NCBI GenBank assembly: GCA_009838735.1
Contig: VXQZ01000052.1
Coordinates: forward strand, 11,332-75,331
Source: Chloroflexota bacterium
GTDB taxonomy: Bacteria; Chloroflexota; Dehalococcoidia; Bin125
Length of the DNA stretch: 64,000 bases
Reading direction: 5' to 3'
Shown: positions 1-64,000 of the stretch, piece after piece
How positions within the stretch are numbered: the first letter of the stretch is position 1
How the letters are laid out: each line of letters opens with the position of its first letter
Notes under the pieces: model-generated
The model's input: only the letters and a program-made list of their open reading frames with translations
Databases searched by the model: none
What the model was told of the DNA's origin: nothing
Translations under genes and position numbers: made by a program

Positions 1-20
1 GCGGGAAAGGGAACATCGAA

Positions 21-1997
21 ATGAGCCGCAACAATGCATTGCGCGGATTTGCGCCCTTGAACTGGATTCCTCGGCGTGCGCGGTCCACGTATCACTGTGA
101 GATTTCCTGCGACGACGCGTGCTTCAGGCCAGCGCCGAACCACAGCGGCAACGAGCCGTTTGCGGCGATTCTGAACCGGCGCATTTCTCGCCGATCATTG
201 GTGAGAGCCACGATCGCGGGCGCTCCACTGCTTGCGCTCAGCACATCCCCGTTGGGTTCACAGATCTTCGGGTCGGCACCGTTGAGCAGACAGGCTGAAG
301 CGGCGTCGAGCACAATCGGTTTGCAGAGCATTCCTCACGACAACGAGGACTCAATCAACATCGCCGAGGGTTACACCTCCAACGTTGTGATTCGTTGGGG
401 CGACGCTGTCGTGCCCGGAGCGCCGGCCTTCAATCTGAACGGCCAGACGGCTGAGTCGGCAGCCAAGCAGTTCGGCTTCAACTGCGACTACAACGGATTC
501 TTCCCGCTGCTGCCGGGCCAGAGCCGGCGTGGGCTGCTGGGCGTCAACCACGAGTACACGAGCGGTGTTGACATGTTCCCCGGCTACGACGCGGACAATG
601 TGACGGCCGAGCAGGCCGCGATCGAAATCGTTTCGCACGGTCTCTCCGTGGTTGAGGTCACACGAGGCGAGGACGGTTCCTGGTCCTATGACGCATCGTC
701 ATCGCACAATTTCCGCATCACCGGAGAAACGCCGATGCGCCTGACCGGTCCCGGCGCGGGCAGCCTATACACGATCACCATTGCGGACCCGACCGGCGTC
801 GACGTGTTGGGCATGTTCAACAACTGCTCAGGGGGCCGCACGCCGTGGGGCACCATTCTGACCGCGGAAGAGAACTTCAATCAGTACTTCGCCAATGCCG
901 GCGAGGACACGCGGGCGGCACGCTACGGGATTCCCGAGGCCGGCTCGCGGCGCCACTGGGAGGATTTCTACGACCGCTTCGACATGAACATCGAGCCGAA
1001 CGAGCCGAATCGCCACGGCTACCTGGTAGAGATCGATCCCTACGACCCCAGTTTCACGCCTCGCAAGCACACTGCCATGGGTCGCTTCAAGCACGAAGCC
1101 GCCAGTGTCACCCTGTCGGACGATGGACGCGCCGTGGTCTACTCCGGCGACGACCAGCGGTTTGACTACGTCTACAAGTTCATCAGCAACGACCGCTACA
1201 ACATCTTCAGTCGCTCGGCGAACCTCGACCTGCTGTCGTCGGGAACGCTGTTCGCGGCCAGGTTCAACGACGACGGCTCGGGGGAGTGGCTACCGCTGGT
1301 TGCCGGATCGCCGCCGCTGCACACATGGACCAACGCCGGCATTGCCACGTTTACGCGGCTCGCGGCCGACGCGGTTGGCGCTACGCCGATGGACCGTCCT
1401 GAAGACATTGAAGTCAACCCGATCAACCACCGTGTCTACATCGCCCTGACGAACAATACACAGCGGGCGGAAGACGCGGTCAACGGCGCGAACCCGCGCG
1501 GTCCGAATACTCATGGACACATCCTCGAGCTCACCGAAAATGGCGGCGACGCGGCCTCTCGGCGCTTCACCTGGGACATCTTCATTCTCTGCGGCGACCC
1601 GTCCGACAGTGAGCAGGAGACGTACTTCGCGGGCTTCGACAAGAGTGAGCTTGACTCCATTTCGGCGCCCGACAACCTGGCCGTCGACGTCAACGGCAAC
1701 CTGTGGATTTCCACCGACGGACAGCCGAGCAAGCTCGGCCAGGCGGACGCCATCTACGTCGTGCCGACGGCCGGACCGGAACGCGGCCGGATTCGCCGTT
1801 TCATGACCGGCGTTCCAGACGGCGAGATGGCAGGTCCGGAGTTCACTCCCGATTTCGGCACCCTGTTTGTCAGCGTCCAGCATCCGGGCGAGGCAGGCGG
1901 CCTGGATGAGCCGACGAGCACCTGGCCCGACGGCGAGTTTCCGCGTCCCAGCGTGGTCGCGGCCTACAAGGACGACGGCGGGGTCGTCGGGACGTAA
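21..1997 (+). CDS. phoX: PhoX-family (DUF839) alkaline phosphatase, probably Tat-exported
   Basis: 658-aa ORF with a twin-arginine motif and hydrophobic stretch 'NRRISRRSLVRATIAGAPLLAL'. It carries the conserved PhoX/DUF839 block 'NCSGGRTPWGTILTAEENF' and beta-propeller-like repeats to the C-terminus. Confidence 0.8.
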   Translation: MSRNNALRGFAPLNWIPRRARSTYHCEISCDDACFRPAPNHSGNEPFAAILNRRISRRSLVRATIAGAPLLALSTSPLGSQIFGSAPLSRQAEAASSTIGLQSIPHDNEDSINIAEGYTSNVVIRWGDAVVPGAPAFNLNGQTAESAAKQFGFNCDYNGFFPLLPGQSRRGLLGVNHEYTSGVDMFPGYDADNVTAEQAAIEIVSHGLSVVEVTRGEDGSWSYDASSSHNFRITGETPMRLTGPGAGSLYTITIADPTGVDVLGMFNNCSGGRTPWGTILTAEENFNQYFANAGEDTRAARYGIPEAGSRRHWEDFYDRFDMNIEPNEPNRHGYLVEIDPYDPSFTPRKHTAMGRFKHEAASVTLSDDGRAVVYSGDDQRFDYVYKFISNDRYNIFSRSANLDLLSSGTLFAARFNDDGSGEWLPLVAGSPPLHTWTNAGIATFTRLAADAVGATPMDRPEDIEVNPINHRVYIALTNNTQRAEDAVNGANPRGPNTHGHILELTENGGDAASRRFTWDIFILCGDPSDSEQETYFAGFDKSELDSISAPDNLAVDVNGNLWISTDGQPSKLGQADAIYVVPTAGPERGRIRRFMTGVPDGEMAGPEFTPDFGTLFVSVQHPGEAGGLDEPTSTWPDGEFPRPSVVAAYKDDGGVVGT

Positions 1998-2039
1998 GCT
2001 CGATGTTCCGCCGGGCGACGGTGATATCGTGGCCTTCCC

Positions 2040-2114
2040 GCCCCCGTAGCTCAGGGGATAGAGCACCGGCCTCCGGAGCCGGGAGCGTAGGTTCGAATCC
2101 TACCGGGGGTACCA
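2040..2114 (+). tRNA. tRNA-Arg (anticodon CCG), CCA encoded
   Basis: Hand-folded cloverleaf: acceptor GCCCCCG/CGGGGGT (G1-U72 wobble), D stem GCTC/GAGC, anticodon stem CCGGC/GCCGG with loop CUCCGGA, T arm GTAGG-TTCGAAT-CCTAC, then ACCA. Confidence 0.9.
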
Positions 2115-2130
2115 GCGGCGCCCTGTTCGG

Positions 2131-2949
2131 TCAGTTCGTCTCCCAGGTGATCAACATGGCTTGCGAGGGTGTCCGCCATGCGGGGAAGTAGGCGTCGTCG
2201 CGCATAAACAGCTCGCCGAGCCGGGGACGCAAACGCTCGGCGACCGCGTCCTCGTCTCGCGGACTCAGCTCGCGATAGATGAACTGCAGGGCTTCGTCGT
2301 CGTTCGTGGGCCGTCTCTCAGGCCACGCGAATCCTTCATCCGCGAGTAGTACGTCCGGCACGATGTCCATTTCCCAGAGGACCGGCAACAGCTCGCGGAA
2401 GCCCGGCGAGGGAGCCTCGTCCTCGCCAAAGGCGAGCCGGAACAGCGCGGCGTTCACATTTGGAGGCGGCACCGTCCAGGTGAGGATGGCGACTCGGCGT
2501 CGCGCCGCCTCGTGCATGGCCCGGAGGAACGATTCGATCTCGGAAATGAAGTAGGTGACGTCGGCGGTGACGACCAGGTCGGCGCTGATCGCCTCCTCCA
2601 TCGGCCAGGAGGAAGCGATGGCCTCGGCGTTCTGGATGCCGTGCTGCCAGACGGCCAAGCGGAACTGCTCGCGCATCGCCGCCGAGGGCTCCACGTTGCG
2701 CAACGACTTGCCTCGCAGGGCGAGCGTCAAGCCAACCCGGCCGGCGCCGCCGCCGACTTCGATGATTTCATCGTCCATCTGCATTCGACGGATCACCTCT
2801 CTGATTGAGGCTTCGGGCAGACGGTGAGGATCGAACCGGTAGGTGTGTGCGAAGCGCTCCCAGTAGGACTCACCAAAAGGAGTGGCGAACCGGGACTGTT
2901 GCTGCTGACGAGCGGTGACCATCGCGTTGTAGCGTTCTGCGGCGTTCAT
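2131..2949 (-). CDS. class I SAM-dependent methyltransferase
   Basis: 272-aa ORF with a motif I-like 'IIEVGGGAGRVGLTLA'. Substrate cannot be inferred. Confidence 0.7.
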   Translation of the reverse strand: MNAAERYNAMVTARQQQQSRFATPFGESYWERFAHTYRFDPHRLPEASIREVIRRMQMDDEIIEVGGGAGRVGLTLALRGKSLRNVEPSAAMREQFRLAVWQHGIQNAEAIASSWPMEEAISADLVVTADVTYFISEIESFLRAMHEAARRRVAILTWTVPPPNVNAALFRLAFGEDEAPSPGFRELLPVLWEMDIVPDVLLADEGFAWPERRPTNDDEALQFIYRELSPRDEDAVAERLRPRLGELFMRDDAYFPAWRTPSQAMLITWETN

Positions 2950-3057
2950 TAGCGGTTGGAGGCCTCTCCAGGCGTGTGCCCGTCGTCATAACGTAGAGCG
3001 GTGATAGCGTAAGTTCTTGAGCGTGTCGACGGGCCGAGTGGACTGAGGGGACAGCCG

Positions 3058-3858
3058 GTGTCGCAACGAGGTCGCAGCGCTCGAACGCGTCCCCAGCGGT
3101 TAGCGCGTCGCCGAGCTGCGTCGCAAGGATTCGACCGCGGCGGCGTCCGACGTTCGAGGTTGTTTTCCCGTCCTGTCATCGCCACGGTCGGACTGGTTCT
3201 TGCTGTCACGCTCATCGCCAGTCTGGCTGTCGTCGCGTTCGACAGTAGCGGTCCGTCGCCAACGACCGATCCTCCCCCGGTTCGTCGAACCGGGTCGGAG
3301 GTCGATACCGGCGCGGTTGAAGGCAAGCCGCGCTGGGATGCACCGCCCGTGTACGGCCTGACGGAAGGCGTCGACTACACCGCCGAGATCGAATTGGAGA
3401 ATGGCGAGATCGTGGTCATCGATCTGTACGAAGGCCTGGCGCCGGAACACGTCAACAACTTCGTCTTCCTGGCCCGCGAGGGCTTCTACGACGATCTGAC
3501 TTTCCACCGAGTGGTTCCCGGGTTCGTCGCTCAGGCCGGTGATCCAACAGCAACGGGGACCGGGAGCGCCGGGTACACCCTTCCAGACGAACCGATTCAT
3601 GACGGCAACGAGCGCGCGCTGTCGGTCACGCCGATTGGGATCGTTTCGATGGCGCGCAGCGGACTGGGCGCGTCGTCGTCACAGTTTTTCATCAAGCTCG
3701 GCGATCAAGATCACCTGGACGGCCAGGGGTTTACCTCGTTCGGAATTGTGACGTCAGGGCTTGACCTGCTGTACGCCTTCGACACACGCGATCCGGCAGC
3801 GGTACCCGCTCCGCCCGCCGGGCCGAAGATCGTCGCGATACGTATCACTGAGCAATAG
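3058..3858 (+). CDS. membrane-anchored cyclophilin-type peptidyl-prolyl cis-trans isomerase
   Basis: GTG start, Arg-rich N-terminus and a TM segment 'VIATVGLVLAVTLIASLAVVAF'. The cyclophilin core includes 'FHRVVPGFVAQAGDPTATGTGSAGYTLPDE'. Confidence 0.8.
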   Translation: MSQRGRSARTRPQRLARRRAASQGFDRGGVRRSRLFSRPVIATVGLVLAVTLIASLAVVAFDSSGPSPTTDPPPVRRTGSEVDTGAVEGKPRWDAPPVYGLTEGVDYTAEIELENGEIVVIDLYEGLAPEHVNNFVFLAREGFYDDLTFHRVVPGFVAQAGDPTATGTGSAGYTLPDEPIHDGNERALSVTPIGIVSMARSGLGASSSQFFIKLGDQDHLDGQGFTSFGIVTSGLDLLYAFDTRDPAAVPAPPAGPKIVAIRITEQ

Positions 3859-3898
3859 CGAGCGTCGCCGACGCTTGCCCAGGAAACCGAGGTTCGTG

Positions 3899-4414
3899 AT
3901 GGCCAGTTACAGCAGTCGACCGGCAATGGCGCTCAAGGAAGGCGTTTCTTACGGGGCCACGATCGAGATGGAAGACGGCGGCACGATCGAGCTGGAGCTC
4001 TGGCCCGACAAGGCGCCTGAGCACGTCAACTCGTTTGTGTTCCTCGCCAACGACGGCTTCTACGACGGCGTGACCTTTCACCGGATCATCAGCGGATTCA
4101 TGGCCCAGGGCGGCGATCCGACCGGCACCGGCACGGGAGGCCCCGGATACAACGTGCCGGCCGAGTTCAACGACACCGCGCACGTCGAGGGTGTGCTGTC
4201 GATGGCCCGGGCGCAGGATCCGAATTCAGCAGGCAGCCAGTTCTTCATCTGCAACGCCGACGCGACGTTCCTCGACCGTCAGTACACGGCGTTCGGCAAG
4301 GTGACGTCGGGGATGGAAGTCGTACTCGCCTTCCCCGACCGCGACCCGCAGGACCCGCGACAATCGCGCCAGCCGGGACCGAAGATGAAGTCGGTGACGA
4401 TCACCGAGTCATAG
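3899..4414 (+). CDS. cyclophilin-type peptidyl-prolyl cis-trans isomerase (soluble paralogue)
   Basis: I use the internal ATG at 3899 ('MASYSS...') of ORF 3761..4414, because the upstream part overlaps the preceding gene. Core motif 'FHRIISGFMAQGGDPTGTGTGGPGYNVPAEF...SMARAQDPNSAGSQFFI'. Confidence 0.85.
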   Translation: MASYSSRPAMALKEGVSYGATIEMEDGGTIELELWPDKAPEHVNSFVFLANDGFYDGVTFHRIISGFMAQGGDPTGTGTGGPGYNVPAEFNDTAHVEGVLSMARAQDPNSAGSQFFICNADATFLDRQYTAFGKVTSGMEVVLAFPDRDPQDPRQSRQPGPKMKSVTITES

Positions 4415-4433
4415 TCAGCGAAGAGCAGAGTTC

Positions 4434-4685
4434 ATGTCGTCGCAGCCGCCTCAGATTCCCCCGATTCCACCCCTCGCGGTGGTGCTTCGGGTGATATCGA
4501 TCCTGGGGATGGGCCTGACCTTTTCCGGCTGTGTGCTGGCGCTGGTCGCGGCCGAATGGTGGTGGGCGATCGGTACCGGCGTGGCCTTCGTGCCATTCAT
4601 GCTGATCATGGGCATTGTTGACCGGCTGATTCCCGACATTTCCGAGTGGACCGCCGAACAGGCCCCGCCCAACGAGCAAGATTAA
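4434..4685 (+). CDS. small hypothetical membrane protein (two predicted TM helices)
   Basis: 83-aa ORF with hydrophobic segments 'LAVVLRVISILGMGLTFSGCVLALVAA' and 'AIGTGVAFVPFMLIMGIV'. A perfect hairpin follows it directly. No recognisable family. Confidence 0.45.
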   Translation: MSSQPPQIPPIPPLAVVLRVISILGMGLTFSGCVLALVAAEWWWAIGTGVAFVPFMLIMGIVDRLIPDISEWTAEQAPPNEQD

Positions 4686-4686
4686 C

Positions 4687-4726
4687 CAGGACGCTCTGCC
4701 GCAACGCGTTGCGGCAGAGCGTCCTG
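4687..4726. terminator. perfect 40-nt palindrome (20-bp arms) between convergent genes; likely bidirectional terminator
   Basis: CAGGACGCTCTGCCGCAACG|CGTTGCGGCAGAGCGTCCTG equals its own reverse complement. It lies between the stop at 4685 (+) and the stop at 4747 (-). There is no clear U-tract. Confidence 0.6.
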
Positions 4727-4746
4727 TGCGTTCCCTCGTCCAGGAG

Positions 4747-5169
4747 CTAGTCGTCGATTCGGGCGGTTGCCGTGCCTTTGACGACCTCGGCGCCATCCTG
4801 GTTGATCGTCGAGACCGAGAGATCGACGAGGCTCACGCCGTCTTCCTCGCGGATGTCTTCAACGGTGGCGGTCGCGGTCAGGCTGTCGCCCGGCCAGACC
4901 TGGCTGACGAAGCGGACCCCGTAGTTGGTCAGGCGGCCGTCGCCGACGTAGTTGGTCAGCATCTTGCCGGTCAGGCCCATGCTGAGCATGCCGTGGGCGA
5001 AGACGGTGGGGTAGCCCGCGACCTTCGTGGTGAAGATCTCGTCGGTGTGCAGCGGGTTGTAGTCGCCGGAGGCGCCGGCGTACTGGATGATCTGGGTGCG
5101 GGTGAGGTTGTCCACGACCTGTTCGCTGTGCTGGTCGCCGACGCTGAGGTTTGCCTTGCTGAGCGGCAT
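4747..5169 (-). CDS. MaoC-like (R)-specific enoyl-CoA hydratase/dehydratase, hot-dog fold
   Basis: I use the internal ATG at 5169 ('MPLSKANLSVGD...'). Motif 'QIIQYAGASGDYNPLHTDE'. The longer ORF to 5340 would overlap the upstream gene. Confidence 0.8.
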   Translation of the reverse strand: MPLSKANLSVGDQHSEQVVDNLTRTQIIQYAGASGDYNPLHTDEIFTTKVAGYPTVFAHGMLSMGLTGKMLTNYVGDGRLTNYGVRFVSQVWPGDSLTATATVEDIREEDGVSLVDLSVSTINQDGAEVVKGTATARIDD

Positions 5170-5207
5170 GGTTTGCTCTCTTCTGCTTTCTCTTCGAATC
5201 CCGGACG

Positions 5208-5693
5208 CTACTCGACCACTCGTGAGGTCTGCACGCCCACCGAACGGGCCGTGACAACCAGCACGCCGTCCTGGTTGTAGTACTCGGTGATCGACTCGTT
5301 GAACTTCAACGTGCCTCCGCGGCGGCCCTCGCGACTCCATGAGTTGCCGGGCTTGTCGACGGCCTTCAACACGTCGCCAGGCTGGATCGGCGCGTGGTAC
5401 TCGTAATGCTGCTCGGCGTGGAAGCCGGTGCCACCACCGCCGCCCGAGGATTCGCGCTTCACACCGGTTGGCTCTTTGCCCGAGCCGAACCAGGGCTCGC
5501 CGACCACTGGTCGGAGGACGTAGCCGTCCGTGAACTGAGCCGAGGCCTGAACGAACGTGGGCGGAGGAATGACGTGGCCCGGCTCCGTGCCGGTTGCCGC
5601 GTTGGCGTCGTGATAGATCGGGTTGTCGTCGCCGATCGAGCGAGCGAAGAGCATGATGTGCCCGGCTTCAATCGGAAAGTGGTCGGTTGCCAC
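5208..5693 (-). CDS. MaoC-N / FAS1-type dehydratase hot-dog subunit, partner of 4747..5169
   Basis: The GTG at 5693 is preceded by GAAAGGA about 7 nt upstream. Protein begins 'VATDHFPIEAGHIMLFARSIGDDNPIYHD'. It sits 38 nt upstream of the second hot-dog gene. Confidence 0.7.
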   Translation of the reverse strand: MATDHFPIEAGHIMLFARSIGDDNPIYHDANAATGTEPGHVIPPPTFVQASAQFTDGYVLRPVVGEPWFGSGKEPTGVKRESSGGGGGTGFHAEQHYEYHAPIQPGDVLKAVDKPGNSWSREGRRGGTLKFNESITEYYNQDGVLVVTARSVGVQTSRVVE

Positions 5694-5779
5694 TGGCGGG
5701 TCCTTTCGTGTTCGTTTGACGCGTACGGGCGATAGCTTAACGGACACTGTCCCGAGCATCGATTGGAGCGCGGTCGACG

Positions 5780-8215
5780 ATGACGAAGCCGTTCAGTGAG
5801 CTGCGCGTGGTCGAGTTGGCGGGTTCGCACGGGGGCGCCTTTGCCGCCAAGATGTTTGCTGACTATGGCGCCCAGGTCGTCAAGGTCGTTCCGCCGGATG
5901 GAGATCCGCTGATCCATCACGGAGAGTTGCTCAACGCTCACAGCCTTGGAGACTCGGACGTGGGCTCGATCTGGGCCTTCTGCAATACGTCCAAGTTCGT
6001 TCTCGAAGCGGATGCCGGTTCTGCCGACATCCAGCGATTGATTTCGCTATCAGACGTAGTGATAGAGAGCTCCGCACCTGATCCTCTAACGCCAGTGACG
6101 GAGGAACTGGAAGCGTTGAGGTTGGTCAGGGTCTACATCTCGCCGTTTGGGTTGTCAGGAGCCTGGTCGCGTCGCAGATCGAACGTTTTCACCGACGACG
6201 CGGCCAGCGGTCACATGTACCTCAACGGCGAAGCGAACCGGCATCCGTTTCGCCGGCATGGTCGACACACCGAATACGCGGCCGGCATGTATGGCTTCAT
6301 TGGCGCACTCGCGGCGTTGATTGCGCGCGAGTCGACGGGAGAGGGCCAGACGGTCGAGGTGTCGCACCTCGAGGCGATGGTGGCGATGCATCAGCACACG
6401 ACGACGATGTGGACGCACGCCGGTCACATTCTCAGGCGAGACGGCAATGCTCAGCCGGGGATGTGGCATCCGGCGGGCGTGTACGAGTGCGCCGATGGAT
6501 TCATCTTCCTCGGTCACGCGACCGGGACGAAGCTAGAACCGTTCCTACAGGCTGGCGGGATGGGGCACCTGTTTGACGATCCTCGCTTCGCTACCAACGA
6601 ATCGCGAGGCAGGAACAAGAAGGCGTTCGACGCGGCGTTGCGTCCCTGGCTCATGGCGCAGACCTCGGAAGAACTCTGTGAGCTCGGTGAAGCCACGTTT
6701 TCGCCGATGGGACCCGTCTGGAGCACTCACGAGTTCCTGGCCGACCCGCACATGGCCGCTCGCGAGTATTTCGTCCCGCTTGACGACGAGCGCGGCACCG
6801 AGGTGATTCCACGAGGGCCGTTCCGGTTGGGTTCGGACCTGCTCGGAGGTTCACCTCGACCGCCGACAAGGATCACCGTTGACGATCTCTCCGTTCAGGG
6901 AGATCCAGAACCAGCGCCGGCAACCGGTGAAACTCTGGAACAGGGTCCGCTGTCAGGGTTGCGAATCCTCGACCTGACTCGGGTCTGGGCCGGACCGATT
7001 GCCGGTCGACTACTGGGGGATCTCGGAGCTGAGGTCATCCACATTGAGTCGCCATGGAATCGCGGGCCTCTGGAAGTCGCGGACGACCTTGCCGACCTGA
7101 CTCATCTGTATCCGGATAACGAGCTGGGCGAGCGCCACTGGAATCGCAACGGCGGATTCAACAAGTTGGCCCGAAACAAACAGGGGCTCTCGATCGACCT
7201 GTCGACCAGTCGAGGCCAGCAACTGTTTCGCGATCTGATCGGGGAGTCGGACGTCATCCTGGAGAATTTCTCTCCGCGAGTATTTCCGCAGTGGGGGCTG
7301 GACTGGGATTCGCTGCAAGGGATCAACCGGTCGATCATCCACACTTCGATGCCCGGTTACGGCGCCAGCGGTCCTGGTGCCAATCGCGTGGCCCTGGGCC
7401 CGGTGATTGAGGCCGCGACGGGAATGACGATGATGGCGGGATACGCGGACGGCATTCCGTTCCGGTCCGGCGTCGCCTGGCCCGATCCGGTTTCGGGCAT
7501 GAGTGCCGTAGCGGGCACGCTGGTCGGGCTCTGGCAGCGGATGGCTTCAGGCGGCGAAGGCCAGCGGGTCGAGACGGCAATGATCGAGTCCATGGGCACG
7601 TTTGCCGGCGATGAGTTGCTCTCGGCGCAGGTCGTCGGACAGTCTCCGCCGCGTCGTGGGAATCGCGAACAGGGCGTGGCGCCACAGGGCGTGTACCGGT
7701 GTTTCGGCGACGACCGCTGGCTGGCGATTTCAGTGACATCAGATGAGGAATGGCGGTCGCTCTGCCGGGTCGCCGAGTTGCCGGACGCATGGCATGGTTA
7801 TGAGTTGTGGGAGCGTGAGATACGGCACGACGAGATCGATGCCGGATTGAATATCTGGACGCGTTCGATCTCGCCAGCCGAGGCCGCGATGCGGCTGCAG
7901 TCGGCGGGCGTGATTGCCGCCGGCCTGGCGGATGCACGCGATCTGTTGGAGTCGACACACCTGGCCGAGCGGCAGTTCTGGGCCGAAGTCGGCGGAATCG
8001 ACATGGGGGTGCTGAGGTATCCGGGCTGCCCGATTCGGTTGAGCCGGACCCCGCCGACATACCGCCGTGGAGCGCCCGGCCTGGGTGAGCACAATGCCGC
8101 AGTGCTGACGCAAGTGCTGGGCATGAGTGAGGCGGAGGTCGGAGAGTTGCTGGCCGACGGCGTGCTCGCGGAACGCCCGCCGAGCATCGAGGAAATGTTG
8201 AAGCCTCGACTCTGA
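5780..8215 (+). CDS. tandem-fused class III CoA-transferase (two CaiB/BaiF/Frc-type domains in one chain)
   Basis: 811-aa ORF in which the N-terminal CoA-transferase signature occurs twice: 'LRVVELAGSHGGAFAAKMFADYGAQVVKV' and 'LRILDLTRVWAGPIAGRLLGDLGAEVIHIESP'. A Pro-rich linker separates the two halves. Confidence 0.85.
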   Translation: MTKPFSELRVVELAGSHGGAFAAKMFADYGAQVVKVVPPDGDPLIHHGELLNAHSLGDSDVGSIWAFCNTSKFVLEADAGSADIQRLISLSDVVIESSAPDPLTPVTEELEALRLVRVYISPFGLSGAWSRRRSNVFTDDAASGHMYLNGEANRHPFRRHGRHTEYAAGMYGFIGALAALIARESTGEGQTVEVSHLEAMVAMHQHTTTMWTHAGHILRRDGNAQPGMWHPAGVYECADGFIFLGHATGTKLEPFLQAGGMGHLFDDPRFATNESRGRNKKAFDAALRPWLMAQTSEELCELGEATFSPMGPVWSTHEFLADPHMAAREYFVPLDDERGTEVIPRGPFRLGSDLLGGSPRPPTRITVDDLSVQGDPEPAPATGETLEQGPLSGLRILDLTRVWAGPIAGRLLGDLGAEVIHIESPWNRGPLEVADDLADLTHLYPDNELGERHWNRNGGFNKLARNKQGLSIDLSTSRGQQLFRDLIGESDVILENFSPRVFPQWGLDWDSLQGINRSIIHTSMPGYGASGPGANRVALGPVIEAATGMTMMAGYADGIPFRSGVAWPDPVSGMSAVAGTLVGLWQRMASGGEGQRVETAMIESMGTFAGDELLSAQVVGQSPPRRGNREQGVAPQGVYRCFGDDRWLAISVTSDEEWRSLCRVAELPDAWHGYELWEREIRHDEIDAGLNIWTRSISPAEAAMRLQSAGVIAAGLADARDLLESTHLAERQFWAEVGGIDMGVLRYPGCPIRLSRTPPTYRRGAPGLGEHNAAVLTQVLGMSEAEVGELLADGVLAERPPSIEEMLKPRL

Positions 8216-8234
8216 AGCGGTGGGAGGACTGGAG

Positions 8235-8311
8235 TGGTCGGGGTGGGCGGATTTGAACCGCCGGCCTCACGGCCCCAAACCGTGCGCTCTGCCAAGCTGA
8301 GCTACACCCCG
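8235..8311 (-). tRNA. tRNA-Pro (anticodon TGG), CCA encoded
   Basis: The reverse complement folds as CGGGGTG-TA-GCTC..GAGC-G-CACGG-TTTGGGG-CCGTG-AGGCC-GGCGG-TTCAAAT-CCGCC-CACCCCG-ACCA. Confidence 0.9.
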
Positions 8312-8340
8312 GTTGTGCTCACTCTATGGGCTCCGATGCC

Positions 8341-9327
8341 TCAGTCGACCTGGACGGCGCCGATCAACTCGGAGATATCCGAAACACCGTTGTCGCGGCA
8401 GTAATCGATCAGTTCCTCAAGCACACGGATCGCAGCGAACGGATCGCGGAACGATGCCGTGCCGACCTGGACGGCGCTGGCGCCGGCGAGCAAGAACTCC
8501 ACCGCGTCGCGGCCGTCCACGATGCCGCCGCAGCCAATCACGGGAATCTCAACCGCTCGGGCCGTCTCCCAGACCAACCGCAATGCCAACGGCTTGATCG
8601 CCGGTCCCGTGAGTCCTGCGACGGGACGATTGGTGCGCGGGCGACGCGTGTTGACGTCGATGTTCATGCCGACGAACGAGTTGGCCACGCAGAGGGCGTC
8701 GGCGCCGGCCTCTTCACAGGCTCTCGCGACGACGCTGATGTCGGTCACGTCGGGCGTCAGCTTGGCGATGACGGGCAGCGTGGTCGACGTCACCACCGCT
8801 TCGGTGACTCTGGCCGCCGCCACCGGATCGCGACCGAATGCGACTCCGCCCACATCGAGGTTGGGGCAGGAGATGTTGACCTCAAGGCCGGCGACTCCGG
8901 GCGCTCCGTCCAGCACCTGGGCCAAACGAGCGAACTCGTCCACGGTGTCGCCGAGCATGTTGACGACAACGGGCACATCCCAGGTTTCCCAGACGGTCGC
9001 CACTTCGTTCAGCAGCTTGCGCACGCCGATGTTCTGGAATCCGATGCTGTTGAGCATGCCGGCCGGCGTCTCGACAATCCGCGGTGTGGGATTGCCTCGC
9101 CGAGGCTTGAGCGTGACGCCTTTGGACAGCAGACCGCCGAGACGGTTGATATCGAAGAGCCGAGCGAACTCGAGACCGTTGCTCGACGTGCCCGAGGCAG
9201 TCATCACCGGGTTGCGGAGGATCAGCTCGCGCTTGGCGCCCGGCGCGAGATCAACCGTCAGGTCGGGCAACGGCTCGCGGTGTCTCAGAGACGGCTGGTC
9301 GAGCGTGTCAGCAGACGGCGACGACAT
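8341..9327 (-). CDS. pyrD: dihydroorotate dehydrogenase, class 1 catalytic subunit
   Basis: 328-aa TIM-barrel ORF with 'LRNPVMTASGT', 'GFQNIGV', 'NISCPN' and 'GCGGI'. No pyrK-like gene is adjacent, so the 1A versus 1B subclass is unresolved. Confidence 0.85.
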   Translation of the reverse strand: MSSPSADTLDQPSLRHREPLPDLTVDLAPGAKRELILRNPVMTASGTSSNGLEFARLFDINRLGGLLSKGVTLKPRRGNPTPRIVETPAGMLNSIGFQNIGVRKLLNEVATVWETWDVPVVVNMLGDTVDEFARLAQVLDGAPGVAGLEVNISCPNLDVGGVAFGRDPVAAARVTEAVVTSTTLPVIAKLTPDVTDISVVARACEEAGADALCVANSFVGMNIDVNTRRPRTNRPVAGLTGPAIKPLALRLVWETARAVEIPVIGCGGIVDGRDAVEFLLAGASAVQVGTASFRDPFAAIRVLEELIDYCRDNGVSDISELIGAVQVD

Positions 9328-9403
9328 CGTGCCTCCTTCCGCGCATGCTACGGCGCAGATGGGGCGCGGATCGGTTCAGTGACGAACTGGAGCCGGTGAA
9401 GAG

Positions 9404-9628
9404 CTAGTTGGAGTTCTCGGCGGGGCGGCGACGCTTGGAGATGCCCATGTCGTTCCAGCGCGAACGACCCTCGTTGCGATCCCAGATTGAATCCTCGGAG
9501 GAGTTGCGGAACTCTTTGGTTTCGCCGCAGCTGCAGACGCCCATGGACATCGGCCCGTTCGGCGCCTCGATCGTCCAGTGGTGGATGTGGGTGGGCGCTT
9601 CGCTCTTCAGACGAGTCTTGGCAGGCAT
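9404..9628 (-). CDS. small hypothetical protein (74 aa, Cys-x-Cys, basic C-terminus)
   Basis: GGAAGG lies about 8 nt upstream of the ATG, and third codon positions are G+C-rich like the neighbouring genes. Sequence includes 'HIHHWTIEAPNGPMSMGVCSCGETKEF'. No family recognised. Confidence 0.5.
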   Translation of the reverse strand: MPAKTRLKSEAPTHIHHWTIEAPNGPMSMGVCSCGETKEFRNSSEDSIWDRNEGRSRWNDMGISKRRRPAENSN

Positions 9629-10177
9629 TCAGGGAACCTTCCTGGGGCTGGGCAGCCGGGCTGAGGACGCAACCCGCGCTCTGTCAGTCCCACGTGAGCA
9701 GGACGCTACGTATGGGCTGGCTGCTGGGCAATACATCGGGCAACACACCGGATCTGCACCTGTAAAGTGGGATACGCGCCTGTAACTACTTGACGAATCG
9801 ACAGTTGATTCTGTTCCCGACAGGTCCCACCGAGCATGAATCGAGAGGATTCGTTCTCGATTTTGCCAATCGGAACGAACTTCGGAGAGAGTGGGCGCAT
9901 GTCATTGGGTTACGATGAACTCAGTCCGATCTGATGCTCCCGCGCACGCGGTGACCAGCCATGCGGATTTGATCAGCATTGATACTTACACCACTTCGCG
10001 AGCTACTGTTCCTGAGGCGCCAGCTATGGCGCGGAACACGACTTCGACCACGTCTCGGGCAGGCTCTTCTTCACGGTACCCCGATCGGGCGAATCCGGGG
10101 GTGACGTAGTCGTGGTCTGGCGTCGGCTGGCTGGCAAGGGTGACGGGCGCTCTGGGGGCGACGGGAAAGGCAATGGC

Positions 10178-11248
10178 ATGGTGCTGACGGTCGAGGCGGT
10201 TCGCGACACGCTGCGAACGATCCGCGATCCCCATCTGGGACGAGATCTGATCTCTCTGCGCACATTCGGCGGTGCGGTGATCGATGACGGATTGGTGACC
10301 GTCCATCTCACTCTTCCGCTGCATGGCTATCCATCACAAGAGGATCTCGAACAGCGGATTACCGAGGCGTTAGTCGACGCGGGGGCAACATCCGTCGCAT
10401 TCGAGGTTCGTGTCGATGTCCCTGCCTGGCAGGGCAGCGGACAACAGGCCGCCATTGGCGGCGTCAAGAACATCATCGCCGTGGCGTCAAACAAGGGCGG
10501 CGTGGGCAAGTCAACGATCGCGACGAATCTCGCCGTGGCACTAGCGCAGACGGGCGCCGCGGTTGGCCTCGTCGACGCGGACGCAACCGGTCCCAACCTG
10601 CCCACGATGTTCGGCTTGCCCAGCGGATACCAGGCCGAGAGCGAACGGGGATTACACCCGGTCGAACGCTATGGGGTCCGAGTGATCTCCCTCGGGTTCC
10701 TGATACCGCCCGGTGCTCCCGTGGTCTGGCGTGGTCCGATGATTGGCTCGGCGATCAAACAGTTGCTGCACGACGTGGACTGGGGGGAGGTCGACTATCT
10801 GCTGATCGATCTACCGCCGGGGACCAGCGACGCATCCATGTCGATGGCGCAGGAGGCGCCGATCGCGGGCGCTGTGATCGTATCGACCCCGCAACAGGTG
10901 GCGCTGGAGGACGCAAGCAAAGCGGTGACGATGTTCGAGAAGCTCGACGTGCCGGTGTTCGGCATCGTCGAGAACATGTCCTATTTCATCACGCCCGACA
11001 CCGGTCAGCGCGTTGAGATATTCGGGCATGGCGGCGCACGTGACGCCGCCGACGATCTGGAGATTGATTTTCTGGGCGAGGTGCCACTGGCGACCGAGGT
11101 CCGAGCCGGCGGAGACGATGGGCAACCGATCGTCGCGTTTGGCGCGGAACACCCGTCGGCACAGGCGTTTGCCGCAATAGCCAATCGCGTGGCGATCAAG
11201 GCCGCCGCTTCGGCGTTGCTGCAGGCGCCCACGGTGCCCGTCCTATGA
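10178..11248 (+). CDS. mrp: Mrp/ApbC/NBP35-family P-loop ATPase with N-terminal DUF59-like domain
   Basis: ATG at 10178 is preceded by GGGAAAGG. The DUF59-like N-terminus reads 'VRDTLRTIRDPHLGRDLISL'. Deviant Walker A 'ASNKGGVGKSTIATNLA'. 'ENMSYFITPDTGQRVEIFGHGG' occupies the place of the usual CxxC block. Confidence 0.85.
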   Translation: MVLTVEAVRDTLRTIRDPHLGRDLISLRTFGGAVIDDGLVTVHLTLPLHGYPSQEDLEQRITEALVDAGATSVAFEVRVDVPAWQGSGQQAAIGGVKNIIAVASNKGGVGKSTIATNLAVALAQTGAAVGLVDADATGPNLPTMFGLPSGYQAESERGLHPVERYGVRVISLGFLIPPGAPVVWRGPMIGSAIKQLLHDVDWGEVDYLLIDLPPGTSDASMSMAQEAPIAGAVIVSTPQQVALEDASKAVTMFEKLDVPVFGIVENMSYFITPDTGQRVEIFGHGGARDAADDLEIDFLGEVPLATEVRAGGDDGQPIVAFGAEHPSAQAFAAIANRVAIKAAASALLQAPTVPVL

Positions 11249-11263
11249 ACGGAAAGCTAGGAA

Positions 11264-12202
11264 ATGGCAAGGTTTTTGAGGCGGTCTGCATCGACTGACC
11301 AGCCCGCCGAGGACAAGAACGAAGAGCAACCACAGCCGGCTGTGAGAAGTCAGACGCCGGCCGAGGCGAGCCGGAAGAAGCCGGCGATGAATTCCCTGGT
11401 CGAGCCGCCAACGCGAGCCCCGTCCCGGCGTGGCGGCAGGCGTCGCTCATCAGGCGGCAACGGTTCCAGCAGTGCGACGGCACCCACAGCGGCTCCGAAC
11501 AAACCATCGGGCCGACGAGGCTCTCGTCGTGGCCCGCAGGAGACCCTACCCACGGATCCAACAGAGAAGATGCTGGCGCTGCTGGAGCGCCAGACCGCGC
11601 TGCTGGAGCAGCAAGGCAAGACGATTGAGCGCCTGGCTGAATCGCAAACGTTGCTGACGGAAACGCTGCTCGGCCAGCGAGGCGAAGATGCGATTCCGGC
11701 CAGGATCGAAGTTCTGCCCAGGTTGGCCATCTTCGTGGACGTCCCGAACATCCTGTACGGCGCGGAGTCGTCGGGCGTGCGTCTCAACTGGGGCAAGGTC
11801 GCCGACTTCCTCTCGCACGGACGCACGCTGGTGCGCGCAATCGCGTATGCGCCGATCTCGGACGACCCGACGGCAAGGACCGAGAACGAACGATTCGTTG
11901 TGCCGTTCCTCGACCACGGCTACCGGATCGCGACGAAGCCGCTCAAGCGTTTTACCGGCGGCTCGGTCAAGGCCAACTTCGATGTTGAACTGGCCATCGA
12001 TGTGCTGACCATGTCGGACCGCGTTGACGTGATCGTCCTGGTCTCCGGCGATGGCGATTTCCGCCGACTCGTTGAGATCGTCGGCGCCCGCGGGGTCAGG
12101 GTCGAGGTGATGGCGTTCGGCAAGAGCACATCATCCGACCTGCGCCAGGTCGCGGACCGCTACATCGACATCGCCCAGTACGCGGATCAACTCCGCGACT
12201 GA
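11264..12202 (+). CDS. NYN/LabA-like (DUF88) domain protein with a long disordered, coiled-coil N-terminal region
   Basis: The C-terminal half has 'LAIFVDVPNILYGA', 'ELAIDVL' and 'VLVSGDGDFRRLVE'. The N-terminal ~100 aa are Arg/Ser/Pro-rich, followed by the heptad-like 'KMLALLERQTALLEQQGKTIERLAESQTLL'. Confidence 0.75.
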   Translation: MARFLRRSASTDQPAEDKNEEQPQPAVRSQTPAEASRKKPAMNSLVEPPTRAPSRRGGRRRSSGGNGSSSATAPTAAPNKPSGRRGSRRGPQETLPTDPTEKMLALLERQTALLEQQGKTIERLAESQTLLTETLLGQRGEDAIPARIEVLPRLAIFVDVPNILYGAESSGVRLNWGKVADFLSHGRTLVRAIAYAPISDDPTARTENERFVVPFLDHGYRIATKPLKRFTGGSVKANFDVELAIDVLTMSDRVDVIVLVSGDGDFRRLVEIVGARGVRVEVMAFGKSTSSDLRQVADRYIDIAQYADQLRD

Positions 12203-12215
12203 GCGCCGCGCTCGG

Positions 12216-13055
12216 CTATTCGGGGGCGAAGTATCGCGCCCCGTCTCGTCGGGCTGCGCGTCCCAGTCCGGGGAAGTTGAAGTGGCCTGAGGCAATCAGG
12301 GCGTTTTCGGCTTCGATCTGGTCGAACAGCATGTGGCGGCTGGCGGTCGAGTCCGTCGTATTGACATCGGCGCCCGGGCACCAATCGGTCTCCGTGAGTT
12401 GCACCAGATGGTGGGCGGCATCGCCGATCACGTAGGCCTTCTCGCCCCCGCTGTTGACGGCGAACGCCACATGCCCGGGAGTGTGACCGGGCGTCGGCAC
12501 GGTAACTACCTCCGACGTCAGGACGTGCTCACCCTCGACGAAGTCGACGAGACCGGCATCCACGATCGGGCTGAGCACGTTGTCATAGCCCGCGCCCTCC
12601 CTGAGCTCATCGCTACTGGTCCAATAGTCCCACTCGGCCTGCTGGATGATGTGTCGCGCGTTGGGGAATTGCGGAACCGGTGTCCCGTCGTTGTCCCAGG
12701 TGTTCCATCCCGTGTGGTCGAAGTGCAGGTGAGAGAACGCGACGACGTCGATATCGTTCGGGGAGACGCCCGCCTCTTCCATCACGCTCGGGAGCGCCGG
12801 CGGTTCCTTGAGCGGCATCATCGTCGGACGTCCGCCGATGCCCGAGTCGACCAGAATCGTCGTGCCTTCGGAGATCACGATCCAGGCGCCCAGGTTGAGC
12901 GTCAGGTGACCTTCATCCGTGAGCAGGTCGCGGTAGCTGTCCCAGTCCGAGTCAGTGGTCTTGTTGAAAAACGCAGTGGGCGGCATCGTCGCCCACGAGT
13001 CCTGGACGGCGATCATTGTCGCGCCGCCAACTTCTACCTTGTGGAACCGTCCCAT
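12216..13055 (-). CDS. MBL-fold metallo-hydrolase (lactonase-like)
   Basis: HxHxDH motif 'FSHLHFDHTGW' with downstream 'PTPGHTPGH' and 'GDAAHH'. GGAGAGG lies upstream of the ATG. Confidence 0.8.
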   Translation of the reverse strand: MGRFHKVEVGGATMIAVQDSWATMPPTAFFNKTTDSDWDSYRDLLTDEGHLTLNLGAWIVISEGTTILVDSGIGGRPTMMPLKEPPALPSVMEEAGVSPNDIDVVAFSHLHFDHTGWNTWDNDGTPVPQFPNARHIIQQAEWDYWTSSDELREGAGYDNVLSPIVDAGLVDFVEGEHVLTSEVVTVPTPGHTPGHVAFAVNSGGEKAYVIGDAAHHLVQLTETDWCPGADVNTTDSTASRHMLFDQIEAENALIASGHFNFPGLGRAARRDGARYFAPE

Positions 13056-13087
13056 GATCGCCGCCTCTCCAGGATCCGCGCAGCGTT

Positions 13088-13108
13088 GTCCGCGCCGTCT
13101 GCGCGGAC
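13088..13108 (-). terminator. GC-rich hairpin downstream of glcF
   Basis: GTCCGCGC-CGTCT-GCGCGGAC (8-bp stem, 5-nt loop) lies 31 nt beyond the glcF stop. There is no U-tract, so the function is uncertain. Confidence 0.3.
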
Positions 13109-13138
13109 TGCCCTGACTGCGCTAGGGAGGCTAACGGA

Positions 13139-14497
13139 TTAGCCGTTGCCGGCCGCGTCCCCGAGTCGGTAGGACTCGTCCAGCAGTTCGATCGCGTGAG
13201 TGGATCGAGGCATCATCTGGGAGTCGTCGTCAAAACGCGAAATGCCGGCGTCGAGCTGCAACATGCATCCCGGGTTGGCCGTGCAAACCTGCTCGGCGCC
13301 GGTTGAGAGCACGTCTTCCATCTTCTCGGCCAGCACCCGTTTCGAGATATCGCTCTGTACCACCGAGTAGATCCCGGCGGAGCCGCAACACTTGTCGGGC
13401 TTGCGCATCTCGCTCAGGGTTAGCCCCGGAATGCTGCGCAGGACGTCCCGTGGGGCGCTACGAACATTCTGGGCATGCGAGAGGTGACAGGAATCCTGGT
13501 AGGTGACGGTTCGTTCGACTCGACCTTCTGGGGCGGCAAAGCCGATTTGCACGAGATACTCGTGCACATCACGAACGCGCGCCGCAAACGCCTTCGCTCG
13601 TTCCGAGTATGCGGTGTCGTTGCGGAGCAGATGACCGTACTCCTTGAGGTGCGACCCGCAGCCCGCCGCATTGATCAGAATTGCGTCGGGCAGATCCGCC
13701 GACTCGGGCGTGATGGCGTCGATGTTTCGTCGGGCCAGGTCGCGCGCTGCTTCCACGTCGCCACCGTGAGCGTGCAGGGCGCCGCAGCAGACCTGCGCGT
13801 TCGGAGCGTTGACGGCGACGCCGTTTCGCGTGAACACGCGGACGGTGGCGCGGTGGGTCTCCGGGTAGGCCAGCGGCATCATGCAGCCGGTAATCAATGC
13901 GGCTCGCGCGCGAACGGGCGCCGTCGGCTTGACTTGAGAGGCCTCGTTGTTTGTGTAGAAGGGTCTGTCGGCGACCGGCGATAGCGAGTCGATGTCCGCA
14001 AGCCGTGGCGAGAGCCTTGCCAACAAGCCAGTCTTCCTCACCAGCGCCTGGAGTCCTGTCCGCTGGTAGAGCTTCAATCCGTACCCGGCCAGTCGCATGC
14101 GCCCGGGATACGGGAAGAGTCCATGCATGATCAGCCGCCAGAAGACGCGCTGTCGGCGGGGCCACCTGTTCTGCGCAAAGGCCTCGGCGCGAGTCGCTTC
14201 CATCAGGCGTCCGTACGGCACCTTCGATGGACAGGCGGTCTCGCAGGCGCGGCACTGCAGGCATTGATCGAAGTGCTGCTGGACTCGCGGCGACCACTCG
14301 ATCCGTCCGTCGTCGAGTCCTCGCATCAGCGCGATGCGGCCACGCGGAGAGTCAGTCTCGACGCCCAGATCGTGATACGTCGGGCAGGCATTGAGACAGA
14401 ATCCACAGTGGACGCACAGGCCCAGTTCACCTGCGTCGGGCCGATCCTCGGTCATCCAGATCGATTCACTGTCCAACGGCGACGGAGCGATGGTCAT
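13139..14497 (-). CDS. glcF: glycolate oxidase iron-sulfur subunit
   Basis: Two ferredoxin-type motifs ('CVHCGFCLNACP', 'CLQCRACETACP') and C-terminal CCG-type Cys motifs ('VCCGALHAH', 'KCCGSAG'). It is the last gene of a glcD-glcE-glcF order. Confidence 0.85.
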   Translation of the reverse strand: MTIAPSPLDSESIWMTEDRPDAGELGLCVHCGFCLNACPTYHDLGVETDSPRGRIALMRGLDDGRIEWSPRVQQHFDQCLQCRACETACPSKVPYGRLMEATRAEAFAQNRWPRRQRVFWRLIMHGLFPYPGRMRLAGYGLKLYQRTGLQALVRKTGLLARLSPRLADIDSLSPVADRPFYTNNEASQVKPTAPVRARAALITGCMMPLAYPETHRATVRVFTRNGVAVNAPNAQVCCGALHAHGGDVEAARDLARRNIDAITPESADLPDAILINAAGCGSHLKEYGHLLRNDTAYSERAKAFAARVRDVHEYLVQIGFAAPEGRVERTVTYQDSCHLSHAQNVRSAPRDVLRSIPGLTLSEMRKPDKCCGSAGIYSVVQSDISKRVLAEKMEDVLSTGAEQVCTANPGCMLQLDAGISRFDDDSQMMPRSTHAIELLDESYRLGDAAGNG

Positions 14498-14506
14498 GGA
14501 AGCAGC

Positions 14507-15829
14507 TTAGATTCCATCTACGAAACGACCAGGACTGAGGATTCCCGAGGGGTCGAACTGCGCCTTGACGTTGTGCATCAGTCGGGCACCGGGACCGGCG
14601 GGCCCCCAGACATCGACTGCGCGCTTCAGCTCGAGCGGGCCTGACTCGATGGTCAGTCTTCCCTGGAGAGGGCCGAGAAGAGTTCGCAAGGTCTTCACCG
14701 TGTCGGCGTCGACGGTTGGTACATCGACCAACATCAATCCCGAATCGGCAGCGGCAACCCAGGACGTCACTTCCGGCAGATTGTCGGCGAGGATCCGTTG
14801 CCCCCGCGGCAGATTGGCCGGAGGGAGGCCCAATCGCAGCCTGACACAAGCTTCAGTGTTCTGGAGCTCCAGATCTGCAACTGCTTGCCAGGTCTCAACG
14901 ATCGCGGTCGTGGTCCGTTCCGGATTGTCGATTCCGGCATCGCGAACGGCACGCAGCGCCTGAGCCAGCACTTCGGACGCGGCGGTTTCCAGTCCGTTTG
15001 CTCGGAGCAGGATCGCCGGCTGGTCGTGGAGCACCTTGGCGCCAAGGTCGTGTGCATTAGCCGAGGCTCCGGCCGAGAGCGCTACGCATCCATTGAGAAA
15101 CGGCGCTGCATTCGCCGCCGCCCGAGAAGCAGCCAGCGCCGACTCAAAGGTCGGGGCGTTGAGCGCCACGATCTGGTCGCTGGCCGGCTGCGGCCGGAGC
15201 TTGAGCGTTACTTCGACGATGACGCCAAGGGTGCCAAGGGAGCCGGCAAACAGCTTGGGCAGGTCGTACCCGCTGACATTCTTGACCACCTTGCCGCCGC
15301 CCTTGATCGCCGTCCCGTCGGCCTTGACCATGCGCATCCCAATCAGCCAGTCGCGCGGTCCGCCGAACGAACCGCGCCGCAGTCCCCCGCGTCCGACGGC
15401 GCAGATGCCGCCGAGAGTGGCCCGCTCAAAATGGGGGTGATCGAGCGGCAAGAACTGTCCGTTGGTGGCCAAATGGCGTTGCAGTTCCGCCAGGGTCATC
15501 CCGGCCTGCACGGTGATCGTGAAGTCATTGGGTTCGTAGTCGACGACCTGGTCCAGCGCTGAGAGATCAAGTGCCACGTCGTACTTGCGAGGTGGCATTC
15601 CGAGGTCGCGCATGGTTCGACCGCCGTGCGCAATAACTGACAGATCTCGTTCAGTCGCGAACGACTGCAAGCGCTCAACGTCTTCGATCTCAGTCGCCCT
15701 GACCGCTCCGTCGGGGACGAGATCGTCAACGGCGTAGCGCCTCAGGCGTTCGCTATCCGAGTCGACGTTGTCGAACAGTGAACTGAGAGAATCGAGCCGG
15801 GCAGTGTCGCCAGTCTCAGCGCCCGCCAT
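14507..15829 (-). CDS. glcE: glycolate oxidase FAD-binding subunit
   Basis: 440-aa FAD-binding PCMH-type ORF positioned between glcD and glcF. Confidence 0.8.
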   Translation of the reverse strand: MAGAETGDTARLDSLSSLFDNVDSDSERLRRYAVDDLVPDGAVRATEIEDVERLQSFATERDLSVIAHGGRTMRDLGMPPRKYDVALDLSALDQVVDYEPNDFTITVQAGMTLAELQRHLATNGQFLPLDHPHFERATLGGICAVGRGGLRRGSFGGPRDWLIGMRMVKADGTAIKGGGKVVKNVSGYDLPKLFAGSLGTLGVIVEVTLKLRPQPASDQIVALNAPTFESALAASRAAANAAPFLNGCVALSAGASANAHDLGAKVLHDQPAILLRANGLETAASEVLAQALRAVRDAGIDNPERTTTAIVETWQAVADLELQNTEACVRLRLGLPPANLPRGQRILADNLPEVTSWVAAADSGLMLVDVPTVDADTVKTLRTLLGPLQGRLTIESGPLELKRAVDVWGPAGPGARLMHNVKAQFDPSGILSPGRFVDGI

Positions 15830-15856
15830 GTTGCAGTCCGGGGTACGCCAGCCGAT

Positions 15857-17311
15857 TCATACAAACGCTTTGGGGCCGAACTTGGCGATCTGATGTTGGG
15901 CGTGCTGGTGACCAGCTTCTCCGCACCCGTGGCCCTTGGGGAAGATCTTGCAGGGGTTGAAGTTCTCGGTCGGCCCGAACGCGGCCCGCAGCGATTTCAT
16001 CGTGTCCATGTCGGCCTCGGTGAAGATCCAGGGCAGGTAATCTCGCTTTTCCAGACCGACGCCGTGTTCTCCGGTGATCGCGCCGCCAGCATCGACACAC
16101 AGGCGCATAATCTCGCCGCCGGCATCGAGTACTCGCTCGGTTGCGCCGGGTTCTCGTTCGTCGAACAGCAGACAGGGATGCAGGTTGCCGTCGCCAGCGT
16201 GGAACATGTTGGCTACGGGCAATCGATATCGCTCGGCGATCTCGTAGACGCCGTCCAGGACGTCGGGCAATTGGGTTCTCGGGACCACGCCGTCCAACAG
16301 GTAGTAGTTGGGCATAATCTGGCCCAGCGCGCCAATGGCGCCCTTGCGGCCGGCCCAGAGATGCTCACGCTCCTCCGGATCGGTGGCCGACCGGAGTTCA
16401 CGGGGTTCAAATCGATTGAGAATGCCCTCGACCCGCGCCCCCTCTGCCTCAACCTGAGATTCCGGTCCGTCGACCTCGACCAACAGGACGGCTTCAGCGT
16501 CGAGGGGGAATCCGGTGTTGAGCACCGGCTCGACGGCGGCGATCGTCATCTTGTCGATCATCTCCAACGCCGCTGGGACGATTCCCGAAGCGACGACAGC
16601 CGACACTGCGTTTGACGCCTGTCTGACGCTGTCGTAGATGGCAAGCATCGTTCGCACGGCGGTCGGCCTGGGCACCAGACGGACGAGCGCCTGAGTGACG
16701 ATTCCGACCGTGCCTTCCGAGCCGACCACGCAACCAACCAGGTCGTATCCTGGTTCGTCGCGGGTGTCGTGCCCGATCCACTGGACCTCTCCGTCGGCGG
16801 TGACCAGTTCCAGCGCGAGCACGTGATTCGTGGTCGTGCCCCAGGCGAGCGTATGCGGCCCGCCGGCATTCTCGGCGATGTTGCCGCCGATGGTGCAGGC
16901 CCGCTGTGAACTCGGGTCTGGCGCGTAGGCGAGGCCATAGCGCTCGGCCTCGGATCCGAGGTCGAGGTTGACCACGCCGGGCTGAACCAGCGCCGTTTTG
17001 TTCTCCGGATCGACGTCGAGTATGCGTCGCATCCGGTTCATGCCAATAATCACGCCGCCCTTGGCCGCAAGCGCTCCGCCGCTGAGACCGGTGCCCGCTC
17101 CGCGGGGAGTCACCGGCGCCTCGTACTTGTTGGCGATCTTGATGAGGCTGACCACATCGACGGTGTTGGCCGGCAAGGCGATCACGTCCGGATTGCCACG
17201 GTCGATCGTGCCGTCGTACTCGTAGACGAGCAGATCTTCGTCGTGCCAGACCACGGCTTCCTCGCCAATGGCGTCAATCAGGTCCAGGACGAGCGGCGTA
17301 GGTGTCTTCAT
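15857..17311 (-). CDS. glcD: glycolate oxidase subunit GlcD (FAD-linked oxidase)
   Basis: 484 aa with 'VTPRGAGTGLSGGA' and a C-terminal FAD-oxidase domain 'ITGEHGVGLEKRDYL'. Confidence 0.9.
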   Translation of the reverse strand: MKTPTPLVLDLIDAIGEEAVVWHDEDLLVYEYDGTIDRGNPDVIALPANTVDVVSLIKIANKYEAPVTPRGAGTGLSGGALAAKGGVIIGMNRMRRILDVDPENKTALVQPGVVNLDLGSEAERYGLAYAPDPSSQRACTIGGNIAENAGGPHTLAWGTTTNHVLALELVTADGEVQWIGHDTRDEPGYDLVGCVVGSEGTVGIVTQALVRLVPRPTAVRTMLAIYDSVRQASNAVSAVVASGIVPAALEMIDKMTIAAVEPVLNTGFPLDAEAVLLVEVDGPESQVEAEGARVEGILNRFEPRELRSATDPEEREHLWAGRKGAIGALGQIMPNYYLLDGVVPRTQLPDVLDGVYEIAERYRLPVANMFHAGDGNLHPCLLFDEREPGATERVLDAGGEIMRLCVDAGGAITGEHGVGLEKRDYLPWIFTEADMDTMKSLRAAFGPTENFNPCKIFPKGHGCGEAGHQHAQHQIAKFGPKAFV

Positions 17312-17332
17312 GGTTCAATCATAGAGGGGCAC

Positions 17333-18190
17333 TCAGCGCTGCCAGCGACGGTCGAGGAAGTCGATGACTGCCTGATTGAATCTGTCCGGCTGCTCGAGGT
17401 ATACAGAGTGACCGGCATCGGGAACGACCACGAACTCCGAGCCGTCCATGGCGCGGTGCGATGCTTCCATCGCCTGCCAGGGAACAATCCGATCGTGTTC
17501 GCCGACGATGTAGAGCATCGGCATGCCGAATTGTCTCAGCAGCGGCATGGATGATCCGCGCCAGGTGGCGAGTCCTGGTGTCGGCGCCAGGAATGTCGAA
17601 GGCCGTTTGGGGTTCCAGCCGTTCATCCGTCGATACAGCCAGGTGAGCTGCGGATCGTTCTGCTCGGTCGTCGGAGCCAGCGCGCGCTGTCTGAGCGTGA
17701 GGCCCTCCACGGTCCGGTAGTGGGCGGCCTGGATGTCGCGAACCTCGTCATTGACCGCGCCTGCCAGGGTGCCCGAGAGAATCAACGCCTCGATTCTGCC
17801 CGGAAAGATCAACGCGAACGGCGTCGCGGTTCTGCCGCCCATGGAATGGGCGACCATGGCGAACTGGTCGATGTCCAGGTGTTCCAGCAGCGCGTGCAGG
17901 TCGTGTGGGAACGCGCGCCTGCCCGGCCCGCCAGGAACGTCCCTGCTCAGACCGAAGGCTCGGTGATCGAATGTGATCGTGTAGTAGCGCTCGCGGAACT
18001 CGGGAACGTTGCGCCACCAGACGAGATGATTGCCTCCGGCGCCATGCGCAAGGATCAGCGGCGGCGCAGAGGGATCGCCATGCGCCTCGTAATAGAGGTC
18101 AATCTCGTTGCAGTGGAGATAGGGCACAATCAGAACTGGGAGATCAGGTGTTCGCCGATGACGCTGCCGCCTCGAGCACCAACTCGACAC
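17333..18190 (-). CDS. alpha/beta-fold hydrolase
   Basis: Nucleophile elbow 'VAHSMGG' and oxyanion-hole region 'LILAHGAGGN'. Starting at 18190 would overlap pncC by 47 nt. An alternative GTG at 18127 has no obvious SD, so the start is uncertain. Confidence 0.75.
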   Translation of the reverse strand: MSSWCSRRQRHRRTPDLPVLIVPYLHCNEIDLYYEAHGDPSAPPLILAHGAGGNHLVWWRNVPEFRERYYTITFDHRAFGLSRDVPGGPGRRAFPHDLHALLEHLDIDQFAMVAHSMGGRTATPFALIFPGRIEALILSGTLAGAVNDEVRDIQAAHYRTVEGLTLRQRALAPTTEQNDPQLTWLYRRMNGWNPKRPSTFLAPTPGLATWRGSSMPLLRQFGMPMLYIVGEHDRIVPWQAMEASHRAMDGSEFVVVPDAGHSVYLEQPDRFNQAVIDFLDRRWQR

Positions 18191-18635
18191 AGCGGACGGC
18201 AGTCAGACGCTTGTTCCCCTCACGGTCGGAGTTCCACACCTGTCGTTCCGCGTAGACTCGGTCGCCAGGCCCGACGCAGGCCATCCAGACGGTGCCGACT
18301 GGACGAGACTCAGAACCCCCGGTCGGGCCGGTGATGCCCGTCTCGGCAACACCGATATCGGCATTGAGCGTGTCGCGCACGCCTCGCGCCATCGCCACGG
18401 CCGCCTCCTCCGACACGGAGCCATGCTCGCGCAGCAGATCGCGCGATACGCCGATCAGGTCGATCTTCGGGTAGTTGTGATACGGCGACGCCCCGCCGAT
18501 CCAGACCCTGGAGCAGCCGGCGATGTCAGTGATCCAGTGACCAATCAGACCGCCCGTGTCGGTCTCAGCCGTCGCCAGGGTGAGGCTGCGTTCGGCCAAG
18601 GTGTCAATCAGTTGCTGGGCGATGGCCTCGGCCAT
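18144..18635 (-). CDS. pncC: CinA-family nicotinamide-nucleotide amidohydrolase
   Basis: 163 aa, 'LTLATAETDTGGLIGHWITDIAGCS', typical of the CinA C-terminal domain. Confidence 0.8.
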   Translation of the reverse strand: MAEAIAQQLIDTLAERSLTLATAETDTGGLIGHWITDIAGCSRVWIGGASPYHNYPKIDLIGVSRDLLREHGSVSEEAAVAMARGVRDTLNADIGVAETGITGPTGGSESRPVGTVWMACVGPGDRVYAERQVWNSDREGNKRLTAVRCVELVLEAAASSANT

Positions 18636-18650
18636 GGATGAGGCTCTTGC

Positions 18651-18971
18651 CTAGTCCTCGTTGCCCGTGGATCGGTCCCAGGCAAACATCAGAATCAGGA
18701 TGAACGTCACCAGCACGATGAACGGCGCCAGAAGAATGGAGAACTCGTACCACTCCTCGCGGTCGAAGTTGTTGACGCCGGTGCCGCCTTCGTCCGGCGC
18801 GGCCTGTTGCGGCATGGAGAGTTCCGATTGTGTCTGCTCTGCATCAGCGGCGAGCAGGTCGCCGCTATCGTTGAACAGCGGCTGTATCGCAGAGATTGCG
18901 ACCAGGGCCAGCGCAGCGGCGAGTGAGAGACGCGCCATCGGCTTGATGATTGCTCTCAGAACCTCTCGCAT
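18651..18971 (-). CDS. hypothetical membrane protein
   Basis: N-terminal signal or TM segment 'LSLAAALALVAISAI' and C-terminal TM segment 'ILLAPFIVLVTFILILMFAW'. No family recognised. Confidence 0.45.
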   Translation of the reverse strand: MREVLRAIIKPMARLSLAAALALVAISAIQPLFNDSGDLLAADAEQTQSELSMPQQAAPDEGGTGVNNFDREEWYEFSILLAPFIVLVTFILILMFAWDRSTGNED

Positions 18972-19018
18972 GGCCGTCCCCTCCGTTGTCTCGCTCTCAG
19001 CGGCTGTGACTATGTAGG

Positions 19019-20329
19019 TTATTCCAGCGCGCCCTCACGCGCGAGGGCGTCGATCCGATCCCGGTCGTAACCCAGCATCCGCCCGAGCACGTAGTCGGTG
19101 TCCTCGCCCAGGCGGGGCGCAGGCGACACGATCTCGGCGGGAGTTTCCGAGAGTTTCCAGGGCGGCGGCAACACCTGGCGCAAGCGCGTTTCCGGCGGTC
19201 TCACGCTGACTGCTCCGCCGCGCTGCCGGAAGTTCTCGGAGTGGTGGATGTCGCTGCCCCAGACCGATGCCGCGGCCGGCACTCCGGCGGCGCGAAGCGC
19301 CTCCGCGGTCTCGACCGCCGACTGTTCGGATGTCCACGCTTCAATCATGGGCTTTAGCTCGGCGCGGTGTTTCCAACGCTTGAGCCCGGTCTGAAAACGC
19401 GGGTCTTCACGGAGATGGTCGAGACCGCTGTGTTCGCAAAGAGAGTTCCAGTCTTCGTCCGAACGGCAGGCGATCGCGATCCAGCCGCTCCTCGCGCCCT
19501 TGTGGCCGTCGGTGTAGGCCTCCGGCGCGCGCATCGAGGCGCAGCGGAACACATCGTGCGGTGCATACGCCCGGTGACCATTGCCGATGCGGTCGCCATC
19601 GCGGCCAAGCAGGTCAACGTGCAGGAACTCTTCCGCGATGTGCATACCGATCGCCTCGGAGGACGACGCATCGATGAACTGTCCTCGCCCTGTCCTGGCG
19701 TGGTAGTGGAATCCGGCGAGCATCGCCATGGCGGCGGTAGTGCCGGCGCGCAGATCAATCGAGCCGCCCATCATCACGGGCGGCTCCTGTGGCTCGCCCG
19801 AGAGATAGGAGAGCCCGCTGAGCGCGGCAAAGGTGGGGGCATAGCCGGTGTAGTTGCGCTCCGGGCCGGTCGCGCCCAGAGCAGAAGCGGAGACCATCAC
19901 AATCTCCGGATTGACTTCGCGCAAATCGTCATAGCCGAGCCCGAGCTTCTCGAGAATGCCAGGCCTGAAGTTGTCGATCGCGCCGTCGGCGGTGCGGGCG
20001 AGATCGCGGATGACCTGCTTCGCGCCTTCCGTTTTCAGATTGAGTTGGATCGAGTACTTGTTGAGGTTGACCTCATTGAACATTGGCGCCTGGTTGACGC
20101 CGCCCGTGAACGAACCCATCGCCAGCGATCGCTGACGCGAGTGATCGATCCGGGTCGCCGACTCAATTTTGATTAGTTCCGCCCCGAGCAATGCCAACTG
20201 CATCGCCCCGTACGGTCCAGCCCAGGCCCAGGTGAAGTCGATGATCCGCTTGCCCGAAAGCGGCCCCGGTCGATTGGCCGCTTGCAGCAGTCCGTGGTGT
20301 CCGTTGCTGCCGTTCGTTGTGGTGGTCAT
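19019..20329 (-). CDS. class III CoA-transferase (CaiB/BaiF family)
   Basis: 'LSGKRIIDFTWAWAGPYGAMQLALLGAELIKIES'. Its ATG shares base 20329 with the upstream gene's TGA (TGATG). Confidence 0.85.
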   Translation of the reverse strand: MTTTTNGSNGHHGLLQAANRPGPLSGKRIIDFTWAWAGPYGAMQLALLGAELIKIESATRIDHSRQRSLAMGSFTGGVNQAPMFNEVNLNKYSIQLNLKTEGAKQVIRDLARTADGAIDNFRPGILEKLGLGYDDLREVNPEIVMVSASALGATGPERNYTGYAPTFAALSGLSYLSGEPQEPPVMMGGSIDLRAGTTAAMAMLAGFHYHARTGRGQFIDASSSEAIGMHIAEEFLHVDLLGRDGDRIGNGHRAYAPHDVFRCASMRAPEAYTDGHKGARSGWIAIACRSDEDWNSLCEHSGLDHLREDPRFQTGLKRWKHRAELKPMIEAWTSEQSAVETAEALRAAGVPAAASVWGSDIHHSENFRQRGGAVSVRPPETRLRQVLPPPWKLSETPAEIVSPAPRLGEDTDYVLGRMLGYDRDRIDALAREGALE

Positions 20330-21573
20330 CAGATGACTCCGGCTCGTCGGGCCTGGGCAGGGCTCCAGGGCGAGAGATACTGGGTGGTGACTTCAGCTGT
20401 CGAAGAGCCGAGCAGCGGCGCAGCAGTTCTCGCGGCGCGCTGCACGCCGTTCCAGCGTGCGGCAAACTGCGGATAGCGAGCGCTGTCGGCAACCGGATGT
20501 TCGAGGCGGTCAAAGAACTCGCGCACCTGCATCTGCTCCGAGTTCATCACTTCCGACGGTCGCAAGACGGGCCCCGCCGGCGCACTGTTTTCCTGCAGCG
20601 CGCGAAACACTTCATCGCGAGTGCGAGCGCCGGCCCACTGTTCAATCGCATCCCCCGCTTCCTCGCCCAGTTGGAGCCGATCAATCAGGCTGCCGTCCGC
20701 ATCGAATGCCCACTCCGGATCGCCCATCGACTTGATCAGCCCTGCCCATTGGTGGGATTGCGGTGTCACCGCGATCAGGTGGCCATCCGCGCACTCCAGC
20801 CGGCCGCCGAACGCGCTGCCGCCCTTGGTCGGCGGCCGCGCCGGAGGGCCTCCGTCGTTGTGTGCGATCGAGATGTCAACCCGGTCCATGTTCATCATTG
20901 CTTCGGTCGAAGCGACATCGACGATCTGGCCATGACCGAAACGCTCACGGGCGATCAGCGCCGACCACACGGCCAGCGCCAGTGCCATCCCGCCGTCCGC
21001 CTCGTGGACTTTGGCTCCGGCCATCAACGGAGCTCCTGTGTCGGCGCCCAGGTTGCGCCGGACCCCCGCCGCCGAGCCGGACGCGTGCGCCCGGGTCAGC
21101 GCCGTCGACGGCCACTCGGCCGCGCCGCCGACCAGGCCGAACGGCGTCACGGCTGCGATGATCAGTTGCGGATACCGGTCCCGCAATTCATCGGGGTTGA
21201 GATCGAGTTCGACCAAGTCAGCCGGCGTGCGATCGGTGACAAAGACATCAGCACTGCCAACCAGCTGCTGCAGCAACCGCCGTCCCGAGCCTGTGTCCAG
21301 GTCGAGGATCACGCTGCGCTTGGACGTGTTGTACGCCAACCACGAAGTGGACGTCTCCCGGTGTGGAGCAGGCTCGGCGAACGGAGCCATTCGTCGCGAG
21401 ACGTCCCCGTGAGGGGGCTCAATCTTGATCGTCTTCGCTCCCGCATCTGCGAGCAGCCTCGAGGCAAACGGACCGGCGATCTCTTCAGCCAACTCGACCA
21501 CGAGCAGGCCATCCAGCAGCGGCGGCCCGAGTTCTTCGTCGGCGTCGAGGGGTTCTGCAGAGCGCGTGGACAT
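20329..21573 (-). CDS. class III CoA-transferase (CaiB/BaiF family)
   Basis: 'LDGLLVVELAEEIAGPFASRLLADAGAKTIKIEPPHGD'. It is the first gene of a coupled pair. Confidence 0.85.
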   Translation of the reverse strand: MSTRSAEPLDADEELGPPLLDGLLVVELAEEIAGPFASRLLADAGAKTIKIEPPHGDVSRRMAPFAEPAPHRETSTSWLAYNTSKRSVILDLDTGSGRRLLQQLVGSADVFVTDRTPADLVELDLNPDELRDRYPQLIIAAVTPFGLVGGAAEWPSTALTRAHASGSAAGVRRNLGADTGAPLMAGAKVHEADGGMALALAVWSALIARERFGHGQIVDVASTEAMMNMDRVDISIAHNDGGPPARPPTKGGSAFGGRLECADGHLIAVTPQSHQWAGLIKSMGDPEWAFDADGSLIDRLQLGEEAGDAIEQWAGARTRDEVFRALQENSAPAGPVLRPSEVMNSEQMQVREFFDRLEHPVADSARYPQFAARWNGVQRAARTAAPLLGSSTAEVTTQYLSPWSPAQARRAGVI

Positions 21574-21580
21574 TCACCGA

Positions 21581-21615
21581 CAGTCTAGAACGCAGTGCGA
21601 CCTGCTCATAGACTG
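21581..21615. promoter_or_regulatory. inverted repeat CAGTCTA-N21-TAGACTG in the 48-bp divergent intergenic region
   Basis: Perfect 7-bp arms at 21581-21587 and 21609-21615, between the start codons at 21573 (-) and 21622 (+). Confidence 0.25.
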
Positions 21616-21621
21616 CCTGCG

Positions 21622-22836
21622 ATGAGCGAGCACGAACAGGACCCGCCGGACATCGCACTCCCGTACGAAGGCGTGCGGGTGCTGGAACTGGCCGAGGGGA
21701 TCTCCGGACCCTATGCCGGCCGCTGGCTGGCCGCCCTGGGCGCCGACGTGATCAAGATCGAACGAACCACGGGCGATCCTTCCAGAGCGTTCGGTCCCTG
21801 GCCCGACGATCTTCCGGACGACGAAACCAGCGGACTCTTTCTCTATCTCAACGGCGACAAGCGCTCCATCACCCTGAATCTGGAAACCTCCGACGGTCGC
21901 GAGATCCTGCGCGAGCTTGCCGCCTCGGCCGAGATCGTGATCGAATCGTTCGAACCGGGCTACCTGGCCGAGCGCGGGCTCGGCTACGACGAGCTGTCGA
22001 ACGACCACCCGGCGCTCGTGATGCTCTCGATCACTCCGTTCGGCCAGAGCGGCCCAAACGCGAACCTGCCGGCGACCGAACTGACGCTCTATGCCTCGTG
22101 CGGGCAAATGTGGATCACCGGACATCCCGACCGTTCGCCGCTCAAGAACGGTGGCTCTCAGCCGTCGTATCAAGCCGGGCTGAATGCGTTCTCGGCGCTC
22201 GCAGGTGCGTACTACGGGGCCGTCATGCACGATCAGGGCTCCTACATCGACCTGTCGGTGCAGGAAACCTACGCCGCCATGGCCGAGGCGTTCCACAACC
22301 GTGCAGCTCAGTTGGGCATCGAAACTCAACGGTCAGGCAACAATCTGAACGCGCTGTGGGGCGTCTACGAGTTGTCCGACGGCTACGGCGGGATCTGCGC
22401 GCTGCCGCGCAACTATCCGGCCTTCGCAAACGCAGTGGGGCTGCCGGAACTGCAGGAAGAGCGTTTCTCTGACCCCGGACAGCGTCTGATCAACAACGAT
22501 GAGCTGATGGCGCTCATGTTCGGCTGGTTCATCGGTCAGACACGACAAGGGCTGATGGAGCTGGGTATCGAACATCGCGTGCCGTTCGGATACGTGGCCA
22601 CCTTCGAGGATCTGGCCAACTCCGAGCACCTTCACAGTCGTGACTTCTTTGCCCAGCACGACGACGATCGCGCCGGCAGCCTGACATATCCGGGCCGGCT
22701 CTGGCTGAGCAGCGGGCACGACTGGAAGATGGGCCGCGCCCCGCTGTTGGGCGAGCACAACATGGAGATCATCCACGGCGAACTTGGCTACGAGCGCGAA
22801 GACCTGGTCCGGCTTCGGGAACTGGATGCAATCTGA
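21622..22836 (+). CDS. class III CoA-transferase (CaiB/BaiF family)
   Basis: ATG at 21622 ('MSEHEQD...'). Signature 'YEGVRVLELAEGISGPYAGRWLAALGADVIKIERTTGDP'. Confidence 0.85.
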   Translation: MSEHEQDPPDIALPYEGVRVLELAEGISGPYAGRWLAALGADVIKIERTTGDPSRAFGPWPDDLPDDETSGLFLYLNGDKRSITLNLETSDGREILRELAASAEIVIESFEPGYLAERGLGYDELSNDHPALVMLSITPFGQSGPNANLPATELTLYASCGQMWITGHPDRSPLKNGGSQPSYQAGLNAFSALAGAYYGAVMHDQGSYIDLSVQETYAAMAEAFHNRAAQLGIETQRSGNNLNALWGVYELSDGYGGICALPRNYPAFANAVGLPELQEERFSDPGQRLINNDELMALMFGWFIGQTRQGLMELGIEHRVPFGYVATFEDLANSEHLHSRDFFAQHDDDRAGSLTYPGRLWLSSGHDWKMGRAPLLGEHNMEIIHGELGYEREDLVRLRELDAI

Positions 22837-24122
22837 TGTTTGATCCCGGCCGTCCGCTGAGCGGCGTCCGCGTCGCCGACCTGACCATGATCTGGGCGGG
22901 CCCATACGCCGCGAAAATCCTGGCTGACCAGGGCGCCGAAGTAATCAAGATCGAGTCGCCACGCGCCTGGGACAACATCCGCACCCTCCTCCCTCCGCCA
23001 GTCGCGCCGGGCGAGCATTGGTGGAACACCAACTTCTACCTGCACGAGTACAGCCGCAACAAGAAGTCTCTGACGCTCGATCTGGCCTCTGATGAGGGCA
23101 AGACGGTCTTCGCCAGGTTGCTCGAACACTGCGACGTGGTCATCGAGAACTACCGCACCGACGTGATGGACAACCTGGGCTTGACCTACGAGTGGCTCAA
23201 GGAGCAGAAGGAAGACATCATCGTCGTCGGCATGGCTGGATTCGGCAAGACCGGTCCGGAGAAGGACGCCGTCGGCTACGGACCGATCATCGAGATGATG
23301 AGCGGAATGACGTCGACTTCGGGCTACGGCGACGACGGGGTGCCCTACAAGAGCGGCATCTCTTACGGCGACCCGATCGCCGGCATCTGCGCCTCGGCCG
23401 CCGTCGCGACGGCCTTGGTCCAGCGCAAGCGGACAGGCAAGGGACAGTACATCGACCTGGCTCAACGAGAGGTGATGTCGACGCTGCTCGGCGAGTTCTA
23501 CATGGACTGGTCGATGAACCAGCGTCTGCCCGAACACATGGGAACCGGACACGACTGGATGGCGCCACACAACGTCTATCCCTGCGCCGGCGACGATGAC
23601 TGGATTGCGATTTGCGTGCGGACCGACGCTGAGTGGGAAGGTCTGAAGCGCGCGATGGGATCGCCCGACTGGGCAGAGCGGACGGAGTTCTCCGACCAGA
23701 TTCTGCGCTGGGAACATCGCTCCCAGCTCGACGAACTGGTCGGCGGCTGGACCGCCGCAAGCTCGAAGATCGATCTCTTCGCCGCGCTCCACGTCGAGCA
23801 GATACCGTCGTCGCCGGTCTGGAAGATGCTCGAACTCCAGCGCGAACCACACCTCAAGGCGCGCGGCTTCTACGAGCCGCTGCGTCATCCCGAGGTGGGC
23901 ATCTGGTCGGTCCACGGCTGGCTCTGGCGAGCCGACGGCGCCGGTCCCTGCATTGTTGCCCCGGCGCCCGACTTCGGCCAGCACAACGCCGAGATTCTTG
24001 GCGGCCTGTTGGAGATGTCCGAAGACGACCAGTCGGCGCTGGAAGCGGCCGGCGTCACCGCGACGCGGCCCGAAGGCGTGCCGCTCGCCTCAGAGATGCC
24101 GCCTACGCCTTCGATGCTCTGA
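22836..24122 (+). CDS. class III CoA-transferase (CaiB/BaiF family)
   Basis: 'LSGVRVADLTMIWAGPYAAKILADQGAEVIKIESP'. Its ATG shares base 22836 with the upstream TGA (TGATG). Confidence 0.85.
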   Translation: MFDPGRPLSGVRVADLTMIWAGPYAAKILADQGAEVIKIESPRAWDNIRTLLPPPVAPGEHWWNTNFYLHEYSRNKKSLTLDLASDEGKTVFARLLEHCDVVIENYRTDVMDNLGLTYEWLKEQKEDIIVVGMAGFGKTGPEKDAVGYGPIIEMMSGMTSTSGYGDDGVPYKSGISYGDPIAGICASAAVATALVQRKRTGKGQYIDLAQREVMSTLLGEFYMDWSMNQRLPEHMGTGHDWMAPHNVYPCAGDDDWIAICVRTDAEWEGLKRAMGSPDWAERTEFSDQILRWEHRSQLDELVGGWTAASSKIDLFAALHVEQIPSSPVWKMLELQREPHLKARGFYEPLRHPEVGIWSVHGWLWRADGAGPCIVAPAPDFGQHNAEILGGLLEMSEDDQSALEAAGVTATRPEGVPLASEMPPTPSML

Positions 24123-24585
24123 CGATCTCCGCACTGAGCAACGCTTGGCGAAATCGCTCCACGTGCTCGTCCACGGTCTCGCCGACCGCCTGAGTCCAGC
24201 CCTCGGACTGCTCGAATCGCTTGCTGATCTCGACGATGTCGTCATGCCAATGCCACGATTTGTCGATCGGCGCGGGCAGTCCCATGCGCAACGGACGCTC
24301 GTCGTCCGGCAGCCAGAAGTAGGCATACCAGCCGTGCCGCCGGATGATGCCCGCCTGCATCAGCAGCGCATAGGTCGTTCGCTCGTCGGGCGAGGGATAC
24401 TCGTCGTCCGGAGCGCAACGGATCAGGAAGTTGAAGATCGAGAACTGCCCCGAGCGCTCCCCGGTTCGCAACTGGCCGATTGAGCAGAGCCCATCGGCAA
24501 TCGCCAGCAACCGCGCCGCCTGTTCGTGCGGCAGCCGCGCTTCCTCCAGCGTGGTTGGTAGTTCGCTACTGGCTGTGGAAGGCAT
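24103..24585 (-). CDS. hypothetical protein (Trp/His-rich, no recognised domain)
   Basis: 160-aa ORF with coding-like composition. Its start overlaps the upstream crotonase gene's 3' end by 20 nt, and its 3' end overlaps the convergent CoA-transferase gene by 20 nt. Confidence 0.5.
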   Translation of the reverse strand: MPSTASSELPTTLEEARLPHEQAARLLAIADGLCSIGQLRTGERSGQFSIFNFLIRCAPDDEYPSPDERTTYALLMQAGIIRRHGWYAYFWLPDDERPLRMGLPAPIDKSWHWHDDIVEISKRFEQSEGWTQAVGETVDEHVERFRQALLSAEIVRASKA

Positions 24586-25369
24586 CGAGTGTGGCCCGCA
24601 GTCCGCGCTCTTTCAGCGATCGATTCATCTCCAACACCGGCGTGGTGAAGTGGGCGATTGCATCGATTTCGACTCCGCCCATCAGAGCCTCGCGGAATCC
24701 GCGGACCTCCTGGGTGCGGTTGATCGCCTTCTTCTGCAGGACCAGGATCTCCTTGGGCGTCTTGGCGACCGACTTGACATAATCGTCGACAAACCTGTCC
24801 AGCTCGTCCGGCGGCAACGCGCGATTGAACAGACCGATCTCGGCAGCCTCCTTGCCGGAGATCATGCTGCCTACGGGAAAAAAGAACTCCTTGGCCCGCT
24901 TCGCGCCGACCTGCCAGGCCCAGAACGAGGCCACGAATCCGGCCCCCAGCGGCAACTGCGGAGCGCCCACCCGTGCGTCCTCTGCCGCGAACGTGACGTC
25001 GCAGATCATCGCGAGTTGCGTCCCCCCGGCGAGACAGTGTCCATGCACCTTCGCTATCACCGGTAGTCGAAGATCCCAGATCCGCAGCCAGTTGCGGTTC
25101 AACTCCTCCAGCCCATCGCGGTCTCGCGAGATCGCGGACGACTGTTCCGCGGCAACGCCTGAACCTCCGCTCAGGTCATATCCCGCGCTAAACGCACGCC
25201 CGGCGCCGGAAACCAGCGCGACATGGACTGAATCGTCCCGCTCTGCTTCCTCGAGCGCTTCGACCAGCTCGCGCTGAAGTTGCCGCGAAATCGCGTTGAG
25301 TTTCTCGGGTCGGTTCAGGGTGATCCGCGCGACTCGGCCGACGTGGTCGATAGCAATGGTCTCGGGCAT
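24566..25369 (-). CDS. enoyl-CoA hydratase/isomerase (crotonase family)
   Basis: ATG at 25369 ('MPETIAIDHVGRVARITLNRPEKLNA'). Oxyanion-hole block 'ALVSGAGRAFSAGYDL'. Confidence 0.85.
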   Translation of the reverse strand: MPETIAIDHVGRVARITLNRPEKLNAISRQLQRELVEALEEAERDDSVHVALVSGAGRAFSAGYDLSGGSGVAAEQSSAISRDRDGLEELNRNWLRIWDLRLPVIAKVHGHCLAGGTQLAMICDVTFAAEDARVGAPQLPLGAGFVASFWAWQVGAKRAKEFFFPVGSMISGKEAAEIGLFNRALPPDELDRFVDDYVKSVAKTPKEILVLQKKAINRTQEVRGFREALMGGVEIDAIAHFTTPVLEMNRSLKERGLRATLDAFHSQ

Positions 25370-25483
25370 GTCGGCGTCTCCGGCTGCGGACTCGACTTCT
25401 GTGGACAGGTTATTCGCTTGCCTGTAGAGGCACATCTGTTCTATCGTTCAATAGGAACGTATGTACAAGGAACGGATTGTTTC

Positions 25484-25681
25484 ATGATCGCTGTGACCGT
25501 CTTGATCCTGGCTGCCTCGATCTGGTTGCTCTGGGAATGGAGGACCGGGGCGCTGTCACCCGACGCACCACGCTCCGGACGCAGACACCCGGCAGCCGCT
25601 GCTAGTGTGCGTTCGCTGCCGACCTCAGCGGCCTTGAATGCCGATGCGGTCGTCGTCGCGAGGATGGACCCGAGACCCTAA
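25484..25681 (+). CDS. possible small membrane protein
   Basis: 65-aa segment of ORF 25280..25681 starting at the ATG at 25484, with one TM helix 'MIAVTVLILAASIWLLW'. The ribosome-binding site is weak, so support is weak. Confidence 0.25.
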   Translation: MIAVTVLILAASIWLLWEWRTGALSPDAPRSGRRHPAAAASVRSLPTSAALNADAVVVARMDPRP

Positions 25682-25755
25682 GGCTTGATCTCAAGCAGTC
25701 CTGCCAGCACATTGCGGTGAACGGTGTTGCGCCTAGACTGCTCTGGGAGCTTGTG

Positions 25756-26481
25756 ATGACAACCAGACGAACATCGGCGACTGACCGCGGCGGGGAAGCG
25801 TTGGACCTATTGCTCAACGTCGTGCTGTTCCGCGGCATGCCGCGACCCATGTTGCTGGAGTTGGCCTCGAAACTGCGACCGATTCGGTATCGCGCTCACA
25901 CCGACATCTTCCATGAAGGGGATGAAGGCGCCACGCTCTACATCATCCTCAAAGGCGCCGTGAAGATCTTCATTCCGTCGTTAGACGGGCGCGAGGTGGT
26001 GCTGGCGGTGCATCGCAAGTATGACCTGCTGGGGGAGATGTCGTTACTCGACGATCATCCGCGGTCGGCCTCGGCCACAACGATCGAAGACACCGAGGCA
26101 GTCAGCCTCAGTCGGCACGACTTCCTCTCGGTACTCGATCGCCACCCCGAAGCCCAACGCGCCATCATCGATGTGCTCGTCGCTCGGTTGCGCGCCACGA
26201 ACCAGTCAATCCAGGACGCCTACCTGCTCGACGTCCCGGGCCGACTCGCCCGACGACTGCTCGCGATCGCCGAGGAACATGGCGAGAAGACGGATGACGG
26301 CGTCGACATCGGGCTGCGCGTCTCGCAACAGGAACTGGCCAACATGATCGGCGCCTCGCGCGTCGCCGTGAACAAGCAGTTGCAGCAGTGGCGCAAGCAG
26401 GACATCGTCGACGTCAACCGCCAGCGGGTGACCATCCTCAATACGACAGCGCTTGAGCGAGAGTACGCCCTGTCGCAATAG
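25756..26481 (+). CDS. Crp/Fnr-family transcriptional regulator
   Basis: cNMP-binding-like 'GEMSLLDDHPRSASATT' and C-terminal HTH 'SQQELANMIGASRVAVNKQLQ'. ATG at 25756. Confidence 0.85.
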   Translation: MTTRRTSATDRGGEALDLLLNVVLFRGMPRPMLLELASKLRPIRYRAHTDIFHEGDEGATLYIILKGAVKIFIPSLDGREVVLAVHRKYDLLGEMSLLDDHPRSASATTIEDTEAVSLSRHDFLSVLDRHPEAQRAIIDVLVARLRATNQSIQDAYLLDVPGRLARRLLAIAEEHGEKTDDGVDIGLRVSQQELANMIGASRVAVNKQLQQWRKQDIVDVNRQRVTILNTTALEREYALSQ

Positions 26482-26537
26482 TCCGTTGTTCCATCCCGCG
26501 TACCTGCAAGCAATTGTCCGAGTGTGAAGGGTGACCG

Positions 26538-27245
26538 ATGACCGAACCTCTGAGTGAAGCGCAACTGGCCGATCTGCGCGCCTGGCCCTCGCCGGCAATC
26601 GCCAACGCCATCGAGACCTTCGATATCCGCAGCCGCGCGACCGGCTTCATGACGCCCGACATCCTCTGTCGATTCCCTGATATGGACCCAATCGTCGGCT
26701 ACGCGGCGACCTGCAAGATCCGCGCCTCGATTCCTCCCGGAGACGACCCGCAGACCAAGGCCGCTCCCGATTGGTGGGCCCACATCGAGTCGATCCCCGA
26801 GCCGCGGATCATTGTGATCCAGGACCTCGACCAGCCGCCGATCGGCTCCTTCTGGGGCGAGGTCAACGGCAACATCCACAAGGCGCTCGGCGCGATCGGC
26901 CTGATCACCGACGGCGGAGTCCGCGACCTCGACGAGGTCGAAGAGATCGGGTTCCAGTTCCTCTCCAAGGAAATCCTCGTCTCTCACGCCTATGTACACA
27001 TAGTCGAGATCGGGCAGCCGGTCACCGTCGGCGGCGTCACCGTCCACCCGGGAGACCTCCTGCACGCCGACAAGCACGGCGTCTGCGAAATCCCCCACGA
27101 CATCGCCCCCCAGGTCGCCGCCGCGGCCCAGGCCGTCGAGGATCGCGAGCGCGTGATCATCAACTACGCCAAGTCGGACGACTTCACCAGCCAGGGACTG
27201 CTGAACGTGATGCAGGGGCGAGCGCCGTACGCCGACGAGGAGTAA
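26538..27245 (+). CDS. RraA-family protein (RraA / 4-hydroxy-4-methyl-2-oxoglutarate aldolase-like)
   Basis: 'GSFWGEVNGNIHKALGAIGLITDGGVRDLDEV' matches the RraA-like fold signature. Confidence 0.8.
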   Translation: MTEPLSEAQLADLRAWPSPAIANAIETFDIRSRATGFMTPDILCRFPDMDPIVGYAATCKIRASIPPGDDPQTKAAPDWWAHIESIPEPRIIVIQDLDQPPIGSFWGEVNGNIHKALGAIGLITDGGVRDLDEVEEIGFQFLSKEILVSHAYVHIVEIGQPVTVGGVTVHPGDLLHADKHGVCEIPHDIAPQVAAAAQAVEDRERVIINYAKSDDFTSQGLLNVMQGRAPYADEE

Positions 27246-27323
27246 CCCTCGACTGCCCGCCAACCGGACGACGCTGCGACCGGCGGCAGGCCGCAGACCC
27301 TCCTGCGCCGCCGCGAGGCGGGG

Positions 27324-28568
27324 ATGTTCTCCCCGTTTGCCTCGCGCGACTTTCGCGTCCTCTGGCTGGCGATCTTCCTCCGATCGGCGGCGCTGTGGCT
27401 CGACCAGGTCGCGCGACCGGTCCTGATCGTTGAGCTGACCGGATCCGCCCTGCTCCTTGGCGCCGTGCTCGCAGCCCGGATGGCGCCCAATCTGTTACTC
27501 GGCCTGTTTGCCGGCACCATCGTCGACCGCTATCCGCGGCGGGTCGTGCTGGTCATGTCGCAGGCGGGCAATGTCGCCGCGACCGGGGCGCTGTTCCTGC
27601 TGTTGCTGTTCGATCTGGCCGAGGCCTGGCACGTCATCGCTCTGGCCGCCGCCGCCGGAGTCAACATCGCCTTCTTCCAACCTGCCCGACAAGCGATCCT
27701 GCCCTCGATGGTCCCGCCCACCGCCTTACGACCAGCGGTGGCGCTCTCACAGACGGCCAACACCTCGATGCGCATGGGCGGAGCCCTGCTCGCCGGATTG
27801 TTGCTCGAATTCGCCGACTTCATCTGGATCTACGGAGCGATGACTGGCATCTACGCCGGTGCGGTGATCTGCACGGCGCTCATCCGGACGAAAGGCACAG
27901 CCGGACTCAGCGCCAGCCGCGCCGGCGGATCGCTCGCCCGGCAGACCCTCAGTGGGCTGCGCTGGGCGTACGAGACCCGCTGGCCACTCGCCGTCCTGGC
28001 CATTTCGGTCGTCATGTTTGTCTTCCTCGTGCCCTACCAGGGGGTCTTCATCCCGCTCATGGTCATCGACGTGCTCGGCGAGCAGAAGTCCTGGGTCGGC
28101 TACCTGATTGCAATCGGCGGCGCCGGCGCAGCAGCGGGCTCGTTGGCCCTGGCCGGCCTACGAACCATCCCCGCCCCGGGACGTCTCATGGCCGCACTCC
28201 TGATCGCTGGAGGACTGAGTCTGGCCGCGATGTCTGGCGCGCCTCATCTGGCCGTCGTGGCCGCTTGCGTCTTCGTCGCCGCGGCCAGCTCAACCAACGT
28301 CATGTCCCTGGCCAACCTCACCCTGCTCGCCCAGGCGACCGAGGGCATGGCCGGACGCGCCCTCAGCCTGATGAACATCGCCCGCGGCATGATCCTCGTC
28401 GGCGCGCTCGTCACCGGAGGCCTCGCCGACCTGTTGGGCGCCCGCGCCGGACTATTGACGATGGGAATCTGCCTGGCCGTGAGCGCAGTCCTCATGTTTG
28501 CCAGCCCCATCGCCCGACGCGTCTCCGAGCCAGAACGTTCGGACTCTCGCGATGGAGCCAACCGCTAA
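27324..28568 (+). CDS. MFS transporter
   Basis: 414 aa and about 12 hydrophobic segments. 'FRVLWLAIFL...' with 'VDRYPRR' at the loop 2-3 position. Confidence 0.8.
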   Translation: MFSPFASRDFRVLWLAIFLRSAALWLDQVARPVLIVELTGSALLLGAVLAARMAPNLLLGLFAGTIVDRYPRRVVLVMSQAGNVAATGALFLLLLFDLAEAWHVIALAAAAGVNIAFFQPARQAILPSMVPPTALRPAVALSQTANTSMRMGGALLAGLLLEFADFIWIYGAMTGIYAGAVICTALIRTKGTAGLSASRAGGSLARQTLSGLRWAYETRWPLAVLAISVVMFVFLVPYQGVFIPLMVIDVLGEQKSWVGYLIAIGGAGAAAGSLALAGLRTIPAPGRLMAALLIAGGLSLAAMSGAPHLAVVAACVFVAAASSTNVMSLANLTLLAQATEGMAGRALSLMNIARGMILVGALVTGGLADLLGARAGLLTMGICLAVSAVLMFASPIARRVSEPERSDSRDGANR

Positions 28569-29674
28569 CCGCAGCCCAGGTCCGGAGGCTCCGTCGGCCA
28601 GGCAGTCGCCGTGGTCTCCAGGGTCAGTCGGCTGAAGCCGCGCCGAACCGTGATCGTCATCTCGTCGCCCGGAGCGATGTCGGCCAGGGCCTCGACCAAC
28701 TCGGCAAACGAATCGGCGGACTCGCCGTTGATCCGCAGCAACACGTCTCCAACTCGCACGCCTGCGCGATCGGCTGCTGACTCGCAGACCACGTCCAGAA
28801 TCTCCAACCGACCGCCGGTTGGCGGAAGCGACACGCCGAGGTAACTGCGCTCGACATCCTCGCCCTGCAACATCGTCGGCAAGGAGCGAAGCATCGCCTC
28901 CGCGCTGACGGCAAAGCCGATCCCGCTCGAGCTCCGGTCCGCGCTTTCAATCTGCGTCGGAATCCCGACGACTCTGCCAAACTCGTCGACCAGCATGCCC
29001 CCCGAGTTGCCCGGATTGAGCGCCGCATCGGTCTGAATCATCGAGCGCAACGGTTCCAGCGTGCCCGTGCCGCTGGGACGCGTGCGGTCGAGGGCCGAGA
29101 CGATGCCCACCGTCAGCGAATTCGGCAGACCGAACGGCGCCCCCAGCGCGCCGACCGGGTCGCCGATGCGAAGGTCGTTGAGCCGGCCGAAGCTGGGAAC
29201 ACTGATCTCGGTCGCGTCCGCGTCAATCTTCAACAGAGCCAGATCATTGCCGGCGTCTTTGGCGATCATCTCCGCTTCGTGGCGGCTGCGGTCCTGCAGG
29301 TACACGTAGACCTGCTCCGCTTCGGACACGACATGCAGGTTCGTGATCACGTGACCGTCATCAGTCACGAAAAAGCCCGAGCCCGTCCCGGCCTCGGTCA
29401 CAACCGACACGAGGGAAGGCGACACCCTGGCGTACACGCTCGACCAGTCGACAGCTGAACGCGTCAGGCTCGAGAAGGTGTCCGGCGGCGTCAACGGAAC
29501 CGCCGGTGATTGCGACGAGCCAAGCGACTCGGACAGCTCGTACTGAATCGCCACGGATGGCTCGCCAATCCCGGGCGACTCACCATTGCCGAACGACAGG
29601 AATGCGGCTGCCGTGATCGCTGCAGCGATCAGCGCGGCGGAGATGCTGGAAGCGAATGCTCTGCGTCTGCTCAT
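28565..29674 (-). CDS. HtrA/DegP-family trypsin-like serine protease with PDZ domain
   Basis: N-terminal TM anchor. Triad context 'HVITNLHVV', 'DLALLKI' and 'GNSGGMLVD'. PDZ-like C-terminus 'GVRVGDVLLRINGE'. Confidence 0.85.
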   Translation of the reverse strand: MSRRRAFASSISAALIAAAITAAAFLSFGNGESPGIGEPSVAIQYELSESLGSSQSPAVPLTPPDTFSSLTRSAVDWSSVYARVSPSLVSVVTEAGTGSGFFVTDDGHVITNLHVVSEAEQVYVYLQDRSRHEAEMIAKDAGNDLALLKIDADATEISVPSFGRLNDLRIGDPVGALGAPFGLPNSLTVGIVSALDRTRPSGTGTLEPLRSMIQTDAALNPGNSGGMLVDEFGRVVGIPTQIESADRSSSGIGFAVSAEAMLRSLPTMLQGEDVERSYLGVSLPPTGGRLEILDVVCESAADRAGVRVGDVLLRINGESADSFAELVEALADIAPGDEMTITVRRGFSRLTLETTATAWPTEPPDLGCG

Positions 29675-29727
29675 GACTGTCTCTCCATGGGCTCAACCTA
29701 TGAGCGACATGGATGCCTGGGAGCAGG

Positions 29728-30657
29728 TCATTCAGGACCTGCGAGAACTTCGATCAGAACGCTTACACGCCCTTCAGGAAGGATGGCCAATCGCTGAAAT
29801 GCAGCCTCCGACAGGTCGACATGATTGTGCCCGAGCAGTCCGGTGTCCTGGACAATCACATCGACGAACCGGTCATCTCTCCAGATACGTAGCCGTGTAC
29901 CGCAGGGCCAGGTCACGGCCGCGCCGATTTCTGGATCCGTCGGATCATATCGATTGTGCGGCGGGCAGAACATCACCCCACCGGCCAGGGACGGATGGTA
30001 GTACGTGATTTCGCCTTCTACGAGACGCGCGGCCCGGTCGGGCTCGATCACGCCGCCTGCAGGGTTCCAGCGCGCGCCGCCAATCCGCATCCTCACCCAC
30101 ACCGCGTCGCCCGGATGCAGCACCGCGAACAACTCCTCGGCCGACTGTCCCGGCGTGTACGCAATCCACTCCTGCAGGTCGGTGTTCCAGCGTCTGGCCT
30201 CTGCCACCGATCCCAGCGGTTCCTGGCCGAATGCGCCCCAGACCGTCTCCCGCAGACCCGACCATCCAAGAAATGACCAGCCCACCGGCAGCTCCACCGG
30301 TTCGGGCATCGCCCCGCGAAACAACGGTTGCCGCCAGCTGGCATCGGCCGACATCATCAACATCAGCGGTTGCCCGTGTTGCAGCACGCCAATGCTGTCG
30401 ATTGGCGTCTGCGGCGCGTACGCCAGCCAACGACGATCGGCGACGTCCCATCCATAGGCGATTCGCAGTGGCAAGCTTGCCGTTGCTTCCGCGATCGGAG
30501 TATCCGGTCCGCACCAGGCGTGGGAGTTCATTCCGGCCACCAGCGGAATCGAATCTGCTTCGCGAGCCAGCGACGGCAATGCGGGTCCGAGCGTCGCTCC
30601 AACCGCCAACACCGCCCCCGCCCGTAGCAGTTGGCGGCGGCTCAATCGTCGGGTCAT
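29728..30657 (-). CDS. Tat-signal secreted protein with C-terminal RlpA-like double-psi beta-barrel domain
   Basis: 'MTRRLSRRQLLRAGAVLAVGATLG' and a C-terminus 'CGTRLRIWRDDRFVDVIVQDTGLLGHNHVDLSEAAFQRLA'. The N-terminal ~200 aa are unassigned. Confidence 0.65.
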   Translation of the reverse strand: MTRRLSRRQLLRAGAVLAVGATLGPALPSLAREADSIPLVAGMNSHAWCGPDTPIAEATASLPLRIAYGWDVADRRWLAYAPQTPIDSIGVLQHGQPLMLMMSADASWRQPLFRGAMPEPVELPVGWSFLGWSGLRETVWGAFGQEPLGSVAEARRWNTDLQEWIAYTPGQSAEELFAVLHPGDAVWVRMRIGGARWNPAGGVIEPDRAARLVEGEITYYHPSLAGGVMFCPPHNRYDPTDPEIGAAVTWPCGTRLRIWRDDRFVDVIVQDTGLLGHNHVDLSEAAFQRLAILPEGRVSVLIEVLAGPE

Positions 30658-31673
30658 TGCCGAGCTTGCCAGCCCCGAAAGGCGAACATCGCCACCGAGG
30701 TCGCCACGGCAACATTGAGACTGTCGATGTTGCCGAAGATCGGCAGTTCAAGCTGGAGTACCGCCGCCTCGATGAACGGCTGCGGCAACCCGTCGCCTTC
30801 ATTGCCCGCAACGATCAGCGGCCGTTCCGGCCATTCCGCCTCCCAGACCGGCTGCGCATCTGCGCCTTGCTGCAGCGCCACAATCGCAAAGCCCTCCTCC
30901 TCGGCCCGGGCGAGGCACGCTGCCGGCGAGTCCATCGTCTCGACCGGCAACCACCAGTCCGAGCCCTTGGTCGACGGTCGGTAGTAGAAGTCGCGCCCGA
31001 TAATCCAGACTGCCTCCGCTCCCGCAGCCTCGGCGCTCCGAACCAGCGTGCCCAGATTGACGCCGTAGGAAAAGTTGAATGCCGCGACCGCAAACGACTG
31101 CGGTCGGGGCGGAGGCGAGTCACGATACGGAAGTCCGAACGGGCGGACGTAAGAGAGGTTGCGATTCCCGTCCTCGGGAGGTCGGGCGGCGATCGCGTCG
31201 AGCGCGCGCCGGGCCCGATTGCGGATCGCCTCGTCGGCGTCACCCGCAAGCCGTTCGAGCAGCGACACCGCTGGCGAACCGATTGCCGCCAGCGCAACGC
31301 ACGCCGCTCGCCTCGACTTGCGCGCTCCCGTTTCCAGCACCGGATCGAGTTGTCGGCACACCTCCTCGGGGTCAAGACGTGGCAGCAAGGTCATCGACCG
31401 TCGTCGCATCCGCTTGTTCGGCGAGAGCAACGCCGGAAGCAGCGCCGCCACCACCTCATCCGCCGGACCCAGCTGCAATGCAATCCGAGCTTCCCCCCGG
31501 GGAAACCCATGATTCGCATTCAGAGCAACCTCAACCGTCCGCTCAATCCAACCCGCCGAGCGAGCCTCAGAATCCGCGCGAACCGCAAGCCCAGCCTCAT
31601 AAGCGGCCCGCTCGTCGACATCAAGGTCGGGGATCGAATCGAGATCTGCTAGTAGGGCTTTACGCTGTGTCAC
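30654..31673 (-). CDS. HEAT-repeat / SpoU-TrmH family RNA 2'-O-methyltransferase fusion
   Basis: GTG start at 31673. The N-terminal half is HEAT-like ('SRRAACVALAAIGSPAVSLLERLAGDADEAIRNRARRAL'). The C-terminal half carries SpoU motifs 'NLGTLVRSAEAAGAEAVWIIG', 'LIVAGNEGDGLP' and 'LPIFGNIDSLNVAVATSVAMF'. Confidence 0.75.
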   Translation of the reverse strand: MTQRKALLADLDSIPDLDVDERAAYEAGLAVRADSEARSAGWIERTVEVALNANHGFPRGEARIALQLGPADEVVAALLPALLSPNKRMRRRSMTLLPRLDPEEVCRQLDPVLETGARKSRRAACVALAAIGSPAVSLLERLAGDADEAIRNRARRALDAIAARPPEDGNRNLSYVRPFGLPYRDSPPPRPQSFAVAAFNFSYGVNLGTLVRSAEAAGAEAVWIIGRDFYYRPSTKGSDWWLPVETMDSPAACLARAEEEGFAIVALQQGADAQPVWEAEWPERPLIVAGNEGDGLPQPFIEAAVLQLELPIFGNIDSLNVAVATSVAMFAFRGWQARQ

Positions 31674-31686
31674 TGGAGGTCATGGT

Positions 31687-32589
31687 ATGCCGAAGGCGTT
31701 CTCACTGAGCGTGCTCATGCCGCAGGGAGAGCCGCAAGGCTTGTGGGTGCTAACGAAAATCCATTGGAATGGCGTTGGTCTGTTCTTTCCTCGCGCCCGG
31801 CTAGAGAAGGCTCGAGAACGCTCCGAACTCAATCGGACCGGCGTGTATGTGCTGTGGAATGACGATGACCAGCTCCGACCAATCATCTATGTAGGTCAGT
31901 CAGAGGATGTGTCGAGACGCCTGAAGGAGCACTTTAGTGACGAAAAGATGGATTGGTGGACGAGGGCAGCGGCATTCACCACGAAAGACAACGCCTTCAA
32001 CCAAGCGCATGCCCGATTTCTTGAGTGGGCTCTGACTCAACGAGCACGAGAAGAAAATCGCTGCGAGCTACAGAACCGCATCACACCCTCCAAACCTTCG
32101 ATTTCCGAGGCAGACGAAGCGGATACGTCACGTTTCCTGGAAGACGTGCTTCAGTGCCTCCCGTTGGCTGGCCTGAGGGCGTTTGAAGCACTGGTTCCTG
32201 CGGGACATGATGGCGATTCAGAGAGAGGGAACCTGACGCTGTGCTTGGACCGACCGGTCATCGGCATCCAGGCTCGCGCCATTCCAGGCGTGGCAGACTT
32301 CACAGTGCTCAAGGGAGCCCAGGTCCGCCGTGATGAAGAACTCCCGAAAGGGTTCACAAATGAGCATCCCGGCTACAGAGCTCTACGGAGCAAACTGATC
32401 GAAGACGGAACCATCGCTGACCAAGGTGGAGAACACTACGTGCTGAAAGAGGACTGGACGTTCAGTTCGCCTAGCCAAGCGAACGTAGTCATCGCCGGCC
32501 ATCCGATGCATCCGTATCAAGTTTGGAAGGACTCCTCCGGTCGAACGTGGAACGCGATTCTCCGTGACGAGGATGAGGAAGATCAATGA
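31687..32589 (+). CDS. GIY-YIG nuclease-family protein with C-terminal DUF4357-like domain
   Basis: GGAGG lies 7 nt upstream of the ATG. GIY-YIG-like 'GVYVLWNDDDQLRPIIYVGQSEDVSRRLKEH' and C-terminal 'FSSPSQANVVIAGHPMHPYQVWKD'. The gene is more A/T-rich than its surroundings by eye. Confidence 0.75.
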   Translation: MPKAFSLSVLMPQGEPQGLWVLTKIHWNGVGLFFPRARLEKARERSELNRTGVYVLWNDDDQLRPIIYVGQSEDVSRRLKEHFSDEKMDWWTRAAAFTTKDNAFNQAHARFLEWALTQRAREENRCELQNRITPSKPSISEADEADTSRFLEDVLQCLPLAGLRAFEALVPAGHDGDSERGNLTLCLDRPVIGIQARAIPGVADFTVLKGAQVRRDEELPKGFTNEHPGYRALRSKLIEDGTIADQGGEHYVLKEDWTFSSPSQANVVIAGHPMHPYQVWKDSSGRTWNAILRDEDEEDQ

Positions 32590-32987
32590 CGGTGCGAGAG
32601 ATCGAGATCGACGCCGAACCCATTGACGCCTACGAGGCGGCCGTTGAGGTCCTGGAGCGGGCAATCACGGAGGGCGCATTCAAGGAGATCGTCAACGAAT
32701 CACCACGCCATTATGCGATTGACTGGTCAACCGCGCTGACCGGCGCCCGCTATGATTTCCGCTTCGAGCGCACGACAGGTTCAATGACCCGCGCCGAGGC
32801 GGTCCTTGAGTTCTCGGGCTTTCTTGGCCCGCTGCTCACCCTGATCCGAAGCGCCGGCAACGGCCCTCACCTGGAACAGATTCTCGACGACATCCGCGAC
32901 CTGGCCGAGTCTGAAGAGTTCTACGAAGACGACAGCGAGGATGGTGATGACGAGGGCGAGGACGAGGAACCGCCGCAGGACGAGTGA
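32586..32987 (+). CDS. hypothetical protein with a strongly acidic C-terminal tail
   Basis: Its ATG overlaps the upstream TGA (ATGA). 133 aa ending 'ESEEFYEDDSEDGDDEGEDEEPPQDE'. No family recognised. Confidence 0.55.
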   Translation: MTVREIEIDAEPIDAYEAAVEVLERAITEGAFKEIVNESPRHYAIDWSTALTGARYDFRFERTTGSMTRAEAVLEFSGFLGPLLTLIRSAGNGPHLEQILDDIRDLAESEEFYEDDSEDGDDEGEDEEPPQDE

Positions 32988-33301
32988 ACGCCCGTCGAGG
33001 CACTCTCCGCTGTAGAATCAGAACGCACGAGTTAGGTTAAGCGAGGCCAGCGCAATGTGTTCGAATGTGTCCCGGCGAGTCTCACCGCTTCGCCGGAATT
33101 GGTCGGCCGGCACCGGTCTGGACCTTCCATCTCCTTCCAAACTCAACCACTTCCAACCACGTCAACCTCACGAAACCCAGCAAAACACGGGCGATCATTC
33201 GTTTTTTCTCCTGCGGCGCTCAGAGAAAAATTTCTTCCCAACCACCCATTCGGCCTCACATATCATCAACCCACACCCATCACCAATCAGGAGATTGCCT
33301 T

Positions 33302-34123
33302 ATGCAGCTCAGCGGTCTTGACGGCAAGGTTGCCGTCGTCACCGGCGCCGGCCGGATGCGCAGTATCGGACGGCCCATCGCCGTCGAGTTGGCCCGGCAG
33401 GGCTGCGACATCGTGCTCACCGGAACCGGACGCGCGCCGGAGAACTACCCCGACGACGAAAAAGCAGTCGGATGGCGCGACATCGAATCGGTCGCTGACG
33501 AGGTTCGCGCGGAGGGACAGCGGGCGCTCTCGCTGGTTTCGGACGTGGCGGACTATGGAGCCGTCGAGGATCTGCTGGCGACCACCTTGGACGAGTTTGG
33601 CCGGGCCGATTTCGTGATCAACAACGCCGGCGCCGCTCGCGGATCAGACCGCGTCCCGGTGGTAGACCTCGATCCCGAACTGTGGAGAGTGGTGCTGGAC
33701 GTCAACCTGAACGGCGCCTTCTACATGAGCCAGGTCTTTGGCCGACACCTGATTGAACAGGGCGATGGCGGCGCGATCATCAACATCTCCTCGATTGCCG
33801 GCAAGATGCTCGGCCCGAACACCGCCGCCTACGCCTCGTCCAAAGCCGGACTGCAGGCCTTGACGGCCTCGATGGCCCAGGAAATCGGACAGCACGGCGT
33901 CCGCGTCAACGCGATCTGTCCCGGCATCATCGACACCTCGCGGATGGACGACATGGGCCGCGGCGAGTTCTGGCAGCGCGCGATCGATACCCGCATTCCC
34001 ATGGGCCGCGCCGGCGAGGGCGAGGACATCGCCTACATCACCACCTTCCTCTGCTCGTCCCAGGGCGAGTGGATCACAGGGCAGTCGTACAATGTCGACG
34101 GCGGGACCTGCGTCCAGCACTAA
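33302..34123 (+). CDS. SDR-family oxidoreductase (FabG-like)
   Basis: ATG at 33302 is preceded by AGGAG. 'KVAVVTGAGRMRSIGRPIA' and the catalytic 'YASSKAG'. The upstream part of ORF 33065.. is low-complexity non-coding sequence. Confidence 0.85.
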   Translation: MQLSGLDGKVAVVTGAGRMRSIGRPIAVELARQGCDIVLTGTGRAPENYPDDEKAVGWRDIESVADEVRAEGQRALSLVSDVADYGAVEDLLATTLDEFGRADFVINNAGAARGSDRVPVVDLDPELWRVVLDVNLNGAFYMSQVFGRHLIEQGDGGAIINISSIAGKMLGPNTAAYASSKAGLQALTASMAQEIGQHGVRVNAICPGIIDTSRMDDMGRGEFWQRAIDTRIPMGRAGEGEDIAYITTFLCSSQGEWITGQSYNVDGGTCVQH

Positions 34124-34169
34124 CTGACCACCGACCGAGTCACACACACACCACCTGAAGGGTTTGAGC

Positions 34170-34966
<797 letters not shown>

Positions 34967-34970
<4 letters not shown>

Positions 34971-35551
34971 GCGCCCGGACGCCAGGGCGGGTCGCCCGAC
35001 AGCTCGGACATCCGACGGCCGGAGTCCGGTACGTCGTGGCTGAGCTTCCGCCCATATTCCTCCGCCCAGTCGGGCGGCAGCACCTGCTGCACTTCATGCC
35101 AGCGCAGCGGCTGTGCGCGGGTATTGCGATCGGCGTCGGTCACATCGGCCAGCCAGATCGCCATGTCGCCGCCGTCCATCACGTTGACGACCTGGCATGT
35201 CATCCAACCCAGCACACCGCCAAGAATCGGCAGGCCGCTGTCGTGCTCCGACCAATCAAGTCCCTCGAACTTGTCGACTTCGCTCTGAGAGCGAAAGCCC
35301 CAGTGCCGCACCCACTGCCACTGCTCCCGCGCCATCACGTGCACCGCCAGTTGACCTGAAGCCTCTATCAACGAATTGGTGTGATTGCGCTTCTGAATCT
35401 GAACAAGCACCCGCGGCTGCGCCGGCACGATCGACGCCGCAAAGGCGCCCACCGCAATCTGACCGCCCTTCGTGCCGTCGTGGGCGGCCGTGACCACGGT
35501 CAGCGGCGACCACATCAGCGTCAGCAATGACGGAGCATCGGCGAGCGGCAT
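34967..35551 (-). CDS. flavin reductase-like (FMN-binding split-barrel) protein
   Basis: 'LMWSPLTVVTAAHDGTKGGQIAVGAFAASIVP' resembles the flavin reductase domain. Moderate support. Confidence 0.6.
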
Positions 35552-35560
35552 GTCGGCAGG

Positions 35561-36265
35561 CTAGCGCTCGGATGACGCAGGCTCGGCCTGTCCACGTCGA
35601 CGCCGCTGCCGCCACCAGACCCAAACCACCGGAGCGGCAAAGAACAGCACGATGGCGATCAGCGCCCCAACCAGGATCTCACGATTGCGCTCAAGCACGG
35701 CGTCGCCAAGCACCGCGGCGAGAATCAGAATCGGAGATGACGCCAGCACAGAGATGACGATGTACGAAGCGAATCGCATCTGGGTGAGTCCGGCGGCGTA
35801 GGAGACATAGTCGACGCCGGCAATGGGAAACAGCCGCAGCACGATCAGAAGCCGAATACCGAGTCGCTCGCCGAGCTCGTCGATCTTGTCCAGCGCTCGC
35901 TGTGAGGTAACCCGTCTGAGTGCCGGTCTGCCCAACCGGCGCGCGACCCAGAAGCAGATCGTCGAGCCGATCGCTGTGGCCGAAATCGTATAGAGGAATC
36001 CCAGCGCGGGACCAAAGACGGCAGCGGCAATCAGGGGCATCGGCGCCGTCGGCAGGGGAGCGAAGAGCATTGAGAGCGCGAAGACCACGATGTATACGAT
36101 CGGTCCCCAGACGCCAAAGCCGTCGATCCACTCCTCGATTTCGGCCTGCTCCCAGGGGAACCAGCGCTCGTACGCCAGATACGCGCCGACCAGAATGGCG
36201 ATGACCGCAACGCCGCCCAGCAGGAGCAGGACGAGGCGTCGTCGGTCCGTGAACCAGTTCTGCAT
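35561..36265 (-). CDS. TVP38/TMEM64 (DedA-related) family membrane protein
   Basis: 234 aa, multi-pass, 'FPIAGVDYVSYAAGLT'-type motif. Confidence 0.7.
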   Translation of the reverse strand: MQNWFTDRRRLVLLLLGGVAVIAILVGAYLAYERWFPWEQAEIEEWIDGFGVWGPIVYIVVFALSMLFAPLPTAPMPLIAAAVFGPALGFLYTISATAIGSTICFWVARRLGRPALRRVTSQRALDKIDELGERLGIRLLIVLRLFPIAGVDYVSYAAGLTQMRFASYIVISVLASSPILILAAVLGDAVLERNREILVGALIAIVLFFAAPVVWVWWRQRRRRGQAEPASSER

Positions 36266-36351
36266 GTCGTCACTCTAGATTGACGGCTCGCTTCAACCGG
36301 AACACCAGATGTGCGCTAGTGTCGGATGCAGGATTACGCGGGAGGCACGGT

Positions 36352-37707
36352 ATGAACGGGACGACGGCGATCGATCGGGAGTTCTTCGCGACGCACTCTG
36401 AATCGGCCAGACGGGCCGAGGAGGCACGCACCATCTTCCCGGGCGGCGTCACCCACGATGCCCGGCACTTTGAGCCGTTCGGCATCGTCGTGGATCGGGC
36501 TGTGGGACCACGCAAGTGGGACATCGACGGCAATGAGTACATCGACTACGTCATGGGCCACGGCGCGCTGCTCTTCGGTCACAGCCATCCCTACCTGGTG
36601 GAGGCGATCACTGCACAGGTTGCGCGAGGCACCCACATGGGCGGCTCAAGCGAACTAGAGCGTCGTTGGGCCCTGGCGATCAAACGCCTGCTGCCGAGCG
36701 CGGAGAAAGTGCGATTTACCTCGTCGGGCACCGAAGCGACCATGATGGCCGTGCGCCTGGCGCGCGCGGCGACCGGACGCGATCGCCTGCTGCGGTTGCG
36801 CAATCACTTCCATGGCTGGAACGACAGCGTCTTCGCCGCCGGCCGTACTTCCGCCGGCAACATCTCCGCCAACGGTCAACCCGACGCCATGCAGAATCTC
36901 ATCTCGGTCTTCGATCAAACCGATGTCTCTGGGATGGCCGCCGCCCTGGACTCTGAGGAATACGCCGCCGTCATCCTCGAGCCGACCGGTTACTCGTGGG
37001 GAACCTGTCCATTGGACCCGTCCGTCCCGCAGGAGCTTCGCGAGTTGACGGAGCGAACCGGGACCATGTTGATCTTCGATGAAGTCGTAACCGGCTTCCG
37101 CATCAGTCCCGGCGGCGCCCAGGAGCGAATCAGCGTGCGTCCGGACCTGACGACCCTGGCCAAGGTCGCCGCCGGCGGCCTGCCTGGAGGCGCAGTGGCG
37201 GGACGCGCCGATCTGCTCGACCAGATCAGCTTCGACGCCGGCGGCGGTCGGGTAGCCCATCCCGGCACATTCAATGCCAACCCATTGTCGGCAGTTGCCG
37301 GCGAGCGAGCGCTTCGAGCAGTGGCGGACGAAGAACCGATCTCAATCGCCAATCAACGCGCTGCCCACCTCTCCCGTGGGCTGAATCGAGCGCTGATCGA
37401 GGCCGAAGTTGCGGGTTGTGCATGGGCGGACGCGTCCATGGTCCACATCATTCTTGGCCAGGACGTCGCGCGTCCTGACGATGGGGCCACCTGGGATTGG
37501 GAGCAGCATGGCGGGCCCGCGTCCACACTTCCGATGACGTCCTCCGAGGTCGCCTGGCCATTCAGGCGCGCCTTGCTCAATCACGGCGTCGATCTCATGG
37601 GCATGGGTGCGCTGGTGTCTTGCGTACACAGCGAAGCAGACATCGACTCGACAGTCGATCGCTTCGGCGCGGCGCTGTCCGACTTGCGACGCGACGAGAT
37701 CTTCTAG
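36352..37707 (+). CDS. class III aminotransferase (glutamate-1-semialdehyde aminomutase-like)
   Basis: ATG at 36352 after GGGAGG. 'IFDEVVTGFR' and the PLP-Lys context 'TTLAKVAAGGLPGGAV'. Confidence 0.8.
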   Translation: MNGTTAIDREFFATHSESARRAEEARTIFPGGVTHDARHFEPFGIVVDRAVGPRKWDIDGNEYIDYVMGHGALLFGHSHPYLVEAITAQVARGTHMGGSSELERRWALAIKRLLPSAEKVRFTSSGTEATMMAVRLARAATGRDRLLRLRNHFHGWNDSVFAAGRTSAGNISANGQPDAMQNLISVFDQTDVSGMAAALDSEEYAAVILEPTGYSWGTCPLDPSVPQELRELTERTGTMLIFDEVVTGFRISPGGAQERISVRPDLTTLAKVAAGGLPGGAVAGRADLLDQISFDAGGGRVAHPGTFNANPLSAVAGERALRAVADEEPISIANQRAAHLSRGLNRALIEAEVAGCAWADASMVHIILGQDVARPDDGATWDWEQHGGPASTLPMTSSEVAWPFRRALLNHGVDLMGMGALVSCVHSEADIDSTVDRFGAALSDLRRDEIF

Positions 37708-37767
37708 GTTTTCTCGACCGGTCTGATCTTCGCGTTGTAATCGAGTCGCTAGCGTGGTGAGGTCGAT

Positions 37768-37783
37768 TGTGCGAATATTCACG
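37768..37783. promoter_or_regulatory. CRP/FNR-family-like palindromic site upstream of gltB
   Basis: TGTGC-GAATAT-TCACG compared with the CRP consensus TGTGA-N6-TCACA (8 of 10 half-site positions). A -10-like TAGTAT follows directly at 37784-37789, about 70 nt upstream of the gltB ATG. Confidence 0.3.
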
Positions 37784-37858
37784 TAGTATCCGCACCGTTC
37801 CCTCTCGGTTACATAGGCATCGGCTGTGTGACAGCTGGAAGCGATAGACGCTGACGAT

Positions 37859-42412
<4,554 letters not shown>

Positions 42413-42459
42413 CGGCTTCCAGAGCCGATCTGCGAGTTGCCAAGCAAGCTGCGTGGCGC

Positions 42460-42942
42460 TTAGCCCAGCCAACGCTCCCAGACGGGGCGCTGCGGTTCGA
42501 CCGGCGTTAGCGACGGATCGATCGCCAGGGCGATGCTGCGACGAAGCACCGAGATTCGGGATGGCGGCGCTGGAGTTGGCTCCGCAACCTGTCCCTGCTG
42601 TGTCTGCAGGTAGAGGTCGCCGAGTTTAAGGGCCGCAATCACTGCGACGGCCATCGCGGCGAGCGGCGCCAGCAGCCGGATCAGTTGCGGGTCAATGCTG
42701 ACGCCGGCGACGCGCTGGTTCCAACCGGCCTGAACGCTCTCACGCCAGTCGGCCCGCTCCGACAACACAGGTTCCTCAATCGTTGGCTCTTCGATCGCGA
42801 CTTCCGGCTCACTGCCATTGGAACCATTGGTCGACGGCTCGGCGATCACCGGTCCCCAACCATCCAGCGCGAGTACCGTGCTGGTCGCCTGTTGCGAGGA
42901 ACCGTTGGGGTCGTCGTGGTGCTGGCCGTTGGGCGTGGTCAT
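42460..42942 (-). CDS. hypothetical single-pass membrane protein
   Basis: 160 aa with a low-complexity acidic N-terminus and a central TM segment 'LLAPLAAMAVAVIAAL'. It starts 11 nt downstream of the MFS gene. Confidence 0.45.
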   Translation of the reverse strand: MTTPNGQHHDDPNGSSQQATSTVLALDGWGPVIAEPSTNGSNGSEPEVAIEEPTIEEPVLSERADWRESVQAGWNQRVAGVSIDPQLIRLLAPLAAMAVAVIAALKLGDLYLQTQQGQVAEPTPAPPSRISVLRRSIALAIDPSLTPVEPQRPVWERWLG

Positions 42943-42953
42943 CGGTGCTCCAG

Positions 42954-44906
42954 CTAATCGAGTGTTTCAATCCGCTTCGGTCGTTGGCGAGCCCAGGAGG
43001 CAATCAGCGGCACGGATTCGTTCAGCTGTTTGGCCTGCGAGCCGCCATTGTCGCCAGTTGCGCCGGCCGGCGGCGGTTCTCTACCTGCCACTCTAGGGCT
43101 TCCGGCAGCTTCTGTCGGCAAACCGCTTGGCGCTGCACGGGAAGATGCAGTTGGCAGACCTGGCGCGACTTCGGGACGCGGTGGTCCGGGCGTGCCTGGA
43201 GGCCGATTGGCGCCGGCCATCGCTCGTGCGTTGGCCATCATCTCTTCCTGTGTCTGGAATCTGACCCTGGGCAGTACCACTGCGATGGCGAGCACGATCG
43301 CCATGACAATTGCCCCGTAGAGGAACACGTCGGTGACGGGTACGGCGAGCGCTTCTCGCGCTGTCTGGATGATGGCGTCGGAGGAACCGGGCGACTGTTG
43401 CTCCAGTTGCTGGCGGAACCCCTGGAGGGCATCCGGATTTAGCAGGATCTCGGGTCGCTCCTTGAGCTGATCAAATCCATCGGGAAAGGCCTTGGTCAGT
43501 TGCGACGAAAATCCGGACACGATCATGGCGCCGAAGAGCGATATGCCCATGGCGGCGCCCATCTGGCGGAAGAACTGATTGGTGGCGGTCCCGGCGCCCA
43601 GCAATCTGAAGGGCAGGGAGTTCTGCATCAGCAGCGAGTACAGCGGCATCAGCGTGCCCATGGAAGCGCCCATGACGAACATGTACAGACGGGCCAGGTT
43701 GAGGTCGGAATCGACGTTGAGCTGCGAGAGCATGAACAGGGCAAACGTCGCTCCGGCGCCTCCGATGATCGCGAGCGGTTTGTAACGCCCGGTCCGGGCC
43801 AGGATCTGGCCGGTGATGATCGACGCGGGTACTACGCCAACGCTCATGGGAAGAGTGACGAGTCCGGAGTTGGTGGCCGAGATGCCCTGAGCGCCCTGGA
43901 GGAAGAAGGGCAGGTTGAACATCGCGCCCATCATGGCGATGCCGATCAGGAACATCACCACGGTGCAGAACAGGTAGATCTTGTTCTGGAACATGGGCAG
44001 CGGCATGATGCCGTCGTCGCCCTTGCGCCGGGCAGTCTTCCACCAGGCGAACGCGGCGACGACGGCGATGATCAGGCAGGCGACGATCGGCGAATCGAGC
44101 CATCCAAACTGGTTGCCACCCATCGAGAACGCGAGCAACAACGGCGTGCCCGCGACAATCAGCAGCCCGGCGCCCAGCCAGTCGGTGGGCTGCCGGTTTG
44201 GATGCTGCGCCTGTTGCCTGGGCATGATCATCGTTATCGCGATCAGGCCCAACCCGCCAACCGGGATATTGATGTAGAACACCCAGCGCCAGGAGAGCTC
44301 ATCAGTCAGGACGCCTCCGGCGAGCGGTCCGATGATGCTGGCCAGCGCGAACGTGCCGCCAATGATCCCGGCCCAGCGTCCGCGTTCGGCAGGGGCGAAG
44401 TAGTCGCCCATGGTGGTGAAGGCGTTCGCCATGATGAAGGCCGCGCCGAAACCTTGCAGCAGTCGGAACCCGATTAACTCCCACATGGTTCCCGAGGCAC
44501 CGCAGAGCGCCGATGAGATCAGAAAAATGACAATTCCGGCGAGCAAGTACGGCTTTCGGCCATGGGCGTCGGAGAGCTTGCCGATGATTGGAACGATGAC
44601 CGTTGAGCCGAGCAGATAGGAGGTCGCCGGCCAGGCGAACAGGTCGAGGCCGCCGAGGTCTCCAACAGCCTTGGGCGCTGCCACGCTCCAGATTGTCTGG
44701 TCCAGCGCCGCCAGGAACAACGCCAGCATGACGCAGACCATGATCGCGACTTTGCGGCGCTCGGGCAGCAGCCAACCAGGCGGGACTTCATTCATACCCG
44801 GCATGCCAGACACACCAGGCGGGGGACCCCCGTCAGACCCTGCGGGACCGGCGGGTGGGGCGCCAGCTTGCCCGTTGGGCGATGGCGGCGGCCCCGTCGA
44901 CATCAC
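42954..44906 (-). CDS. MFS transporter, DHA2 (14-TMS, EmrB/QacA-like) with Pro-rich tails
   Basis: 650 aa. 'LDQTIWSVAAPK' and 'GKLSDAHGRKP' are DHA2-like motifs. Both termini are Pro/Gly/Ala-rich. Confidence 0.85.
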   Translation of the reverse strand: MMSTGPPPSPNGQAGAPPAGPAGSDGGPPPGVSGMPGMNEVPPGWLLPERRKVAIMVCVMLALFLAALDQTIWSVAAPKAVGDLGGLDLFAWPATSYLLGSTVIVPIIGKLSDAHGRKPYLLAGIVIFLISSALCGASGTMWELIGFRLLQGFGAAFIMANAFTTMGDYFAPAERGRWAGIIGGTFALASIIGPLAGGVLTDELSWRWVFYINIPVGGLGLIAITMIMPRQQAQHPNRQPTDWLGAGLLIVAGTPLLLAFSMGGNQFGWLDSPIVACLIIAVVAAFAWWKTARRKGDDGIMPLPMFQNKIYLFCTVVMFLIGIAMMGAMFNLPFFLQGAQGISATNSGLVTLPMSVGVVPASIITGQILARTGRYKPLAIIGGAGATFALFMLSQLNVDSDLNLARLYMFVMGASMGTLMPLYSLLMQNSLPFRLLGAGTATNQFFRQMGAAMGISLFGAMIVSGFSSQLTKAFPDGFDQLKERPEILLNPDALQGFRQQLEQQSPGSSDAIIQTAREALAVPVTDVFLYGAIVMAIVLAIAVVLPRVRFQTQEEMMANARAMAGANRPPGTPGPPRPEVAPGLPTASSRAAPSGLPTEAAGSPRVAGREPPPAGATGDNGGSQAKQLNESVPLIASWARQRPKRIETLD

Positions 44907-45394
44907 ATCACCTCAGGATCGGGCGGCCAGGGAGCGAGCACGCCCTGGCGCTCTGCCTCAGCGGTGAGCAACGTGAACGTGTGGTCGATGTCGGCCAGTT
45001 GTTGCTCGGAGAAGTTGCGGAAGATCCTCCAGATCACCGCGCGTTTCCGGGCGTCCAGCTCCGTGATGACCTTGTGGCCTCGCTCGGTCAGGAAGACACG
45101 GACGCGGCGCCGGTCGGAATCGTCGCGTTCACGCCTGACGAGCTTTTGCTTGTCAACCAGACGATCGATGATCCCCGTCGCCGTCGACGGCCGGACCTTG
45201 AGCTGGGTCGCTACCGCTCCGGCGGGCGTGCCGGGCGCGGCCTGAAGCATGTACAGGACACGAAGCTGGGACATGGTCAGGCCCAACTCCTCCCATACCT
45301 CGAGGCGATTGGGATCGAATATGCCGGCGGCACGACCATAGTTGTCGAGAATGCTCTCAATAGCGGCGTCGATTCGGGAATTCACCATCGTCAC
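44903..45394 (-). CDS. MarR-family transcriptional regulator
   Basis: 163 aa with a winged HTH 'TPAGAVATQLKVRPSTATGIIDRLVDKQKLVRRERDDSDRR'. It has 4-nt overlaps with both neighbours. Confidence 0.85.
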   Translation of the reverse strand: MTMVNSRIDAAIESILDNYGRAAGIFDPNRLEVWEELGLTMSQLRVLYMLQAAPGTPAGAVATQLKVRPSTATGIIDRLVDKQKLVRRERDDSDRRRVRVFLTERGHKVITELDARKRAVIWRIFRNFSEQQLADIDHTFTLLTAEAERQGVLAPWPPDPEVM

Positions 45395-46506
45395 TTGGTA
45401 CCGCCTTTGCTAACGGGAGCCGGGAATGAAACGCCCCGCTGTTCGCCTAGCGCAATCAGTTGTTCAATGGATTCCTGGTCCAGCGGAATCCCGTTCGCCG
45501 AGCGATCCGCTCGGGCGAACTCTTCCGGGTCGCCGGGAATCACGACTCGCTCGACGCCGTCCAAGGGTTCGATATCGCGGATGGCATCGGCCATCTCCTT
45601 CATGCTGGACTTGAACTCGTCGGGTTCGCAGAATAGGTCGATTCGCCAGGCTGCAAACCACTGTCCCTGGATCAGATTCTGTCCCCGCGGAGAGAACAGG
45701 CCCGAACCGTCGCCGGAGAGTACGCCGGACATGATGTCGACCATCAGGCCCAGCCCATAGCCCTTGTGCGAGCTGGTCGTCAGGGTCGATCCGAGCGGGA
45801 GCAACGCGCCGTTCTTGCGCATGATGAACGGGTCGTCGCTATGTTCGCCGTCCTCGTCCACCGCCCAGCCCTCCGGCAACGGCTTGCCCTGCCGACCGGC
45901 GATCTCGAGTTTCCCACCAGCGACCGCCGTCGTCGCGATGTCCAACCGGAACGGGGTACCGTCGGCGATCGGGGCTGCCATCGCGATCGGATTCGTACCG
46001 AACGCGCGTCCCTTGGCGCCAGCCGCAACGGCGATCGGCGGGACGTTGCACATGGCCATGCCGATCAGGTCGTGCTCGACGGCCATGTGCGCGTAGTAGC
46101 CGGCGGCGCCGAAGTGCCGCCCGTTGCGCACCGTGACCATGCCCATGCCGCTGACCTTGGCCTTTTCGATGCAGGTCGACATCGCCTTCTGACAGACAAT
46201 GGTGCCGAATCCGCCGTCGCCGTCCCAGGCGGCGGAAACCGGGGTCTCGCGCAGCACCTGGATATCGGGCGTCGGGTTGACCACACCGGACTCGAAGCCG
46301 GGCGCGTAGCCGATGTGCCAGGGCAAATGCGCGATCCCGTGCGATTCGATGCCGACCAGGTCCGCGTCGATCAATACGTCGGCGCCGAGCTCGGCATCCG
46401 CCGAGGGAACACCGTACGACTGCAGGACTGCAGACGTGAACCCGCGCAGATCTGTGGCGTCGAACCGCTCTCGGGTCTCGGGACCTTCCTGCCCGGTCCA
46501 GGCCAT
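45391..46506 (-). CDS. Ldh2-family (malate/L-lactate/sulfolactate-type) dehydrogenase
   Basis: ATG at 46506 ('MAWTGQEG...'). 'LVGIESHGIAHLP' and 'GGFGTIV' are Ldh_2-type. The longer ORF to 46851 overlaps the upstream aldolase gene. Confidence 0.8.
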   Translation of the reverse strand: MAWTGQEGPETRERFDATDLRGFTSAVLQSYGVPSADAELGADVLIDADLVGIESHGIAHLPWHIGYAPGFESGVVNPTPDIQVLRETPVSAAWDGDGGFGTIVCQKAMSTCIEKAKVSGMGMVTVRNGRHFGAAGYYAHMAVEHDLIGMAMCNVPPIAVAAGAKGRAFGTNPIAMAAPIADGTPFRLDIATTAVAGGKLEIAGRQGKPLPEGWAVDEDGEHSDDPFIMRKNGALLPLGSTLTTSSHKGYGLGLMVDIMSGVLSGDGSGLFSPRGQNLIQGQWFAAWRIDLFCEPDEFKSSMKEMADAIRDIEPLDGVERVVIPGDPEEFARADRSANGIPLDQESIEQLIALGEQRGVSFPAPVSKGGTK

Positions 46507-46510
46507 GCGC

Positions 46511-47290
46511 CTAGTCCTGACCGTAGCTGCGAACGGTGCGCAGGCCTTGAGCAGACGCCTGCGCCATGAACTGTCCGTCGCTGCCGGACGGAATGTAGAG
46601 CCAGCCTTCTTCGGCGCGGCGCTTGGCCTCGACCGGTCCGGAGGTGAAGATGCCCGGCGCGACTCGGTTGTCGATTCGATGCGAAGCGGCAAGCACTTCT
46701 GCGCAGGCGGCGACATGGTCCGGGTGAGGGTTGTCGGGGAGGACCGGGATGCCCATTGACTTGGCCAGGTCCGCCGGTCCGATGCAGGTCGCGTCGATAC
46801 CCGGCACGGAGAGGATTTCGTCGATTCGCTCGACCGCCTCGATCGTTTCAATCTGAATGATGCAGGCGATCTCGTTGTTCGCTTCGTCGCCGTAGTCGGA
46901 GCCGCCGTACAGGAAACCGCGATACGCGCCGAAGCCGCGCAGTCCGTCGGGCGGGTAGCGACAGGCCGAGACGGCCTGCTCCGCCTCGGCGCGGTTGTTC
47001 ACCCAGGGAATCACGACGCCGTAGGCGCCGCCGTCGAGGATGCGCTTGATGACCACCGGGTCGTTCCACTCCGCGCGCGCCATGGGAATGGTGTCGGTCG
47101 TCGAGATGGCCTGGAACATCTGAATCATGGTCTGGAGGTCGACGGGAGAGTGTTCGCCATCGACAACGAGCCAGTCCCAACCCTGATGGGCCATTGATTC
47201 GGCCGCTAGTGTCGAGCAGGTACCAAGCCAGGCGCCAAACGCTGGCTTGCCCTCGGCCCACAGTTGTTTCACCGTGTTCGGTCGCATCAA
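46511..47290 (-). CDS. HpcH/HpaI-family aldolase
   Basis: 'WDWLVVDGEHSP' and the rest of the TIM-barrel aldolase pattern. Confidence 0.85.
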   Translation of the reverse strand: MMRPNTVKQLWAEGKPAFGAWLGTCSTLAAESMAHQGWDWLVVDGEHSPVDLQTMIQMFQAISTTDTIPMARAEWNDPVVIKRILDGGAYGVVIPWVNNRAEAEQAVSACRYPPDGLRGFGAYRGFLYGGSDYGDEANNEIACIIQIETIEAVERIDEILSVPGIDATCIGPADLAKSMGIPVLPDNPHPDHVAACAEVLAASHRIDNRVAPGIFTSGPVEAKRRAEEGWLYIPSGSDGQFMAQASAQGLRTVRSYGQD

Positions 47291-47388
47291 ACACCTCCGC
47301 TACATGCCCCCGGCCAGAACAGTGGGCGGGAAATCGATCTGTCACCTATGTTGCAGAAAGCGTACACGATGAGTCGAAAATTCCATCC

Positions 47389-48117
47389 ATGACGCCTCGC
47401 CCTGTGCTGGTCTCCTGGTCCTCGGGAAAGGACTCCGCCTGGGCTCTGCACCTGCTGCGCCAGCAGCCGGATCAGTACGACGTCAGGGGCATCTTCACGA
47501 CCGTGACGCCGGATTCCGACCGCGTCTCGATCCAGGCAACGCCGCGCTCCATCCTTCGGCTTCAAGCCGAGCGTGTTGGCTTGCCGCTCTATGAAATCCC
47601 AATCCCTGACCCCTGCCCGAATGAGGTCTACGAGGCCGCGATGCTGCAGTTCCTCGACCGGGTGCGTGATCTGCCCTCGCATTTGACCGCGGATACGTTT
47701 GCGTTCGGGGATCTGTTCCTGGAGGACATCCGCGAGTATCGCGAGGCCAATCTGACGGGTACGGGATTCGAGGCAGTCTTCCCTGTGTGGGGCATGCCCA
47801 CGTATCAACTGTCGCAGCAGATGCTGGCATCAGGGCTGAAGGCGATCATCACGGCCGTCAGCCCCACATCGAAATTGGATCGCAGCTTCGCCGGTCGCTG
47901 GTTCGACCAGTCCTTCCTCGATGATCTCCCAACAGGCACCGACCCGCTTGGTGAGAACGGCGAGTTTCACACCTGCGTGGTCGACGGTCCGATGTTCAGT
48001 CACGCGATCGAGGTCAAGCCAGGCGAGGTTATTGGGCGACCCGTCAGCCGCAGCCACGACGGCAGCGGCGGGACGGTAACCGCCTGGTACGCCGACATCG
48101 AACTCGCGGAGACCTAG
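47389..48117 (+). CDS. Dph6-related / DUF71 ATP pyrophosphatase (adenine nucleotide alpha-hydrolase fold)
   Basis: ATG at 47389. PP-loop-like 'LVSWSSGKDSAWAL' and 'ENGEFHTCV'. Confidence 0.7.
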   Translation: MTPRPVLVSWSSGKDSAWALHLLRQQPDQYDVRGIFTTVTPDSDRVSIQATPRSILRLQAERVGLPLYEIPIPDPCPNEVYEAAMLQFLDRVRDLPSHLTADTFAFGDLFLEDIREYREANLTGTGFEAVFPVWGMPTYQLSQQMLASGLKAIITAVSPTSKLDRSFAGRWFDQSFLDDLPTGTDPLGENGEFHTCVVDGPMFSHAIEVKPGEVIGRPVSRSHDGSGGTVTAWYADIELAET

Positions 48118-49112
48118 CGGTCTGGATGCAGGTTGAGGGAAACCCTGTCGAGCACCGCCTTGTTGACCACCGAGCGCGGCATGTAGCCCTGCAGGACATC
48201 GGCGGCCGCTTCTCCTACCCGTTGCAGCAACAGCGGCGCTGAGGCGTCGGAGTAGTAGGCCGAGTGAGGCGTCGCGATCACGTTGTCGAACTCGAGCAGC
48301 GGGTGATCCTTGTGAACGGGCTCGGGATCCCAGACGTCAACGCCGGCGCCGGCGATCTGGCCGTTCTTGAGCGCGTCGTAGAGCGCCGACTCGCTGACCA
48401 CTCCGCCGCGGCAGGTCGTGATCAGATAGGCGGTCTGCTTCATGATGGCCAGTTCCTCGGCGCCGACAATTCCTCGTGTCTCCGGACTCAACGGAGGATG
48501 GACCGAGACATAGTCTGCCTGCATGACTTCCTCAAGCGAGGTCAATCGCACGCCCGCGGCTTCCGCGACCGCGGGATCCTGGTAGGGGTCGTAGGCGATC
48601 ACGTCGAGTCCGAAGGCCTGAGCTCGAATTGCTGCTTGCTGGGCGATGTGACCGAATGCGACCAGCCCCAGGGTCTCGCCGTACAGCGGCCCCGAGGGTC
48701 CCAGCGGAACCCGGTCGCCCGAGCGGGCGGCGTCGTTGTGAGCGACCAGCTTCCGGTTGAGCGCCAGTAGCAACGAGATGGCGTGTGTGGCGACCTCGTT
48801 GATGCAGTAGTCGGTGATGTTGCAAACGACGATGTCGTAGTCAACGGCTGTCTGCCAGTCGATGTTGTCGAAGCCGATCCCATACCGCACCACGACTTTG
48901 AGATTCGGTGCCGCGTCGAAGACGTCCTTGCCAACCTGCCGGTAGCCGCAGATGATTCCGTCCGCGTCGGTCACGTGAGCCGGGATGTCTTGTTGCTGTT
49001 CAAGCGTCAGAGCGACCAGCTCGGCGTCGGCCTTGGCCAACTCAGCCGCCTCGGCGACGTGGGGTTGGCGCTCCGGTCTTGAATCGACGTGGTACACCTT
49101 GAACTTCGACAT
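48114..49112 (-). CDS. D-isomer-specific 2-hydroxyacid dehydrogenase
   Basis: NAD-binding 'GLVAFGHIAQQAAIRAQAFGLDV' and catalytic region 'ATPHSAYYS'. Confidence 0.85.
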   Translation of the reverse strand: MSKFKVYHVDSRPERQPHVAEAAELAKADAELVALTLEQQQDIPAHVTDADGIICGYRQVGKDVFDAAPNLKVVVRYGIGFDNIDWQTAVDYDIVVCNITDYCINEVATHAISLLLALNRKLVAHNDAARSGDRVPLGPSGPLYGETLGLVAFGHIAQQAAIRAQAFGLDVIAYDPYQDPAVAEAAGVRLTSLEEVMQADYVSVHPPLSPETRGIVGAEELAIMKQTAYLITTCRGGVVSESALYDALKNGQIAGAGVDVWDPEPVHKDHPLLEFDNVIATPHSAYYSDASAPLLLQRVGEAAADVLQGYMPRSVVNKAVLDRVSLNLHPDR

Positions 49113-49140
49113 CGAGATCTCCTTCAGCGCTGAAATGCGG

Positions 49141-49503
49141 TTACAACCAGGTTTGAATGCGGGAGCGGGGGACTGGCGGGATGACCGCCTTCAGCCGCCG
49201 ACCGTCAGCAGTGAGCGTAAACGACATCTGTTTTCCAGGCTCCAGTTCCGGATGCAGGATGCGGTTGATCAGGCGAAACGACTCGAAGCGAATCAGAGAG
49301 AGCCGCACCTGTTGTTGATTGGCGGTCGGGCGAGAGACGAGCACCGCATCAACCAGTTCGTCGAAGGACGCTTGCTCGACGAGCAACAGGTGTTGAACGA
49401 TGAGTTGCTCGACGACGTCGAGCTCGATCTCAATCGGCTCGGGACGCAGTTTCTGTTTGAGCCGTGAGAGGAGGTTTACCAGCGTTGGTCTGACAGTCGG
49501 CAT
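49141..49503 (-). CDS. hypothetical protein (possible winged-helix)
   Basis: 120-aa ORF downstream of the CoA-transferase gene across the REP-like element. No motif recognised with confidence. Confidence 0.45.
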   Translation of the reverse strand: MPTVRPTLVNLLSRLKQKLRPEPIEIELDVVEQLIVQHLLLVEQASFDELVDAVLVSRPTANQQQVRLSLIRFESFRLINRILHPELEPGKQMSFTLTADGRRLKAVIPPVPRSRIQTWL

Positions 49504-49530
49504 GAGGTCCGTGTTGGTCGCTTGCCTGGG

Positions 49531-49564
49531 CCCTCACCCTAACCCTCTCCCAGAGGGAGAGGGG
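49531..49564 (+). repeat. REP-like palindromic element, copy 1
   Basis: CCCTCACCCTAACCCTCTCCCAGAGGGAGAGGGG. The hairpin is CCCTCTCCC(49543-49551)-AGA-GGGAGAGGG(49555-49563). Confidence 0.85.
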
Positions 49565-49572
49565 ATCCAGCG

Positions 49573-50826
49573 TCACGCGCTTAGGTAGGCGCCGATGTCG
49601 GGGCCGCCCTCGGTCAGTACGACGCCGGACTCGGCCAGTGCGGCGGTCTGCTCGGCGGTGATGCCCAGCCACTCTTCGAGCACAGCGCAGGTGTCCTGGC
49701 CGAACAAGGGCGCGTAGCCGTAGACCCGGCCTGGAGTGCGCGAGAGCTTGAGCGGGGAGGCGGCCATCGTGACATCACCGGCGACCGGATGGTGCACGGT
49801 CGTGATCATTTCTCTGGCTGCAATCTGTTCCTGCTGAACGGCCTGGCCGATCGTGTTCAGCGGTCCGATCGGGATGTTGTATTGCTCCAGGGTGGTCACC
49901 CAATGGTTGGTCGTCTGTCGGCGCGTGGCCTCGAACAGCAGCGGCTCCAGCTCCGCATGATTCTCAGTTCGCTTGAACGACGTGTCGAAGCGTGGATCAC
50001 CGACCAGCTCCGGTAGTCCCAGTTCGGCGCAGAACAACTCCCACTGGTTGTCGACGCCCCACGAAAGCGCGACGACCATCCAGCCGTCGGCGGTAGGGAA
50101 GGCCTGGAACGGCGTCGCCGACGGATGCCTGGTGCCTAGCGGGCCGGGCTCCTTGCCGGTTGAGAAATAGCGCGCAACCGCGTTCTCAAGGATCGAGATT
50201 TGACAATCCAACATGGAAATGTCGACCGATTGGCCCATTCCGCTCAGATCGCGTTCGCGAAGCGCTGCCAGGATGCCGATCGCCGTGTAGAAGCCGCCGC
50301 AAATGTCTCCAATTGAGGTGCCTGGTCGTGCGGGAGGTTCATCCGGATAGCCGGTGATGCTCATCACGCCGCCCATGCCCTGCACGATGATGTCGAGAGC
50401 CGGCTTGTTGCGAAGCGGTCCGGTTTGACCGAACCCGGAGGTGGAGGCGAACACCAGGCGCGGATTGCGTTCGAGCAACGCGTCGGGACCGATGCCGAGC
50501 TTGTCCATCACGCCGGGGGTGAAGTTTTCCATCACGACGTCGGCCTTGTCGACCAGGCGCAGGAAGAGGTTGCGGCCATCGTCGGAGCGCAAATCAATTG
50601 AGATGCTGCGTTTGCCGCGATTGACTGACTGGAAGTACATCGACTCGTTGTTGACGAACGGCCCGGTCGTCCGGGCGACGTCGCCATGCGGCGGTCGCTC
50701 GACCTTGACGACTTCGGCCCCAAGGTCGCAAAGGATCATTGCCGCGTACGGTCCGGCCAGCACCCAGGTCAGATCGAGAACGCGGACCCCGGCCAGTGGG
50801 CCTGGAGGATTCACATTGTTGGTCAT
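49573..50826 (-). CDS. class III CoA-transferase (CaiB/BaiF family), solitary
   Basis: ATG at 50826 ('MTNNVNPPGPLAGVRVLDLTWVLAGPYAAMILCDLGAEVVKVERPPHGD'). Confidence 0.85.
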   Translation of the reverse strand: MTNNVNPPGPLAGVRVLDLTWVLAGPYAAMILCDLGAEVVKVERPPHGDVARTTGPFVNNESMYFQSVNRGKRSISIDLRSDDGRNLFLRLVDKADVVMENFTPGVMDKLGIGPDALLERNPRLVFASTSGFGQTGPLRNKPALDIIVQGMGGVMSITGYPDEPPARPGTSIGDICGGFYTAIGILAALRERDLSGMGQSVDISMLDCQISILENAVARYFSTGKEPGPLGTRHPSATPFQAFPTADGWMVVALSWGVDNQWELFCAELGLPELVGDPRFDTSFKRTENHAELEPLLFEATRRQTTNHWVTTLEQYNIPIGPLNTIGQAVQQEQIAAREMITTVHHPVAGDVTMAASPLKLSRTPGRVYGYAPLFGQDTCAVLEEWLGITAEQTAALAESGVVLTEGGPDIGAYLSA

Positions 50827-50834
50827 TTGAGCTC

Positions 50835-51836
50835 CTAGACGTCTCCGATGCTGGGGTCGGAGAGTTCGATGTCGGTCACGACCCATTCGAGCGGTTCGGC
50901 ATTGTTCAGGTGGGCGAGATTGACAAAAAAGATGTCGGCCGTACGCATGTAAGAGGCGTCAACGTGACACGAGTCGTGGGGAGTGATCTGGCAGTTTGGC
51001 AGGTCCCAGAGCGGCGAGTCGGGCCGCAGCGGCTCGATTGGCGCGACATCGAGGACGGCCCCTGCGATGGCATTGGATTCGAGCGCGACGGCCAGGGCTT
51101 CGTGGTCAAGCACACGGCCGCGAGCGACGTTGATCAACAGCGAGTGCGACTGCATGGCGGCGATCGCATCTCGATCGATGAGATTGAGCGTTTCGTCGGT
51201 CAGCGGGCAGCAGAGGACGACATAATCACTGGCTGCGAGCAGCTCATGCAGACGGTCGGGCGAGAAGTGCATATCGAGCGCGTCGCTGTCGGGCATCCGG
51301 CGCTTGGTCGCGAGAGTTCTCATGCCGAAGGCCTTGGCAAGTCTGGCGCACGCCTCTCCGATGCCTCCATACCCAACGATGCCCAGGGTTGCTCCCGCGA
51401 GCTCCAGCGATTCAAGCGGCGTCCAGGCTCGGTCGGCCTGGTTGGCGGCGTGCTGGGGCAATCTCTTAGCGTGACTGAGGATGTAGGCGAAGACGTACTC
51501 GGCGATGGTCGAGCCGTGGACGCCCGGTGAGTTGGTGACCATGGCGCCTGAGTCGAGCAAGTGAGCGAACAGGGAGTGATCGACGCCGGTGCTCGCCGTC
51601 TGCATCCACTTTGGCGGCGACGAGCTCAGCAACTCGACAAACGCGCCAAACGCATCGGGGAGGTAGTACAGGTCCTCGGAGAAGAAGAATGCGTCGAGGT
51701 CGGCCGGATCGGCGGACCATGCGCCCTCTGCGTCCAGCAAGATGATGTTCGCGTCGGGGACGATTTCTGGGAGGCGTGCGCCGGCGCGGTTGTGGAACTC
51801 GGTGGTCACCCCGATACGTAGCGACGTGCTGGGCAT
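50835..51836 (-). CDS. D-2-hydroxyacid dehydrogenase-family NAD-binding protein
   Basis: ATG at 51836 ('MPSTSLRIGV...'). 'LGIVGYGGIGEACARLAKAFGM' and 'ITPHDS'. The upstream extension of the ORF overlaps the divergent MFS gene region. Confidence 0.8.
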   Translation of the reverse strand: MPSTSLRIGVTTEFHNRAGARLPEIVPDANIILLDAEGAWSADPADLDAFFFSEDLYYLPDAFGAFVELLSSSPPKWMQTASTGVDHSLFAHLLDSGAMVTNSPGVHGSTIAEYVFAYILSHAKRLPQHAANQADRAWTPLESLELAGATLGIVGYGGIGEACARLAKAFGMRTLATKRRMPDSDALDMHFSPDRLHELLAASDYVVLCCPLTDETLNLIDRDAIAAMQSHSLLINVARGRVLDHEALAVALESNAIAGAVLDVAPIEPLRPDSPLWDLPNCQITPHDSCHVDASYMRTADIFFVNLAHLNNAEPLEWVVTDIELSDPSIGDV

Positions 51837-51900
51837 TGCGCCTCCGCGGTTGTACAGCCGACTCCGGCGGTCAAGTGCTAGCGGTAGGGTAGTGGCGTTC

Positions 51901-53229
51901 ATGAGCCAGACGCCCAGACCGCAGAGACACCTGGCGATGAGGCGCCGCGAGCGCCTTCCGCGAGTGCTGTATTCGAGGCCGATGCGGAGGGTGTTCGCCG
52001 GTTGGTGGATCGCCGCCGCAGCGTCAATGGCGTCCTTCGCGGCGGTCACGTTCTTCAATCCGGTTCTGGGAGCGATCACACCGGAGTTGCAGGCGGAGTA
52101 TGGCTGGAGCACGGCTTCGATTGCCTTGACAATGGTGATCGGCGGAATCGGCGGCGGGGTGATCGCGACCTTTGTCGGACCGATTGCTGATCGTCACGGC
52201 GCGCGCTGGTTGTTGTTTGGATCGGTCGGGTTGGTCGCCGGACTGCTCGTGGCGCTGGGCTTCATCTCTGAGCTCTGGCAGTTCCTGTTGTTCTGGGGCG
52301 TAGGACGCGGAATCACGGTGGCGGTGATCGACATTGCGGTGGTCGTGGTGATCGCCAACTGGTTCATTCAGCGGCGTGGATCGGCGATGGGGATGACGAT
52401 GATCGGGACGCGCGGCGGGATGATGATCTTTCCGCTGGTGATCTCGGCAGGGTTGTGGCTGGGTGGTCTGCGCGAAGCCTTCCTGCTGATGGCGATGCTG
52501 GTGTTGCTTGTCGGTTGGCTGCCGTCGCTGATCCTGCGTCGCCGGCCCGAAGATGTGGGGCTCCGACCGGATGGACGACGGTCGAGCACGAGGGTCTCGG
52601 CGGCGGAGTCAGGGTCGCTGTTGACGTCTGATCCGGACTGGACCGTGCGTGAGGCCATGCGCACGCGCGCATTCTGGCTGCTGCTGTTCGGGACGACAAT
52701 CCTGATGGCGGTCAGCGGGTCCGTGAACTTCACATTCGTCTCGCACATGACGCAGAACGGGATCGACGCCGATACGGCGCGGAGCGCACTGGCGTTGTGG
52801 GCTGGGATGGGAATCATTGGTGGCGTGCTTGGTGGCGAGCTTCGGCAGCGGCTGGCCGTGCGCTACTCGCTGCCGCTCGTCATCCTGGTCACGACCAGTG
52901 CACTGGTCTGGTTTGTGCTCACCGACAGCGTCTGGATGGCGTTCGTGTTCGCGGTCTGGCACGGCCTCGCCTTCGGCGCGCAGCTGCCGCTCAACCGGAT
53001 TTCGTTTCCGGACTATTTTGGCCGCTACTCGGTCGGACGGATCCGTTCGGTCACCGCGCCGCCGCAGTTGTTGCTCAACGCGTTCGGGCCGTTCGTGTCG
53101 GGCCTGGTGATTGACAGCCGAGGTTCGTACGACTTGATCTACGTCGTCTTCATCGGTCTGCTCTTGAGCGCCGCGGTCAGCGTGCTGCTGGCGCGTCCAC
53201 CTGAGGCGCCGGCTCGCACGGGGGCCTGA
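51901..53229 (+). CDS. MFS transporter
   Basis: ATG at 51901. About 12 TM segments and 'GPIADRHGARW' at the loop 2-3 position. Confidence 0.8.
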   Translation: MSQTPRPQRHLAMRRRERLPRVLYSRPMRRVFAGWWIAAAASMASFAAVTFFNPVLGAITPELQAEYGWSTASIALTMVIGGIGGGVIATFVGPIADRHGARWLLFGSVGLVAGLLVALGFISELWQFLLFWGVGRGITVAVIDIAVVVVIANWFIQRRGSAMGMTMIGTRGGMMIFPLVISAGLWLGGLREAFLLMAMLVLLVGWLPSLILRRRPEDVGLRPDGRRSSTRVSAAESGSLLTSDPDWTVREAMRTRAFWLLLFGTTILMAVSGSVNFTFVSHMTQNGIDADTARSALALWAGMGIIGGVLGGELRQRLAVRYSLPLVILVTTSALVWFVLTDSVWMAFVFAVWHGLAFGAQLPLNRISFPDYFGRYSVGRIRSVTAPPQLLLNAFGPFVSGLVIDSRGSYDLIYVVFIGLLLSAAVSVLLARPPEAPARTGA

Positions 53230-53250
53230 CGTGGGCGTCCGGAGACCGAA

Positions 53251-53274
53251 GGGGCGGCCTTCGAAGGCCGCCCC
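53251..53274. terminator. perfect 24-nt GC-rich palindrome between convergent genes
   Basis: GGGGCGGCCTTC|GAAGGCCGCCCC equals its own reverse complement. It lies between the stop at 53229 (+) and the stop at 53300 (-). Confidence 0.55.
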
Positions 53275-53299
53275 TCCGGGTCTTCCACAGATGGTGACC

Positions 53300-54502
53300 T
53301 TATGCGTTAGAGAGGATGATCGTTCCGGCTGAGGCGAACATGCCGCCGGGGCCGTGGGCCATGCTGACGTTGACGTCGGGCACCTGCCGCTCGCCGCACT
53401 CGCCGCGCAGCTGACGAACGGACTCGACGATGGCGAACATGCCGTACATGCCGGTGTGGCAGTAAGAGAGTCCGCCGCCGTTGGTGTTCATCGGGAAGTC
53501 GCCGCCGGGGCCGGACTTGTAGATGACCTCGCCGTTGGGTCCGGTCCTGGTCTCGGCGAAGAAGGGACCGCCTTCACCCTTGGGCACGAAGCCGAGATCC
53601 TCGGCCGCCATCAACGGGGTGAAGGTGAACGCGTCGTAGAACATGCAATGGTCGATGTCCTGCGGGCCCAGGCCGGCGCTCTTGTACGCGGCCTCGCCGG
53701 CGATCCGGTAGCCGTCGGCGGTGGTGTGGTCGCGCATCTGCGAGACCATCCAGTGCGCCGCCGCTTCGCCGGCGCCGAGGACGTAGACCGGGTCCTTGGC
53801 GAAGTCCTTCGCGCGCTCTTCGGAGACGAGCACGAGCGCGCCGCCGCCGTCGGCGACGACACAGCAGTCGAGCAGGTTGAAGGGGTAGCAGATCATCCGC
53901 GAGTTGAGCACGTCCTGGGGCGTAATCGGCCCGCCGCCCCGCTCGGGGGCTCGGCGGTGGCTGCCCATCATCGCCATCGGATTGAGGTTGGCCCAGGCGC
54001 GGGTCGCCGCGGCGATGTGCGCCAAGTGTTCCTTGGTCGTGCCGTATTCGTGGAAGTGGCGCAGAACCGGAATCGAGAAGGTGGTCGGTGCGCCACCGAT
54101 CGCGAAGGGCGACTCGTACTGGCCGCCGGGGGAGGAGGCCGAGCCGCCGCGCGGGGCATCAACGCCGGAGCGTCCGCTCTCGCCGTGAGTGATCAGGGCT
54201 ACGTCGCAGTAACCGGCCATGATCGCGGCCACGGCGTGGCGGACGTGAATCATGAACGAGCAACCGCCGACGGAAGTGCCGTCGATGTAGCGCGGCTGGA
54301 TGCCGAGGTACTCGGCGACCTCGTTGGGGATCGCGCCGGCGCAGAGCAAACCATCAACATCGGCCAGCGACATGCCGGCGTCTTCGAGCGCGTTCTTGGC
54401 CGCCTGGGCGTGCAGGGCGAGCCGGGACATGTGAGGCATCTGGCCCAGGTCGTCGGTCTCGGCGGCGCCGACGATCGCGACCTTGTGTCGAATCTGATCC
54501 AT
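53300..54502 (-). CDS. thiolase-like protein (SCP-x / nonspecific lipid-transfer type)
   Basis: 400 aa, 'KVAIVGAAETD' and 'SYCHTGMYGM'. It is paired with an upstream DUF35 gene, as is typical for this thiolase subgroup. Confidence 0.85.
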   Translation of the reverse strand: MDQIRHKVAIVGAAETDDLGQMPHMSRLALHAQAAKNALEDAGMSLADVDGLLCAGAIPNEVAEYLGIQPRYIDGTSVGGCSFMIHVRHAVAAIMAGYCDVALITHGESGRSGVDAPRGGSASSPGGQYESPFAIGGAPTTFSIPVLRHFHEYGTTKEHLAHIAAATRAWANLNPMAMMGSHRRAPERGGGPITPQDVLNSRMICYPFNLLDCCVVADGGGALVLVSEERAKDFAKDPVYVLGAGEAAAHWMVSQMRDHTTADGYRIAGEAAYKSAGLGPQDIDHCMFYDAFTFTPLMAAEDLGFVPKGEGGPFFAETRTGPNGEVIYKSGPGGDFPMNTNGGGLSYCHTGMYGMFAIVESVRQLRGECGERQVPDVNVSMAHGPGGMFASAGTIILSNA

Positions 54503-54559
54503 GAGAGTTCTCCGTTTCAGACGGTCTGCTGGTTGGCAGAGGGGAAGGGATTGGGGGGA

Positions 54560-54599
54560 CCCTCACCCTCGCCCTCTCCCTCTCCCAGAGGGAGAGGGG
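54560..54599 (+). repeat. REP-like palindromic element, copy 2
   Basis: CCCTCACCCTCGCCCTCTCCCTCTCCCAGAGGGAGAGGGG. The hairpin is CCCTCTCCC(54578-54586)-AGA-GGGAGAGGG(54590-54598). It lies in the 98-bp DUF35-thiolase gap. Confidence 0.85.
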
Positions 54600-54600
54600 A

Positions 54601-55032
54601 TTAGACAGGCTTGAACTTGGGCAGCGTGACCTCGTCGGTCACGTCGTCGAAGACGATCTCGACGTCCATATCGACCGTGGTCGAATAGGGGTCGTCGATG
54701 ATCAGATTGGACATCATCCGCGGGCCCTCTTCGAGTTCAATCACCGCGATCACGTAGGGCGGAGCGTTGTCCTCGGTGTTGTAGGGCGGAATCGGCTGGT
54801 GGGAGATCACAAACGTGTAGACCTTGCCCTTGCCAGAGGCCTGCATCCACTTGATGTCCCAGTTGAAGCACTTGGGCATGGGGCAGAAGGGACGCGGGTA
54901 GAAGTGGGGGCCGCAATCGTCGCAGGTGGGCAGCATCAGTTTGTGCTCTTTGAGGCCGTCCCAGTAGGGCTGTGACTCAGGCGTCGCCACTGGCAGTCTG
55001 CCGGCGTAGTCAGCCATGCTGTGCTCCTTCAC
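54601..55032 (-). CDS. DUF35 Zn-ribbon/OB-fold protein (thiolase-associated)
   Basis: 'PYWDGLKEHKLMLPTCDDCGPHFYPRPFCP' followed by OB-fold-like sequence. Confidence 0.85.
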   Translation of the reverse strand: MKEHSMADYAGRLPVATPESQPYWDGLKEHKLMLPTCDDCGPHFYPRPFCPMPKCFNWDIKWMQASGKGKVYTFVISHQPIPPYNTEDNAPPYVIAVIELEEGPRMMSNLIIDDPYSTTVDMDVEIVFDDVTDEVTLPKFKPV

Positions 55033-55078
55033 GTGTGTTCCAGGTTGTCCACAGCGATGCTACACGACACCCGGGACT

Positions 55079-55699
55079 TCACCGCGTCGACGACTCGCGG
55101 TCGATCCATGACCGTTCGAGTTCCGCTTTGCGTTGCGTCCAGGCTGGATGAGCGCCTCTGCGCTGCCGCGCCATCTCGGAGAGGATGACGGCCGCAGCCA
55201 CGGACACATTGAGGGACTGCACGAATCCCACCATGGGAACGATCAACGCGCCGTCGGCCAATGCGAGCATCTCGGCCGAGCAACCGGCATGTTCGTTGCC
55301 CAGCACTATTGCCGATGGGCCGTTGAAATCGACGCTGAGATAGTCCTGCGCATCGTCGGTCAGCTGTGTGGCGTAGACCCTGATTCCCTCCGACCTGAGT
55401 TCCGATACGCACTCCTCGGCTGACTCGTAGCGATCAATCTGCAGCCACTTCTCGACCTTGGCCGCGACGCCGCCCGAGATCTCAGGGAACTCCTGATTGT
55501 TGTAGACGAGCGCGATCCGCCCGACTCCGAAGGCGTCGCAGCTGCGCAGGATGGCCGAGGCATTGTGGGCGTCGTGGATGTTCTCGAGAACCACGATCAG
55601 ATCGTCGTGGCGGCGTTCGAGAACTTCCCGCATCCTGGCGAGGCGGCGTTCGGTGATTGGCCGTTGGCGGTGTTCGGCGGGATCGGACGAATTGGTCAA
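55079..55699 (-). CDS. trmH: SpoU/TrmH-family tRNA/rRNA 2'-O-methyltransferase
   Basis: TTG start. 'LIVVLENIHDAHNASAILRSCDAFGV', 'IVLGNEHAGCS' and 'VPMVGFVQSLNVSVAAAVIL'. Confidence 0.8.
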   Translation of the reverse strand: MTNSSDPAEHRQRPITERRLARMREVLERRHDDLIVVLENIHDAHNASAILRSCDAFGVGRIALVYNNQEFPEISGGVAAKVEKWLQIDRYESAEECVSELRSEGIRVYATQLTDDAQDYLSVDFNGPSAIVLGNEHAGCSAEMLALADGALIVPMVGFVQSLNVSVAAAVILSEMARQRRGAHPAWTQRKAELERSWIDRESSTR

Positions 55700-55792
55700 T
55701 CGGCGGGCTCTTTCAGGTTTCCCGGGAACCTTTTTCTCGGACGAGAAACACAGGCGATCTCCAGCGTATTGCTGAAGATCGTGGGTTTGGAG

Positions 55793-55873
55793 TTTCAGGT
55801 TCTTTCAGGTTTTTTCAGGTTTTTTCAGGCCGAATCCTGTTCGGATTTGTTCGATGTTGTTCGACTCTGTGCG
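55793..55873 (+). repeat. 10-bp phased motif array (4 x TTTCAGG, then 3 x TGTTCG plus TGTGCG)
   Basis: TTTCAGG starts at 55793, 55803, 55813 and 55823. TGTTCG starts at 55838, 55848 and 55858, and TGTGCG at 55868. A further TTTCAGGTTT lies at 55711-55720. Confidence 0.8.
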
Positions 55874-56094
55874 GGTTTGGGTCGGGGTTGGACGGACGTC
55901 GACGGGCATGGTCGAGTCTGGGCGGAGCTGGTCGGGAGAGTCTGTTCGGCGCATGGCTTCTCTCGCAGGAGGCTGATTGGAGTTGATCACTGCCATTGTA
56001 CCCGCACATGTGTGCGGTTAGGTTGTGCGGCGTTGTTTTGGTGACAGATGAAGTTGGAGGCTGGGGCGCAGCGTGAGTCACTTGCGCGCCGGAG

Positions 56095-56127
56095 CCCTCA
56101 CCCCAGCCCTCTCCCAGAGGGAGAGGG
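56095..56127 (+). repeat. REP-like palindromic element, copy 3
   Basis: CCCTCACCCCAGCCCTCTCCCAGAGGGAGAGGG. The hairpin is CCCTCTCCC(56107-56115)-AGA-GGGAGAGGG(56119-56127). It lies 45 nt beyond the sulfite reductase stop. Confidence 0.85.
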
Positions 56128-56171
56128 AGTCGGAGGGAAACCTCTTCCAGATGGAGAGCGAGTCGGTGGTG

Positions 56172-57965
56172 CTAGACCGCGCACTCGCCTTCGCCGCGTT
56201 GGAGGATGTAGATGTCCTGGCGATCCCAGTCGATGAACATCGGCAAGGTGTCGGCCGAGAACTCGGGCGGCAGGGTGAGGTCGTTGAGCGTGTCCTGGAT
56301 CGGACTGAGGCCGACCCGGTCGACCCAGGTGCTGAACAGCTCTTGATGGTCCTCACGGTCAGCGTGATACAGGTCGATCACGCGCTCGACGGCGTCGGGG
56401 ACGCGCTTTGCCGGAATGCGGACCTTGGGCACCAGCGTGCCCAGCCGCATCTCCTCGGTCCGGTAGGTGCCGGCGACGAACATGTGGTAGGCGGGAATCT
56501 GGCGATTGCCGACTTTGATCGCGGCGCCGTGGAAGCCGATATCGGCGATGTGGTGCTGGCCGCAACTGTTGGGGCAGCCGCTCATGTGGATGCGCATCTT
56601 GCGGGTCAGCGGATCGTCGATCGCCATCTCGCGGACACGTTCCTGCACAGCGCGGTTGAGGCCCATTGACGAGGTGATGCCGAGCTTGCAGCTGTCGGTG
56701 CCGGGGCAGGAGACGACATCCTCGATCTCCTGGGCATCGGGCGCGCCCATGCCGAGTTCGTCGAGTTCTTTCCAGACCGCGTAGACGGCCTCGTTAGGAA
56801 TCCAGCGCAGGACGACGTTCTGCTGCGGGGTGGTACGGGCGCGCTCGCGTCCGTACTTGCGCAGGATCTCGGCCAGGCCGCGGAACTGTTCCGGGGTCAG
56901 GTCGCCCTGATCGATTGATGCTTCGACTGCCGAGTAGCCGTCCTGCACCTGGGCGCGGACGTTGGTCGCGAGGAAGCGCTCGAATCGAGCGGCGTCACCG
57001 TTCGGGGATGGCAGTTCGACGGCGATGTCGCGTGCGTCAGACGCTTCGTCGTCGAGGTAGAGCAGTTCCTCCAGCGGCGGCGTCTCGGCTGACCACGCCT
57101 TCTTCAGTTCTTCGTCGACCATCTCGCGGAAGGCCTCCTCGCCGACGCGGTGGACGAGGAACTTGAGGCGGGCTTTGAGGATGTTCTTGCGCAGCTCGTC
57201 GGCGGCGTTGAAGATGCGGATGACGGCCTCGGAGAGGGTGAGGAACTCCGACATTGGCACGAAGTCGGTCAGGGTGACCGCTTCCTTGGGCATGGTCGAG
57301 AGGCCGCCGCCGACCATGACGCGGAAGCCGCGGACCTCTTTGCCGTCGATCACACGGACCTGCGAGAAGAAGGCGAGGTCATGGATGGCGGCGATGGCCG
57401 AGTCGGCCTCGCGGCCGGTGAAGTAGACCTTGAACTTTCTCGGCAGCAGCTGGGTGATGGAGTTGCGCACCCAGTAGCGGACGAAGGCGCCGGCGTAGGG
57501 GGTGGGATCGAAGACTTCGTCTTCGGAGATGCCCGCCCAGGGGTCGGCGGTGACGTTGCGCACGGTGTTGCCGCAGGCTTCGCGCGAGGAGAGTCCGACC
57601 GTGCCCAGGACTCGGAGCATGTCAGGCATCTGGTCGAGCGGGACGAAGTGAACCTGGATGTTCTGGCGCGTGGTGATGTGGCCCTTGCCCAGCGGTGCGA
57701 AGGTCTCACAGACTTCGGCGAGTCCGTCGAGTTGATCGGACGTGACGCCGCCCATGGGCAGCTTGATCCGGTTCATGTGCACGTCGGGCTGTCGCTGTCC
57801 GTAGACGCCCTGGCGCAGCCGGTAGAGCATGAACTCGACCTCTTCGCGTTGCTGCTCGCGGAACGCGGTCGCTTCGGTTTCGAAATCGTCGAGTTCGTCG
57901 TCCCAGATGGGGATCACGACTCCGGGAGTGTCGGTTCTGGAAGTGGTCATACCGTAGTTCCCCAA
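56172..57965 (-). CDS. sir: ferredoxin-type sulfite/nitrite reductase hemoprotein
   Basis: 597 aa with two NIR/SIR repeats. Siroheme/4Fe-4S Cys motifs 'SCPGTDSCKLG' and 'MSGCPNSCGQHHIADIGFHG'. Confidence 0.85.
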   Translation of the reverse strand: MGNYGMTTSRTDTPGVVIPIWDDELDDFETEATAFREQQREEVEFMLYRLRQGVYGQRQPDVHMNRIKLPMGGVTSDQLDGLAEVCETFAPLGKGHITTRQNIQVHFVPLDQMPDMLRVLGTVGLSSREACGNTVRNVTADPWAGISEDEVFDPTPYAGAFVRYWVRNSITQLLPRKFKVYFTGREADSAIAAIHDLAFFSQVRVIDGKEVRGFRVMVGGGLSTMPKEAVTLTDFVPMSEFLTLSEAVIRIFNAADELRKNILKARLKFLVHRVGEEAFREMVDEELKKAWSAETPPLEELLYLDDEASDARDIAVELPSPNGDAARFERFLATNVRAQVQDGYSAVEASIDQGDLTPEQFRGLAEILRKYGRERARTTPQQNVVLRWIPNEAVYAVWKELDELGMGAPDAQEIEDVVSCPGTDSCKLGITSSMGLNRAVQERVREMAIDDPLTRKMRIHMSGCPNSCGQHHIADIGFHGAAIKVGNRQIPAYHMFVAGTYRTEEMRLGTLVPKVRIPAKRVPDAVERVIDLYHADREDHQELFSTWVDRVGLSPIQDTLNDLTLPPEFSADTLPMFIDWDRQDIYILQRGEGECAV

Positions 57966-57982
57966 CTATGTTTGTTCGGATT

Positions 57983-59227
57983 TCATCTTAGCAGCGAGGG
58001 ATCGATCTTTACCCGCCGCGGACCTCGGGGACTGGCCGCTCGAACGCGCATCCTGGACAGGGTGTCGATGCCTTCTGAAGTGCGTTGTCCCGACGACATG
58101 ACTTGCTGCAGGACGGGATCGGCGTCCGGCGGCCGCTCATCGAATCGTGCAATCAGGTCCTGGTCAGCCAGCCGCCAGACCTGCTTGCGGTGGCCGATGC
58201 TGGGTTTGCCGGGCGAGCGCTTGGCGACAGGCTTCCCGTCGTACTCGACCATCTTGTAGGCGGAGTCGAGCGTCGCCGCGTCGGGCGGGGCGACGATGCT
58301 GGTGCCGCAGGCGAAGATGTCGATTGGCGCGTTGGCGCCGACCAGCTCCGCGATCCGGTATTCGTCGAGGCCGCCGCTGGCGACGATCCGCACGTCCGAC
58401 AAGCCGGCGGTGTCGAGTTTGATCCGCGCCTGCCACGATTCGTCGCGCAGGTTGCCGGAGTCGATCCGGATGGCGCCGACCGAGCCGGGGCCGTGTTTCC
58501 TCGCGGTTCTGATTGCATTGGTGACGCCGTCCGGGGTGTCGAAGGTGTCAACCAGCAGCGTGGTTGCGGGGTAGCGGGCGACGAATGCGTCGAACGCGGA
58601 GGCCTCGTCAGCCTCGGCCAGGACGAGGCTGTGGGCCATCGTGCCGGTGACCGGGAGGTCGTAGCGTCGGCCCGCCTCGACCGACGAAGTCGCTTCGAAT
58701 CCGGCGATGTAGGTCGCCCGCGACGCCTCGACCGCGGCCTCGGAGCCATGGGCCCGCCTGCCGCCGAATTCGATGACCGGACGACCGGCTGCCGCGTCGA
58801 CCGCGCGCGCCGCCTTGCTTGCCACCAGGGTCGGGTAGGCAATCTGGTTGATCAGCGCCGTCTCGACGATCTGCGCTTCCGGCAATGGAGCGATGACCTG
58901 GATCAGGGGTTCGTGCGGGCAGACGATCGTTCCCTCGGGCGGCGCCCAGACGTCGCCGGTGAATCGCAGGTTGCTGAGTTGGTTGAGGAATCGCCGGTCG
59001 AACTGCGGCAACGTGTTGAGGAAGGCCAGATCTTCATCGCTGAAATGCAGATCCTCGAGGAAGGCGAGCGCCCGATCCAGACCGGCCGCGATCAGATAGT
59101 CCCAGTTCTCCGGCAGCTCGCGGACGGTCAGCTCGAACACTGCCTGAGCGGTCATGGCGCGCTCGTAGTAGACCTGCGCCATGGTCAGTTCGTAGAGGTC
59201 GACGAAGAGGGCGGAGGGCGTGCTCAC
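57983..59227 (-). CDS. pncB: nicotinate phosphoribosyltransferase
   Basis: GTG start. 'LFVDLYELTMAQVYY' and 'SGGLDEYRI' are typical of NAPRTase. Confidence 0.85.
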   Translation of the reverse strand: MSTPSALFVDLYELTMAQVYYERAMTAQAVFELTVRELPENWDYLIAAGLDRALAFLEDLHFSDEDLAFLNTLPQFDRRFLNQLSNLRFTGDVWAPPEGTIVCPHEPLIQVIAPLPEAQIVETALINQIAYPTLVASKAARAVDAAAGRPVIEFGGRRAHGSEAAVEASRATYIAGFEATSSVEAGRRYDLPVTGTMAHSLVLAEADEASAFDAFVARYPATTLLVDTFDTPDGVTNAIRTARKHGPGSVGAIRIDSGNLRDESWQARIKLDTAGLSDVRIVASGGLDEYRIAELVGANAPIDIFACGTSIVAPPDAATLDSAYKMVEYDGKPVAKRSPGKPSIGHRKQVWRLADQDLIARFDERPPDADPVLQQVMSSGQRTSEGIDTLSRMRVRAASPRGPRRVKIDPSLLR

Positions 59228-59237
59228 TGATCGAACG

Positions 59238-59825
59238 TTATTCGATCACGGCGCCTGCTTCGCTCATCGCCGTCAGGGCCGCATCGCCGCCAGCGGGCTG
59301 CAGATTGACCGCCGCGACCGAGTTGCTGGGGACCAGTACCTCGAACCCCTGGCGGCAGGCATCGAGAACGGTCTCCTTGACGCAGTAGTCCGTCGCCAGG
59401 CCCACCACGACGCACCGTTCAATCTCGGCCTCAAGCAATATGTCCTCCAAATCGGTCGCTCGCTCGTCGCCGCTTTGCGGGTCGCGTGTCGTGAATCCCG
59501 AGTAGCCGTCGTTGCCGTCGACGCCCTTGCGTACTACGGGTCCCGCATCTGAGATCAGTTCGTCGTGGAACCCAGCGCCCCAGGTGTGGCCGACGCAGTG
59601 GACCGGCCAGATGCCGCCGTCTTTCTCAAAGTGGGGGGTGTCGGCTGGGTGCCAGTCCTGGGTGTAGACGACCAGGGCGCCGGCCTCGGTCGCCTCGGCG
59701 ATCGCGCGATTGGCGTTGGCGACGACCTGTTCTGCGCCGCTCACGTAGAGCGAACCATCCGGGTGCGCGAAGTCGTTCTGGATGTCAACGACGATCAGCG
59801 CGGTCTGCGGGTCGTAGGCGGGCAC
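59238..59825 (-). CDS. pncA: nicotinamidase/pyrazinamidase (isochorismatase fold)
   Basis: GTG start. 'ALIVVDIQNDFAHPDG' and 'VVGLATDYCV'. Confidence 0.85.
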   Translation of the reverse strand: MPAYDPQTALIVVDIQNDFAHPDGSLYVSGAEQVVANANRAIAEATEAGALVVYTQDWHPADTPHFEKDGGIWPVHCVGHTWGAGFHDELISDAGPVVRKGVDGNDGYSGFTTRDPQSGDERATDLEDILLEAEIERCVVVGLATDYCVKETVLDACRQGFEVLVPSNSVAAVNLQPAGGDAALTAMSEAGAVIE

Positions 59826-59848
59826 TGGGAAGTGTCAGAGGGGGGGGT

Positions 59849-59922
<74 letters not shown>

Positions 59923-59943
59923 TGGTGCGCAGGTGCGTTGTTG

Positions 59944-60018
59944 TGGAGCGGAAGAAGGGATTCGAACCCTCGACCTTCTCCTTGGCAAGGAGACGCGCTA
60001 CCGCTGCGCCACTTCCGC
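59944..60018 (-). tRNA. tRNA-Gly (anticodon GCC), CCA encoded
   Basis: Reverse complement GCGGAAG-TG-GCGC..GCGC-G-TCTCC-TTGCCAA-GGAGA-AGGTC-GAGGG-TTCGAAT-CCCTT-CTTCCGC-TCCA. Confidence 0.9.
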
Positions 60019-60094
60019 TCGCCGGAACAGCATAATGCCGCTCAGCCAGGCCATTGTACCGTCAAATGGCTCCGACTGGCGCCGTTCGCTGCGT

Positions 60095-60182
60095 TGGTGC
60101 CGAGGAGAGGACTCGAACCTCCACGCCCGCAATGGGCACAGCGCCCTCAACGCTGCGTGTCTACCAGTTCCACCACCTCGGC
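60095..60182 (-). tRNA. tRNA-Leu (anticodon GAG), long variable arm, CCA encoded
   Basis: Reverse complement GCCGAGG-TG-GTGGAACTGGTAGACAC-G-CAGCG-TTGAGGG-CGCTG-(variable arm TGCCCATTGCGGGCG)-TGGAGG-TTCGAGT-CCTCT-CCTCGGC-ACCA. Confidence 0.85.
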
Positions 60183-60200
60183 ATGGCTGGTGGGTTGCTC

Positions 60201-60277
60201 TGGCAGGGGTGGCAGGACTCGAACCCGCGACCTACGGTTTTGGAGACCGTTGCTCTGCCAAACTGAGCTACACCCCT
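60201..60277 (-). tRNA. tRNA-Trp (anticodon CCA), CCA encoded
   Basis: Reverse complement AGGGGTG-TA-GCTC..GAGC-A-ACGGT-CTCCAAA-ACCGT-AGGTC-GCGGG-TTCGAGT-CCTGC-CACCCCT-GCCA. Confidence 0.9.
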
Positions 60278-60381
60278 CCGTAAACACTGAGCATAGCAGC
60301 TAGTCGAGTCCTCTCGATGCCCGCCTGAAGGAACTGGCGGGCCTATTCTGCAAGCAGACATTGCAGAGGAGGATTCGCATC

Positions 60382-60705
60382 ATGCTGGACCTGAACTCCG
60401 AGATTGAAGACGGCGTCCTTGTGCTGCACCCGACCGGCAGAATCGATGGCGCGACCGCGAAGGCCTACGAAGAGACTCTGCTTGATCGGATCGCCAACGG
60501 CCACACGAAGATTGTGATGAACTGCGAGGCTGTGGAATACGTTTCCTCGGCCGGCCTCCGCGTGTTGCTGATGGCCTCACGGCGCGCCGAGAAGCTGGTT
60601 CTCTGTTCCGTGCGCGACACCGTCAACGATGTGTTCAAGTTCTCGGGATTCGCCGAGATCATTCCGATTCATGGCGATCGCGAAGCCGCCATGGAGGCGT
60701 TCTAG
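60382..60705 (+). CDS. STAS-domain anti-sigma-factor antagonist
   Basis: ATG at 60382 after GAGGAGG. 'VLVLHPTGRIDGATAKAYEETL' and 'VEYVSSAGLRVLLMA'. Confidence 0.8.
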   Translation: MLDLNSEIEDGVLVLHPTGRIDGATAKAYEETLLDRIANGHTKIVMNCEAVEYVSSAGLRVLLMASRRAEKLVLCSVRDTVNDVFKFSGFAEIIPIHGDREAAMEAF

Positions 60706-60713
60706 GCCATTCG

Positions 60714-61439
60714 TCAATCCGGATCGTCGGACAGCGCTGCCTGGATCCGTTCGGGATAGTCGCCGACGATTCCGGTCACGCCCAGCTCAATGCAGTGCCT
60801 GATGTCTACGCGCTCGTTGACCGTCCAGACGAATGCTGCCATGTCGTGAGTCCGGCAGGCGGCCACATTGCTGGCGGTGAGGCCGGATCCATGCATGGAT
60901 ATGCCGTCGAGCCGATGCTCGGCGGCGATCTGCCAGATGTCGGGCGTCGGTGCGACGCAGAGATGAGCGATGCGTCGGCCGCGCGGTGCGCGTCGGGATA
61001 GCTCGATCACGGTTTCGGCGTCGAAGCTCCAGAGCCAGATCCAGGGCAGTGCGCCGGCGCGATCGATTTCGGCGAGCACAGCATCACAGAGTGCGGGCAC
61101 GTCAGCGTGGGGTGAGATCTTGAGTTCCGCAACGAGCAGCATCTGTCCGTCGACCAGCTGCAGTGCGTCGCGAAGGGACGGCACCGGTTCGCCTTCGCCG
61201 GCGTTCAGCCGCTGGAGTTCGGCGTAGGTCCTGTTGGCGAGCGGTCCGGTTGCGTTTGTAGTCCGTTGTAGCTCGTCGTCGTGAAACAGCACCGGGACGC
61301 CGTCCGCGCTGAGTTGTACGTCAACCTCGACTCCATCGCAACGCATGTGGAGTCCCTGGCGAATGCCCATCAGCGTGTTTTCCGGCGCGTGCCCCATCGT
61401 GGCTCGGTGAGCGATGACCAGCGGAGTATCGTGAGACAT
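60714..61439 (-). CDS. glycerophosphodiester phosphodiesterase family protein
   Basis: ATG at 61439. 'PLVIAHRATMGHAPENTLMGI' and 'GVEVDVQLSADGVPVLFHD'. Confidence 0.8.
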   Translation of the reverse strand: MSHDTPLVIAHRATMGHAPENTLMGIRQGLHMRCDGVEVDVQLSADGVPVLFHDDELQRTTNATGPLANRTYAELQRLNAGEGEPVPSLRDALQLVDGQMLLVAELKISPHADVPALCDAVLAEIDRAGALPWIWLWSFDAETVIELSRRAPRGRRIAHLCVAPTPDIWQIAAEHRLDGISMHGSGLTASNVAACRTHDMAAFVWTVNERVDIRHCIELGVTGIVGDYPERIQAALSDDPD

Positions 61440-61476
61440 CGGCGATCTCGTTTGCGGTTCTTCACTAGGGATAGCG

Positions 61477-62295
61477 ATGCGGAACGAGGATATCGCCGAG
61501 ATCTTCAATGCCAGCGGGCGTGACTACGAGTCCTCGGCGAGCGAGCTGATCAATCTGTCCGCTTCGATGCTGGTCGAGCGGTTGCAGTTGTCGACCAGCG
61601 ACGACCTGGTTGACCTGGGCTGTGGCAGCGGCGCGCTGATTTCCCACTCCGAGCAGCGACTGACCAACGGGAGCGCGATCGGAATCGATCTGTCTCGCGT
61701 CCAGTTGGAACTGGCACGTGAGCGGTTCAGGCTGTCGCCGCTGGAACCGCGCTTCATCCAGGAAGACGCCTCGGCCAGCAGCCTGGACAATCGGTCGGTC
61801 GATGCAGTCGGCCTCGGGCTCGTGCTGCCCTACGTCGAGCGACCGCAGCAGTTGTTGAAGGAAGCGACCCGTTTGACGCGGCTCGGAGGTCGCGTCGCAG
61901 CGACCGTGATCGGCGCGCCATTCTTCGGAGCGCCGGGGACCCGACTTCTCGGTCTGCTGGAACGCCGCGGCGTCGCCTGGCCCGAAGTGGAGTTGCAGTT
62001 TGATCCTCGAGAGGCCGTCCGGCTTGCCCTGCTCTGCGACGTCGATGGCCGTCGCCTGGACGACGTCACGATCGAGGAGATTGAGCGGGAGTTCTGGTGG
62101 GACAGTTTCGACGAGTGGTGGCGAATGTTGCGGTTGTTCGGGTTTCTTCCCATTGGCCGTGATCGGGTGCTGGAGGGGATCGCGCGAGATCTGTGCGTGG
62201 ATGATCGCGTCGTCGATCCTGACGGCAAAGTCCGCTGCGCCGTCAAAATCTGGTTGCTCTCGGCGACCGTCAGTGAAGGAGATCCGTGGGTATGA
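61477..62295 (+). CDS. class I SAM-dependent methyltransferase
   Basis: Motif I 'LVDLGCGSGALI' and post-I 'GIDLS'. Confidence 0.75.
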   Translation: MRNEDIAEIFNASGRDYESSASELINLSASMLVERLQLSTSDDLVDLGCGSGALISHSEQRLTNGSAIGIDLSRVQLELARERFRLSPLEPRFIQEDASASSLDNRSVDAVGLGLVLPYVERPQQLLKEATRLTRLGGRVAATVIGAPFFGAPGTRLLGLLERRGVAWPEVELQFDPREAVRLALLCDVDGRRLDDVTIEEIEREFWWDSFDEWWRMLRLFGFLPIGRDRVLEGIARDLCVDDRVVDPDGKVRCAVKIWLLSATVSEGDPWV

Positions 62296-63302
62296 GTGCA
62301 GCCAAACGACGAATCTCCGTGAACCTGCCGTGGAATCCCGACTTTGTGGACACATTTGTCACCCGAGCGCGACTTGCCGATGAGATCGGCGTCGATACCA
62401 TCAGCGTGCTTGAGGGCTATGGACACGACGCCTTCACCGGGATGGCGCTGCTGGCTTATGAAACCGAAAAGGCGCGGATTGCATCGTCGATCGTCAACGT
62501 CTTCTCTCGGACTCCTGCGACTCTCGCTCAGAGCTTTGGCACGGTGGACCAGCTGTCCGGAGGACGGGTTGTGGTCGGGCTGGGGGCTAGTGCGCCGGGC
62601 GCGATCGAGCGCTTCCATGGGGTCAAGTTCGAGCGTCCCTTTGCCCGGATTCGGGAGACGGTCGAGCTGATCCGCCTGTACTGGTCGCGCGAGCGATTCA
62701 GTTACGAGGGTCCCACAATCCAGGTGGAGCGGGCCCTCGTCAGCGGCATGATTCCGGCCCAGCCGACTGCGCAGATCCATCTGGCAACCCTTAATCCCAC
62801 GTCGGTGAAGATGACTGCTGAGATCGCCGACGGCTGGATGCCGACCTGGATTCCCAACGATCGCGTGGGGGAATCTGTTGCCCAGGTCAAGCAGTGGTCG
62901 GTTGAGGCCGGCCGTCCGGCAGACGCCGTGGAAGCACGATCTCCTGGATCGGCAACCGTGTTGCTCGACGCCGAGCGGCAGGCCGAGATCGATCGCGGTT
63001 TCGCGCAAGGCTTGGCGTTTTTCGCCGTCAGAAACGGTCCCGGATACTTCCACCAGTTTGAGCGCCAGGGATTCGCCGAGGAGGTGGCGGCGATGCGCGA
63101 GGCGTGGCAGTCGGACGGCGTCGGCGCGGCGACCGAGATTGCGATGGAGATTGCGCGGAGGTTTTCGAAGCGGGGATCGCTGGAAGATTGCGCCGCTCAT
63201 CTTGATGAGCAATCGACGCTCGGCGTCGACCTGCACCAGGTGTCGATCGACACAGACGACGATCAGCGCTGGGCGGACGCTCTCGCCGACCTGGTCGGCT
63301 AA
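62292..63302 (+). CDS. LLM-class (luciferase-like) flavin/F420-dependent oxidoreductase
   Basis: The ATG at 62292 overlaps the methyltransferase TGA (ATGA). 'DEIGVDTISVLEGYGHDAFT' and 'LSGGRVVVGLGAS'. Confidence 0.85.
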   Translation: MSAAKRRISVNLPWNPDFVDTFVTRARLADEIGVDTISVLEGYGHDAFTGMALLAYETEKARIASSIVNVFSRTPATLAQSFGTVDQLSGGRVVVGLGASAPGAIERFHGVKFERPFARIRETVELIRLYWSRERFSYEGPTIQVERALVSGMIPAQPTAQIHLATLNPTSVKMTAEIADGWMPTWIPNDRVGESVAQVKQWSVEAGRPADAVEARSPGSATVLLDAERQAEIDRGFAQGLAFFAVRNGPGYFHQFERQGFAEEVAAMREAWQSDGVGAATEIAMEIARRFSKRGSLEDCAAHLDEQSTLGVDLHQVSIDTDDDQRWADALADLVG

Positions 63303-63389
63303 CGTCTTGCCAAACTTGTCGAGTAACGTTCACTGAGGAAACAACCCCGTCAGATTGAAAGCTCACCAGGAACATCGAAGGGACGACCA

Positions 63390-63920
63390 ATGGCAGATAC
63401 GAATCTGGCCGCTGCGCTGGCGAAGTTTACCGACCGCGTGCTGCGCTGGACGGCGCAGTCGATGGAGGACCTGAGTCAGGACGAGGTCCATTTCCGCACC
63501 TACGACGGACAGAACTGCATCGGGTTCGAGGCCTGGCACATCGCCCGCACCGCCGACAACCTGATCCACTTCGCCTTCGAGCGCGAACAACCGATCTGGA
63601 TGTCCAGGAACCTGTTTGAGGAGTGGGGCCTGCCCAAGGTCGACCAGGGCACCGGCACCAGCTACGACGAGGTATCCAGCTGGGTCTTCCCAGACGGGGC
63701 AACGATCGCCGGCTATCTGAACGATGTCGCCGACGTCATCGTGCCGCGCATCGCCGACATGACGCCCGAGTACCTCGACTCGATCACCCGCATCGTGCCG
63801 CAAGGCGAGCTGCCCAAGTGGGAGATCATCGGCCAGGTGATCATCAACCACTCGAACAACCACCTGGGGCAGATCAACGTGGGCCGCTCCATGCAGGGCA
63901 AAGAGGGACTCGGCTTCTAG
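63390..63920 (+). CDS. DinB-family (four-helix-bundle metal-binding) protein
   Basis: GAAGGGA upstream of the ATG. His triad context 'AWHIART' and 'INHSNNHLGQI'. Confidence 0.75.
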   Translation: MADTNLAAALAKFTDRVLRWTAQSMEDLSQDEVHFRTYDGQNCIGFEAWHIARTADNLIHFAFEREQPIWMSRNLFEEWGLPKVDQGTGTSYDEVSSWVFPDGATIAGYLNDVADVIVPRIADMTPEYLDSITRIVPQGELPKWEIIGQVIINHSNNHLGQINVGRSMQGKEGLGF

Positions 63921-63941
63921 CCGGCACTTCCTGTACCACTC

Positions 63942-64000
63942 ATGACCCAGACCGACGACACCAATCTCGTTCAGCCGATCTCCCTGACCGAGCAGGTGGC
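63942..64000 (+). CDS. 5' end of an unidentified CDS running off the window
   Basis: ATG at 63942 ('MTQTDDTNLVQPISLTEQV...') stays open to the window edge. It is too short to classify. Confidence 0.25.
   Translation, partial: MTQTDDTNLVQPISLTEQV

Follow-up and report, generated by a model that had tools for sequence, protein, structure and literature searches.

The locus at 19019-24122 of a 64,000-nucleotide stretch of Chloroflexota DNA (here called the window) carries four related class III CoA-transferase genes in two divergent pairs, and raises the question of whether these genes encode four enzymes or two enzymes built from unlike subunits. The original prediction was that each pair consists of a unit lacking the catalytic Asp followed by a canonical one, and that the pairs belong to a family of obligate heteromeric CoA-transferases with one degenerate active site. 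The host is a sponge-associated Chloroflexota of aerobic type.

Gene organization and residues at the catalytic position

All four open reading frames were located where they had been placed. On the minus strand, P1 (20329-21573, 414 aa) is followed by P2 (19019-20329, 436 aa), and on the plus strand P3 (21622-22836, 404 aa) is followed by P4 (22836-24122, 428 aa). The stop codon of the first gene and the start codon of the second overlap as TGATG, with one base common to both, at 20327-20331 (minus strand) and 22834-22838 (plus strand); the sequence, read directly, was ATC TGA TG at both junctions, as had been claimed. A divergent intergenic region of 48 nt (21574-21621) lies between the start codons of P1 and P3. 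In its longest form the P3 ORF begins with a GTG at 21595, but the ATG at 21622 was taken as its start because its orthologues (about 70) are 403-411 aa long.

Full-length matches to PF02515 (profile positions 1-366) were obtained for P1 (E = 2.7e-77), P2 (1.2e-89), P3 (1.1e-79) and P4 (1.2e-100), for both halves of the plus-strand ORF 5780-8215 (811 aa), which carries two such domains in one chain with a linker at about residues 371-390, and for the solitary paralogue at 49573-50826 on the minus strand (2.9e-131), which served as the comparison case. A scan of ORFs of at least 250 aa revealed no further PF02515 ORF in the window.

The column of the catalytic Asp169 of Frc was identified from pairwise HMMER alignments to solved structures, a MAFFT alignment and the profile alignment, all of which agreed. 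The Frc segment on which the original prediction relied is correct (the Frc sequence used matches 1p5h_A at 100% identity), and every peptide string quoted in it is present in the translations. As predicted, the first genes lack Asp in this column: P1 has Glu191 (codon 21001-21003) where 4ed9 and Rv3272 have the Asp, with Asp193 two residues on, and P3 has Ser182 (codon 22165-22167) in a loop without any acidic residue. The second genes have it, as Asp192 in P2 (codon 19754-19756) and Asp179 in P4 (codon 23370-23372). The same order recurs inside ORF 5780-8215, with Glu165 in the N-half and then Asp569 in the C-half, and the solitary paralogue is canonical, with Asp174. In the profile alignment, Asp was found in every second unit and in no first unit.

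A similar division was observed at the position of Frc Asn96, which is replaced in all the first units (Asp114 in P1, Ser109 in P3 and Ser97 in the fused N-half) and retained in the second ones (Asn120 in P2, Asn105 in P4 and Asn496 in the fused C-half). Judged by these residues, P1, P3 and the fused N-half, hereafter alpha, have the class III fold but lack its catalytic residue, and P2, P4 and the fused C-half, hereafter beta, would be the catalytic subunits.

Two lineages and the comparison with BbsEF

In a neighbour-joining tree of 117 class III domains, calculated without bootstrap support, one clade contained 9fn0_A, P1, P3, the fused N-half and all Asp-less units irrespective of gene order, a second contained 9fn0_B, P2, P4, the fused C-half and all Asp-bearing partners, and the solitary genes, including 49573-50826, formed a third, separate clade. 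The first and second units were thus distributed between two clades, with one BbsEF subunit in each. The alpha units scored 105, 161 and 112 bits against BbsEF chain A and 95, 101 and 66 bits against chain B, whereas the beta units scored 169, 194 and 171 bits against chain B and 87, 107 and 99 bits against chain A. P1 was the weakest chain-A case (105 versus 95 bits), yet it was placed in the alpha clade. The top PDB match was 9fn0_B for P2 (5e-45; chain A, 3e-24), 9fn0_A for P3 (2e-46; chain B, 1.4e-26) and 9fn0_B for P4 (5e-57; chain A, 7.5e-28). ORF 5780-8215 would therefore be a natural alpha-beta fusion, its N-half alpha-type and its C-half beta-type.

BbsEF, the benzylsuccinate CoA-transferase of the toluene pathway, is a characterised two-subunit enzyme of solved structure, crystallised as chains A-D. 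Its genes, bbsE and bbsF, are adjacent and in that order. Like the window pairs, it consists of two paralogous subunits of which one alone bears Asp: chain A has Tyr171 in the column of Glu191 of P1 and Ser182 of P3, and chain B has Asp178 in the column of Asp192 of P2 and Asp179 of P4. The title of PDB entry 9fol, "D178-CoA adduct", names this chain B residue, the sole adduct named for BbsEF. The differences are that identity between BbsEF and the window units is just 27-34%, that Asp is replaced by Tyr in chain A but by Glu or Ser in the window alpha units, and that this genome has a fused version besides the pairs. Given that level of identity, and with no bss or bbs toluene genes in the gene neighbourhood within the window, the pairs are ruled out as benzylsuccinate-specific BbsEF orthologues; with a host of aerobic type in addition, their substrate must differ from that of BbsEF. 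No NCBIfam equivalog cutoff was reached.

The heteromeric type proposed in the original prediction was therefore supported, although the family is not new: BbsEF, which that prediction cited for comparison, belongs to it and has the same asymmetry. That the window pairs are new members of the known BbsEF enzyme type is well supported by these comparisons.

Frc, YfdW, YfdE, CaiB, SUGCT and Mct have the Pfam family and fold in common with the window units, but they are homodimers, each the product of one gene and with two identical active sites, and they form their own clade, which includes 49573-50826. The beta subunits keep Asn96 and the small-domain elements G255/N256/R313, as these enzymes do, and presumably also retain their Asp169 mixed-anhydride mechanism. 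SmtAB, the succinyl-CoA:(S)-malate CoA-transferase of Chloroflexus, a member of the phylum to which the window belongs, and succinyl-CoA:o-phthalate CoA-transferase are reportedly two-subunit class III enzymes as well.

The tandem architecture of ORF 5780-8215 is, by description, that of DddD, a DMSP CoA-transferase/lyase in which one polypeptide of ∼820 aa contains two tandem class III domains (PMC7174347), and DddD was reported as the best match of SAR202 CaiB paralogues (PMC5395668). There were no DMSP catabolic genes around 5780-8215, which adjoins a MaoC hydratase gene, and no mention of DddD (0) among the source-given names of the fused-ORF homologues. Alcolombri et al. are said to have located the essential Asp of DddD in the C-terminal domain in 2014.

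The AF2 model of the fused 811-aa chain had a pLDDT of 93.1 and a pTM of 0.95, from which the two halves would pack as one assembly. Its best fold match was to BbsEF chains D and B (target-normalised TM 0.92), within a range of 0.8 to 0.92 for class III chains.

Pairing across genomes and divergence of the alpha site

Pairing was surveyed in 80 genome loci picked by similarity to P3, a choice by which alpha-like genes are over-represented. Each of the 21 Asp-less units was accompanied by an Asp-bearing unit, either fused, adjacent or within 2 kb on the same strand, and none (0/21) was solitary, whereas 61 of 87 Asp units were. The 123 fused representatives (50% identity level) comprised 98 x-D, 23 D-D, 2 D-x and no x-x (both halves Asp-less) cases, so that at least one Asp was present in all 123. 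The closer relatives of ORF 5780-8215 (120 fused homologue clusters of ∼800 aa) have Asp in the C-half in 118/118 cases and a variable residue in the N-half.

These data bear on the reading that each gene of a pair makes its own homodimeric enzyme, the two being co-transcribed members of one pathway and the Asp-less one working independently of a nucleophile. There is a proposed precedent in ThnP, a class III member thought to work without a catalytic Asp/Glu, by intramolecular CoA transfer (PMC11659651), and adjacency of paralogous enzymes of the same pathway is frequent. However, such enzymes would not account for the constant partnering of Asp-less units, for their repeated fusion to an Asp-bearing unit and never to each other, for the two-subunit nature of the relative BbsEF, with its chains A-D in the crystal, or for the single assembly predicted for the fused halves. 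The alpha tree, moreover, mirrors the beta tree (r = 0.62 versus a permutation mean of 0.00 ± 0.09; P ≤ 2e-4; 19 unfused pairs). We consider this reading very improbable.

Both pairs and their column residues are conserved, in synteny, at loci L081 and L084. The L084 orthologue of P1 is 66% identical and keeps Glu, that of P2 is 74% identical and keeps Asp, and the P4 orthologues (59-81% identical) keep Asp. In L084 the P1/P2 junction is an ATGA overlap in place of TGATG, and the P3/P4 junction is an ATGA overlap in L081 and a 16-nt gap in L084. In L084 the space between the two pairs is occupied by two PIN-domain genes, one unannotated ORF and a gene for a putative antitoxin of PhdYeFM type (weak Pfam match), which indicates that the pairs are separable units. 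Since pairs and residues recur in orthologues of 56-81% identity in other genomes, the arrangement of P1/P2 and P3/P4 is not due to chance. The fixed order of first and second units held in the window and in orthologues but not family-wide, as beta-then-alpha pairs and fusions were found at L007, L009, L011, L013 and L069.

Taken together, we put at roughly 80% the probability that P1/P2 and P3/P4 are two independent operons, each encoding the alpha and beta subunits of a BbsEF-type heteromeric class III CoA-transferase, and that ORF 5780-8215 encodes the same in fused form. Gene order, fusions and homology are the grounds on which the formation of a heteromer is inferred, and the alpha-beta unit would have single-site activity.

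The two halves differ sharply in the history of their active sites. Column 169 required at least 63 changes, among 13 different residues, in 122 alpha halves and 0 in 122 beta halves, and column 96 required 53 changes in alpha versus 9 in beta. Glu is the commonest alpha residue at column 169 (30 of 122 alpha-type halves, or 30 of the 99 without Asp), besides Ser, Tyr, His, Gly, Ala, Leu, Trp, Gln, Arg and Cys. Alpha-type units from elsewhere retain Asp in about one case in five, and alpha is thus not inactive by definition. The alpha core (G30, A31, V33, K35, E37, R46, K67, G128, G131 and P132) is conserved at 87% or more; alpha has lost Asn96 but kept this nucleotide-binding core.

This pattern was weighed against the reading that both pockets are catalytic, with Glu191/Asp193 of P1 and Glu165 of the fused ORF as alpha nucleophiles, giving two chemically distinct sites that might, for example, serve different substrates or one half-reaction each. 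In its favour are the prevalence of Glu, present also in 67/120 close homologues of the fused ORF, the retained CoA-binding core of alpha, and the Asp in both halves of 23/123 fusions. The P1 orthologues keep E-[AS]-D-x-G, that is, both Glu and the Asp two residues on, so a displaced or alternative acidic nucleophile is possible in P1. Nevertheless, most of the residues reached by the many changes at the alpha column are unable to form an anhydride, P3 has Ser in a loop without acidic residues, alpha loses Asn96 along with Asp, and the only adduct named for BbsEF is on chain B. Furthermore, Frc D169E has been crystallised as a mutant (1vgr). Jonsson et al. reportedly found it essentially inactive in 2004. 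Two catalytic sites are therefore unlikely.

It could also be argued that the alpha genes are pseudoenzymes without any role, duplicates that are decaying towards loss. Mean information per column is lowest in alpha (1.99 bits versus 2.15 in beta and 2.41 in solitary enzymes), and alpha is always less conserved than its partner in orthologue comparisons. But alpha genes are intact full-length ORFs from Chloroflexota to Lachnospiraceae, Mycobacterium and Paenibacillus, their fold core is 87-100% conserved, and stable fusions form many clusters. In addition, the P3 loop GGSQPSYQAGLN, of the form GGSQPSYQAG(L/I)N, is present in 66/70 orthologues (at least 54% identity); Ser is kept in 70/70, the four variants differing at flanking residues only, and this invariance spans 54-98% identity. 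The loop is thus still constrained within the P3 orthologue group, and decay is scarcely credible. The description of a degenerate active site is accordingly apt for the nucleophile but not for the alpha loop, which in the P3 group, from its conservation, has a function beyond what that term describes.

Proposed mechanism and implications

If the preferred BbsEF-type heteromer resembles the class III enzymes of solved structure, its two subunits would interlock as a heterodimer, possibly as alpha2beta2, with two pockets. The pocket of the beta large domain would be the sole one with both the nucleophilic Asp and the Asn96 equivalent; there, the acyl group of the donor CoA thioester would pass to the beta Asp as a mixed anhydride and then, with CoA, to the acceptor acid. 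The small domain of alpha, which evolves fast, would cap this pocket and is for that reason a likely determinant of acid specificity. The pocket of the alpha large domain, without nucleophile and Asn96 but with the nucleotide-binding core, is probably non-catalytic, serving as a structural or non-turnover CoA-binding site.

A tentative and rather doubtful extension is that alpha is a specificity module: its rapidly diversifying small domain would cap the sole catalytic pocket, and its own nucleophile-free pocket would still bind CoA or acyl-CoA. That second pocket might then be a holding or allosteric site or exert half-of-sites control, and the loss of Asp, which took place independently time and again (at least 18 switches), would be adaptive, a result of heteromerisation and not of decay.

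The pairs are neighboured by hydratase, CinA, hydrolase and GlcDEF-like genes and a Crp regulator. Enoyl-CoA hydratase, MaoC hydratase and thiolase genes among the neighbouring genes point to organic-acid activation for beta-oxidation-like breakdown. In SAR202-type marine Chloroflexota, CaiB/BaiF-type CoA-transferases are the top expanded paralogue family after flavin monooxygenases, and have been proposed to provide ATP-free entry of recalcitrant organic acids into beta-oxidation (PMC5395668).

Automatic annotation names all of these genes 'CoA transferase' and counts one enzyme per gene. This analysis indicates that a large share of them occur as alpha/beta pairs or fusions with one nucleophile, which halves the count of independent enzymes that such annotation implies. 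The annotation rule that follows is that wherever a class III gene lacks Asp, a partner with Asp is to be expected, adjacent or fused. The alpha/beta assignment, which places the pairs in one lineage with the solved BbsEF, also tells which subunit to mutate or assay, and the pairing means that study of these proteins requires co-expression. If alpha were indeed a specificity module, varied alpha subunits on a conserved beta may be how sponge-associated and SAR202-type Chloroflexota handle many organic acids.

The paired genes and their catalytic column

The two divergent gene pairs consist of intact open reading frames (ORFs) with end-to-end matches to PF02515, the class III CoA-transferase profile (E-values of 1e-77 to 1e-100). 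On the minus strand, P1 (20329-21573, 414 aa) is followed by P2 (19019-20329, 436 aa), and on the plus strand P3 (21622-22836, 404 aa) is followed by P4 (22836-24122, 428 aa). Both junctions read ATC TGA TG, the A of the stop codon being the A of the next ATG. The coordinates and junction sequences thus bear out the four full-length ORFs, the two divergent pairs and the one-base TGATG overlaps of the original prediction. The spacer between the P1 and P3 start codons is 48 nt long (21574-21621), which leaves scant space for two promoters. The window also holds a fused ORF with two PF02515 domains (5780-8215, plus strand) and a solitary paralogue with one (49573-50826, minus strand), and no further PF02515 members turned up when window ORFs of 250 aa or more were scanned.

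To place the catalytic residue, the column of Asp169 of Frc was read from pairwise HMMER alignments to solved structures, a MAFFT alignment of the seven domains and a profile alignment, all of which were concordant. The Frc sequence used is identical to PDB 1p5h_A, so the numbering is safe. The first units carry Glu191 (P1), Ser182 (P3) and Glu165 (N-half of the fused ORF) in this column, and Asp is found in the second units (Asp192 in P2, Asp179 in P4 and Asp569 in the fused C-half) and in the solitary paralogue (Asp174), in agreement in every detail with the residues predicted.

Among 70 P3 orthologues, the loop GGSQPSYQAGLN was identical in 66, down to 54% identity, the four variants differing in flanking residues only, and Ser occupied the column in 70 of 70. 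In P1 orthologues the motif E-[AS]-D-x-G is kept. The alpha loop is thus under local constraint, even if the catalytic column varies freely across the family at large. At P1 residues 191-195 (20989-21003, minus strand), the P1 subfamily keeps an acidic residue two positions past the column whatever the column residue: E-A-D-G-G in P1 and S-Y-D, A-Y-D or Q-Y-E elsewhere (P0241, P0243, P0247 and P0248). This residue could serve as a displaced carboxylate, for catalysis or for substrate binding, and P1 might conceivably use an alternative acidic nucleophile.

The window has a G+C content of 64%, it is most closely related to Chloroflexota MAGs (98% and 89% identity), and its DNA is present in sponge metagenomes. 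The matching runs proved to be DNA contigs of flat depth, and they were rejected as evidence of co-transcription. Apparent joints and depth spikes at 21726-21762 and ~22920-22960 were likewise rejected, as cross-matches of short motifs common to other paralogues. These 37- to 40-nt stretches, which encode conserved motifs of the CoA-transferase family, are matched by many unrelated sponge metagenome contigs, showing that the sponge community is rich in paralogues of the family.

Relationship to BbsEF and genomic neighborhoods

BLASTP scores split all six paired or fused units between the two chains of BbsEF, the benzylsuccinate CoA-transferase (PDB 9fn0, 9fol and 9fun), the split being weakest in P1. 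In the PDB comparisons, chain B was the best relative of both P2 (5e-45 versus 3e-24 for chain A) and P4 (5e-57 versus 7.5e-28). A neighbor-joining tree of 117 domains (distance-based, with no support values, and leaving out SmtAB, the phthalate transferase and DddD) resolved three groups. The alpha clade contains BbsEF chain A, P1, P3, the fused N-half and all Asp-less units; the beta clade contains chain B, P2, P4, the fused C-half and all Asp-bearing partners; the third is formed by solitary genes, that of the window among them. The suggestion that first and second units form two separate clades therefore stood in this tree. The alpha and beta subtrees also mirror one another, with a distance-matrix r of 0.62 over 19 unfused pairs, compared to a permutation mean of 0.00 ± 0.09 (p ≤ 2e-4).

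In BbsEF, the catalytic column holds Tyr171 in chain A and Asp178 in chain B, and the title of PDB entry 9fol (entry titles being the source used) reads 'D178-CoA adduct'. The one-site asymmetry inferred for the window pairs is therefore already present in their sole biochemically and structurally characterized relative. Of the testable features that define heteromeric class III CoA-transferases of the BbsEF type, the pairs show all but substrate and operon context: the proteins are 27 to 34% identical to BbsEF, and no bbs or bss genes lie around the pairs. From these comparisons, we assign the window pairs to the BbsEF-type enzymes, an already known kind, yet not to BbsEF orthologues. None reached an NCBIfam equivalog cutoff, so no substrate was assigned from that source. 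The fused ORF, compared by architecture alone, shares its layout with DddD, which has two CaiB-type domains in one protein (PMC7174347); SAR202 paralogues have been reported earlier to match DddD (PMC5395668).

The AlphaFold2 model of the 811-aa fusion (mean pLDDT, 93.1; pTM, 0.95), with low confidence confined to the linker at about residues 371-390, had BbsEF chains D and B as its best structural matches (target-normalized TM, 0.92).

Orthologous neighborhoods were obtained by separate retrieval of the encoding contigs. An orthologous locus in one genome (L081; 56% and 59% identity) preserves the S-then-D pair, whose genes overlap by ATGA; its neighbors are an enoyl-CoA hydratase, an NDP-forming acyl-CoA-synthetase-like gene, a thiolase and another hydratase. 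Another (L084; 66 to 81% identity) keeps both pairs, and exactly between them (4147-6001) it carries two PIN-domain genes, a putative PhdYeFM-type antitoxin gene (weak Pfam hit) and an unannotated ORF; P1/P2 and P3/P4 are thus independent units. In every orthologue comparison with these two loci, beta was better conserved than its alpha partner.

Within the window, genes at 13139-18971 come after P1-P2 in the same orientation, separated by short gaps; they encode a small membrane protein (106 aa, no Pfam hit), CinA, an alpha/beta hydrolase and a GlcD/GlcE/GlcF-like FAD/Fe-S oxidase set, and may form one long operon with the pair. P3-P4 is convergent with an unknown ORF and an enoyl-CoA hydratase, and the fused ORF is divergent from a MaoC hydratase. 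On either side of the solitary gene is a D-isomer-specific 2-hydroxyacid dehydrogenase (48114-52112, minus strand), followed by an MFS transporter (51742-53229), and the flanking dehydrogenases suggest a 2-hydroxy or 2-oxo acid as its substrate. At 53300-55032 (minus strand), an SCP2-type thiolase (Thiolase_C_1, 53300-54502) comes directly after a DUF35-type Zn-ribbon/OB-fold gene (zf-ChsH2 plus OB_ChsH2_C, 54601-55032). The BbsAB thiolase of the toluene pathway has this two-protein arrangement too, and the locus is 30 kb away from the BbsEF-like pairs. Surrounded by housekeeping genes, the protein encoded at 31687-32589 (plus strand) has a GIY-YIG nuclease domain and a DUF4357 at its C terminus, and may be a mobile or defense-related element.

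Pairing, order and fusion

To survey the family, ORFs were called at no fewer than 80 loci that carry class III genes and span many phyla, and were searched with a profile of the window domains and the two BbsEF chains, after which the catalytic column was read. The loci came from a genome-collection scan whose back-translated patterns were generic family motifs, and they served as a broad background sample, relatives being at most 40% identical among the matches listed. In this sample, which is biased towards alpha-like genes, 21 units lacked Asp (Q, E, G, W, L, S, Y, F, H, P or A in the column). Among the loci listed, all 21 had an Asp-bearing unit fused, adjacent or at most 2 kb away on the same strand, and Asp-bearing units were solitary in 61 of 87 cases. 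Six Asp-less units flagged as unpaired by the automatic count were threshold artefacts on inspection: split domain hits (L038 and L054), a contig end (L008) or partners 0.6 to 1.9 kb off on the same strand (L012, L018 and L058). An alpha-methylacyl-CoA racemase-like function for alpha was rejected, since these units are never alone in this sample and the racemase family uses the same Asp position.

The fixed order of first and second units held in the three window instances but not in the wider survey, where the Asp-less unit came first in some gene pairs (L001, L003, L005, L006, L014, L015, L017, L054 and L071) and second in others (L009, L013 and L069), and both orders occurred in fusions (Asp-less half first in L020, L021, L038 and L076; second in L007 and L011).

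The fused ORF had 120 homologue clusters at 48 to 95% identity, nearly all of ~800 aa, with five shorter partial sequences. Their C-half carried Asp in 118 of 118, and the N-half carried E, H, A, L, Q, D, M or R. When 50%-identity representatives were searched exhaustively with P1, most of the proteins returned were fused. Among 123 fusions, the Asp-less half preceded the Asp-bearing one in 98 and followed it in 2, both halves bore Asp in 23, and none lacked it in both; at least one nucleophile is always kept. Alpha-type units still bearing Asp (L002, L010, L016, L035, L050 and the 23 of 123 fused representatives), in most of which Asn96 is already gone (16 of 23), appear intermediate between enzymes with two sites and those with one.

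Divergence of the alpha and beta sites

Trees were built for 122 halves of the alpha type and 122 of the beta type. For the catalytic column they imply at least 63 changes in alpha, which involve 13 different residues and include at least 18 switches between Asp and non-Asp, and no change in beta. Column 96 required 53 changes in alpha versus 9 in beta. Asp169 (Frc numbering) was present in 100% of both solitary and beta enzymes, the plurality residue in alpha being Glu (30%). Asn96 was found in 96% of solitary and 90% of beta enzymes (alpha plurality Asp, 35%), Gly255 in 98%, 94% and 58% of solitary, beta and alpha enzymes, Asn256 in 62%, 91% and 19% (alpha plurality Ser), and Arg313 in 98%, 99% and 71%. 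The nucleotide-binding core (G30, A31, V33, K35, E37, R46, K67, G128, G131 and P132) was kept at 87% or more in alpha. Judging from these columns, beta has kept the canonical elements in both domains, and alpha has lost them in both while keeping the scaffold. The pocket holding the beta Asp would be capped by the diversified small domain of alpha, making alpha a plausible specificity determinant.

Beta subunits in turn lack P39 and G42 (loop residues) and G278, all kept in alpha and solitary enzymes. This could be read as complementary degeneration, a reading that we set aside; beta-specific loop insertions appear likelier. Beta insertions lie at profile columns Frc 38-48 and 278-279 (P4 residues ~41-64; fused ORF residues ~424-455), and a Trp at position 279 is near-invariant in beta (93%).

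Three points are less widely appreciated: how large and phylogenetically coherent the alpha/beta lineage is, that alpha has lost Asp and Asn96 repeatedly and independently, and that, as a rule among the loci and fusions surveyed, Asp-less units never stand alone.
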